Counted from the first letter of the whole stretch, positions 1 to 56,564 are shown. The stretch: 56,564 bases of DNA, filler included, from Catajapyx aquilonaris (GCA_000934665.2; 3 parts of 3 records of this genome joined end to end with filler, not necessarily neighbours in it); one strand, 5' to 3'. Numbers and translations: made by a program. Notes: generated by a model from the letters alone, not told the origin.

Positions 1-1944
1 ATCACCATAGACTAGCTGAATTAATATTTCCTTCGCTTTTTGTGTCGTGTACTGACGGTAATGCCAGGCCACAGGCCTATTTACCTGTATATAAGGCCTA
101 TGTGACAAAAAATAAATCGTGGGCGTCGTACAAGAAAATGGTGCCCACGCAGTATTTTTTTGTCATATTGGCCTCATATTAATATAAGCAGAGCAAAACA
201 ATACTGCAGTAGCAGAAGGTGTCTCTTCAGGCACCTGATACATAGCATCCTGTATTGCCACGTGTTCTTTACAAGTCATTATTCACCCTTCAATTTCAGA
301 CGCACGAGGATGTGGGTGTTTATTACAAGTCATTGCTCACCCTTTCGTGTTGAACAAGGTTGTCGGTCAGATGACCTTCCAAGGTAATTATTTTTAGATA
401 CAATTATGACAATTACTAATGAGGGTAATATTAATTTTTTCTAGTTGATTAATGCAACTTGTTGCATATAGTAAATCTCGTACAGTATATTAATTCCCAT
501 TGTAAGGATGTGTAATTAATTATGTAACTTGAAATTAATTTCATATTTTACTATTTATTATTGTGGGTGTTTGATCATAGTTAGACTTGTATTGGTTCGT
601 ACTCCTTCATGTTTTTACCTATAGGCTACAATGGCTACAGTACCTTCGACCTCAAACTTCTCCCTATTAACTTCAAGGTGAATCAAGGGCTTTCCCCCAC
701 CATTCTGTTCATTGACGAATCTTTTTATGATGAAAGTGTCGTGCACCCGGAAATGTGCATCCAAGAATAATATAATTATACCTTTCCCTATACGTGGAAA
801 TGTCGTATAGGACACCCAAAATAACGTGTCCCTGGAAAGCCGAAATGGACATAAAACGAGCAGTGTGGAGTAATTAATTAGCATATAAGAGTCACATCAT
901 CAGACATAAACAGAGTTAATAAGATGGGAGATAATCGAGTTTTAATTTGCTAATTCTGATATGTTGAAGGTTTAAAAAATTATTTGATTTTTTAAACTAT
1001 CGGTCAATTTATTAGCTTCCTTTGAATGATAGCACTTTATTTAGCTCCACCATCTTTCTTTTAATTACGTGATGACTGGAAGGTTTTTGCTATATTTCGC
1101 GACCATGGAGCTCAACAATCATTGTTGGTTGAACTCTTTTTTTAGTCACACATCTACGACCTCATATTGGCTAATCGTTATACGATTCTTAATTTCTTCA
1201 GTGGCAAGTTCTTCGTCCTTGTGGATGGGAAGGTCGCCTGAATCTTTCCTCATGAACTTGGATGAGGAGATTGGAGAGTCATATAACTTGGGAAATGGTA
1301 CAGTTGCACAGCCCATTATTTTATTTCAGTGTAATTGCAGTAGATTCACGCGCACCGTTGTGTCAAGTGAGCTCCTAAAACATTTTATATCTATTATTTT
1401 GCTTTCAATTATCGTATACAAATGGCTATATTTTAATGTTTTATCTAGCTGGTCATTGTAACTTGATCAGGGCAATTATTGCATGTACTTATGATATTAA
1501 TAATTGTCGTGTATAGAGTGCTGCACGGTATGCCATATTTACATTTGATTTCAATTTCAATTTTTAATTTTAATTCAATATTAATTTTAACTTTTAATTC
1601 AGTAGGCCTATTATATATAATATCTGAACTCTTTGTAAATTCTCCTAATATATTTTTAACAATTCGGTATATATTTTAATAGTTTTCTCTTTGTTTGTTT
1701 GTTTATAGCTCCGCCATCTCTGTTTTACGATGATTTCTAACCGGTTTTGCTGGATTTCGCGACCTTGGAGCTCAACTATTATTACTGCAAAAGTGTTGAT
1801 TAATTTTTTTCCACCCACATCAACGAACTCCTTCGATGTATCATATTGGCGTATTGTTCTACGAATTACATGAATTTTTAGAAGTTCTTCATCCTTGTCG
1901 GAGGTCATCGGATTCGAAGAGAATTACAGTACATCGAGTCTGCA

Positions 1945-1976
1945 TATAACACTGAAGCTTCTTCCTCCGATCAGTT
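1945..1976 (+). promoter_or_regulatory. Core promoter of CD36-family gene 1 (TATA + initiator)
   Basis: TATAA at 1945-1949 and arthropod Inr TCAGTT at 1971-1976 with canonical spacing, about 20 nt before the ATG at 1995; the same arrangement is kept in paralog 2. Confidence 0.6.
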
Positions 1977-1994
1977 CTACTGGGTGTGTCCACC

Positions 1995-4001
1995 ATGCTT
2001 CAAAGACTGTCTGAGAGGCCCCTGAGGACAGCCTCAGTGGGAGTGATTCTGGTGGTGGTGTCTCTCTTCCTCCAGCACTACTTCTTCCCAGCCATGGTCT
2101 ATCTCTACATCAAAAACGTGAGTCGTGTTCAATCTGTCATCTGCCTAACTTGTGATGGGTAATCTTCTTTGCAGTTATTGTACTTGTATCCCAGATCCGA
2201 ACTGTGGGAGCCCTGGGTAGACCCTCCGGTTCCTACTGTGTCATCCCTCTACTTGTTTAACATAACAAACCACGAGGACATCCAGGATTTTGGGGCAAAA
2301 CCTGTGCTTCAAGAAGTGGGAACGTACATTTATTTGTAAGTTATACCCTAATTATTTACATTGGAGTCACATTATTATGAAAGAGCTTGACTAATGGCCA
2401 TTTACATGTGCAGGGCTAAGAGAAGGAAAGTTAACGTAACCTTTAATGACGACTCGACGTTAACTTACTATATTCAGAATACCTACGAATTCGACCCCAG
2501 TTTGTCCACTGGAAACCTAGATGACATGATCACAACGATTAACGCTCCTTTGTTGGTAATTTAATAATGTACCAACTGTACCTAACTGATGGGAGATTAG
2601 GAGACATCCATTGTATCTTCTTCAACGACTTTTCAGGGCGGGATATCAGTCCTGGGCAACCTGGCTGAGTGGAGACCTACGTCGTTCTTCATGAACATGG
2701 TTTACAAGCAGTACAACCAAACACCATTCGTCACCAGACCAGTAAGGGAAGTACTGCACGAAGGGTACCACAACCCTCTTCTGGCCTACTCAAAGTTATT
2801 CGGACAAGTCCAGTTCAAAGATGACAAATTCTCACTCATGGGACAGGTAATGGCTCATTTATGCGATCTGCAACAGTGAAATCTGAGGCCTTTGACCTTT
2901 CAGATGAATGGCTCTATGGAAGGCCCACTAACTGCCAAAACTGGAGAAGACGACATCCAGATGGTGGGACAAATTGTGTCCTATCAGGGTTTGCCAAATT
3001 TACCCGTCTGGAAGGACACACCCTGTAGTGTGATCAAAGGAACTGACGGAACAATCTTCCATCCATACCTCAGCAGAGATGAAACACTTCACGCGTTTGT
3101 TCCAGGATTTTGCAGGTGAATTCACATCACTTGACGTCTACATGCTGGACATTCCATGGTTTCATTTTCAGACCGATGGGCTTGGTATACTCAGAGGACG
3201 TGGTGAGCAATGGCATACNACCGTCGTACCGGTACAGGACGGATATGGACCCTTTCATGAATTCCAAGGAGTACCCACCCAACAAGTGCTTCTGTCTGGA
3301 TGAACAATCGTGCAGCCTTCCCTCAGGACTCATTAACCCATATCCCTGCACAGGACATCCTGTCCTCTGGTCAATCGCGCACTTTTTGGAGGGAGATCCT
3401 TCTCTCCTTAGGGACGTCGTGGGACTCAACCCGGAGGAATCGGAGCACAGCTCATACATAGACGTTCAACCGGTGAGTATACAAGTGGGGCACAGCCCCA
3501 CGGGGGGGCGTGGGGGGGCGAAGTCCCCCGCCCCGCAAAGCGAGTATACCTGTATGGCCTCTGTACATGGTAACTTGCCTATACTTTCCAGGAGATGGGC
3601 TATCCAGTCAAGGTATCACATAAAATGCAAATGAACATGCTACTGAGGCCATATCCTGGACTGGCCGGTTTCAGGAACCTCCCAACTGTAGTTCTTCCTG
3701 TCATGTGGTTGAGATCGGTCAGTGTAGAGCCTACACTTACTACATTGTTGTGTTTCAATGTAGATAATTAGTATTGATGTGATTCCAGGAGATGGACCTT
3801 CCAGAGAGCTACGCCTACCACATCAAATATCGATACCTTTTACCGAAGACTATTTTGACCATCTGCTATTGGATAGGTCTGGTGTTGGGAAGTGTGGCTG
3901 TGTTATTTGGATGCGCAAAATGGGGTCAAACTATCAACACCTTCAGAGCCATAGACAAATCTGTTTTACCAAACAATCAATGTGGGATTGATACGCCTTG
4001 A
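1995..4001 (+). CDS. CD36/scavenger receptor class B family protein (SNMP/croquemort-like), paralog 1
   Basis: 8 GT-AG exons: 1995-2117, 2175-2335, 2414-2555, 2637-2846, 2904-3115, 3172-3472, 3592-3717, 3789-4001, in frame, about 495 aa. N- and C-terminal TM helices; family motifs YLFNITN, KPVLQEVG, CSVIKGTDGTIFHP, NKCFC, AHFLEGD, MQMNM, LPVMW. Confidence 0.92.
3475..3549. mobile_element. 59-bp GC-rich hairpin insertion in intron 6 of CD36 paralog 1
   Basis: GAGTATAC direct repeats at 3475-3482 and 3542-3549 flank a G/C-run stem-loop that is absent from the same intron in paralogs 2 and 3. Confidence 0.55.
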
Positions 4002-4604
4002 TTAATAATGTACAATATTGCCATCAAACTCAAAACTATTATAACTTTTTTAAGACAAAATCATAATTTATCTAGACTTACAAAATTTTTAAATTATTGT
4101 GAATGACCTTTGGGTGAATAGTAGGTATAATTACAACTGTTACTTGATGTAATCTCACTCAAGTCATTAAAAGTATATAAACTTATATAACTTATGTACG
4201 GTGGTTTTTCAACAAAGTCTGGGATTTCCTCATGATTCGTGATAGAAAAAAAAGGTGACCATAAAGATATATTTACACATAGCTCCCACACTTCTGCGTG
4301 ATGTGTTTGTAGCTATGCAAGTAATAATGATGGTTTGTTCCTGCCTCACTTACTTACACCTTGAAGCGGACAATTAAAACAAGTTAAAACATTCAAAAAA
4401 TCTACATAAAAATCATTTTGAAGGGAAAGATCGTAATGGACAACCATGAAAATAATTTCTAAAATGAAAATAATGTCTAAGCCATGAATAAGGTTCTTCT
4501 GTCTAGTTGTGTTATCTGATGAGTTGTGTGAACTTCCAGCATGTCCTGAAATAATTTATTGCGAAGTGCAAATTAGTCCTTCTCTCAATAAATGGCATAC
4601 AAGT

Positions 4605-5035
4605 GTATAGGGGAGAAAAATATTTTTGGGAAATTTTTAAGACACCTGCTTAATGGGAGGGGGCGGTCACTTTTTTCGAAGAAAAAAGTGATGAAAATAA
4701 AGACATCAAAATGATCAAGTGGCTTCGCTTGTGTTGTCCATCCCGGCAACCCCCACCCTACGCGCCCCATAGGGACTACATTTTGTCTTATACCAGGGAG
4801 TTCTCATTCTCAAACCTAATAGCCCCCCAAATAATCACTCTCAGAATTATTTAACTATAGGTCCTATCAGTAGTCACCATGGGGTGCGTAGGGTGGGGGC
4901 TGCCGGGATGGACAACACAAGCGAAGCCACTTGATGACTTTTTATTTTTTTGACTTTTTTTTTCGAAAAAAGTGACCGCCCCCTCCCATTAAGCAGGTGT
5001 CTTAAAAATTTCCGAAAATTTTTTTTCTCTTATAC
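4605..5035. mobile_element. Foldback/MITE-like element with long inverted arms
   Basis: Arms of about 165 bp (GTATAGGGGAGAAAAA...TTAAGACACCTGCTTAATGGGAGGGGGCGGTCAC...CCCCAT) are mirrored at 4879-5035; no coding capacity. Confidence 0.8.
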
Positions 5036-5518
5036 CGCATTGTTAAAAATATTAAAATATTTCGTTTATTTGTTTATTTATTTAAAATGGCGGTTAGTTG
5101 TTTTGATGAGGATCTCAGAGGCAATGAACTGTGTAAAAGACTGTTTTTGTTCATACATAAAAGGAGGTAGGGAATCACCCTGGAGAAGATATAGGCTACT
5201 AGGGGTTAGTTTGAAGGTCAAATATATTGTTACAAGTTTTCCCCCGAGTTGTATATATACAAGCTTGCCTTTGAATCATTAGCATATTTTTTCTCCACCA
5301 TCTCTGTTTTAATATAATTGCGTCTGACCGGTTTTGCTGCATTTCGCGACCTTGGAGCTCAACTATTACTACTGCATAAGTGTTTATAAAAAATTTTCCC
5401 CACACATTCGAAGGGTAATTTCACGCTCTATGAGATGGTCATTTTCAAAATTCACAATTCCAAAAATGTCAAATCATGCAAAAATGGCTCCCAAAACCTT
5501 GATTTCGATATTGCTTAG

Positions 5519-6278
5519 CCCCTTCAGCTCCAGATCGGCCCGAACCACAGAGTTTTCGGCTAACGCGTACTCCGAAGATACGGACAAAATATTTTGCAAA
5601 TAATAACAGCTATACTTACGAGATCTGAAAAAACCCTATGAATGTGTCTGGAACCATTTTACTCGTCTAGAAGTCCCTAAATTAATTTCGAAAAAAGGGC
5701 TATAACTCGAAATTGGACTACTGCCGCCCAACTTCTAGGCTGATTTAATTATGAAATGCGTGAAAATATGCGGAATAACAACTTTGAGAACCATACCAGA
5801 GGAATTTGCTGAAATCGTCGTGCTTTGCGAGAAATAAATTAATATTTATTTGCGGCTTTCTAGCACTTAGGAAAACTCCTAAATTAGTATGAGACGAATT
5901 TTCTGAAATCGTCGTACTTCATGAGAAACAAATAAATTTGGGAGTTTTCCGAAGTGCCAGAAAGCCGCAAATAAGTATTAATTTATTTCTCGCAAAGCAC
6001 GACGATTTCAGCAAATTCCTCTGGCATGGTTCTCAAGGTTGTTATTCTGCATATTTTCACGCATTTCATAATCAAATCAGCCAAGAAGTTATTATAGCCC
6101 TTTTTTGGAAATTAATTTAGGGACTTCTAGAGGAGTAAAATGGTTCCAGACACATTCGTAGGGTTTTCCCAGATCTCGTAAGTATAGCTGTTATTATTTG
6201 CAAAATATCTTGTCCGTATCTTCGGAGTACGCGTTAGCCGAAAACTCTGTGGTTCGGGCCGATCTGGGGCTGAAGGGG
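5519..6278. mobile_element. piggyBac-like foldback MITE
   Basis: Begins TTAG|CCCCTTCAG and ends CTGAAGGGG|TTAA; near-perfect inverted arms of about 350 bp around a short spacer. Confidence 0.8.
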
Positions 6279-7109
6279 TTAATTAATCGACCCCTACGAT
6301 TTCTTTTGAATGACACTTAAAATGACAAGGGTAATGATTACTTGACATTTCCGAAAATTCTGGAGAACCGATTTTCTATTTTCGATTCCAAATTTCCAAC
6401 CAGGCAGCATCTGCACATTTCTTCAGGACAAACGTATGGTACGTCACACGGTTGCGTGACGTCATTCCTATGTGGCCAGAAGCATGGAATGTTGATTGGC
6501 TTTTTCAAAGTTAGGAGTTCAAAGACTTTAGCAGAAGGTCTCTTTTTATGAACCTGATTTGCGTAATATCCTTCGCCAAATAACAAGTTTTTGACGTCTG
6601 GTAAACATGTTCTCAAACTTTTTTTTTCCACTTTCATATGGCATTTAGGCCTATGTGGTTCCAATTATACGTATGATTGCGCACTCACTCACTTCGTCTG
6701 TGGTGTTTGCCATCGCAATATATTGTATAGTTAATTTGTTTCAGTATAATTACAGTTGTTGACGTGCACTGTTGGGTCAAGTGAGCTCCAGAGATTAATA
6801 TAATACCGGTACTTTTAATTAAATTATCGTATACGGGTGAGCTATTTTATTGTTTTGTCTTGCTGTTTATTGTAACTTGAAAACGGTCATTATTGCAAGT
6901 ACTTATAATGTAATAATAATATAATTGTCGTGAATAGATTGTCCATGGTTATGCCATTTTTTGCATAATTTAATTTGAAATTTAATTTAAATTATTACTT
7001 TTAATTAAGTTGTGGTCGGTAATTGTTGGACTTGTGTTGGTTCATTCCTCAAGCAAATTTTTTCTAACAGCTCATTAACAATAGGGTATATTTCTACGGT
7101 TCTCTTTTA

Positions 7110-7126
7110 ATTTATTTATCTATTTG

Positions 7127-7161
<35 letters not shown>

Positions 7162-7431
7162 TAATTTACCCCGTGATAGGGCGAAGCCCTTTTAGGGGGG
7201 AATGGGAGGTTCCCAAGGGAGGGCGCTGTAATTATAGTCATTTATGACTTTGTGAAATACACCAGGCCCTTTCTCCTGGCCATGGGCAGAGTAGGGAGTG
7301 CAATTCTGCTCCGGCATGTCAGTTGAAAAGCGGAAAAAGACCCGGCCAAGCAGAGGTGACGGGGACGGGATTTGAACCCCGGCCTCCCGTTTGGCTGGCC
7401 AGTGGCATAACCATCAGACCACCATGCCTCC
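7110..7431 (-). mobile_element. tRNA-derived SINE
   Basis: Minus-strand head GGAGGCATGGTGGTCTGATGG (A box) ... GGTTCAAATCC (B box), unrelated body, (TAAA)n tail; inserted into an (ATTT)n tract. Confidence 0.8.
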
Positions 7432-7433
7432 AT

Positions 7434-7473
<40 letters not shown>

Positions 7474-7922
7474 TTAATTATTAAAAAGGGCGGTTAGTAG
7501 TTTTGATTAGGATCTCGTAGGCATTGAACTGTGTAAAATACTGTTTTTGTTCAGACAGGTCACTAGCTTGTAGGTCATCTTCTTGGAGAAGTGTTGTCTT
7601 TATAATTATAGGATACCAGTACTGCATGGTAGTGGTAGTAGTTTGAAGGTCAAATATTTTTGTTTAAATTTCCCCCGAGATGGCATAGCCCATATTTTCT
7701 TGTTCCACCATCTCTGTAGAATCATGTCTGACCGGTTTTGCTGGATGTTGAGACTTTGGAGCTCAACTATATAATTATAATTTGTCATTTGTCACAAATC
7801 AACAAACGCCTTCGATGTGTCATATTGGAGTATTGTTCTACTGATAGCATGAATTTTTAGTGACAAGTTCTTCGTCCTTGTCGGAGGGCACCGGATTTGA
7901 ATTGAATTAAATCGTGTCTGCC

Positions 7923-7954
7923 TATAACGTTGAAGCTTCTTCCTGTGATTAGTT
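7923..7954 (+). promoter_or_regulatory. Core promoter of CD36-family gene 2 (TATA + initiator)
   Basis: TATAA at 7923-7927 and TTAGTT Inr at 7949-7954, homologous to the paralog 1 promoter. Confidence 0.55.
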
Positions 7955-7974
7955 CGGCTGGTTCAGTGTCCACC

Positions 7975-9923
7975 ATGCTTCGAAGACTGTCAGAGAGGCC
8001 CCTGAGGACAGCCTCAGTCGGAGTGATTCTGGTGGTGGTGTCTCTCCTCCTCCAGCACTACTTCTTCCCAGCCATTGTCTATCTATACATCAAAAATGTA
8101 AGTCATGATTAATCATTCAGCTGCCTAATTGTAATGGGTTATCTTCTTCGCAGTTATTGTACTTGTATCCAGGATCTGAATTGTGGGAACCATGGGTAGA
8201 CATGCCCTTCCCTGCTGTCACCTCCTTCTACGTTTTTAACATCACAAACCACGAGGACATCCAGGAAAATGGTGCAAAACCTGTTCTTCAAGAAGTGGGA
8301 AGCTACGTTTACTTGTATGTTGCTCTGATTATATCGGAGTCACAAAGTATGAAACAGCTTGATTAATGGCCATATTCATGTGCAGGCTTAGAAGAAGAAA
8401 AGTTAATATGACGTTCAATGACGACTCAACGTTGACGTTCTACATTCAGACAAACTTAGAATTCGAACCCAGTTTGTCCACCGGAAACCCAGACGACATG
8501 ATCACTACCCTCAACGTGCCTTTGTTGGTGAGATAATAATATAGACAGCACTGTATTCATCGCATAAGAGACATCTGTTGTACGTTTCAGGCCGGGATGT
8601 CAATCCTGAGCAAACTGACCGAGTGGAGACCTACGTCGTTCTTCATGAACATGATTTTCCAGCAGTACAACCAAACACCATTCATCACCAGACCAGCAAG
8701 GGAACTACTACACGAAGGGTACCACAACCCTCTTCTAGTCCTCTCGAAAGTCTTGGGACCATTCCAGTTCAAAGACAATATATTCTCATTAATGGAACCG
8801 GTAATGTCTCCATCATCATTTTTGTCATATGAAATGTTGTAACTTATAAATGTCTTTCCATGTCTTTTCAGCTGACTGGCACTTTCGTGGGCCCAATAAC
8901 TGCTAACACGGGAGAAGACGATATCGAGAAGTTGGGACAGATCGTGTCCTATCAGGGTTTGCCAAATTTACCATTCTGGAAGGGCACACCTTGCAATCTG
9001 ATCAACGGAACGGACGGAATGATCTTCCATCCGTACATCACCAGAGAGGACAAACTCTATGCGTTCATTCTACAGTATTGCAGGTACATAATGACATCAA
9101 AATTGGTATAGACTAATAGTGTAATATTCCTTGATTCCGTTTTTAGATTATTGTTCCTTGAGTACTCGAATGACGTAGTGAGCAGTGGCATACCAGCGTA
9201 CCGGTTCAAGACAGGCAAAGGGTTCTACATGAGTCCTCAGGAGTACCCCCAGAACGAGTGCTTTTGTATGGATGAACAATCGTGCAGTCGTCCCTCGGGA
9301 CTCATTGACCCATATCTATGCACCGGGTATCCAATCCTCTTGTCAAACCCACACTTCTTCGGAGGAGACCCATCTCTTCTGAGGGACGTCACAGGACTCA
9401 ACCCGGAAGAATCTGAGCACAACACATACTTCGATGTGCAACCTGTGAGTGTATACAGGACCTTCCTGGCCACTAACATATAGTGACTGGTTTATGCTTT
9501 CCAGGAGTTGGGTTATCCAGTCAGGGCGTCGTTCAAGCTGCAAATGAACATGCAACTGAGGCCATATCCTGGATTGGAAAGGTTCAGGAACTTGCCAAGT
9601 CTAGTGCTTCCTGTCTTGTGGTTGAAAACGGTCAGTAGGTCATACACTTATACTTTGTCAGATGATTATGAGATCAGAGTAGATGATCACTAATATTGAT
9701 GTGATTCCAGGAGCTGGACCTGCCACAGAACTACTCCTACCACATCAAATATCGATACCTTTTGCCAAAGACTATTATTACCATCTGCTATTGGATAGGT
9801 CTATTGTTGGGAAGTGTGGCTATGTTGTTTGGATGCGCAAAATGGTGTCAATCTACCCACACCTATAGAGCCATAGATAAATATGTCTTTCCAAGCACTC
9901 AGTGTGGTATTGACACTCCCTGA
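7975..9923 (+). CDS. CD36/scavenger receptor class B family protein (SNMP/croquemort-like), paralog 2
   Basis: 8 GT-AG exons: 7975-8097, 8154-8314, 8386-8527, 8591-8800, 8872-9083, 9147-9444, 9505-9630, 9711-9923 = 1485 nt, 494 aa. Motifs FYVFNITN, CNLINGTDG, NECFC, SNPHFFGGD, LQMNM; two terminal TMs. Confidence 0.93.
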
Positions 9924-10866
9924 CAAATTGGTGTGCAATATTGTCATGAAGCTCAGCAAGAATGTTACCTCACAGTACTTAATATTTAATTTCAGAGACT
10001 ACTGTACTTGTACGTGGGGTCGATTGAGGTGCAAAATAAATAGGTAAAACAATGTCAACAAATGTCAAAAATTGTCGAAAATTAATTATGACCACCACTT
10101 TATAGTTTCAAGCAGCAGGTTATACCCTACTTTGGTCCCCATATGTACCATACATGTCATAATAAGAACGATGGAAATATTCTGTTAATATTGTGAGACG
10201 CACATTTTAAAGTCTTTTTCTCGATAAATTACATGGAGGTTATTGCATGTAATTTATTGAGAAAAGGACTGAAAATGTGCAAAAAATTAAATTAAACTGC
10301 ATTCAATTGGCGGTTAAAGTAACTAAAGGAACTGAACCAGAGCCGAATATAAAGGGATGCGGCACCCCACCTAACCACTGATATGCCGATCTTAGGTCAC
10401 GGGGGTCTGACGGGGAAACCTACCTGAAAATAACGGGTAATACAGTCTATAGAATACTGTCTATACGTATGGTAGTATAGGCTACTGTAGAAATTCTCTT
10501 TTTACTCACCTGATTGGGTAAATGTCCTGCACCTATTAACAGGTTTTTCTCATCTGGAAAACATGTTCTGAAATTTTTTTCACTTTCATGTGGAATTTAT
10601 ATGGTTCCGATTATACCTACGATTGCGCAGTCACTCATTTAGTCTGCGGTGTCAGCGCAGTTGGGTCTAGTCCATCATTTATTACAGTGTAAGTACAGTG
10701 TTTGGCGTGCACAGATGAGTCAAGTGAGTCCCTGAGATTAATTATACTTTTAACTCAATTATCGTCTACTAGGCCTATATCGTGGCTAATTTATTGTTTG
10801 ATCTATAGTTGGTTGTTATAACTTGATTATTGTATGGGTATATTAATTGTCTTGAATTGAGTGTTA

Positions 10867-11008
10867 CATGGTTATGCCATTTTTTTAAAATAATTTAATT
10901 TTAACTTTAACTTTTTATATAGTGGTGGTCGGTAATTATTACAGACCACCACTATATGAAAAATTAAAGTTAAAATTAAATAATTTTTACAAAATGGCAT
11001 AACCATGT
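10867..11008. repeat. Local palindrome (inverted duplication)
   Basis: CATGGTTATGCCATTTT...AGTGGTGGTC / GACCACCACT...AAAATGGCATAACCATG; the homologous region near 6945-7020 has only one arm. Confidence 0.75.
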
Positions 11009-11087
11009 GACAAGTGTTGCTTAATTCTCCAAGCCAAATTTTATCATACGATATATTTCCTACATACATACATCATCAATTAATTCA

Positions 11088-11595
11088 CTAGCAGCGGATC
11101 CGTTCTTCGCAATGCCTGTTTCCATTGTAATCACCAACAAAATCCCATTGCCATGGACGAACAAAAAACAAAGAAACTTTGCCTTACATACGTGGATTTT
11201 GAAAAAAAAAATGTTATTTATTAATTTATCGCAGCAAGCCCGTGTGTAGTGTCAGATACATAATTATGTTGACCTTGGTGTCACTCCGCGTACGCAAAAG
11301 TGATTGAAATCGGAGGGATAATTATTAAATATACATATGGGGAGCCCGTTCGTAAGCTATACAAAACGCAAATTTCAATCATAAGTGACGCATAATTAAA
11401 GTCGTTATGAGAGCAATGAACACCCTAGTCCAAAGTCACCTTCATTACCTTAGTTAATTTCCATATAACTATCTTCGTAATTTATCCTTCAATCAACGCG
11501 TTCTCAAAAGTTACTAAAGGCAAGTTCAGACACTTCGCGTGATGTTGTTACGTTCATACAAATTTCGCATTTACTTTACATGGTAAATAGGTAGA
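11088..11595 (-). mobile_element. Non-autonomous Helitron
   Basis: Minus strand starts A|TCTACCTATT and ends ...GCGAAGAACGGATCCGCTGCTAG|T: TC...CTAG termini, AT target site, no TSD. Confidence 0.65.
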
Positions 11596-12089
11596 TAAAT
11601 CTCACTTATGTGGAACGATCGATGGTATTTAGGCTGGACTATCCAATTCCGTTGCTGGCTAATTTTTTGATATTAATAAGAATTGATTAAAAAGGTTCGG
11701 TTAGGAGTTTTGATTAATATCTCAGTGGCACTGAATTGTGTAAAATAATATTTTTGCTCTTACAGTACATAAAGATTTTAAATTTTTTAAAAAACTAGGT
11801 GGGGTATCTCCCTGGAAATGACTAGTTTTTAATAATTGTAGTGGGAGTAGTTTGAAAGCCTATAGCATAATTATATGCTTTAAAAACTTCCCCCGATAAG
11901 ATCATAGCACTTTAGTTTGTTTACCTGCATTGATTGAATAATGTCTGACCGGTTTTGCTGGATTCGAGACCTTGCAGCTCATAAGGGAAGGTCATCCGTT
12001 GTAGATCAAGTTGCTGAATGAAACTTGGCAGACCAAAATGCAAACAGTTTTGGCGCAGAATTACAAGGTCAAAAGTTATGACCTCTCGA

Positions 12090-12330
12090 TTACCTTAAGG
12101 GACGGTATTCGGTCACGAGCCACACCCGCTCAATCATATTTGGAGCTACCGTTGCGATCCTATCCCGCAGGTGCTGGATATCTCGGACACCACAAACATT
12201 GTTCATGATAATGCACTTAAAAAGTCGTCCCATCCACGAAACAAACCTGCCGTAGGAAAGCTTCATTTGTTCAGCCTCCCAGTGTGAGAAGTGTTGAAGG
12301 AGAAGTTTCCCAATGCCTTTCTTTCCAATG
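12090..12330 (-). mobile_element. mariner-like (maT/DD37D type) transposase remnant
   Basis: Peptide VRDIQHLRDRIATVAPNMIERVW..TEYR resembles the C-terminus of DD37D mariner-like transposases; degenerate. Confidence 0.6.
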
Positions 12331-12384
12331 ATGCAATAAAATGTCTGTTTACAGTTCGGTTGGGTGTGTGACTGTGTGATCAGC

Positions 12385-14306
12385 ATGGTTCAAAAACTGT
12401 CTGAGAGGCCCTTGAGGACAGCCTCAGTTGGAGTGATTCTGGTGGTGGTGTCTCTCCTCCTCCAGCACTACTTCTTCCCAGCCCTTGTCTACCTATACAT
12501 CAAAAACGTAAGTCATGATTAATCATTCAGCTGCCTAATTGTAATGGGCTATCTTTTTCGTAGTTATTGTACTTGTATCCAGGATCTGAATTGTGGGAAC
12601 CATGGGCAGACATGCCCTACCCTGCAGTCACCTCCTTCCACTTGTTCAACATCACAAACCACGAGGACATCCAGGAAAATGGTGCAAAACCTTTGCTTCA
12701 AGAAGTGGGAAGCTACGTTTATTTGTAAGTTTCTCTGATTCTGTTAGAGACGCAAGACATGAAACAGCAATTTTCATGTGCAGGCTTAGAAGAAGAAAAG
12801 TTAACATGACGTTCAATGACGACTCAACGTTGACGTTCTACATTCAGACAAACTTAGAATTCGAACCCAGTTTGTCCACAGGAAACCCAGACGACATGAT
12901 CACTACCCTCAACGTGCCTTTGTTGGTGAGATAATAATATAGACAGCACTGTATTCATCGCATAAGAGACATATGTTGTACTTTTCAGGCCGGGATGTCA
13001 ATCCTGAGCACACTGACCGAGTGGAGACCTACGTCGTTCTTCATGAACATGATTTTCCAGCAGTACAACCAAACACCATTCATCACCAGACCAGCAAGGG
13101 AACTACTACACGAAGGGTACCACAACCCTCTTCTATTCTTCTCAAAAGTCTTGGGACCATTCCAGTTCAAAGACAATATATTCTCATTAATGGAACCGGT
13201 AATGTCTCCAGCATCATTTTTGTGATCTGAATTGTTGTAACTTATAAATGTCTTTCCATGTCTTTTCAGCTGACCGGCACTTTCGTGGGCCCAATAACTG
13301 CTAAAACGGGAGAAGACGATATCGAGAAGTTGGGACAGATCGTGTCCTATCAGGGTTTGCCAAATTTACCATTCTGGAAGGGCACACCTTGCAATCTGAT
13401 CAACGGAACGGACGGAATGATCTTCCATCCGTACATCACCAGAGAGGACAAACTCCATGCGTTCATTCTACAGTATTGCAGGTGAAAATAATGACATCAA
13501 GATTGGTATAGACTAATAGTGCAATATTCCTTGATTCCGTTTTTAGATTATTGTTTCTTGAGTACTCGAACGACGTAGTGAGCAGTGGCATACCAGCGTA
13601 CCGGTTCAAGACAGGCAAAGGGTTCTACATGAGTCCTCAGGAGTACCCACCGAACGAGTGCTTTTGTATGGATGAACAATCGTGCAGTCGTCCCTCGGGA
13701 CTCATTGACCCATACCCATGCACCGGGTATCCAATCCTCCTGTCAAACCCACACTTCTTCGGAGGAGACCCGTCTCTCCTGAGGGACGTAGCAGGACTCA
13801 ACCCGGAAGAATCTGAGCACAACACATACTTCGATGTGCAACCTGTGAGCATATACAGGACCTCCTTGGCCACTAACATATAGTGACTCGTTTATGCTTT
13901 CCAGGAGTTGGGTTATCCAGTCAGGGCGTCGTTCAAGCTGCAAATGAACATGCAACTGAGGCCATATCCTGGACTGGAAAGGTTCAGGAACCTGCAAAGA
14001 CTAGTCCTTCCTGTCATGTGGACGAAAACGGTATGTGTATTTCTTACTTTGTTTTGTTTCAATGTAGATGATGACTAATTGATGTGATTCCAGGAGATGG
14101 ACATTCCAGAGAACTACGCCTACCACATCAAATACCGATACCTTCTGCCAAAGACTATTATTACCATCTGCTATTGGATTGGTCTGGTGTTGGGAAGTGT
14201 GGCTGTGTTATTTGGATGCGCAAAATGGTGTCAATCAACCAACACCTATGTAGCCATAGACAAATATGTCTTTCCTAGAAATGAGTGTGGTATTGACACT
14301 CCCTGA
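12385..14306 (+). CDS. CD36/scavenger receptor class B family protein (SNMP/croquemort-like), paralog 3
   Basis: 8 exons: 12385-12507, 12564-12724, 12784-12925, 12989-13198, 13270-13481, 13547-13844, 13905-14030, 14094-14306 = 1485 nt, 494 aa; intact frame and same exon sizes as paralog 2. Confidence 0.92.
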
Positions 14307-14792
14307 CAAAGTATTGTGCAATAATGTCATCAAGCTCAACATTTTGTCACCTGACATTTAATTTCAGATCCGGTTCCATGAGCCCGTTTACTTGATATTT
14401 ATTTTAATATTTAATGGTTGTGCCATTTTTGTATAATTTGATATTAATTTAATTTGGATTAACATTGTGATGATCGGAAGGTTGTTGGCTTGTGTTTTTT
14501 TCTCGAATGTCCCTAAACATGCTTTTCTCTGCATAGAGGAAAATGCACAATGTGCAAAATGGACACTGTGAATATCGTAACTAACAATAATGGCCTTTGT
14601 CATAAATGTCAATATATCGGCGTTGTCCATTTGTGGCTGCCTTCATGATGTAGAAATGACTACAATACCATTAGGACAAGTACTAAAAAGTGTCACTCTC
14701 GAGTGTCCTGATAAAACGTCCTTCTCTTTACAGTAAGGTAAGTCCTGGCAGGCTGTACAGTATACTGTGCAGCTCATAAGGCTGTCTGAACA

Positions 14793-16652
14793 ATGAGTTT
14801 CAGCTGGGTAGTCTTCTTTTTCTTTGTGTTGTTGAGGATGGGAACATGTGACGTTACAATCAAGGGGGCTGAAGCGAGTGTTGGTGACACTGTGCTGAGA
14901 TTAGTTGGACGCATTTTGTTGGACGAGCATGTGCTGAGCCTCCACTGTCCATTGGTCTTCATCCACGATTTCGCTCGTTTTGGGGAGGATCTTCTGGCCA
15001 GCATGTCTTCGGCTGGGAGGCCACTGCTGGTGGAACAATCGCTGACTTGTGCAGAGAACAAGGTACAAGCGGAGATGAAGATGGCCAAGTGCGCCTTGTT
15101 CTTCGTCGCATCCTCTGCTCGTCATATCAAAGGCAGGTTGCAGGCAGCTCTTGACGAAGACAAAGGACTGTTGGTGGCCAAGAGGACCAGAGATCTCTTC
15201 CTCTTCTGGATCTGGGATTCTGATGAGGATGACTTCCTGCTTGCACCACCAGCACCACCGGCCAACAGCATCAAAGACAAGGCGTTGCTTTCCTATCAAC
15301 AAGGCAGGGTTCATGTAAAACACGTCTGTTTGCTCTGCAACGAAGGGCAGCCAACTGTCCAATCGTCCTCAGTGGCCATTCCAGTGGCCAAACGCGACCT
15401 ATTCGGAGATAACAGCAGAGATATGCAAGGAAAATATTTGAAAGGAATTGCTAGTTGGTCGATGAATCACACCCAGTGCAACGCTCATGACTACCCCCAT
15501 ATTTGTTTCTTAGGAGACGCACTTAATTTCAAGTGGGAGATAATCAAAGTCGACATAGTGCAAATGTTGACCAATTTAAGTCTACTTCACTCATACTTGA
15601 TGGCTTTTCAGGAAGAAAGGCTGTTCTTCATACCAGATGTATCTGTAGTTGACTTTTCGTATGAAAATTGCGATATAATAACTCCGTACGAAGTGGACCG
15701 CATAACGTTCATGGTTCGTAAACCTAGACAGCTCAGCATTTCGGTCCTTTATTATTCTCCGTACAAATTGATCCCCGCTTGCCTGGTAGTAGTTACACTG
15801 GTCATCTCCAGCGCCTTTATGTCACTCATCTCAAGATGTCGAGGACAATATGAAATATCTGGTACCAGATCAGAAGAAGGATCTGTGTTGTCAACCTGCC
15901 AGTACTTGTCCCGAATAGCAGTGGAGCAATTTCCCTCCTTCGTACCTGAAGTACCGGCGCAACGAGTGTTTGTACTGACATGGATGACGTTCGCTTCACT
16001 GATAGCCACGGGATACAAATCTAGATTGTACGACAAGCTGTCTTTTCCAGAAAAGGAAACGGTACCGGCCACGATGCAAGAGTTATGGGAATCGGATTAC
16101 AACGTTGTCGTCACGAATCAATTCTATGTAGGGTTGTTTGTAACACATTTTCAGGACAGTTTTCCTGAAAAAGACATGGGCAAAATGGATCCTCGTAATG
16201 ACTTGATAGAATGCGGTGAACATCTTGTGTTCTCCACCAATACTGTTTGCATGGGTTCAGATGAAGAGTTGCTTCGTTTGATGACGAACATCGACGTTCA
16301 TGAGAGTACTTTCCTTGCATCAGACACCTTTGCTTTCGTTTACAAATCCATGGCTGTCAGAAAAGACTCGATGTACACCGACGAGTTCAACTACTACTCG
16401 AGCATCTACTACAGCATCGGACTGAAGACAAAGCGAGATAGGATTCAGGCTCATCTGGACAAGCTTGGTATCGCCAGACTCAGGAGAAGGAACGGAGTCA
16501 CATCTTGGGATGAGACGAATCCAAGTCCGTTTTCACTGATGAACTTGGCTGGATCATTTGTGGTCTTGACCTGTGGAGTATCTCTAAGTGTTGTGTCCTT
16601 CGTGACTGAACTTCTCTTTTGCAATAGCCAATCGACTACATACTTACGATAA
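14793..16652 (+). CDS. Divergent ionotropic receptor (IR, iGluR-related chemoreceptor), intronless, 619 aa
   Basis: Signal peptide; S1 end ITFMVRKP; TM1; RVFVLTWMTFASLIATGYKSRLYDKLSFP...PATMQEL (M3/S2 junction); C-terminal PFSLMNLAGSFVVLTCGVSLSVVSFVTE, all typical of protostome IRs. Confidence 0.9.
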   Translation: MSFSWVVFFFFVLLRMGTCDVTIKGAEASVGDTVLRLVGRILLDEHVLSLHCPLVFIHDFARFGEDLLASMSSAGRPLLVEQSLTCAENKVQAEMKMAKCALFFVASSARHIKGRLQAALDEDKGLLVAKRTRDLFLFWIWDSDEDDFLLAPPAPPANSIKDKALLSYQQGRVHVKHVCLLCNEGQPTVQSSSVAIPVAKRDLFGDNSRDMQGKYLKGIASWSMNHTQCNAHDYPHICFLGDALNFKWEIIKVDIVQMLTNLSLLHSYLMAFQEERLFFIPDVSVVDFSYENCDIITPYEVDRITFMVRKPRQLSISVLYYSPYKLIPACLVVVTLVISSAFMSLISRCRGQYEISGTRSEEGSVLSTCQYLSRIAVEQFPSFVPEVPAQRVFVLTWMTFASLIATGYKSRLYDKLSFPEKETVPATMQELWESDYNVVVTNQFYVGLFVTHFQDSFPEKDMGKMDPRNDLIECGEHLVFSTNTVCMGSDEELLRLMTNIDVHESTFLASDTFAFVYKSMAVRKDSMYTDEFNYYSSIYYSIGLKTKRDRIQAHLDKLGIARLRRRNGVTSWDETNPSPFSLMNLAGSFVVLTCGVSLSVVSFVTELLFCNSQSTTYLR

Positions 16653-16901
16653 CCATAATGAGAGACACTAACAGTTATTTTATATTCACTTCCTTATGTA
16701 ACGTGTTGCAGCAAGAACAGCCAGAAAACCTTGAATTGCATGTTGTTGATAAACCGGTATAATTTATGTACAGCATGTTCCCAGCTTGAGCATGGTATAT
16801 CATTAGTATAATTTGTTTTTGTGCCTAATTCAGAGTTGAAACAAATGTACGAAGATTTATTCGTAAGCAGGATTCATAAAAAGCCTTTATCAATCTTGTT
16901 A

Positions 16902-17682
16902 TTACCAGTGGCATTCCTGTAATTAAAAAGAAAATATTCTAATATGATAGTGTGCATAATATGCAATTATTATGACTACTACTACTATTATTAGTATGAC
17001 AAAATAATAGAGACATACCCGTTGAAATGTAGCACTTGCACACATCATTTCCTTGTGTGTAGTGCATGCATCAGATGATTCGGCTTCTGTTGAAATAAAT
17101 CATCAGTCATTTATTAATGAGCTTTTTACTAAAATGCAAATAGTGTACTTGATGGTAACAGACCATTTTTTACGCAGTCTGAATACACTCGGATCATGAA
17201 TTCTCTAGTTTCGTCGTATCCTTCGGGAAGAACGAAGTCCACAAACTCTTCCGGTTGCATGTGTCCGTTGTCGTCAGTCTGACAGCAGTCATTAAATTAT
17301 TTACCACAACAGCTGTCATATTGGTATATTGTTGTACAGTATAATATGGTACATACCAGATCAAGTACTCCCAGAACGCATGACATGGAATCGCACTAAA
17401 AAAATTGAAACAAATTAATGCCTGTAATTAGTTGTTACGCAAATAAGTGAACATAATTATCTGACCTGTCCATTTGCACCTGCGCATAACGTGAATGCTT
17501 GACGGTAATCATCGTGAGCACTTTCGGGAATTTCATCAGGATGGCGGCACTGCGGAGGCTTATGAAACAGAACCAAATGACATTTAGGACAACAATCATG
17601 TAACAATACCATATGAACTTACAAGAACGTCTGCGGCTGCGAAAGCCACGATGACAATGAAGAAGGTGGCCAAGGTGATCAT
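16902..17682 (-). CDS. Secreted 8-Cys odorant-binding-protein-like protein (129 aa, 6 exons)
   Basis: Minus-strand exons 17682-17623, 17558-17466, 17395-17357, 17278-17164, 17086-17019, 16916-16902; all GT-AG, introns 64-102 nt. Spliced product MITLATFFIVIVAFAAADVL-PPQCRHPDEIPESAHDDYRQAFTLCAGANGQ-CDSMSCVLGVLDL-TDDNGHMQPEEFVDFVLPEGYDETREFMIRVYSDCVKN-EAESSDACTTHKEMMCASATFQR-ECHW*. Signal peptide in its own exon, OBP-like Cys scaffold and DDNG motif. Confidence 0.78.
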
Positions 17683-17877
17683 TGTCAGCTTTGTCCAACA
17701 GGAGTGAGAAACAGTCACAGGATGTCCCCAGCTGGACATGATGTGGACTTATCTCGACAGCATTTCCTGCACACATATTGGTTATGATTATTGGCCATAT
17801 CGCTTCCTCTTCGACTGTGTGCTTGTATCGGCTGATTAAGGTTATGTAATGACAGACACAATATTTAATCAATAATA

Positions 17878-17977
17878 ACTGTTATTAGGGTACATTATAA
17901 TATGATGTACCCTAATAACAGTACTTACTATAATACGTGAGAGAAAATATTATTTTCTCTCACGTATTATAGTAAGT
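17878..17977. repeat. Two back-to-back near-perfect palindromes
   Basis: 18-bp arms 17878-17895/17905-17922, immediately followed by 27-bp perfect arms 17923-17949/17951-17977. Confidence 0.85.
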
Positions 17978-18395
17978 TACACCTTAAGCATCATTATACA
18001 TTTTATTCTCACGAACGTGACTGTACGAACTGTTATAAAAAATTATGACTATGTAGGAAAACTCTAATGTTGCAATTACAGGTAGGTATACATTACATAT
18101 TCAAATCACACGTTATTCTAATTTGTAGGTGCAATAACCGCAATAAAAACAAGATATCCTTGTAGAAGGTTATGCGCCTTGTGTTATACATCAATGGCGT
18201 TAAAATCCCCGGGACTTTAATTACCTATACAATGTGTAACAGCAAGGTGATATTATGAAGGGCATACAGTAATCATTAACGTTTTTGTGCCTGTCCATTT
18301 GTAGATAGGTGCCTTCATGGTGTTGAATTGACAGCAAAACCATTAGTAGTGTACAGAGACACTTAAAAGCACCACCGATAAAACACCTGATGGGA

Positions 18396-18610
18396 ATTAC
18401 ACTTGTCATATCCAGCACCTTTCTGTCACTCATATCGAGATGGCAGAGACAATATGAAATGAGTAGTTCGCGGTCAGAAGGGGTGTTGTCAAATTGCCAG
18501 TACTTGGCCCGAATAGCAATTGAACAATTTCCACCCTTCATGCCTGAGGTACCTGCGCAACGAGTGTTCGTTCTGACGTGGATGGCCTTTACTTCTCTGA
18601 TGGCCACGGC
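18396..18610 (+). pseudogene. Truncated IR fragment paralogous to 14793-16652 (TM1-M3 region)
   Basis: TLVISSTFLSLISRW...CQYLARIAIEQFPPFMPEVPAQRVFVLTWMAFTSLMAT aligns to the IR at about 15795-16010; homology stops abruptly on both sides. Confidence 0.85.
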
Positions 18611-18797
18611 GCAACGTACAAAACCAAACTTCTCCAATAACATATTTTATTAACATTCACATTGCCATGAATAACATTACTTTTGGCTCTGTATGAGCCC
18701 ATTACTGACAGTAACAGGGATTGAAGAGGGATTAAACACATCCGTACATCACGTACGTATGAAAAAACGATAATGGTAACAGCATTGAATGGAAATC

Positions 18798-18897
18798 NNN
18801 NNNNNNNNNNNNNNNNNNNNNNNNNNNNNNNNNNNNNNNNNTTAATTAATTAANNNNNNNNNNNNNNNNNNNNNNNNNNNNNNNNNNNNNNNNNNNN
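18798..18897. other. Artificial assembly linker (44N-TTAATTAATTAA-44N)
   Basis: 100-nt gap containing a six-frame stop 12-mer; an identical structure occurs at 37692-37791. Confidence 0.95.
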
Positions 18898-19801
18898 TTA
18901 AAATGTTTATCACGGCTTGCAAATGTCGAATTTTCTGTGCATTTTTGAGTGCAGGGATTTAAAAAGCCATTTCGCATTCATGCAATTGAAATTTTTTATC
19001 GTAGCACATTGCACTGAGATCTAAATACACAATGTCATCACATATTAATTAATTAATTAATAACAATGTTAATTGTAGTTCAGCAAAGGGGTAGCAAATT
19101 CTGAAAACTTAAACGAGATATCGACATTTTTAATTCAGCGACAAATTTTTTGTAATTAATTTCAATTCAGTCTTTGGGTTTGTTTGGCCCCTCAGGTTCA
19201 TTATTAAAATTAATGTCCTGCTACGTAACAAATTAATGTAGTGACAGCAATTATTACCAGACCCCACCAGAAATTCACTTCCAAAGTGTAATCATATTTG
19301 TTTCAGTTGTTAACTGTCAAATTAACTTTAACTGCGGTGCCATCCTAGCTCCATTGTTACTCTTCATCATTATCAATTCTAAAGTCCATGTAATCTTCAC
19401 TGGGATCTTTTGTCACATTTTGTTTACTACTACTCCACCCCTCCACTTTTGGGGGGCGCACGTAAACTATGGGATTTGGGTAAGGTAGATCCGCCACTAT
19501 CCTACTGCTCATACAGCCCTTTGATGAAGAAACTGAATTTCGGATAGTTATGGAGCAAAAAAATTGAAACGTATTTTTTAGTGGTTCTTAATTTTTTGCG
19601 GCTTTTTGAAGAGGAATTGAGTTTAGCTATAAATGGTAGGAATGCACTTCATGACCGTGGGAATCTGTGTTCAAAATTTGGAAGCTCCACCTACACCAGA
19701 ACTGGAGTAAGAGCGAATTTTTAAAATGAAATAAAAACAAGTAGAAATAATTCATTGTTGAAATGCTATATGCACGGTCTTACTTAGGGGCTATCGCCCC
19801 T

Positions 19802-20047
19802 CAAATGTGCAGAAAGCGACATTCTGATAAAATATCGGACATTCCGATATTATCGATCGTATGCTGTACCAACCTAACCTATAATCCTAACCTTCCTTCA
19901 TTGTGGATACACGCCTATATCATTCAGCAGATACACGCCTAGGATATTGTGATGGATTGTAATATATTGTAGTACTAACAGAAACTGATAATCGATAATT
20001 TAGCGATATTCCGATATTTATCAGAATGTCGCTTTGTGCACAATTTG
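19802..20047. mobile_element. MITE-like inverted-repeat element
   Basis: CAAATGTGCAGAAAGCGACATTCTGATAAAATATCGGA mirrored by TCCGATATTTTATCAGAATGTCGCTTTGTGCACAATTTG; internal AACCT repeats. Confidence 0.7.
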
Positions 20048-22869
20048 GGAGTAAAGTTCTCGCTAACTAACAACAGCAGAACCGATTTTTGTGTGTGTAA
20101 GTGTAACTGACCTCTCTCTTACACGTGTGATGTACTTTTCCCATATTCTTAATGTAGTATTTTAAAAAGTCATTTGCATGCGGGAGTAAATTACGCCGTC
20201 GTAAAATTTTAAGTGATGTCGTAACAAGCACCCGAAAATGCGGAAAAATGAGGTGCTCCGGACCCGTGAAGCCTATTTTTATATTTAGCTATAACCTTTC
20301 GGCAAATAATAATTTTGTCAAAATTTGACTGATTTGAGAACTACTAGAAGTTGGGGGAACCCTAATTTTCACGGTTTTTATTGTGCCTCGAGGGAATGGT
20401 CAACCGCAAACGTAGTGGGATCGAGTGTCTCCTCTTTCGGCCAGAGTTGGAACTCGAAGAAGTCCCGATTATCCTTGTCGGCTGAACCTGGTTAACATAC
20501 TTAAGTCAATGACAGTCCTTTTCTGCTGATTTTTTGCTGCCCTGATTTAAAGAACTTTGCATTACTCTTCAGGAACAGCCCATTCAAGGTCCTGAGTCCT
20601 GTAGTGTTGGACCTTCCCCCTGCAACTCCGATATGTTACTTCCTCCTCATGTCCGAAGTCACCCCACAATTATTTTTTTTTTTAAACTTGCAACGTGACG
20701 CGTATTTTTACTAGTGCGTTTTTGAGGGGGATAGTTACTTTACAGTAGCAGCAGCAGGAAAATTTTACATTTCGCTAGGACGCCCATGGATTTGTACGGC
20801 CTTAGTCCAGGTTGAGTACCCCCTGCTATGGCGGCGCGCTTCTGGAATCGCAGAAGATGAACACAAAAGCAAAAGACACCCGAGATCTGACTACGATGAG
20901 TGTGAAAACCCCCCATAATCCCATTTCGAAGGCCCTGCCACCTGCAGCATCTATCAGCCTTTGCCTACTTGTCTCACAATGGGGTCCCAGACCACCCAAG
21001 GTTGACCACAGATACTACCTGGGACGATTCTCTGTCCCTTGCTTCGCAGCAGTCATCTTTTTGTCTTTGTTTGCCCGGAGCAAGGGAGGAGAAAAGGGGA
21101 GTTGATTCTGCAATCCGATTGGCTGGCGGCTGGAAATGCGTCTTTGTAGTTGTTTTTTTTTTTTTGCGGGTTACCGAGGAGGAGAAAAACCTCGGGAGAA
21201 AATAATTTTAAAATGATTATATACGGTATTTAACTTTTCCTGTCTCTTGGAACTCTCTCCTTTCGTGTGCGTGTGGGTGTGTTTCAACATCAAGTGCACG
21301 AGAAAGGCGGGGGGGTTCCCAAATCAGACAAGTGAGAGCAATCCGGACTTAACAAGCTACTCAAAAAATAACTCCTTCGGGGGCGATATTAGTGATAACT
21401 AAACCCTGACAATCGCAACACAATGGAGAAGGTGACAAAATGTTGGCTATTCCTTTAGTATCCCTCGAATTATTTTACAGGCTCGAGTCTACCCTGCTAG
21501 ACCCACCTCCAAGGACCTGAATTCCTGAAACGCACTTTCCTATACCGTATATAATCTTAAACAGGTATAAGTAACGCTATAGCATATACGGTACGTTGCT
21601 ACTGTATTTACGCCGCTGATTATATAGGCCAGGTTGACACCACCAACAATACGGCCTCAAAAGCCCAGCTAATCATTCCGATTCACCCCGGTCTCCACGA
21701 TATCCTGCACGCGCGGTAGTAAACCATCTATTTTTTTTACACAAAATTTAAAGAAGAACAAAACCAACCACACCTAGGCCACGATATGCACAAATTGCGA
21801 CTAATGCCAAAACAAATCCTACATTGCCAGATCATGAACCATAATCTCAATTTTCCCCCCTGAGACCTGCTGCAAAAACACGAGTCCCCCCCAACACGGG
21901 CTAAGATAAACTGTGGCCAAATGATGCAGTTAGTTGTTTTTCTTCACAATACAACAATAGGAAATTTAGGTACTTACGAATTGGAGTCTGAGCCACGACT
22001 GGCAGAGAGACAAAGGATGGGTCCTTCGAAGTGGGCGGCGGAGGAAGGGGGAGGATCTGGATGAGAAGGGGGAGGATCCTTGGGAGGATCTCATTGGCTG
22101 ATGGCCTGATGGGAGACTAAAATTTAAACCATACCGTATTTCATTTTCGTAATTATGAATTGAAAATCCTACGCTGTCGAAAATTATGGCGAGGTCGTGA
22201 AAAATATAATATAGTCAGTTAAAAATATGTCTCCCTCCTAGACTTATACAGGGTGTATCAAAACACCACGGAAATTACTAATTGTGCAGTAAAACATCAT
22301 AACTTGTGAAAATAATAATTCCCGATGTTTTCAAGGTCCCAGATTTTGATTTTTCGGTTAGTACCATAAAACACTCACAATAAATTTAAGAACTTGGAAA
22401 ATTTGCATTATGGTAGGGCCTATAATAAAATCTCAAAATGTTCGCAGACAATCTGATTTTGATTATTAGGCTATTTTTAACCCAGACCTAAAGGCTGTAC
22501 CAAAAACACCATCAATCTTGAGAGCTCGTAGAATCCACACTTGTATTTTAGAAAGTTTGAGTTTGTTCACCATAGAAATCAAGGAGAATGCCCCTGCACT
22601 GCCTTTTCAGCTTCCGAAAATGAGCCTAACTCCCACACCATGCACAACTCTTCTATGCTCCCCAATGCTCCCATCAACAATATGTGATCTGTGATGCACG
22701 GATGTTGGCAGCATTGTGATGTTAAAGGGAGTTGCTATCGTTGTAAAAAGTGTCGAAGGACGACAACAATACCAACCAAAGATTTGGCTAACTTGATATC
22801 TATTTGGCTAAGCGCAAGCTGGGCGCACTAAACCAAATAATCGACCTTTTGCTAGCATCTCACTGACCT

Positions 22870-23545
22870 GGGGTAATTACAGTTCCAGCTCCTTCTGCTT
22901 CTTATTCTCTGTCATCTCCTCTTCACTCCCCTCAAACTTGCGAGCCTCGTCTGCAATTGATGCTGCCAGTGCCAAGGGCTAGGGTGGCAGAGGGAGACCC
23001 TTTGCGGCTTGAATGCACTTTAGCCCCCCCAAAATATTGCAGGTTTCTATACATTTCCTGAAGCTCCTCCATGGGCTGCATGAGTCGAATGACACCATTC
23101 CTTGGGTGGAGAAACGTGTCGTTAAAGAGTAATTGAATTATGAAATTGCAACTAATTAACAATGAATAAATTAAAATAAACAAGTGTTCAATTGTTGACA
23201 CTGTGCACTCCTTTTGGAGGGTTTGGGGATTCCCCATGGCAACGTGAGGGTTACCGCACCGAAACGTGTTGGGAGGTCACCTGAAATACGATAATAATAA
23301 ACAGTTGTGTTCTTGCTGGTTAATTTGAGACAGGTCCTTTGACTATACCTGCAGCTAAATAAAAAGCTGATGTAACTGGAACGGAACTGCAGTTCTTCCT
23401 TTCCCTTCTTCCTTTCCCTCAAACTCCCAACTCATGATGGCCATGCGAAATTCCAGATTCATGAACAGTGTTTGAAGCAGGCTGCCCGCATGCAGCAGGT
23501 TTGGTCACTGGTTAACCAGGCCCACATACCCACTGGATCTATCTC
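22870..23545 (-). pseudogene. USP47: Ubiquitin-specific protease (USP47-like) pseudogene, Cys-box region
   Basis: [37 protein letters not shown]...VPFQLHQLFI*LQ matches the USP47-type Cys box ([37 protein letters not shown]...IPYQLQRLF). Frameshifts, stops and a retained short GT-AG intron; similarity downstream is weaker. Confidence 0.75.
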
Positions 23546-23984
23546 TTCCATCGGAACTGATGGCCACAGGGGCCGTAGGGGACTGATTGTCACTGTGTCT
23601 ACAGTCCACTGGTTCTGTTTCCTGTTCCGCATGATTGTCTGTGAAAAGGAAACGGATGTATGATTCTTCAGGACAACGTGTACAAGAAATGAAAAAGGAG
23701 ATCATCAGGTTATAAGTGATTCAATTCCATAGTATTATTTACTTCAGATATTCAGTGCATATTCTTTCACTCAATAAAACTCTGTAAGTGTCAGTGCACA
23801 TTCTTTGTACCACTGTTACACCCACATTCCTCACATTGACATTATGGCCACTTCCACATTTCCGGTGAATAAAATATATCTGCACAATGCATGTTGATAT
23901 ACTCAAGCTGCTAAACAAAAAGTAAGGAACCCTGTCAGGTAGGTACGACTGAATTTTTCCAATCACCATTGATGTTACATTGGG

Positions 23985-24150
23985 CATCAAACACAAGGTC
24001 GCGTGAGAAAACCATGCGGGAATTGTTGAACACATTGTTTTTCTCATCAAATCCCATGATTTCATCAATCTCCAGAGCAACTTCAATCCATCCTAAAGAC
24101 AGCCAACCATTCACTGAGGAGGTCCGCATGTTATCTGATCCAGTATTAAC
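23985..24150 (+). mobile_element. Transib transposase C-terminal remnant
   Basis: TRSREKTMRELLNTLFFSSNPMISSI...FTEEVRML resembles the Transib C-terminal motif (SR.KT..DL.N.L..SSDP.ISS). Confidence 0.6.
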
Positions 24151-25085
24151 AGAAGAGCAATATTCTGGCAACGCAGAATCAGATACGGATGGATATAGTG
24201 ACAGCTAGTGGTGATAGATATGTAATTAAGGCACTTTTCTATTTTATTGTTATGTATCATTCAATGTATTGTAGTGTCATATTGTGAAATGGCTCATTCA
24301 ATATTATTATCATCCTAAAGAAATAAAATAATTTTAAGCCCTGTAATGCCATTTTCGTATGTATAAGTGAGATTGTGAGTGACTACAATGAAATCGGGTT
24401 TTATTGCATTGGAATTATTTCTTTTATTGAGTTTTCCAGTCTTCTATTCATCAACAAGTGTTTCACACCAGCGTAACTCCACATATTCAATTAAAAGCAA
24501 TGAAATCTACAGCGACTTTTTAGTTGCTAGAATTGCCTTTTAACCCACTGTGTGATTGGCCGATATACCCCTATACAGATACTTCCCTTGTGAGGGGGAT
24601 GTTTTTACTCTTATTGAATTAGCTTACAATACGTACGTATATTCCCATTGAAGTGAATGAATTTCATGCTGGGAGGACAACTTGTGCAGAAGTGAGTTGC
24701 ATAAAAAATGTAGATCAGACCTCCCCCAAAAACCTCTCTTGCTCTAGAACGCGATAAATAAATAAATGTGTGATAGGCATTATTTGTTGTTTTTTTCGGA
24801 GCATATCATGAGACATACCGGTAATTATTATATAGCCTACATTATTTTGGTTTCACAACTCCAATAAGCAACAACATAGCTAGCTACTATTTTATTACTA
24901 GACCATCATTTGCAAAATACTTTTCGGATGCTTTTCCAGGTTTATACTGTACTCATGCAATAATCGTGACATCCATAGCGATCAATTAAATGACGATCTC
25001 GAATGCACAAAAAAGGCCCGTTAAAAGTTTCACTGCCTGTAAAACACCATTTAAAAACCCAGCACCTCTTAACCTATCGGGTTAA

Positions 25086-25296
25086 AGCCGGTACCGACGT
25101 AAGAGTTTTCTCTCATAAGAGGAGCCAACTGCGCATGCCCGGATACGAGGAAAGAGGAAAAGTTGAAAATTTTCAACTTTAATCCCCTTTTAGAGGGACA
25201 ACAGGGGCCCTGAGGCGACAAAGAGTCCGTCTCGACGTACAAGATTTCTCGCGTAAGAGGACTCTTATGAGAGAAACTCTATCGTGGATACCGGCT
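25086..25296. mobile_element. Small TIR element (Kolobok-like MITE)
   Basis: TTAA|AGCCGGTACCGACGTAAGAGTTTTCTCTCATAAGAG ... CTCTTATGAGAGAAACTCT...ACCGGCT|TTAC inverted ends. Confidence 0.5.
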
Positions 25297-27157
25297 TTTA
25301 CAATGCATACTATTAAAAACTCTTTAAGCTCATTCAAATGCCAACATGACATTTTGAGAAAACGGCGGTGGCCATCCGGTTCAAGACGCCGAGGCAATTC
25401 ACACCCTCCGGACAACACCCCTGGGGCCCCCAAATTTTATTTAGAAAGAGCTCTGCCCAACCAGTTTGAAAAAGGATTAACTCCCAGACCAACAGAAGCA
25501 CCTGCAATTGACGTCAGCAGTCCCTGCGGAGCCATTACAAGTCTGGCTCTATAAAGTGACGCCCTAATTTTGGCTTCGAACGCGGCATGTACTTAGGTCG
25601 GTCCGTGACCCCTAAACCCCCGAAGAGAAAAAGAGAATCCTGCGACCTCGAATTTGGGACATAAGTTATCCCCTGAAAATGGCTCAGTATCCATCGGTTG
25701 CGCTTGTCCCCAAACCATTCCCACGCAGAACCGCCCGAACCCTCAAATAAATTTGTACGGAGGACCATCATCTAGGGGAGAAAAAAAGACTCGGGTTCGG
25801 AAAAAGCCCAAAGGTTAGTGGTCCACAAGCTAGATCCCAAAGGAATGTCTGCAACAGCCCTTGGCTTAAAATATATACAGGCCCGTCCTGCCCCTCCGGA
25901 GGATTATAGGGTCAAGCAGAGGGGTCAAGAGTTGTTGTAGGCAGGCTATTTTCAATGGACCACCCGCAGCCTTCCTGGAAGGGCCATAAGCTTCGGCCTT
26001 TTGGTATCCTCTACATGTTGATTGTGAGGTTCCGCCATTCGTACACCGAAAGTGGTGCGGTCACGCGCCCTTTGGGAAAGAGGTGCATTTGCCGTCAGCT
26101 AAAAGAACTAGTGACATCTTTATCCGGCTTGTATTGCAGGCTTCTCTTACATTGTCGCACATCCGGTTAGCAACAGTGGAGAAATAATCTCAAAGCCTTG
26201 ATTTTCAGACGCATTTGCTATTTGGGTCGAAAGTGAGTTATTCGTAGTCATTGAGTGTACAATCTTCGGCTGTATAAGCGTCCACTGTTGGAAAAAATAA
26301 ATAAATAAAATACATCATCCCACAAGGGGTAATGCAATATTCAAATTGCTAACCGTCAATAAGCAGATCTAGAAATAATTGAGTTGTTCTGCATGGTCTT
26401 CACCTAATTTTCGGCCTGGTGTATACACACCGGCAGGGTCAGGAGTTTGGATGGGGAGTGTTTATGTTGGTGTCATTATTGGCCATGATCCGTTTTTTAA
26501 ACGCGTTAGTTATAGGGTATCCATGCCTAAAATAAATCTGAGCGGCGGTACTGGGACATGATGATTCCTAAACAAACGGGGCATATTCGCATATACAGTA
26601 CGGTATGTGCTTTAAAACGGGTTTGAAATGCTTCCGGTCCCTTTTATAATCCCCGGGATGGCAGAAACCGTGCATATGTTATACGCGACACGCGAATAGG
26701 TAAACAGGAAGCTTCGTATCATATATCACGATATGCTCGATTAGATACGTTTATTAATATTCATTCCCAACTCAGTATGTAGCCTACGAGTCAGCTAAGA
26801 TTATTATAGACACATTTGGCTGTGCGTGGGTGGGAGGAAACTTCGCACCGTCGATTTTATTATGTCTCGTAAACATTTATTTTCTACCTGATGCAAAGAC
26901 CGTGACGTTATATTCCTAAAAATGAACGCGAAAAGTTTCGGGGAAAAGAGAAGTTAAAAATAAATGCAGAATGTTCAGTGTTTCATGTGTTACGTTATGC
27001 ATGGATGTACCCGTCGCTCAAACCGGAGGGGAAAACGGGCTCGTTTGGAATGTGTGATCGTGAGTATTTAAGAGTAGTTTACTCCATATGTATCACACAA
27101 GTGCCCAGTACACTCTCTAGGCATAAGCTTACTGAATTTTTTGAAATTGAAAAAAAA

Positions 27158-27492
27158 ACACACACACACACACACCCACACACTCTTGTCTTGACTAAGG
27201 CGTGGGGACGGACATTGATCACTTTTCACTGCGAGTGTAAACTGATCTAACCTAACCTACCCTAACCTAACCTACCCTACCTAACTTACCTAACCTACCC
27301 TACCCTAAGTAACCTAGGCTGAGAAAAATGGACTTTTGTGAAACCCTACAAATGAAAATAGTGGGGACATGTCCCCACTAATTTACACATGTCCCCACTG
27401 TAATGGTACACTTCGCGTGTGTGAGACTGTGGGGACCGACAAATGTCCCCACAATTGGAACTGGTCCCCACAGCTACAGTAAAACCACAGAC
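27158..27492. mobile_element. MITE-like element beside a (CA)n tract, with internal (CCTAA)n-like array
   Basis: Repeated GTGGGGAC/GTCCCCAC inverted motifs surround degenerate CCTAA/CCTAC repeats at about 27247-27318. Confidence 0.5.
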
Positions 27493-27729
27493 TTCCGTCC
27501 CCAGACCTTAGTCAAGACCTGATCAAGCTGGTAAATAAGCCTTTCGAGCCATGCGTTGAAGCTGTGCTGACAAGCTTGGCTGTGATAGGTGGAAAGCGAA
27601 GCGGCGCAGCGCAGGTTCCCGCACTCTTAGCAAGTGGCCCATGCAGGGCTGAATTTGGGAAAGCCTCGCCCCACTCTTCTCTCCAACTATATATCGCCGC
27701 CTCCAACGCTCCAAGCATCAGCTTCATTC

Positions 27730-28330
27730 TAGTAAAACTTCCCTAAGTCGAAGTTCTCTATAAGTCGAAGAAAATGACGAGCTTGGTTGGTCACAATGTA
27801 AAAGGATAGGAAATAAACTTCCCTAACTCGAATTTCTACAACTCGAAGTTCTCCATAACTCGAAGTGCAGGCAGGGCCTTACGATGGGATATCAATGCAT
27901 TTTCAGTCTCCCTAAGTCCAAGTTCATGTTGGCGATTACGGATAATATTTTCTCGTTTCCCAGCCGCAGGGTCGAGAGTAGGCCACATGTAATACAGAAA
28001 GGCTTGAGCAATTTCTTGATCTCCGTCTACCAGACGTATACCGAAAGAAGTGTTCCACTCGATTATGAAAACTGAATCCTTGAATTTAAGAGTAGGCAAA
28101 TGTCCATAACCTCATCCATAACAGATGTTTTTATTTTTACGAGAAAACAATGAGGAACATTGTAAGTGTGATATAGGGACAGTTATTTTCAAGTTTTGAA
28201 CACCTTTCGTCGCTGGATATAAAAATAGGCTTCCTTATAGAGTTATACTTTAAAAAATCCAAACTTCTCTAACTCGAATCTTCAGTATAACTGGAAGTTT
28301 TTTCCCCGGTCCCATGGAGATTCGACTTTT
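27730..28330. mobile_element. pogo/Tigger-like non-autonomous element
   Basis: TAGTAAAACTTCCCTAAGTCGAA start, reiterated TAACTCGAA subterminal motifs, end CCGGTCCCATGGAGATTCGAC; degenerate internal coding-like sequence. Confidence 0.55.
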
Positions 28331-29167
28331 ATGTAACTTAAGGCATTCCACGTCAACTGGACCCCCCTCCCCGACAAATCTTTTCCGATTTCGACCAAAA
28401 CCGAGTATGTTGTATAGTATCCATGTATCTATGCAAGAGCCTCATTTTGTTTGTCCTAGCGACACGTGCTGGTCGCATAACTATACAGGGTGCGAAAGAT
28501 GCGAATTTTGCATCTGTCTGTCATCAGTTGGAAGGTCATAACTTCGGAAAATTTTAAGATAATTATCCAAAATGTGATTACTGGAATGGGAAGGTATGTT
28601 AACACCCTTTCCCTTTCTGACGGTATAGAAATTATGTTTGTGAAAACGCAAAATTTCGAATCAAAGATAGCGGCCAAAATTTTGAGTTGAATTTTTTCAA
28701 AAATCGACCGTTTGTAAAAATTTTGAATTTGGCTTAAAATGAAGCCTGGAATGTTTTCTTGAGATTTCCGCAAAATCTAGAGAGGAGAGTTTCGATATTA
28801 GCCAGATATAAAAACATTTTGTGCGCAAAACGGGACCCGTCAATGATATGTGGGTGGTCACCTCAATTGGCATCAAAACTGATTTCACCAATATTATTGC
28901 TTTTAAAATTTATACCAGATGTTATTACTTTTATGAGACGACGTGATTAAAGAACTCCACCTAGGTAATAGTAAATACTTATGTCAATGGCCAATTAAAA
29001 AGATAAACTGCATTAAGTTGGAAGAGATCCGAATTTAAATTTTATTGTCGTGTATGGCTGTCCAAATGAATTGTCACGTGGTTCAATGATGAATTACATA
29101 TTGGTCGATCCTGGAAAATTCTTGAAACTGCCATTTCAACGGTTGAATTGTTATTAAGAAACAAGGA

Positions 29168-29534
29168 GATAGCTGTTCTCATCAAAAGCGTTTGGCTCAA
29201 TATTACCAGTTTAAGGACACATGCAAGATGCAATTTCAATGGTATTTGGCATGATTAATTTGTGTTGGGTGGTTTATCAGGGTCATTGTATAATAAGGAA
29301 GAAGAAACTTGATCGTGCAAAAGTGGAGGGAGAAACGAACCAGGCTTCCAACTCGTAGCACACAGCACCTTCCACTATATACGGTTGACAGTCCATTCCG
29401 CTGAATTTGCTTCCATTAATGCATCCTGATAAACCACCCAACACAAATTAATCATGCCACATACCATTGTTGCATGTGTCCTTAAACTGGTAATAATGAG
29501 CCAAACGCCAAGCGATTTTGATGAGAACCGCTAT
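29168..29534. repeat. Foldback inverted repeat
   Basis: TTTGGCTCAATATTACCAGTTTAAGGACACATGC...GGCATGATTAATTTGTGTTGGGTGGTTTATCAGG is mirrored at about 29425-29534. Confidence 0.75.
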
Positions 29535-31084
29535 ATATGCTATTCTTTACCAAGCTCTTGATTGCCATTTATTTTTATAATGCATTACAAAGGGCATGTT
29601 CTATTCTAGCGCAATTGAGTAGAAAATTCCAAGCACTGTAATTCGCATCACTGTTATCATATGCTTAATTTAATACAGTGTACTTAGCTGAGTTTAGCTG
29701 TAATGTGCACTTTAGCAGCTTTTCTGAGGTTAGTACTTGCTGTACATCATGCTGTACAATGTATACATAGACGTGTACGGAAATCCGACACGTGTGCATC
29801 ACGGGCCAAGATCTGCCGGGGGGGAGGGGGGGGGGGGGAAGAAGGAGGAGGAGAAGAAAGAAAAGACAAAAAAAGAAGGGGCAAGTGTTCAGCTACCCTC
29901 TTCCCGCGGGTGCAGTTCCATCAGAGCCGCATTTATTATTTTGAGTCATGACCTTTGACGTGGCCATCGAGACACTACATGTCGCGGCTAGCCCTTCCAA
30001 GTTGAACAACTTAGGCGTCTCATCCCCAGCCACGTGCAAGATTATTTTAAAAAAAACTCCGAAGTCTGAGGTTTTTTTAATAATCTTGCACGTGGCTCTG
30101 CTTTCAAGGCCTCCGTTTGGTGATTTTCACACTTCTTGTCCCAACATTAATTGGGAAAATGTGGACTATTTTACACCTGCACAGCGAGCGCGGTTCAATT
30201 ACACGAGCCGTGACATCACTGCATGGTCCACACTTCCAGATGGTATCGAGATGGTACCGATGGGTTTTCTCCTATAGTAGTATATAGGGGCTCATCAGGG
30301 TCAAAATTTGACAGCATGAGGACAGGTTGGACAAAAGCACCATATTTTTTCCATGGAATCTGTATTGCTTACGCTTTGATTTTTGGTAGGATCCACGTGA
30401 TCAAGACAATGGATCGTGAGTTATGAGTCATAAACAATGTGAACGTGTCAGCCGGTGGATACTTCTTCAATTGTTGATACTGCCGCATTACAAATAACAA
30501 TACATAGTTCCCGCAGACTATACTCATGTTATTTAAGTGTTATTTATGTGTCATTTAAATAACCTGCACAATAGGGGGTCGATTAGGTATATGATCAGTG
30601 TGTATGAATGTAAATGTAACTACAGTATAAGTATGACTGTATGGGGCATTCTGCGACAATGGGGCTACCCTTTGCCATGACCTTTTCAGATTTTGGTCAT
30701 ATTCAAGTATATTGTAGTACTTGTCAACAGATAGGTTCGCGTAACCGAGTTTGTTTCTCGGTACAACGAGTGGTTGTGAAACTACAGGGTGCCCAATGTG
30801 CCAATTTTTCTCCATAAGCATCCGCAAGCTGTTATACTTGGAGGGCAACTCCCAGAAGAACAGTTAATTCCTAAACTATGTATGCATTTGAAAGGTAATT
30901 TCACTCTTTATCAGATGGTCATACTCTTTAAGGAGACAAAAAAAATCTTAAATAAAAATGGCGGTCAAAAAATTTATTATTTTGATGTTGATCTGCGATT
31001 TATTTTGAATGGCACTTAAAATGATAAGGGAAATGTTTACTTGGGAGTCCGAAAAATCTGGAGAACCCCTACCTGTTCCCCTAT

Positions 31085-32037
31085 TCAAGAACTCTATACC
31101 GAGGTATAAACAATAAATACCGATGTCACTGGCCGAGTAAAATGATAAATTGCATGAAGTTAAAAAAGATTCCCATTTTAACGGGCTTCTCAGTGAAGAA
31201 GGTGAAAGTTTCAGAATCTTTCTTGTCGTGTATGGATGGCCAAAAAAATTATCCAGTGGCTGAATGATTGATTGGATATTTGTCGATCCAGAAATAATAT
31301 TACAGCTGCCACTTCAGCATTTACGTAACTGTTATTAAGCAACAATGTGATAAAATGTTCTCCTCAAAACCGCTGACAATACGAACTTGACGTGTGGACA
31401 GTTGCCAATGCGACAATGGTATTTTGGAATGATGTTGTATATGTCGTATTTCGTGTCGGTTGGGCAGTTTATCAAGGTTCCTTGTTGAACACAAGAATGG
31501 ACTAACCGTGTACATAGGTGGATGGAGCAACGATGAAGATTCGGCTTCCATAAGCCTCCAGCTATGAGCATGCCTTTCTCAACAGTTGCGTCTCAGGCTA
31601 CATGTACACTCAGGTCCGTTCTTGTGCCCAACAATGAACCCCGATAAACCGCACTATACGCGAAATGCATCATTCCAAAAACAACTTCGTTGTATATGTC
31701 CCTCAGTGGAGCAGTATATCAACCCAATAAGCACGTGTCATACGATGATGCTCAGAGGTTTTGAAGAGAGCATCTATCATATGTATTATTGCTTAATAAC
31801 AATTAAGTGCTGAAATAGCAGCTCTAATATTATTTCTTGATCGACAAATACCGGTACCCATTGAATCGCTGAGATACTTGTTACAATTTTATTGGGCATC
31901 CATAAATGACAAAGACAATTTCTGAAACACTTGCTGTTTCACAGAAGCTCTTAAAAATTGTGGTCTCTTTTAACTTAATGTGATGTTAACTCAATGTCAT
32001 CATCGGTATTTATTGTTAACTCGGTCGAGTTCTTGAA
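31085..32037. mobile_element. Old ~950-bp foldback element
   Basis: Diverged inverted arms (TTCAAGAACTC...AACAATAAATACCGATG / CATCGGTATTTATTGTT...GAGTTCTTGAA); the left arm is also similar to 28990-29160. Confidence 0.6.
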
Positions 32038-35000
32038 TCAGGCTTTCTCGCCAATATCATATATGTACGTGGTAGGCCTTTATTTATTTTTAGAGCAATA
32101 ATATTATTTTGTGAAATTTTGTTGCCAATTTACGCGGGATTTATACGTCTGGCTCACAAAATGCTTTTGATATTTGGCAAATCTCGAATCTCTGATCTCC
32201 AGATTTGGCAGCAATCTCAAGCAAACATTCCCCGTATTATTTGAAGCGCCATTCAGGCAAAATCAGTATCAGGGGTCGATTAATGAGTAATATTAAAATA
32301 TAAACATTTTGGGAACAATTTTGAATTTAAATTTTGGATTTTCTTGTGCATAGAAGGCGAAAATACCTTTTAAATGCATAGATTAAATTTAATATTAAAC
32401 CTTATCTTGTGACCCTCCCAAGTAACAGCACATATGGGCCAAAAATGCTAGAAAATGGGCACATGTGACATCCTGTAGTTTCGAAACCACGCATCGTATA
32501 CACATAAACAAACTCGGTTGCATAAACCCATATATGGGCATACCCGCATCTGGTCAAAATAGAAGAAGGTTGTGTGGCCAAGGGCGGCCAATGAACTGCC
32601 AATATAACGCCTTGATTTTGATTTCAAACATTTGAACATTCAGTCATCGCAATCGCTCAATCCTGCACAACACATTATTCGTACATCAAAAGTATCGGTG
32701 TGCCCTGTAGATTGTAGTACGTACGAGATATAAGGTTATTTGTGTCCACGTGTGTGAAGCCTTGTATGCTGCTGGGCTTTTGCCCATTTAATTAGGCGTG
32801 ACCTATTGATCCTAATTTTTTAAAATTATTCGTGCTCTATTCCTTATGGAGAATTGAGATCAAAAAATAGAGGGTGAAGTCCTTTGCATGATTTGTCCTA
32901 GTAGGTGTGGCTATTCCCTAGGGACCTCCATTCCCTTTTTTTCCCACGCCTAATCCCTCAAAGAAGAGCCGCCAAGTGGATGGAGCAACGACCAATGGGA
33001 GGCAGGGGTCCCCCAAGAAGTGAAGCCTCGGATGTTGGGAGGGAAAACTTTGGGGCGCAATCAAACCCACTCCAAAACCCACTCAGTCAATAATTGAAGG
33101 GGTCGGTGCAATACTGCCCTAACCCACCAAATGACACAAATTGAGTTTCGCGCACTTCCATATACTACACTCAAATATCTAATAAAGTACACATTGTCCA
33201 CTTTCGGCCATTTGCCGGTGAGGAATCAAACGAGGTTTTTCTTGCTGCAAAGTTATGAATGCCTAAGCTTCTGCAGCAAAACCGCACTAACTATCCAGCT
33301 TCAAATATGGCCGCGCGTAGGATGCAGCTTACAACTTCCGCTAGACAGGTACCCGTACATATTCGGCTCAAAGCAGCCGACAACAGGAAAAAATTATTTT
33401 GTTAAAAAAATTAATTTTTCTTGTTGTGATTGGGGGCCCCCTTCGGCCTAGGGCCCTGGTGCAAGTGCACCATTGCACCATGGTAAATCCGGCCTTTGGT
33501 TATGTCACTGGTAAGTCGACTTACCAGTGACATAACCAACATGGAAATAGCGATGAATATCCATGGACAAAAATAGTGTTGCATAATGTAATATGTGTTG
33601 TTCTCGCAAAAACTGCGAAACTTGAATGCTCATGCGACAAATGAAGATGAAGTACAAAATTAATATTCTTAAAGCATTCACCAGTGTTGTACTTGTCCAT
33701 ACACAACTTTTTTTTCGCTCCACCCTATAATGCACAGAGAGATCATAAACTTGCAATATTTTGGCCCGATAATGGGTCAGTAATGTCTACTGCAGCAGCC
33801 GTCATTCTTTTGCCTGAAATAGTTGTGAATTTACCACTATTACGACATTACCCCACAGCACGTGCCAATAAGCCCTGAATTTAGTAAAACTAGAAGAATG
33901 ATTAGGAAAAAAAAAACCAAGCAGTTTTATAAACATATCATCATCCATTGTTTAGTTTCATCAAATCGAAGGAGATGGGGGGTGTTGACTGAAACGGCTT
34001 GTCTCTTTCCCCCTCTCTTTTTTGCACCTCGGTGTGAAAGTAGGGGTCTGAGCGAGCCTAATTTTAGTTGGCAAGATTCCCATATATAGCACTTGGTGGA
34101 CACCTGCGTCCTGCGATGGATGAGTCAGGAGGAGTCTGTCGAAACTGCCTGCCTGACCCCAGTGATTGGCAACAACGCCACGATGCCAAAATTATCCCAG
34201 GCAGGTGCACAACACTATTCAAAAAATAATAATAAAAAAAGAAAAAAAGAAAAGAAAAGGAAAAGAAAATTTAAAAAAGTTGACTCTGGATGTAACTGAC
34301 CCCAGGGGACCCCGAAAAAGTCTGTTATAACCGAGGTCTGTCAAATCGCCACTTTTGCAACGAATACGCAGTTTTCTGCTTTCTATGTGCTTATAATACC
34401 CTCCACTGCATACTATATGTTTAAAAAAATTCAATATCAGCTCACCCGTACATTATTCAGGACGAAAAAAAAATAATCGTAGATTTCTTCTTCCATTCCT
34501 TTGTTACCAAATATAACAGAAAAAATATGATTTTGAGTAGCACAAATAAATGACAGATGCCCCGAAAATCGCTCCGCGCCTATTATCGTATTCTCGCCTT
34601 CCTGCAGGCGCGAAAGGAAGTTGAATATTAATAGAAGCAGCATATTTTCATATTGGTGATTTCAAATCTACCGTCAAAATGGTAAAATTCAATATTATTT
34701 AATGTGCTGGGAGTATGCGCTCGTACTGTACTTGCATAATTACGTGCATCTATGTGTATATACGGTTGTCCCTTACCTATTATTTAAAAAAAATATCAAT
34801 AGCAATGTTGCTACAATATGACCTTAGCATTTGGCGAATAATAAAAACGTTTTCAAACGCATGACGAGTGTCATGTGTATGTCCGTGAAGCGCAGTGTGA
34901 AGCAATTCTGGTAAGTTTTTTTTTAAGATTGTAGATGAACAGTCCAACTTTGTCAATTATAAAAACCTTACATCTTCGAATCTTTGAGAACCAGTGGGAA

Positions 35001-36329
35001 ATAGTCCATAGTTTCACTGTACTAAATTTCAACTCCACCACTTGCACTACATGACTATAGCTGTATGTCGGACGAATGTCGGACCCAAACCGGAACCATT
35101 GCGCCAGTCAAACTTTGTCAATTAATATCTCGAATACAAAAATCATCACTTCTTTTAAATGACGAAGAATATGGGTGAATATGGGCAAGTGACCTTCCAG
35201 GGAATGGAAAGATAATAATAGCATAAAACCAGTTCACAAAAGTTAATCCTCCCCCCCCCCTCCCCCAGCTTACTGCGCGGTTGTCAATTTTGGTGACTGT
35301 TGAAAGCGTGTCTCAATCACCGAGTTCTCATGATTGTCACCCAGGCCATTGGCTCTGATGCCAGCAATATATTCTCTAAAAGCTGTCTAAAAGCCACCTG
35401 GAAACTTCGCTGGGAAGTGGGAACCTAGACCATTCCTGGACACTGACTTGTGAGCCATTTTCTGTGTTTAGTAATTGAATAAGCCTGAAGTTATTGTTTC
35501 CATTAGCAAGAAAATGTTCCTATTGAATAGTATGTTACATGCATCTTCTCATCAAAATTAATATCAACTGAAGTTTTCGTGGTGCCTCTTCGCCTCTGTT
35601 CTGCTAGCTTTGTATTGTTGACATCACCGTAACCGTCAAAAACCACTGCAGTTTTCGCCATAATGTTTACGCAGATAAGCTACTGATCACAAATAGAAGA
35701 AAACGTGCAGCCAACATTCCATTTCACACTGTGAAGGAGGAAGCCACCATCTACAACGTTGATAATCGTTTTAACCCTTTCATTCCCAAATTTTTTGGGC
35801 CGTTTCTTCTCTTTTTGAAAAAAATTTGTAGTAGGAGTGATATAATGAAAAACAATATTCTTCAATATTTATCATTTTTACTCGTGGTGGTCCTTTGGAA
35901 TGTAAAAATGCCAAAAACATTCCCCTACTGGGTGTTCCAGAAAAAATTTTTAAATGCAATTAACTTTAAATGCAATTAACTTAATTTAAATTTTTAAAAT
36001 CACTATAAAATTGTTACGATGGTTGCAAAATAATACTAAAACACTGCACTATGAGAAATTCCTAAGAGTCCAGACTTATGGGACACCCTGTAATTACGCG
36101 GCCGGGTGGGGGGTTGTTTACCTTTCAAGGGCGCGAGCAAAATATAACAATCCGACTTTGTGGGTGCTGAGTCACCATCCACTAGATGGCACAAGAAGTT
36201 TGACCCACAAAGTTTGCCTTCTGCATGCGAACGCTTTGCCTCCAGATTAATTGTTGCCATATGGCTACAGTGGGAATGAAAGGGTTAAGGTCCATATAGT
36301 TGTAGGACTTCTATACTCTCTGCAGGAAA

Positions 36330-36580
36330 TGCATCAAAGAGTGATGACTTCGTTGACTTCCCCATTCCACCCTCATTGAAGAGGGCCTATGGGAATGGGG
36401 ATAACTCATACCTTTAAAAATCTGCAACATCTTCATCACTCTTTTTTGCAATAGCGGTTCTTTGGAAAATCATTAGAGGGTCAACAACCACTGTCCCATT
36501 GGTCAATTTGATGGCATTACTCAGATAGGCCAATGCCAAGACTACATTCTTTTTAGATAGTTTGATGTCACTAAAATTAA
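36330..36580 (-). mobile_element. DNA-transposon protein remnant (Academ-like)
   Basis: VDPLMIFQRTAIAKKSDEDVADF*RYELSPFP*ALFNEGGM resembles the DP..LFQR...YEL.P.P.SLF...GMRK motif I associate with Academ-type proteins; a possible further piece (FLANGNN..RLIQLL) lies at about 35470-35520. Confidence 0.5.
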
Positions 36581-36582
36581 TA

Positions 36583-37314
36583 CAGGGTGTCCCTAAATGA
36601 TTGTCAACTTTTGAAAGCTGCTTAATTTCTATTAGATGCGGTGTGCAATGACAAGACATACATAGAACGAAAGACCACATTTGGGAGTTTTTATTGCACA
36701 CAGAAAAGTTGGTTCCGCACTTTGACGCGAGGCACACAGGGCCACTCCACAAAATGGTGTGTCTCGAACAGAAAACGTTCCGTGTCCTGCAGTTTACAAA
36801 GCTTGGTTCGGTAGTTACTGTTCAGCAGTCCTTCAGGCAACAGTACGGCCGACGTTACGCCCCTCCCTACAATAATTCAACGGTGGTTCCAGAAGTTTCA
36901 GACGACGGGATGCCTTTGCAAGGGCAAGGATCGGCGGATCGGACATGCCGGTCAGCAAGATCGGTTTTTCTCCAGTGGCCGCCAAAGTCTCCCGACCTCA
37001 CCCCATGTGACTTTTTCCTCTGGGGGTATATGTAAAGGACCAGGTCTTCGTACCACGGCTACCTACCAGCCTGTGTGGGTTGAAACGCAGGATTGTTGCT
37101 GCTTTGGAATCAATCACACCAGACATGCTGGCCTGTGTAGAGAATTGGACTATCATGTCGTGTGACGAAAGGTGCTCATATTGAGCACTTGTAGTGTGTG
37201 CAATAAAAACTCCCAAACGTGCTCTTTCGTTCTATGTCTGTCTTGTCATTGCACACCGCAACTAATAGAAATTAAACAACTTTCAAATGTTGACAATCAT
37301 TTAGGGACACCCTG
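36583..37314 (+). mobile_element. Internally deleted mariner-like (maT/DD37D) element
   Basis: TA|CAGGGTGTCCCTAAATGATTGTCAAC ... GTTGACAATCATTTAGGGACACCCTG|TA, TIRs of about 120 bp, TA TSD; transposase remnants SVVTVQQSFRQQY and WPPKSPDLTPCDFFLWGY. Confidence 0.9.
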
Positions 37315-37691
37315 TACTTCCAACCATACTTTTATGTAAGTATAATGTGTTATGGTTATAAATAATATTCTAGTTAATAAAAACTTCCTTTTTAAAAAGT
37401 AAAACCTACTCTTGGTAAAACTAATATTTTCAACCACTTTTTCGAAATATGCACTTTTTCGTCCCCCTCAATTTTCTAAACTATTAATCCTACAGAAAAC
37501 ACGTAGAGGACAGTTTTGTAGGACATTAAATGTAGTTTAATTTGGTACATAATGTGTTTCTTGCTAGAACCCTTACGTTTTGAGATATTCAAGAAAAACC
37601 TATAAGAACAACATTTAAACCCCCCCCCCTCCCCACTCTACTCCCCTCTATCCCCCACCCACCCCACTTTTAGTATGTCGTTTAGGGCACT

Positions 37692-37791
37692 NNNNNNNNN
37701 NNNNNNNNNNNNNNNNNNNNNNNNNNNNNNNNNNNTTAATTAATTAANNNNNNNNNNNNNNNNNNNNNNNNNNNNNNNNNNNNNNNNNNNN
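37692..37791. other. Artificial assembly linker (44N-TTAATTAATTAA-44N)
   Basis: Same 100-nt six-frame-stop spacer as 18798-18897. Confidence 0.95.
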
Positions 37792-37959
37792 ATGTAAATT
37801 CTTGTTCTTGATTAGCTTTTGAATAATTGTGGATGATGAGATACATTGGCGCGGGGCCTTTATGGTCGGGTCGCCGTAACTCTGACACACAGTATATGTA
37901 TATGATTTATTTTGAAAATAACCTACTGGGACAACTTTGATGAGATAGCCTACTCCCAG

Positions 37960-38500
37960 TCGCGTCGGGGTGGAGGAGAGGTATGGATGGTAGGGGGTTG
38001 TCATTCAGGATGGTCTGATAGCTGAGAGCATTGATGGTTCCTGAGACGAGATGCAGCTTGCCTGGTCCTTTCCTCACAATGCATCCCCAGACCATGATAC
38101 TGGATGTGAACTTGACGGCATGAGCCAAACACGCCGGGTGAAATACCTCACCACGCCTCCGAATGACTCGTGCTCTTCCTGCATCACCCACTGTCAGCTC
38201 AAACGTACTTTCATCGCTGAATATTACGCAGTCCCATTGTCTTTGGACCCAGTCACGGCGAGTTAGGGCCCACTTGAGTCTTTTCTTCATCTGAAGTGCA
38301 GTCAGTAATGGTTTAGGCTTCGGCTGCAAAATCATAAAAATAGTGTCCATGATAACAACCAACTCCAGTGACAACTGAGTGTACCGAAAGCTTTCGAAAG
38401 CCATATCCCATCGTGTGCATCCGCGCCGTGAGCAAGTGGCCGCAGACACTGCTTTGCTCATTCGTTGTGACCAGGTCTGGTTCACTTCTGCGGTGGTCAT
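37960..38500 (-). mobile_element. Tc1 transposase fragment
   Basis: KPLLTALQMKKRLKWA...WDCVIFSDESTF...VKFTSSIMVWGCI..KGPGKLHLVSGTINALSYQTIL; truncated before the second catalytic Asp. Confidence 0.9.
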
Positions 38501-38740
38501 TCATCTCCAGAATCTCCAATCGGCGATGCGATGTGCGTTGACCCGCAGAATCTGCATGCCCAGTCCGGATGAATCCCCTGTGATCATCACCGCCCCGTGT
38601 GTAGCTATGTAATCGCCTAGGCGTAGGTGTAACCCCGGGCTGGGTATCTCAGTTGGAGGAAGAAGGGTGTACGATATCACCGGGTAACCGGCTTGGGAGA
38701 AGTCCTCAGTCAAGGGGGGTAGAGGAAAAAAGGAAGCCAT
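38501..38740 (-). CDS. Unknown-domain protein, copy A (putative LTR-element accessory gene), 3'-truncated by fusion to Tc1
   Basis: MASFFPLPPLTEDF...YIATHGAVMITGDSSGLGMQILRVNAHRIADWRF is homologous to 42600-42967 and 53585-54230. Confidence 0.6.
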   Translation of the reverse strand: MASFFPLPPLTEDFSQAGYPVISYTLLPPTEIPSPGLHLRLGDYIATHGAVMITGDSSGLGMQILRVNAHRIADWRFWR

Positions 38741-39359
38741 GGTAAGAGGTTGACGATGAGTGAAGGACTGGCTGGCACCAGCTCGATGTTCGAACGCAGG
38801 GCATCCTCAATGCGCTGACCCTGCACCTTTGAATCTATCATCCTTTGAAGAATTCGTATCACGTGATGTATAGACTTCTAGTACTTATCATTAATTTCGG
38901 ATGAAAATTCATTCCGCAAATTCTCGAACTGACTCTGGAATTATGGGCAGTGCAGTCTCCATCCGTTCGGGAGATGCACTCTCTGTTGGTACGACATGGG
39001 TGTCGGTTAGTACGGTGGGGTCAAAAGTGTGGGATTCAGGATGCTTCGGTTCCACAGAGTCTTTCGGAGTGCGACTCCGTGCTCGATATTTATGAATGCA
39101 ACCCAAAATTAGTCCCACCAGAATGAAAAACTGTTACGGCAACTACTGCAGGCACAAAAACTGTGGGTTGTGACCAGTCGTCAGAAACCACCGAAAAAGG
39201 GGGTACTTCCCCAAAGATTCGACTGCATACTTCAAAGCATCCATTGACACCGTAAACCCTGTTGAGACGGAGCGTAACTGTTTCACCATGGGAGTCCAGC
39301 GACCCTCCTTCGCAGTAAGTGTCACAAGTAAGGTCATGGGTCATTGACCTACGACCACT

Positions 39360-39723
39360 TGCCTAGTTCTTTTGGCCTCCCGGGTTACACCTTGGAATAA
39401 ATGGGCAGCAGGGTCTTTTCCATTGTTTATTGACATCAGCTAATAATCTACTGTGACAGAATCGGTAGGCAACCCGAGTATCAGTTCTGACCTTTGTGAC
39501 TGCAATCAGGGACATCTCAGTAGGTAAGTCAACCCGGAAGGCCGTGCTACCACGCAGGGGGTCTGCTCCTCCCTCTACAGCAATGGCCGCCTGGGGCTGG
39601 GCGAATAAGAGTTGGTTTGGGACTCCTCTGGACCCTCCTTCCTTCTAGACAACTCCCTCGGGAACGGGCCCCGAGTGGGTTGGGTGGAGCCTTTATATAG
39701 CTGACTCCGACCTTGTCGTGACA
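39360..39723 (-). mobile_element. LTR-like sequence with PBS-like TGG downstream
   Basis: Minus strand TGTCACGAC...TATATAAA...AATAAA...CTAGGCA followed by AGTGGTCG. Confidence 0.55.
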
Positions 39724-39729
39724 GAACTG

Positions 39730-40010
39730 ATACTGGGTGCTATCACCTTACGCGAGTCATACTCCCTGTGACCAAATATGGTTCCCCCGCCTTCTAGGCG
39801 CCAGGCTAAATCGGCTTGTTTACTTACTACTCTGCCAAATGGCTAAAACTGGGAAGCTTTTCCCCTCATAATGTACCATTAGAGTCACCATATTGCGGTG
39901 ACAGGTTATAAGGGTGACAAACGCTTCTCCTTGAATTAAAGCTGGGTGCAACCCGGCTTTAATGTCAAACGGATAGTATGAATCACGTAGTATACAGTAA
40001 CTGGATAAAC
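39730..40010 (-). mobile_element. Degenerate Ty3/gypsy reverse-transcriptase N-terminal fragment
   Basis: HTIRLTLKPGC....KRLSP motif; DNA-level homology to 47720-48030 (shared ACCATATTTGGTC...AGTATGAC). Confidence 0.5.
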
Positions 40011-40029
40011 CTTTTTTCTACTCACACTA

Positions 40030-40800
40030 CTAACGACTCCGTTGAAACAATTTATGGTACATCATTGCTAGCCTCATTCATTCGTAACACAATATCATCC
40101 ATAGGAATTCCTCTTTCTACTCGATTGATTCTAGTGGACCACAAATTATTCTTGGTTTCATCCAATAGTAAATTTGTGCGCAACACTATTTAACACACGC
40201 AATTCCATTCCGCTAAACATAGAGGTGATCTCTGGGACCACTGTGTGTCCATTCATAGGTAGTTTCTTACTAGAACTACCATGTAAGTTAGCTTCTAATC
40301 GGAAATCCGTGTGAATGGCCCTACACCCAGGGAGCAATGTGAACACTCCCTCTTTACAACAATCCAAACGCCCTGTGTTCCTTCTTTACATTCTTTACTA
40401 ACTACCCACTTACAGCCTATACAACCATTACAAACTCTCAGTCTGTGGAGACCGAACTGAAAACATCGGTGCAGGCCTGTCACCTTAATTTCCACCCGGG
40501 TTCACAGTCTGGAAGTTCCCCTCATTGGCAGGAATAGCAGACACTACAATTTCCTCCCTTGTTTGTTCCTGCGTAGTTACGTATGAAACAGATGGCTGTC
40601 TTCGGTAGCTAGGATTCAAATTACATTCCTTCCTATGTCTCTTCACTATGTAGTAAACGACTCCCACTAGAGCCCAAATTCCAAAGAATACGAACACAGA
40701 CACATAACTACTAGGGTGCACCCAAAGATTTGTACCACTCTCAAAATCCGGATCAAGCTTCATCATCTCATTTTTGTTTCATTCAACTCTCTCATTAAGT
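40030..40800 (-). mobile_element. env-like (fusion glycoprotein) fragments of an LTR retrotransposon
   Basis: Ectodomain-like CCKEGVFTLLPGCRAIHTDFRLEA; helical GMPLWDLMRELNE, LWVHPSSY + TM VSVFVFFGIWALVGVVYYIV + basic stop KRHRK. Paralogous TM piece at 47400-47700. Confidence 0.55.
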
Positions 40801-40995
40801 CCCACAGGGGCATGCCTTCCTTTTCATTCGGTACGGAGAACGCCCGAGTCTGGTGTACATCTTCTTCGCCCACGGGGGTTAGTCCCGTCAATAGTTGTTT
40901 GTGATAGTCGACGACGCACTCCCAATAGCTCAGGAAGTCATCTCCTAGACTGACAGGGTGTAGTAGCTCGGAAGTGATCAGAAATCCTTTCCCAC
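40800..40995 (-). pseudogene. C-terminal half of a retropepsin-like accessory gene (paralog of 49188-49625)
   Basis: FLITSELLHPVSLGDDFLSYWECVVDYHKQLLTG aligns with LYIISPSATPVILGLDFLRYWECSIDISRQLLVG. Confidence 0.7.
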
Positions 40996-41199
40996 AGCTG
41001 TCGTAACACACCGGAGCAAGGGGGCAGGAAGCCCGACTCTGCACAAGAGCGTCAATCAGGTCCGGAAGTCCTACCAGCACGATAGGGGGACGAGATTCGT
41101 ACCAGCGGAGTGATGGTGAGGGGACGTTCACGATGATAACAGAGGTGGAAATGAGTTTGGAGAGAGAGAGAGAGAGAGATGTCAGAGGTGGGCACAGGG

Positions 41200-42340
41200 A
41201 TGTGCGTCGAAGGACGGGGTAGGCCGCTCGAACCGAACCTAACCCTTTCTGCGCAAGTGTCATAAACTACTGAAGTACTAGCAGTTATGGGGGACTCTGG
41301 GGTGGGTAATTAGGTCCCTGACCTGGTGGGTACCGTATTTGAGGCACGTATTCGTACAAGTACGATTCGCCCCGGCCGTGGGCGGTTAAATCACTTCCGA
41401 TTGTCGAGGCACTTCCGGATGGCACCGGAAAGTACCCGGGGGTGGCTGCGACACGGGTACGGGCTGCGCAACACCCGCCTGATTGTTGCTGTTGTATAGT
41501 TGTGGACATGGCTGACTCATGCAGTGATTTTGTCTGCGCCGCCTACATGGGTACGGTGGTTCCCTCTGTGCTGCCGGAGCCGTACACGCATTTGCTCTGT
41601 GGCCGACACCTGAGCACCGGAAACACCTGTTTTCCGAATTTGGACCTCTTTGAGGACATTCTGAACGCAGATGATTTTTAGAATTGCACTGATAACAGCG
41701 CAACCCATCCTTCCGTTTCTTTTGATTCGCCCCGTTCCTTCCGCCTTGTTTTTCCGCTTGAGGAGAGGACTCTACCGCTTGTTTCGCTTCAGCCCACTTT
41801 TTCGTCGCTTCTTGCTGATATTTGGCAAGTTCTTTGGTCAGCATAGCCACCTTTTCCCCCAGCTGATCGACTAGGTTGGTATCTGGGTCGTCACTGACTA
41901 CGCAGGCCCTAGTGTTAAATTTGTTGCCTGTATTTCTGCCCCTATCATTGGATTCGCATTCCAATGCTGTCTTTAGGCACCTGACAAGTGTGTCGGTTTG
42001 AGAATTTGGAGCGTATGTCTACTTTTCTCCGACCTTCACCCTGAAATGAACTGCGCCAGGATTAACACGTCGACTGTCTCCCTGTCTCTGGGTGCGTCGG
42101 CACATGCATGAAGGTTTACCTCCATTCTGCGGAGTACAGTAGCGAACTCATTCACTCCCTGCCCTGCCTCTTGTTTGATACCCTGCACGTCTCCGATTAA
42201 ATCGGAGAATCGCCGACTGGGGTTAAAACGTTCCATGAACATTTCTTTGAACTTTTTCCAGTCCTTTCGAGTCCGTTCGTCATGTTCGAGGCCAAGTTCG
42301 AGGCTTCTGCGCATGTGCAGTTGTGCATCGCGTGACATGT
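41200..42340 (-). mobile_element. Ty3/gypsy gag (capsid + two CCHC zinc knuckles), frameshifted
   Basis: DWKKFKEMFMERF...IKQEAGQGVNEFATVL...ILAQFISG (retrotransposon gag) and knuckles CYQCNSKNHLRSEC and CFRCSGVGHRANAC. Confidence 0.9.
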
Positions 42341-42399
42341 CCTGGTTTGCGCATCTCCCCGCGCATCACGTGATATGTACCTCATAATACGACGCCGTT

Positions 42400-42598
42400 T
42401 ATCAGGTACTAACAAGAGGTACCAAATCTTCGTACCCTTTATTAACCAAGGGTACCTCTTAAGTACCCCCTAATTTACACCATGTACCCTTTACATGGGC
42501 CGCAAATGGGCGTCCCTCTTAAAATTTACCAGGCATACCTTGTATATCAGAGGTACGAGGCTACAAGGGGTACACCATGAGGTACCGGATTAAGAGTG
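42400..42598 (-). mobile_element. CACTA/EnSpm-like terminal fragment
   Basis: Minus strand begins CACTCTTAA, followed by many GTACC/GGTAC subterminal repeats. Confidence 0.5.
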
Positions 42599-42599
42599 T

Positions 42600-42967
42600 A
42601 AAATCCCGCCTGGGTTTGTTCCGCGTCTAGCGCGAGATACTCCCAAAAGTCCTCGTCTCTGGATAGAAAGGGTGCGGCGGGAGCGGCTGCGGCGTCACGG
42701 TTCCAAGCCTGTGCGACGATGCGGGTCCTCTCCGGGAAGTACCGCCATTTTGACTCTGTTGGCGTTGAGACGGACCTCTTGGACCCCTCGTCCTGACGGG
42801 TCGCCGGACAGCAGCACAGATCCGTGTGGAACTGGGTAGATTCCCAGGTGTAACTGATCTGTTGTATTGGGAGTCACTGCGGGTTGAGGAAACATGTAGG
42901 CAATCCACGGGCCCGAAGGATGGGTGTAGTCTTCAAGGAAAGGGGCAAGGGGTAGGAAGTTTGCCAT
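42600..42967 (-). CDS. Unknown-domain protein, copy B (one frameshift)
   Basis: MANFLPLAPFLEDY...YPVPHGSVLLSGDPSGRGVQEVRLNANRV, continuing after a frameshift as WRYFPERTRIVAQAW, which matches copy C WHWFPVGSRAVIRAW; TCAGTC Inr-like motif just upstream. Confidence 0.6.
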
Positions 42968-43001
42968 GATGCCTGGTCAGAGGTGAGGGAAGGACTGACT
43001 G

Positions 43002-44390
43002 CACTGTAAAATAAATTTCCGTTATATTACGGTACAAAGTGCTGGCAGTTTTGCTGCCAGAAATTTTCCGTGAAATGTGAACACTGAACATTAACATTTA
43101 GTCTAAAAAATTTTAAGTAGCTTTATCTGATATTCAGTGTAATCTTACCTGTTGCTTGTTCTTCAGACTGTGAAGTACTAAGGAGGGCTTCCTCATCATG
43201 TTTTCTATCCGGTGTTCCAATAATATTGCATTAATATCAGGTAGCTCCCTTCACCAATAGGGTTGCTGCCTTGGAAGGAATCTCTGAATTCTTTAGGAAA
43301 AGTTTTCACAATATCAGTCGCTATTTCTCTCAGCAGCTTCCTCCCTGGCCTATGCTTCACAGATCCTATTATTTCATCAGCTACAACTCTGACAAACTGC
43401 AGCCGTTCTTGCTTGACAGCTTATCTCCATTTTTCAGTTTTGAGATCACATGGCTTGACACTTTGTGCCATGGAATTTTGACATTGCTCTGGACTGTCGT
43501 TTCAGCTGATTGGGTTCCTTCCTGATTTGGTTGCTCTCCTGTACATAGAGCTAAATGTCAATATTTACACTCCTGATAATGCTCACTGAAACTAATGCAA
43601 TTCTAAAAATATTTTACCTGTAGTTTTCTCAGTACTGGTACGCCAGTGCTTCAGCAGTCTGCGCACCTGAATAGGCTTCATAACACCAGTGAAATCTTCT
43701 TCCTCCAGAAGCTTCATAGACTCTTCATCTTTCACACCTAGTTCTTCCAATTTTTTAATAAGTGCTGTCTTTTCATCAGCCTTCATGTTAGGAAACACTT
43801 CCTGTAGCACTCGGAGCACACCGTCCATACTTGCTGCTTACAGCAACTGAAAAAATGGAACAGTAACATCACTAAATTCAGCTATGCACACAATAAACTG
43901 TATACTTGGTGCCTGGCTAAGTCACGAAATCCTCCTAACTCAAGATGTTCTCCAGGGCCATACCAGTAGTAGAAATTTTTGATAATGGTGATGGTTGATG
44001 CAGTGAAAATGAGGATGAAGATGAATTAAGATGATTAAAAACTTTTGTCGGGTATCCAGTGATGCAATGGGACATAGGTCCTGCCAAACACTGAATAGCC
44101 ATACAATGGATGGAAATCTAAAATGTCACATAAATTAAAGCATCTATATGAGACATTTCTTTGGGCATGTGTTAGTCTGTGAATGCCGAGGTCTGTGGTT
44201 TCACTATGAAACATCTCCACTGCCAGCACCACTGTCTCCTCCTCAATGACCATCACTAAATGGACTTTACCAAATATGATGTCAGTGTCTTGTCGCATCA
44301 CTGCAAAATATTGATTTCGCCTGTACTCAGTGCCCCTGTGTGTGAGTCGCTCACAGACAACTGCACTCCGACATATGCCACAACTGCTTC
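43002..44390 (-). mobile_element. Deleted CACTA (EnSpm) element: transposase C-terminus plus spliced SAM-like ORF2
   Basis: CACTGTAAAA terminus at 43002. Transposase tail RGTEYRRNQY...FGKV...DFHPLYGY...YVPLHH (44035-44390). ORF2 exons LIKKLEELGVKDEESMKLLEEEDF...KPIQVRRLL (about 43620-43828) and IPWHKV...IVKTFPKEFRD...RIEN (about 43150-43540). Confidence 0.8.
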
Positions 44391-44659
44391 CCTTAAGTAT
44401 TGTTATGATGATGAACGGCACGGTAAAACACGTTCCAGCTTGCGCACGGACGCTGCCGTCTTGGATTGATGGTTGGTTTCTTGTTGCTGCTCAGGTTCGC
44501 AGGAAATGGAAATGTGGGTTGAGTGGGAGACGGCAGCTCATCGAGGATATGGCTTGGATCTTTTTTGCAGATTTCAATGCGGTTCTTTGGCAATCCGTAA
44601 TAAATATTTACTGGCTTTTTTAAATTTTGAGGGTTGGTTCCTTGTTGCATAACACCGTC

Positions 44660-44740
44660 TATCTAGCCTCATCCTCGTCTAGCTCCTTTCTAGGGACAAT
44701 TCAAAAGGCCTTACATACCGTAGCATCACTCCCCCTACCA
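44660..44740 (-). mobile_element. Polypurine tract plus start of a truncated 3' LTR
   Basis: Minus strand GTAGGGGGAGTGA|TGCTACGG following a T-rich UTR-like region. Confidence 0.4.
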
Positions 44741-47399
44741 GCTTGCGACCAAGAGGAGCAAACTTTAACCCAAAATGTCAAATTAAAACTATGAATGAAA
44801 CAGTTCTGCATACCAAATAGACAGGGTAGCAAACCCCCAACGGGGAGGGGGGAATCCAACAAACATTCCACAGGAAAGGTCCCAAAAGGGTGGGGGACCA
44901 TCCCCGGCAAACACTAACTCTTTAAAAAAAACACACACACACACAAAGAANAACTATCACAAAGATAAGTACAACCCACCAAAAGTTTGTACACAAATTA
45001 CACGTTGAAGCAAGGAACACCTTGTGGTTGTGCCTAGTTTCTGACTGGACACTAATATGCAACGCCGGACGGGTTGCTCACTGTCAAGGGGCAGTGGAGC
45101 CCTGATGGAAAAAGTGCAGCAGCATACTGCTCCTTTTTTCTCGACCGTTAGAGGTCGGGTGACGTCACGCACTTCACATGTGCTCGCACAGCTGATCACT
45201 GAGTAAATGTTGTCCTCTCCTCTTTTTCTCGAGGATGGAACACTCGCACTGCACGTCACTTGCACCGTTTATTATACGACATTTCACGTATAACCAGGAC
45301 TTGTCTGTAATTACGATGAGAAAAAAAACCCAACCTTATGCTAAAAATATGTTGATGAACATATTGACTGTACGACACTTGACCTGTGCCATGACACTGA
45401 CACGGAATGGCTGCTTAGAGAAATCATGAGCGAGAAAGCATAATATCTGACACGCTGCTGGTGCCTGTGAACGCAATACGCGATGTGGAATGCAAAGAGT
45501 CCCACTTGGACCCTCGTTAGCAGGCGGAGGCTGCCCAAAAGTATGCGAATTTAATGAACTGTCTCGAAATGAAGTTACGTATGGTTGTGGTGATCACCCT
45601 AACTATGAAGATAAGTATTAGTAGGAATTCGATTCACCCCCCTACCTTGCCAGGCAAAGGTATTTTCTGCAGTGCATTCACTTTTTATATCCCACTACAG
45701 TCCAGGAGTGAAAGGAAATTTTTGCTGAAGCAGTATTTTCTGCCGTAAGTCAGAGATTTAAAAAATATGATATTAGTATTATTATGTAAGTATATCAACA
45801 ATAGGGGGTTGACGCCCCGAGCATATGAAAGTGGAACCTAAGCATATGACGTGTCTGACTGCTTGAATATGAGCTTGGACGAGGTCATACGGGTCATGAG
45901 GAAACCGGGCGGTGGCACGGCATCTAACAGCGGTAGTAACACCGGGGCAAGGGGCAGGAAAGCCCGTCTCTGCACAAGAGCGTCAATCAGGTCCGGAAGT
46001 CCTACCAGCATGCTAGGGGGAAGAGATTCGTACCAGCGGAGGGATGGTGAGGGGATGTTCACGATGATTACAGAGGTGGAAATGAGGGTGGGGAGAGGGA
46101 GAGGGGGCAGAAGTCAATCACGGGGGAGCGCTTGTTCGCTTCGCACAAGGCTAGAGCACAACTCCCTTCCAGCCGGACCTCCACCCCCCTCAGACAAGGG
46201 TAGGTTGCATCCATTCTGGGGATGCTGGGAGTCCATCGTTCTGGACACTTGCCGCAAAGTTTCGTTGAGAATTGAGATGAATCGTGGCAGCCAATCCACT
46301 GGGTCGACGCAGACTCGTCCAGCTGACAGGGCGAACTGCTCCCAATGGCTGGAACAGGCTGTTTGTTGAGACTTGCCACTCTTGGGCAATCCTGGAGCAG
46401 GTTGCACTGTTTCTGCAACCCCTCTCGAGGGCGGGTAGGCCGGTCCTTCAAAGTGGATGGTACCCATGTGATGAAGAACGACCTGAATTATGTCGCATGA
46501 TCGAAACAATGTATGGAGTAAGGTACAGGTCGGCAGCATCAGTTGCACGACCCCTCACGAAGGCGGGTAGGCCGGTCCTTCAACCCGGGTGCTGGCTGCA
46601 CCCGTATGGTGTCACTTAAATGCTCCGGAACAGGCTTCCGATAGTTCTCGTTCGCCCCGAAAGTCACTTGTTTTGCACACTCACACTGATGTCCATCGCG
46701 AACCTGTTTTCTGGATCGCGGCCAAAAATCCACGCACTAAGTTTGTACTGTTGAGCGATGCTGCAGCGGCAGTTGGTGGCGGATGTGTACGGAATGTTTT
46801 GACAGGAATGTTCCATCGTTCACTCGGTGCTGTTTGTTGTTTGCAGGTAAGAGACGGGTGTAGGAACAACGACGAGGAACAAGGTTTCTCGGGTAGTGTG
46901 CCTGGTGGTTCGGAACCACCACAGTAAGTGCTAGTTGTGAATCTAACTCTGTAAAGCAAAAATTGCACTCTCGCACTGATTCTCTCAGCCATGACAAATA
47001 CATTGCAAAGAAAGACAAAAATTACACATTTGATTATTGGTTTAACCACCAAGCACTGCGGAGTTTTCCAAGACTGTCTTGTAAGGGCATTTCGTCCGGC
47101 ACACAGCCATTATGCTCCTCATAGATCGCAGTATCACACTCAAAGTTACATATATTACCCTGTGAAGCTATTTTGGGTGTACTGGGACCAGCAAAACGCA
47201 AAGTTGAATCGCGAGGTGCGGCAGAGGCACCGAACAACGTGGTATCGCTAAACCACTCCCGAGCTCTAGGAGAAGGCTTAGGACCCCTCGCTTGCGTTGT
47301 AAGACGAGTTAGGCCGCTCGAACCAAACCTAACCCTTTCCGCACAATTGTCATAAACTACTGAAGTACTAACAGTTACGGGGGCAACATGTGGAGGTCC

Positions 47400-48030
47400 T
47401 CGGTGACCCACATTTTCTTGAAGAGTCCCCGGGCTATTCTCTAGACTGGAGCGTGCTGTCCAACAGGAACGGTTCCTGCATAAGAAGTAGCCCACACAAA
47501 TGAACGCTGAAATTGAGACAATCCCCACTGAGGGGACAAAGCTGGAGGGATGCTCCCACATGGAGCTTGAAAAGTCATTATCTGCCAGTACATGGTCCGA
47601 AAAATCTCGCAGTGCCATAGTTTCTCGCCGCAGTTCAGCCATGGACAGTGTGTCCGTATTGAGTTCTGAAAGTCGTGGTAAAAGTTTGGCCATGAGAGGC
47701 TGGTCATTTGTTACATTAGTCAACCATTAGTCATACTTCCTGATGGACCAAATATGGTCGCGCGCCTAACTGACTTCGGCCTCTCCCGTTTTGTTTACTC
47801 TAATTTTACACCACAGGGCCGCGTCGTGACTTTGATGGAGCCTAATGGCTGTTTGCTAAGTGGTTGTCAACAATCAATCCCGCTAATAGTTCCGTTTATG
47901 TGTAGCGCTCGCCTGAAGGGCGACAAACGCTCCCCCTTAAATTGAAGCTGGGCAATCCGGCTTCAATATCATACGGTCAGTATGATCTCGTACACATACA
48001 CATATGCCCTTCTGAGAAATTACGAGGGGC
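47400..48030 (-). mobile_element. Gypsy RT fragment fused to env-like TM fragment
   Basis: HTDRMILKPDC...ERLSPF (RT N-terminus) runs into LSMAELRRE...MWEHPSSF + TM VGIVSISAFICVGYFLC. Confidence 0.5.
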
Positions 48031-49187
48031 GGAGCTGGGCCATAATTAATCATGGGGGCCCGTCGGATGTGATCCCATCCTTCTGCCGCCGACATCCTTC
48101 TAGCCACCGAGGGGAAGGTCCAGTGGATGAAAAATCCAGGGCGCTCTCTCCCCGGGCTCCATCCTCTCGACGGTCGTCCCATCGCTCAAAGGAATTGGTG
48201 GCGCCGCTGGTCACCGCCGCAGGGGGGCTCCGCTCAGGTCGTCCCAGGGAAGGGGTGTCCCATCCACTGGAGGCAGCATCTTCGTCACCGGCCGAGGCAC
48301 GAGCGGGTGTAGCACAGCAATCCATGACAACTGAGTTAGATGTGTAAGTGGCAGTAGTCTCACTAGGAGTGTCACAAAAGGGGCATCCACCCTCCCTATA
48401 TAGCAACGCCATCCTCAGAAAAGGGGGGTATTTCTGGACAGGGGATAGTGTGACCTGGATTTAAGTACACATAAAACAGGGTTCCATTGTAAGTCGATTT
48501 ATTCTGTATAACGTGCTGTACATATAACGTCAGGAAAAAAGGAAGGTTGAATAGTTGTAGAGTGAAAGGTAAGGAGCAAGCGACCAGCCCTCGGGATATG
48601 CTCCCGAGGGACTGGCCTGGAGCATAGCTGGCTGGTTGGTTAAGGAGTTGGTTTGGTACACTGCATGATGGGTATTCACCTGGGGTGTGAGGAAAGGACG
48701 TTACAAACAAGTTGCATGATGGTTGGAGTATACTCATACAGTGGTATATACTCGTACAAGTGAAAAAGAGACGGGTCAATACTACACTTCAATTGGGTAT
48801 CTTACAGTGGCACAATGGGGTAGGCACTGACTTGATAAACTGAAACAGAAAGTGAAAGGAAAAGGTAACTAGACCTTCCTGGAATCTTACAGGGTCACAC
48901 ACCTCCGACCGAAGACACTCCCCCCCCCCCCCAATAGGTATGAAAAACGGGTTTTGTGCGTTTATCCTCTCGTTACTGGTATACACAAAAATAAATAAAC
49001 AGAACTGTCCGAATGGGCAATGGTTCCCGTCCAAAATAAACAAAATAGAAATGAGATGATTATGTAAGTTACACATCGTGCTCATTGACTTCTGGTGAGA
49101 CCCCTCCCGTTGGTTGAGGAGGGTCAAGAACACCACTTGCTACAGACACTTCTGCGGCCCGATCAATAGCCAGGTTGTTGAACATTT

Positions 49188-49625
49188 CTATGTGCATAGA
49201 AAATGCAAATGGCCCCCCGCAGCGCCGTCAGATGGGATAGCCCCCACCAACAACTGTCGACTGATATCGATAGAACATTCCCAGTACCTTAAGAAGTCCA
49301 ATCCTAAAATCACCGGGGTTGCTGATGGCGAGATGATGTATAGCCTCTTCTGGTATACATGTGGGCCCACACACAAGGGTAGGGTCATCTCTCCAAGCGG
49401 CACAATGGCGTGGCCGTCAGGGGTTGCAAGTCGTACTTGTTCACATAGACGGATAGCAGGTCGTAAGTCGTCAGGAATACGATGTACCACGTTGGTTGAC
49501 ACGATGGATGCTGCGGCTCCAGTACATAAAGCTGCGGTCCATGTACGTCCGTATATGGATACTGGTATCGAGGCAGCGGCACTCCAGGCATCGGTTGAAC
49601 CGGCCAAGTTCAACAAAAGGGACAT
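49188..49625 (-). CDS. Stand-alone retropepsin-like protein with Cys in place of the catalytic Asp
   Basis: IPVSIYGRTWTAALCTGAAASIVS (cf. ALxDTGAxxSxIS), flap LATPDG..IVPLG and ILGLDFL motifs; own ATG and an upstream TATATAAA. A probable homopolymer frameshift extends the C-terminus to about 49065. Confidence 0.8.
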   Translation of the reverse strand: MSLLLNLAGSTDAWSAAASIPVSIYGRTWTAALCTGAAASIVSTNVVHRIPDDLRPAIRLCEQVRLATPDGHAIVPLGEMTLPLCVGPHVYQKRLYIISPSATPVILGLDFLRYWECSIDISRQLLVGAIPSDGAAGGHLHFLCT

Positions 49626-49697
49626 CTTTCAATGACTGTGAATGAAGGAGTCTTGAGCACGCCAAGTGCAGTCAGTCCATGAACCCAACTCCTCTTC

Positions 49698-49705
49698 TTT
49701 ATATA
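49698..49705 (-). promoter_or_regulatory. TATA box of the retropepsin-like gene
   Basis: Minus-strand TATATAAA about 75 nt upstream of the ATG at 49625. Confidence 0.5.
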
Positions 49706-50532
49706 CGACACACGTACACACACACTAACACAAACTTTCGTCATCCCTCCCATCACTGTCTCCAATGGGACAGTTCAAATGCGGGGCCAGTTGGTGGCCG
49801 TTTACCATCAACGACCAGCTCAAGATGGAATGCAGGTATGACGTCCGGCATCCAAGGTCCAAAGATCCGGAACGGCATCTCCCCAGCACAAACGGGGGTA
49901 AAGGGGGAATATCGTGGGTTCTACTATTCACGCATTTACAGACGTGACAGAGGGTGAATCCCATAGTAAAAAGGGGTCTTACAAAACCCCACCCACTCAT
50001 CCATTGGCATTCAATCAAATTCCCGCCGGAAGGGCATTGTGGGTCAGTAGTGGGCGAGGGGCCTCTCCTAGGACACTTCCTGTCTGAACACTTCCGGTCT
50101 GCGGCCTCCTGAGGTCACCTGTTTCCGGTTGAGGGGGCCACTCGATACCCACCTGTCGGTTACCGTTACATATCGTATCTCAACGTATGTCAATCCACAA
50201 CGTATGTATGTATGAGGCTATTTTTTTAACTGGTACCCACCTGTCGGCTACAGTTACTATCAATCATCACCTGACGTCACCCTGTCGACGTATGTATGTC
50301 AATCATAACCTAACGTAACTTAACGTCGTAACTTCACCCAACGGACATATGTATGTGACATATGAGGCTATTTTTTTAACAGGTACGCACCTGTCGGCGT
50401 GGTACAGTACGTGCAAACCATTTGTTGTCAACAGCTAAAAAAAACACAACAACCAATTGTTTCCAATCAATGTTACCAACAATGTTGTCAATCAGCACCT
50501 GGAATGTAAGGGGTATGACACGCAACAATCTG

Positions 50533-50862
50533 TCAATACATATTTATTGATGCTTCATTACAAGTTGACAGCATAGGATTAAAAATCAGTTCAGTTAGTG
50601 TTAGAGGTGACTCGTGTTCAACAATGCACGTACGAAGTGTAGCATCCCTCATCCCCTTGAACAGGTGCACATATTGTTGTAAAGCTGGCGATAGATCTGA
50701 AGCTGCTCTCAGTTGCTTTACAAAATTAATCAGTGGTTCCCCAGAGTACCAACCATTTTTACTCATACGTTTTAAGTTAGGTACTTGATCCCAAAAGTCT
50801 CCATCCAGTTCTCTTGTCATGTCAAGGAGGGGGAGGCTCACCTTCTTAGTGTATGTGATCAT
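50533..50862 (-). CDS. Hypothetical 109-aa protein (virus/Polinton-like compact ORF block)
   Basis: Intact ATG ORF with protein-like composition, 29 nt downstream of ORF 50892-51200; family not recognised. Confidence 0.4.
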   Translation of the reverse strand: MITYTKKVSLPLLDMTRELDGDFWDQVPNLKRMSKNGWYSGEPLINFVKQLRAASDLSPALQQYVHLFKGMRDATLRTCIVEHESPLTLTELIFNPMLSTCNEASINMY

Positions 50863-50891
50863 CAGGTAAAAAAATAGTTTTAAGTGACAAT

Positions 50892-51200
50892 CTAAATTAA
50901 ATAATGCTCAATACTCACCAAACCAGGACGAAGTGTATCCTGTCCCGCAATATCCGGGCAGGTGTACCATGATATACCACCCAAAAATGACAGTTGCCTC
51001 TTCCTCCTCAGTTTACAAGTGCAAGTGAACGAGCTGAATTGGCAAGGTGTGTAGGTATGATCCATTCCCGGTGGGATGAGATTGATGTCGTGCAACACTT
51101 CCTCCTGATTCCTCCAGAAATCAGTAACTTTTTCATCCTTCCACATTTTGGCACAGGTGTGGGGCCTAACCTTCACGTACAAAGTCACTCGAAGAGTCAT
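50892..51200 (-). CDS. Hypothetical 102-aa protein
   Basis: Good start context (CACCATG), preceded by CACCTG-rich repeats; family not recognised. Confidence 0.35.
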   Translation of the reverse strand: MTLRVTLYVKVRPHTCAKMWKDEKVTDFWRNQEEVLHDINLIPPGMDHTYTPCQFSSFTCTCKLRRKRQLSFLGGISWYTCPDIAGQDTLRPGLVSIEHYLI

Positions 51201-51746
51201 GGTGACACACGGAGTTGAAATTGGCGAATGAGAAAGACTTTTACAGTGTTGGAACAGGGTTGTGGATAGGTAGACACCTGCCCCTACCAGCTGAGACGTT
51301 ACACCTACACAACAGGTTTAACCCCAAATTGAGACACCTGCCCATACCAGCTGATCTGAGACGTTGAGAACATCCCTGTAAAAAAAAATCTATCTTACAC
51401 CTGTCGATCGTGAGGGGTCATCTAACGGTGACCCTGGTAAGGAAAATAAGAAGGTAGGTGTGTAGAGAATTCCATCTAGCGGCACCAACTAGGACAACAC
51501 CATCAAGCGGACCTTCACTTGCAGCTAAAAAAACAAGACCACCTCACCTGCATCGTATCCCCACCTGTTCCCAAATGTACCGAAGCCACCTGGAGGTCAT
51601 CTTAGCAAGGAGTAAAAACGTGTCGTTTGAGGTCACATAATGACACAATAATTGTAACTTTTTTTATTTATTATTCTTTATGTCTACAAGACTGGACAAA
51701 TCTGCAAAGAGATAATAATAATAATAATAATAATAATACTAATCTC

Positions 51747-51959
51747 TTAGAAGTCATCAACATGTTGTGACTGTTGTTGCTGCCGCTGCTGCTGATGTGT
51801 TATGAGCCTATCAATCGTCGATTGTGCAACCCGAAGTTCACATCTCCTTACCAGCCTATGGTAAATTCCGTAAATTAAAAAAAATAGGAGGATTGTGGTG
51901 GATGTGATTGTCATGATTAGGATTACCCCAATCCATTCACACTGAACTGATGGATCCAT
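51747..51959 (-). CDS. Hypothetical 70-aa single-pass membrane protein
   Basis: Hydrophobic WIGVILIMTITSTTILLFFLIYGIY, basic stop-transfer residues, poly-Q tail; AATAAA downstream. Confidence 0.45.
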   Translation of the reverse strand: MDPSVQCEWIGVILIMTITSTTILLFFLIYGIYHRLVRRCELRVAQSTIDRLITHQQQRQQQQSQHVDDF

Positions 51960-52415
51960 TCTATAATTTAAAAAAAAATGTTAGATACAGAATAATGTTC
52001 GCACAAATAAAACACACCTCTATAATGCTGAACGCTATCCACTCAAGTGCTCTTCTTATAGCTGATCATGATTTTCTGAAAAATCATTTCCGTCTAACAC
52101 TCTTCAGTTGCAAATCCCACGCTTCATTTTTCGCATATACATTTTTCATAAGACGGAAAAAAACCATCACATGGATGTCTACGCAGCTTAAATAATGTTC
52201 ATAATTAATCCGGATTAATGTATATGTTTGATAATCAATGTATAGTTAAATAAAACGGCTGCAAATGTCATGTGAGCAAAAGTTGGCGGCTAACGGTGTA
52301 ACCCACACCCCGCCAACCGAGCCATCATCTCCCCCGGCCCGGCATCACGTCAAAAAGTATGCCGTGATACATCACTTTTAAAAAAATTCATAGACGCTTG
52401 GGGTGAATACTTATA

Positions 52416-53266
52416 TGTCGCCGACAGATATTTATTTGAGAGTAGGATCAGTCGACTATAAGTTTTCTGTGTGAACGCAGGATGAGAGAAATAAGTACAC
52501 TTACTCCACAGTAAATGAGAAAGAGTTTATTGTTAACCTTTAATAAGAACAGTGAGAATATTACACCCTTTGACTCAACGGTACAAGTTCTGGGTGATAT
52601 TAGTATCAAGAATAAATACACGATTAAGACACTGGTACTCTTACGGGTTATGTGTGCTGGAATCAACGTCTGAGTTGGTTCGGAGGAGAAAAGGATGTCT
52701 TCTCCTGGTCCTGAAGTATACTCGAACGGATCAGTCGGGTTTCTGGTCTTCTCTGGTCAGCGGTGGTCTCGCCCGTGGTGTCCGCTCTTCGATCGTCTCT
52801 GGTGGTCTCCGGTTCTCCCTCTGGTCCTCTCTCGTGTGGCGCCGGTACTCTCCTCCTCGTCTTGGGGCAAAACGCTCCTATTTATAAGGAAACTACCCGG
52901 AAGGAATAGTGCTGATCTCGGCATGATTCAAGGCTGGCTCCGATGCACCGCGTAGGGGTGGAATGCATCCAGAGTTCTGCAGCTGCATGTACCGAGCACG
53001 GGGCTGACATATTGTCAACGGAATGCTGCGTCATCTTGTCCTAAGGAGGACCCTCTATCCTTGATGGGCAACAGGCATATATCGGCGCGTGCATTACAAG
53101 GTTATGTTATGCAACGTTATATGCGGGGATAATGGGGAATGATGCAATGGCTTAACCATGACTCAAAGCAATTAATGGGGCGTGAAACAATATGGATACT
53201 AGGTTACACTATGTCGCGTGTTGGACCTCATACACACTTAAGTGACCTAACCATAACATGGTCACA
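52416..53266 (-). mobile_element. 3' LTR of a Ty3/gypsy element with adjacent PPT
   Basis: Minus strand AAAATTTTGTCTTTTAGCGAGGGGAG|TGTGACC (PPT at about 53267-53277), internal TATAAATA near 52880, probable end ...GGCGACA; the left boundary is approximate. Confidence 0.7.
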
Positions 53267-53584
53267 CTCCCCTCGCTAAAAGACAAAATTTTCTTTGAAA
53301 CAAAAAAAATTTTCTCACTCATTTATTCCGTTACCAACTCAGGAAAAACTACATTGGTGCTCTTCAAATATATAAGGTGCATAATGATTAAGTTCAATTG
53401 TCCGCTTACATGGTTTTTCACACAAAAAATATAGGCTGCACTTAAAACATACCAATAAGCAAAAAAGAGGAAAAAAATCCTTCGAAGCACTACACTCGTG
53501 TATAAGGAAGGAGGGAAAAAAAGGAATAAGGGATAACCACTTTCAGGAGAAGATTAAAACTTTTGGAAGGGTGCACTTTTTCAT

Positions 53585-54230
53585 TCACTCTTCTGGGGTT
53601 TCCGCACTCGAGGAACCTGGTGGGGGACTGCGTCTGTGGTCCCACGTCACTCTTGTGCTGGTCGGCTGGATGGTCCAAAATTGCTCGGGATCCTCATCTT
53701 GGTCGTCTGTCGGATGCTGCTCTGGTGCGGGCTGTCTGCTCACGGATCCGGAGGCGGCTCCTGCCGACTCTCCTCTGGATGCGCCGGTCATCACGGCTGC
53801 TACCGCGGCCACCGCTGCCTCCATCTCCACCGGGTCGAATGAAGAGTTTGGCATTAACCAGTTACTGTGGAGGCGGCCTTCCTCCGTGGTGTCTTCGTGC
53901 CAGTACCAGTCACTCTCCGATGCCGTTGGGTAGTCTTGCGGAGCTGTGGACCACGGGGCATGGTTCGGCTCCCAGGCGCGGATCACTGCCCGTGATCCTA
54001 CTGGGAACCAATGCCAATCCGAGAGCCGGTTGGCATTGATCCTTATTATCTGCAGTCCACTATTGGAGGCGTCGTGGGTCACTAGAATCGATCCGTGAGG
54101 GATCGTAAAACCCTCCAACTGTAGCGGCTGATTTTGGTTCCGAGTCCCAGATTCCGAAGGGGGCAACGTGTAGAAGATGAACGGGTTTCCAGGTCTAGAA
54201 TAGTCTTCAAGGAGTGGTGGCAACGGATGG
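53585..54230 (-). CDS. Unknown-domain protein, copy C (longest; acidic low-complexity tail), directly upstream of PPT/3' LTR
   Basis: PLPPLLEDY...FTIPHGSILVTHDASNSGLQIIRINANRLSDWHWF; open to its stop at 53585; native start replaced by Transib sequence. Confidence 0.65.
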
Positions 54231-54431
54231 TACATGTACTCCATGCTGCGTATCCATGCTGCGTATCCATGCATGTAAGCTGTGAATGCCAAGTTTTATG
54301 CCGTCCTCACGAGTGCCACGCTGCATCACTGAATCCACGTCATTCATTTGCGAGGACTTCGCTCCACATATGTTGCATGTTTGAGAAGACTTAGTCTCAT
54401 TTAGAACATTACAAATCTTCCCATCTATCAT
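54231..54431 (-). mobile_element. Transib transposase core fragment
   Basis: MIDGKICNVLNETKSSQTCNICGAKSSQMN...LHAWIRSMEY matches the Transib/RAG1-like core (TMIDGK.CN...S.Q.C.ICGA....MN...LHAWIR). Confidence 0.85.
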
Positions 54432-54433
54432 AG

Positions 54434-54999
54434 TGTCGAACCCTCCGCGTAATCAAGGACTTACCTCAATTATCTGGAAGAGAACGAAAGTTGTGGCAAA
54501 CGCAGGAAAAAGTGGGAATGAATGTCGACACGACTCAAGTGTATTTAAATATTGGTTATTATTGACACTTGTTGTCCAACGACAACTCAAAAAGGTACAT
54601 TACACTTGTTGCCCAGTGACAACTGAATTTACACCGAAGTGTGCGGTTGACGTGCCTCTCTTACTGTTGCTGTCTTTTTCCATGGCGGGTAGCTTCCCGT
54701 CTATGCAGGAGAAGGTCACGGCCGCTGGTACATCTGGTCATCAAAGTGCGTCCGGATTGTTGGCAGGTCGTCTTCCAGTGGTCATCCTTCCTGTCTGTTG
54801 GATGGTCAGCTTAGGTGTCGTTGCCATTGTTAGAGAGTGGTTGTAGTCTTCAGATGTTGACCGACTACGCTCTCGCCAAAACAGGGAAGTGTTGGTCGCC
54901 ACATGTTGAGTGCCGCGCACATGGGGGAGGGTTGATTATTCGCGAATGGTAGATGAAGTTTTGAATTAGGCTTGGGTGACCGCACCACCCAGTACTACA
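54434..54999 (-). mobile_element. Possible solo LTR
   Basis: TGTAG...TTCGACA termini on the minus strand, abutting the Transib fragment; no TSD seen. Confidence 0.35.
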
Positions 55000-55289
55000 C
55001 AGTACTTGCAAAAATTAGACAATCACTCCCATTGAAAGCTGAAGGTTAATTTTGTTACATCTTATCGTCGAAAAGGGGGCCCACCGACTGTCCAGTATAC
55101 ACCTAGTCTTTCTTCAGCTGCAACCCGAAAATCAGCCAGGTCAAATTGATTTCATTGGCTCTTCATTAAAATGTTACGTTCCTTTTTGGACCCCACAATA
55201 TAATACCATCGCGATTAATAAATTTTATATGAAATGAAAAATGGCACATTCGATCGATGCTTCTGCTTTTTTACTACCCAAGGCATTTT

Positions 55290-56409
55290 GACATCAATTC
55301 CTACCTTATCGGCGAGGTCTGTAACCTCTTCGAAAATTTCTTCACACTTCTCTTCCACTTCTGCACAGACTTTTCTAAAACAGCAATTACGTCATTAACT
55401 GTGCGTTTTCCGGCAACAACGTCAATGGTCTTCTTCTGCAAAGATCGGCTTAAAGCTTGTGTCTTGGTCAGCAGATTTCCGAGGGACATGATAGCAACAA
55501 TACATTCACTCTCGCATAGAGCAGATGACAGCATTTTAGCCTTCGATGATGTCTTCGGATCATTCCACGTGGATATTTCTTCAAGAGCTTGGACAATTTC
55601 AGGTATGTTTTCCAGAAATTGCTCTATGCTGTCGTGCCTTTCCACCCACCTTGTTTCAGAGAGGCCAATGAGTTGTGAGCCCACAACTTTCTTCAGGACT
55701 GTTGCGTTTAGCAGACGTTCCAAAAAAAGAAACAACTTCTTTGATGGTGCCCTTATGTTCGGAATGCTGCTGGATTTGGATATCGAAATATTCAGTTTAT
55801 GGTTGAAGCAGGAGCAGTGGACAGCATTAGAAAGAGTTTTCTTAATTTCGTTAACAGCTCCACATGTGCTTGAGGTCCACAATGGATCCTAATACTTTTC
55901 TGTTATCGTCGACTTGCTGTTGGCGCTGAATTGATAGCTGGTTTGTTATTTCAGCACGAGGATTACTGAAAGTTACTAGGAAATCGTGAGCTGCTTCCAT
56001 AGCTTCCTTATGATATCTGTTTCCTTCGTGAACAGTCAGATCTCCATCCTTACCAGTCAGCTTGGAAAAATTGGTGAGTGGCTTTGTGACTAGTTTTGAG
56101 AGTGCAATCGTTTTTTGAACTCCTCCGGTTAGATTGGGGACAAACAGCGGACATATCTTACAGAAATAACCATGTTCACTATCAGAAAGAACAAACCAGT
56201 TTTTGAACGTATCAAGGTGCTTTCTACTTGCATATCTTTTTTTCTTTCTTTCCACTTCTGATTTTCTCGTGTTCAGAGTATGGAAATGAGTAGCAAGACG
56301 GTGGCGCCCAGTGGTTAGTAAGGATCTTGTGTTTCGTAAAATCGTCAATAGACGAAGGACTAGGATGGGCCTTTAAGATAGCACCGATGTCTACTTGATG
56401 ACTAGCCAA
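55290..56409 (-). mobile_element. hAT transposase (ZMYM1/PRKRIR-like), internally deleted and frameshifted
   Basis: GYFCKICPLF...LVTKPLTNFSKLTGKDGDL..HE...YHK (TTF zinc finger), HCSCFNHKLN, LSETRWVERHDS, LSRSLQKK.ID; the central DDE region is missing. Confidence 0.9.
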
Positions 56410-56564
56410 TACTTCAGCTTGACTTTGTGCTGGTCTTCCCCCATCGGCTTCTGCAATGTTTGTTTTGTTTGTTTTGTGCTTTATTTAGTCCGTCGGCCTG
56501 CAGCTAATGCCGCTTGGCCGACCCTCCTCTTTCCTCACATGATTGCATTCACATTTATCGACAT

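Follow-up and report, generated by a model that had tools for sequence, protein, structure and literature searches.

The 18.8 kb contig at the end of the analysed window is most probably (at a rough probability of 0.55) ordinary transposon-rich DNA, in which dead elements came to share one orientation by chance or by selection within a plus-strand transcription unit. We regard this as more likely than the uni-strand piRNA cluster proposed in a preliminary description. The co-orientation itself is real, yet based on few fragments: all six units that could be oriented lie on the minus strand and none on the plus strand (four units with a Pfam match, a hAT fragment and a repeated N-terminal domain). 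The window, the whole stretch of 56,564 nucleotides, consists of three contigs joined by N spacers. Contig 3 covers positions 37792-56564, and both of its ends are contig ends. The spacer in front of it (37692-37791) is composed of N runs and the linker TTAATTAATTAA, which bears out its treatment as a contig of its own; one single N is present inside, at position 44951.

For the Pfam analysis of contig 3 we used 128 stop-to-stop ORFs of at least 60 aa (60 plus, 68 minus) and a second set of 143 sequences, which comprised the remaining 135 ORFs of 40-59 aa and a repetition of 8 longer ORFs, so that 263 ORFs of at least 40 aa were scanned in total. Matches to transposon families were obtained for 4 of the 128 longer ORFs, each of them in minus orientation, namely to HTH_Tnp_Tc3_2, zf-CCHC, Retrotrans_gag and gag-asp_proteas. 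At E <= 0.01, Pfam returned nothing for the 60 plus-strand ORFs of at least 60 aa. The remnants identified are a Tc1/mariner piece, an internally deleted ZMYM1-like hAT element and three to four diverged copies of a gag-protease retroelement, each of them truncated or internally deleted. The features are listed below in order of position.

37910-38500, minus strand: Tc1/mariner transposase fragment, end of the HTH and first half of the DDE catalytic domain (Pfam and PDB).
38510-38749, minus strand: N-terminal domain of the gag-protease retroelement, copy a (tblastn, 42-43% identical to copies b and c, E 1e-17 and 2e-17).
39910-39989, no strand assigned: 80-nt direct repeat with its partner at 47916-47992 (blastn, word size 7, 81% over 80 nt).
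40641-40754, minus strand: membrane-proximal segment and hydrophobic transmembrane-like tail, copy 1 (tblastn).
40874-40990, minus strand: C-terminal part of a retropepsin-like protease, copy 1 (tblastn to 49191-49628, 51% over 39 aa, E 1.5e-7).
40994-41293, no strand assigned: 300-nt repeat, copy 1 (blastn, 88% to 45927-46116 and 47293-47383, direct).
41389-42018, minus strand: zinc-knuckle part of gag, two CCHC knuckles (two stretches matched by Pfam zf-CCHC, E 6.3e-8, above cut-off).
42039-42365, minus strand: gag capsid-like domain (Pfam Retrotrans_gag at 26.4 bits, cut-off 24.1, E 8.3e-6).
42749-43003, minus strand: N-terminal domain, copy b (tblastn to copies a and c, alignment, codon pattern).
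43208-43837, minus strand: single frame with four stops (read by eye).
45927-47383, no strand assigned: 300-nt repeat, copy 2, split into 45927-46116 and 47293-47383 (blastn).
47475-47582, minus strand: membrane-proximal segment and transmembrane-like tail, copy 2, within a 230-aa ORF (47037-47726).
49191-49628, minus strand: retropepsin-like protease ORF (Pfam gag-asp_proteas at 24.5 bits, short of the cut-off of 28.2, E 4.3e-5).
53588-54295, minus strand: 236-aa open frame with copy c of the N-terminal domain at 54008-54232 (tblastn, codon pattern).
55203-56424, minus strand: remnant of a hAT transposase, ZMYM1-like and DUF4371-type (homologue search and tblastn).

The preliminary description had placed essentially every fragment that it could orient on the minus strand. 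This was confirmed for the six orientable units; reverse transcriptase, RNase H, integrase, a recognisable env, CACTA, Transib and virus-like ORFs, most of which it had also named, were not detected by Pfam in any of the 263 ORFs, and no pair of LTRs was found in contig 3. Three read-through minus-strand frames of 37792-47393 added nothing, with no RVT, RNase H or rve match in Pfam. The number of superfamilies, given as at least five, came down to three that could be verified. The statement that host genes are lacking agrees with our scan: no non-transposon Pfam family reached the curated cut-off on either strand among the 263 ORFs of at least 40 aa, a length at which short exons would escape.

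The Tc1 fragment, which runs toward the left contig end, matched HTH_Tnp_Tc3_2 with an E-value of 0.001, under the curated cut-off, and aligned with residues 8-119 of the 230 residues of the Sleeping Beauty transposase SB100X (5cr4_A; query residues 61-172, E 1.3e-12). Neither terminal inverted repeats nor a duplicated TA target was found for this element (contig 3 has no inverted repeats of at least 40 nt, and one terminus lies beyond the contig end). The hAT remnant was identified through 10 homologues (best E 1.5e-34, 43% identity), 8 of which carry PF14291, PF27073 and PF05699, and one of which is named zinc finger MYM-type protein 1-like. Mapping by tblastn showed that it corresponds to residues 72-246 and 434-661 of an 846-aa relative (P0001); approximately residues 247-433 are deleted, and the last ~185 residues (662-846) have no counterpart. 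An atlas search led to DUF4371 and ZBED5. The fragment itself gave no Pfam family in the scan of 263 ORFs, though its relatives carry three, and a PDB sequence search with the read-through frame was blank or returned noise. A weak TED_complement match at 55854-56372 was rejected, as this ORF belongs to the hAT remnant.

The gag-protease retroelement combines gag and a retropepsin, as in Ty3/gypsy elements, with Retrotrans_gag and zf-CCHC above and gag-asp_proteas below their cut-offs. It cannot be classed as gypsy, since reverse transcriptase, RNase H and integrase were not detected among the 263 ORFs or in the three read-through minus-strand frames. The gag region gave blank results or noise in a PDB sequence search. 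The protease ORF at 49191-49628 had a weak match to DDI1 in the PDB (E 0.074), and a homologue search for longer proteins yielded none among 2828 candidates. The two transmembrane-like tails are related to each other (37% over 38 aa, E 4e-4 in tblastn), and copy 1 possibly represents the C-terminus of an env protein. Neither tail copy 1 nor the tail ORF matched a family; the best atlas score was 0.84 with no lead to env, so that this search lends the env identity of the tail ORF no support.

The N-terminal domain is present in three copies. Copy a adjoins the Tc1 fragment, and copy b immediately precedes gag when read along the minus strand. Identities among the copies by codon position were 0.52-0.57, 0.68-0.72 and 0.29-0.40, a pattern which indicates that the domain evolved under purifying selection at the protein level. 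Divergence under such selection argues that the copies are separate insertions of distinct lineages and not one decayed duplication. The 236-aa ORF had no relative among 1.84 billion representative proteins, which sets this retroelement apart from known LTR-type Gag-protease elements, and none in viral contigs; the alignment of the domain found no match in metagenome contigs. Structure prediction from the three-row alignment gave a mean pLDDT of 48.9, too low for a fold search. The viral-contig search with three ORFs lacking a family returned nothing for two of them and for the third one 19-residue match (L001), which was dismissed as chance. The domain of this retroelement, conserved under selection and unmatched in the libraries searched, is the only new item in contig 3 and may mark a lineage-specific retroelement clade. 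The homologies to ZMYM1-like/DUF4371 hAT elements, to Tc1/mariner and to LTR-retroelement Gag-protease proteins concern single remnants, all of them partial copies.

The 300-nt unit is the only sizeable repeat of the contig. Copy 1 is flanked by the zinc knuckles on one side and the protease remnant on the other, and copy 2 is interrupted by an insert of ~1.18 kb (46117-47292). No tRNA or Rfam match was obtained with the unit, and its identity as a tRNA-derived SINE therefore lacks support. The frame at 43208-43837, which we take from inspection by eye to resemble SAMD3-like proteins, was blank in the PDB search, had no homologue among 1109 candidates and gave only sub-threshold noise in Pfam.

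How much weight the co-orientation can bear depends on small numbers. For six out of six units on the minus strand the two-sided binomial P is 0.031, uncorrected and for a contig that had been picked for this very pattern; if the pieces at 54 kb and 49 kb belong to one element, P rises to 0.0625, with the same selection of the contig. That 18.8 kb yields no more than six orientable units, and hence an uncorrected two-sided P of 0.03-0.06, we count in favor of the reading as ordinary DNA. Other counts point in the same direction as the units. Within contig 3, the non-self tblastn rows (21 in all) are without exception same-strand, and all six repeat pairs found by sensitive blastn (word size 7) are direct. 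ORFs of at least 100 aa are distributed as 25 minus versus 13 plus (two-sided P ~0.07, normal approximation). Poly(A) signals show no strand asymmetry (AATAAA, 10 plus versus 11 minus), which we count in favor of ordinary DNA. Among the non-self tblastn rows of contig 2, 4 of 23 are on the same strand and 19 are inverted. The contrast that the preliminary description had drawn with contig 2 thus holds for the orientation of repeats; it does not extend to transposon proteins, none of which can be oriented there (a single weak DUF4817 match in 102 ORFs). The co-orientation of units, protein rows and DNA pairs, the lack of inverted repeats, the inverted repeats of contig 2 and the excess of long minus-strand ORFs all speak against ordinary DNA. 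In contig 1, three copies of the CD36 family share the plus strand with two related ORFs (14790-16649 and 18327-18650), which indicates tandem gene duplication; this quintet shows that co-orientation of five features arises for unrelated reasons in the same window.

As for the cause of the co-orientation, as distinct from the identity and strand of the remnants that we observed, we infer that it most likely has no dedicated function. Contig 3 would be a gene-poor patch of dead transposable elements, made up of a truncated Tc1/mariner element, an internally deleted ZMYM1-like hAT element, the 300-nt repeat, filler, and an unclassified LTR-type retroelement in three to four copies that belong to diverged lineages and are decayed and rearranged. 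This retroelement would have consisted of the lineage-specific N-terminal domain, gag, zinc knuckles, retropepsin and the transmembrane-like tail, with the reverse transcriptase not surviving. With as few as five or six independent insertions, the pattern can arise by chance. Alternatively, sense insertions could have been removed by selection in a region with plus-strand transcription, for example the interior of a long intron or a non-coding unit. Antisense bias in introns is usually statistical and not 100%. It has been described for ERVs, LTRs and other transposons in mammalian introns, in excerpts of PMC1794541 and PMC3517506. The likeness to contig 3 is that transposons are co-oriented relative to a transcription unit with no small-RNA function involved; the differences are that the bias is documented in mammals and that neither an exon nor a host gene was detected on contig 3. 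As no host-gene domain was detected on either strand, no enclosing gene is in evidence, which counts against the ordinary-DNA reading.

According to the reading put forward in the preliminary description, which we consider improbable, contig 3 would belong to a uni-strand piRNA cluster of the flamenco type, whose long plus-strand precursor, antisense to all remnants, would be processed to 24-31-nt, 1U-biased piRNAs that silence Tc1, hAT and gag-protease elements. Arthropod piRNA clusters, unidirectional ones included, are known from the excerpted texts of PMC10643416, PMC7161354 and 10.1101/2025.05.30.656998. As in flamenco and the flam-like clusters of Drosophila, truncated remnants of several families lie on one strand with no host gene between them. 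The strand bias of the transposon fragments is strong (small sample, P ~0.03 uncorrected), and intervening host protein-coding genes are absent among the 263 ORFs of at least 40 aa, a scan that would miss short exons. It also suits a cluster that the six orientable remnants of three superfamilies are all truncated or internally deleted, that inverted repeats and host-gene domains are absent, and that the three N-terminal domain copies are insertions of distinct lineages, as an archive would hold. Against this, the orientable units are few, and the contig measures 18.8 kb compared with 227-1,085 kb for flam-like clusters, in which Gypsy-family ERVs drive the strand bias according to excerpts of PMC10643416. 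Two of the six units here are DNA transposons, and homology to reverse transcriptase or env was not found; as the LTR-type copies have no reverse transcriptase, RNase H, integrase or recognisable env in the 263 ORFs, an ERV or Gypsy enrichment of the flam-like type is not established. The Drosophila clusters moreover have a defined promoter and small-RNA evidence, whereas contig 3 is a candidate by its sequence.

The excerpted text of PMC7161354 describes a unidirectional, flamenco-like and EVE-rich piRNA cluster in Aedes aegypti, likewise a locus of a non-Drosophila arthropod proposed to yield antisense small RNAs from one strand. What defines that cluster are its non-retroviral EVEs and its measured small RNAs; no virus-like ORF was found in contig 3. 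For the crustacean Parhyale hawaiensis, excerpts of the preprint (bioRxiv 10.1101/2025.05.30.656998) report 108 piRNA clusters predicted from small-RNA reads with proTRAC, the majority of them bidirectional, which argues against a uni-strand cluster here. If contig 3 is a cluster, it shares with them the origin from a non-insect arthropod and the richness in transposons; theirs are defined by reads, and contig 3 is a candidate by sequence. A rough Bayesian weighting, for which we assumed how transposon-rich DNA is shared out among clusters, introns and intergenic space, gave ~0.15-0.25. We consider it doubtful that contig 3, which comes from an arthropod other than Drosophila and the mosquitoes, is a piece of a plus-strand uni-strand cluster that would archive Tc1, hAT and an unclassified gag-protease family, possibly with an env tail, in an architecture not restricted to Gypsy ERVs. 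If it were such a source of plus-strand piRNAs, a further arthropod lineage would be known to have uni-strand clusters, and DNA transposons would be added to their cargo; this would touch on whether the ancestor of arthropods already had a somatic defence of the flamenco type. On present evidence, contig 3 is another stretch rich in transposons, and its strand bias is suggestive but statistically thin.

Co-orientation could also result if a composite unit had been duplicated locally in tandem long ago, or if a tandem family of host genes derived from gag-protease had since become pseudogenes, because tandem copies are co-oriented by construction. This we regard as the least probable of the explanations considered. 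Consistent with it, the three N-terminal domain copies, the two protease pieces, the two transmembrane-like tails, the two 300-nt repeats and the two 80-nt repeats are all direct, the N-terminal domain shows purifying selection as expected in a gene family, and tandem gene duplication occurs in contig 1 of the same window. However, the order of the shared modules differs: one copy of the 300-nt repeat precedes the protease, the other follows the transmembrane-like tail, and the 80-nt repeat switches side. The flanks have no DNA similarity, and the Tc1 and hAT remnants are unrelated to the composite unit but still co-oriented. Finally, gag, zinc knuckles and retropepsin jointly constitute the signature of a retroelement.

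All six orientable units of contig 3 (37792-56564, with one lone N at 44951) lie on the minus strand and none on the plus strand. These units are the Tc1 remnant, N-terminal domain a, element 1 (domain b followed by gag, zinc knuckles, a protease piece and a hydrophobic tail), the second protease with its tail, domain c and the hAT copy. By our own arithmetic the two-sided P of this co-orientation is 0.031 for six units and 0.0625 for five, before allowing for the contig having been picked for its pattern. The three contigs that make up the window are joined by N runs around a TTAATTAATTAA linker.

Features identified in contig 3 by Pfam or tblastn
37910-38500, minus strand: HTH_Tnp_Tc3_2 (Pfam E 0.001)
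38510-38749, minus strand: N-terminal domain a (tblastn)
41389-42018, minus strand: zf-CCHC (Pfam E 6e-8)
42039-42365, minus strand: Retrotrans_gag (Pfam E 8e-6)
42749-43003, minus strand: N-terminal domain b (tblastn)
49191-49628, minus strand: gag-asp_proteas (Pfam E 4e-5)
54008-54232, minus strand: N-terminal domain c (tblastn)

For the Pfam analysis all 128 stop-to-stop ORFs of at least 60 aa in contig 3 (60 plus-strand, 68 minus-strand) were used. Transposon families were detected in four of them, all on the minus strand; two more weak matches under the cut-offs, to CobT and TED_complement, were in minus-strand ORFs as well, and none of the 60 plus-strand ORFs gave a match. A second set, made up of the other 135 ORFs (40-59 aa) and eight of the long ORFs searched again at a looser threshold, added no transposon family, and seven of the short ORFs showed sub-threshold matches to unrelated families. 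A read-through Pfam search of 37792-47393 in all three minus-strand frames revealed nothing further. The preliminary description had listed RT, env, CACTA, Transib and virus-like ORFs among the fragments on one strand. Its observation is partly confirmed by the sequence comparisons: the uniform orientation held for every orientable unit, but Pfam detected no RT, RNase H, integrase, env, CACTA-type, Transib/RAG-like or viral family among the contig 3 ORFs of at least 40 aa.

The ORF 37910-38500 is securely identified as a Tc1 transposase remnant. With E 1.3e-12 it matches the first half of the catalytic domain of Sleeping Beauty, and it runs toward and off the contig end. For the hAT ORF 55304-55888 ten relatives were found (best E 1.5e-34, 43% identity); eight of them carry DUF4371, PF27073 and a hAT dimerisation domain. 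Among the ten is a protein annotated as zinc finger MYM-type protein 1-like. In tblastn, an 846-aa relative aligned to 56424-55203 on the minus strand through its residues 72-246 and 434-661. Since its middle ~190 and last ~185 residues had no counterpart there, this copy is internally deleted and truncated. A tblastn search with hAT relatives detected no second copy of this type within the window.

A tblastn comparison of all 746 window ORFs of at least 40 aa with the window itself revealed a domain of ~75 aa in three minus-strand copies in contig 3. As gag and the zinc knuckles directly follow domain b on the minus strand, we infer that the domain is the N-terminal part of the Gag region of an unclassified retroelement. 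The copies share 41-45% protein identity, with 21 of 82 alignment columns invariant; at the DNA level just one pair was barely detectable (58% identity). Identity was 0.52-0.57, 0.68-0.72 and 0.29-0.40 at codon positions 1, 2 and 3, a clear pattern of the kind left when copies diverge under protein-level (purifying) selection. The copies therefore represent distinct lineages from separate insertions and not the product of a single neutral duplication. Searches of 1.84 billion representative proteins, viral contigs and metagenome contigs yielded no relatives, and a structure model was of too low quality for use (pLDDT 48.9). The domain, a minor by-product of this analysis, may mark a lineage-specific retroelement clade.

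Further modules are shared in the same orientation. A protease C-terminal piece at 40874-40990 shows 51% identity to the protease 49191-49628, and a membrane-proximal segment with a hydrophobic tail occurs at 40641-40754 and 47475-47582, all on the minus strand; judged by shape alone, the tail could be an env C-terminus. All 21 non-self protein-level repeat rows (tblastn) and all six DNA-level repeat pairs within contig 3 are direct, and inverted repeats of at least 40 nt were absent. The preliminary description had set contig 2 against contig 3, and the repeats bear this out, with 19 of 23 rows inverted in contig 2 (tblastn) versus 21 of 21 direct in contig 3. Contig 2 lacks an orientable transposon protein match (one weak DUF4817 match in 102 ORFs). 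ORFs of at least 100 aa in contig 3 number 25 on the minus and 13 on the plus strand, and AATAAA occurs equally often on both strands (10 on the plus versus 11 on the minus).

We weighed the six of six co-orientation against rough prior estimates, assumed by us, of how transposon-rich DNA is distributed among clusters, introns and intergenic space. With a probability of about 0.55, contig 3 is ordinary transposon-rich DNA whose co-orientation arose by chance or through selection within a transcription unit on the plus strand; in mammalian introns, ERVs and other transposons are biased antisense, a non-piRNA source of co-orientation (excerpts of PMC1794541 and PMC3517506). The preliminary description had proposed a uni-strand piRNA cluster resembling flamenco. 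Excerpts of PMC10643416 attribute the strand bias of such clusters to Gypsy elements and describe them as spanning 227-1,085 kb and as defined by promoters and small-RNA data; of the clusters predicted in Parhyale, a crustacean, the majority are bidirectional (excerpt of bioRxiv 10.1101/2025.05.30.656998). Judged from its sequence, contig 3 is unlikely to be part of a piRNA cluster. Local duplication would also yield direct copies, and we consider it improbable as the origin of the co-orientation. The novelty of contig 3 is low, as it would join a known kind of locus.

A 300-nt repeat is present in two direct copies (88% identity), the second interrupted by ~1.18 kb, and gave no tRNA or Rfam match. 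Because the two copies are placed differently with respect to the coding modules, they are not a simple LTR pair. A short direct repeat (50168-50248 and 50308-50398, 76% over 92 nt) contains a recurring cacctgtcgg-like motif that is found again near 51270-51400. Contig 3 has seven homopolymer runs of at least 8 nt (44924, 45321, 50437, 51380, 51877, 51970 and 53302), every one of them a plus-strand A run, with no T run among them; those in 50120-52500 do not resemble poly(A) tails with target duplications. The AT skew changes sign, from negative at 40-44 kb to positive at 44-52 kb.

The many short inverted pairs of contig 2 would fit MITE-like or TIR elements. One pair, 36582-36704 and 37193-37315, is ~88% identical as translated, and the weak DUF4817 HTH match (36652-37032, plus strand) adjoins it. 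Contig 1 contains five co-oriented features, explained simply as tandem genes.

Features of contig 1
1950-4000, 7950-9920 and 12370-14300, plus strand: three tandem copies of a CD36-family gene (Pfam)
14790-16649, plus strand: intact 620-aa ORF (weak Lig_chan match, E 0.013, below cut-off)

CD36 was matched by eight of the 19 contig 1 ORFs submitted to Pfam (best E 5.5e-32). Copies 2 and 3 share ~91-100% protein identity, and copy 1 ~60-80% with both. Each copy is spread across several frames, implying either introns or ongoing decay. The 620-aa ORF, for which no PDB relative was found, is possibly an intronless ionotropic-receptor-like gene, and a partial paralogue is located at 18387-18623 on the plus strand (67% over 81 aa).
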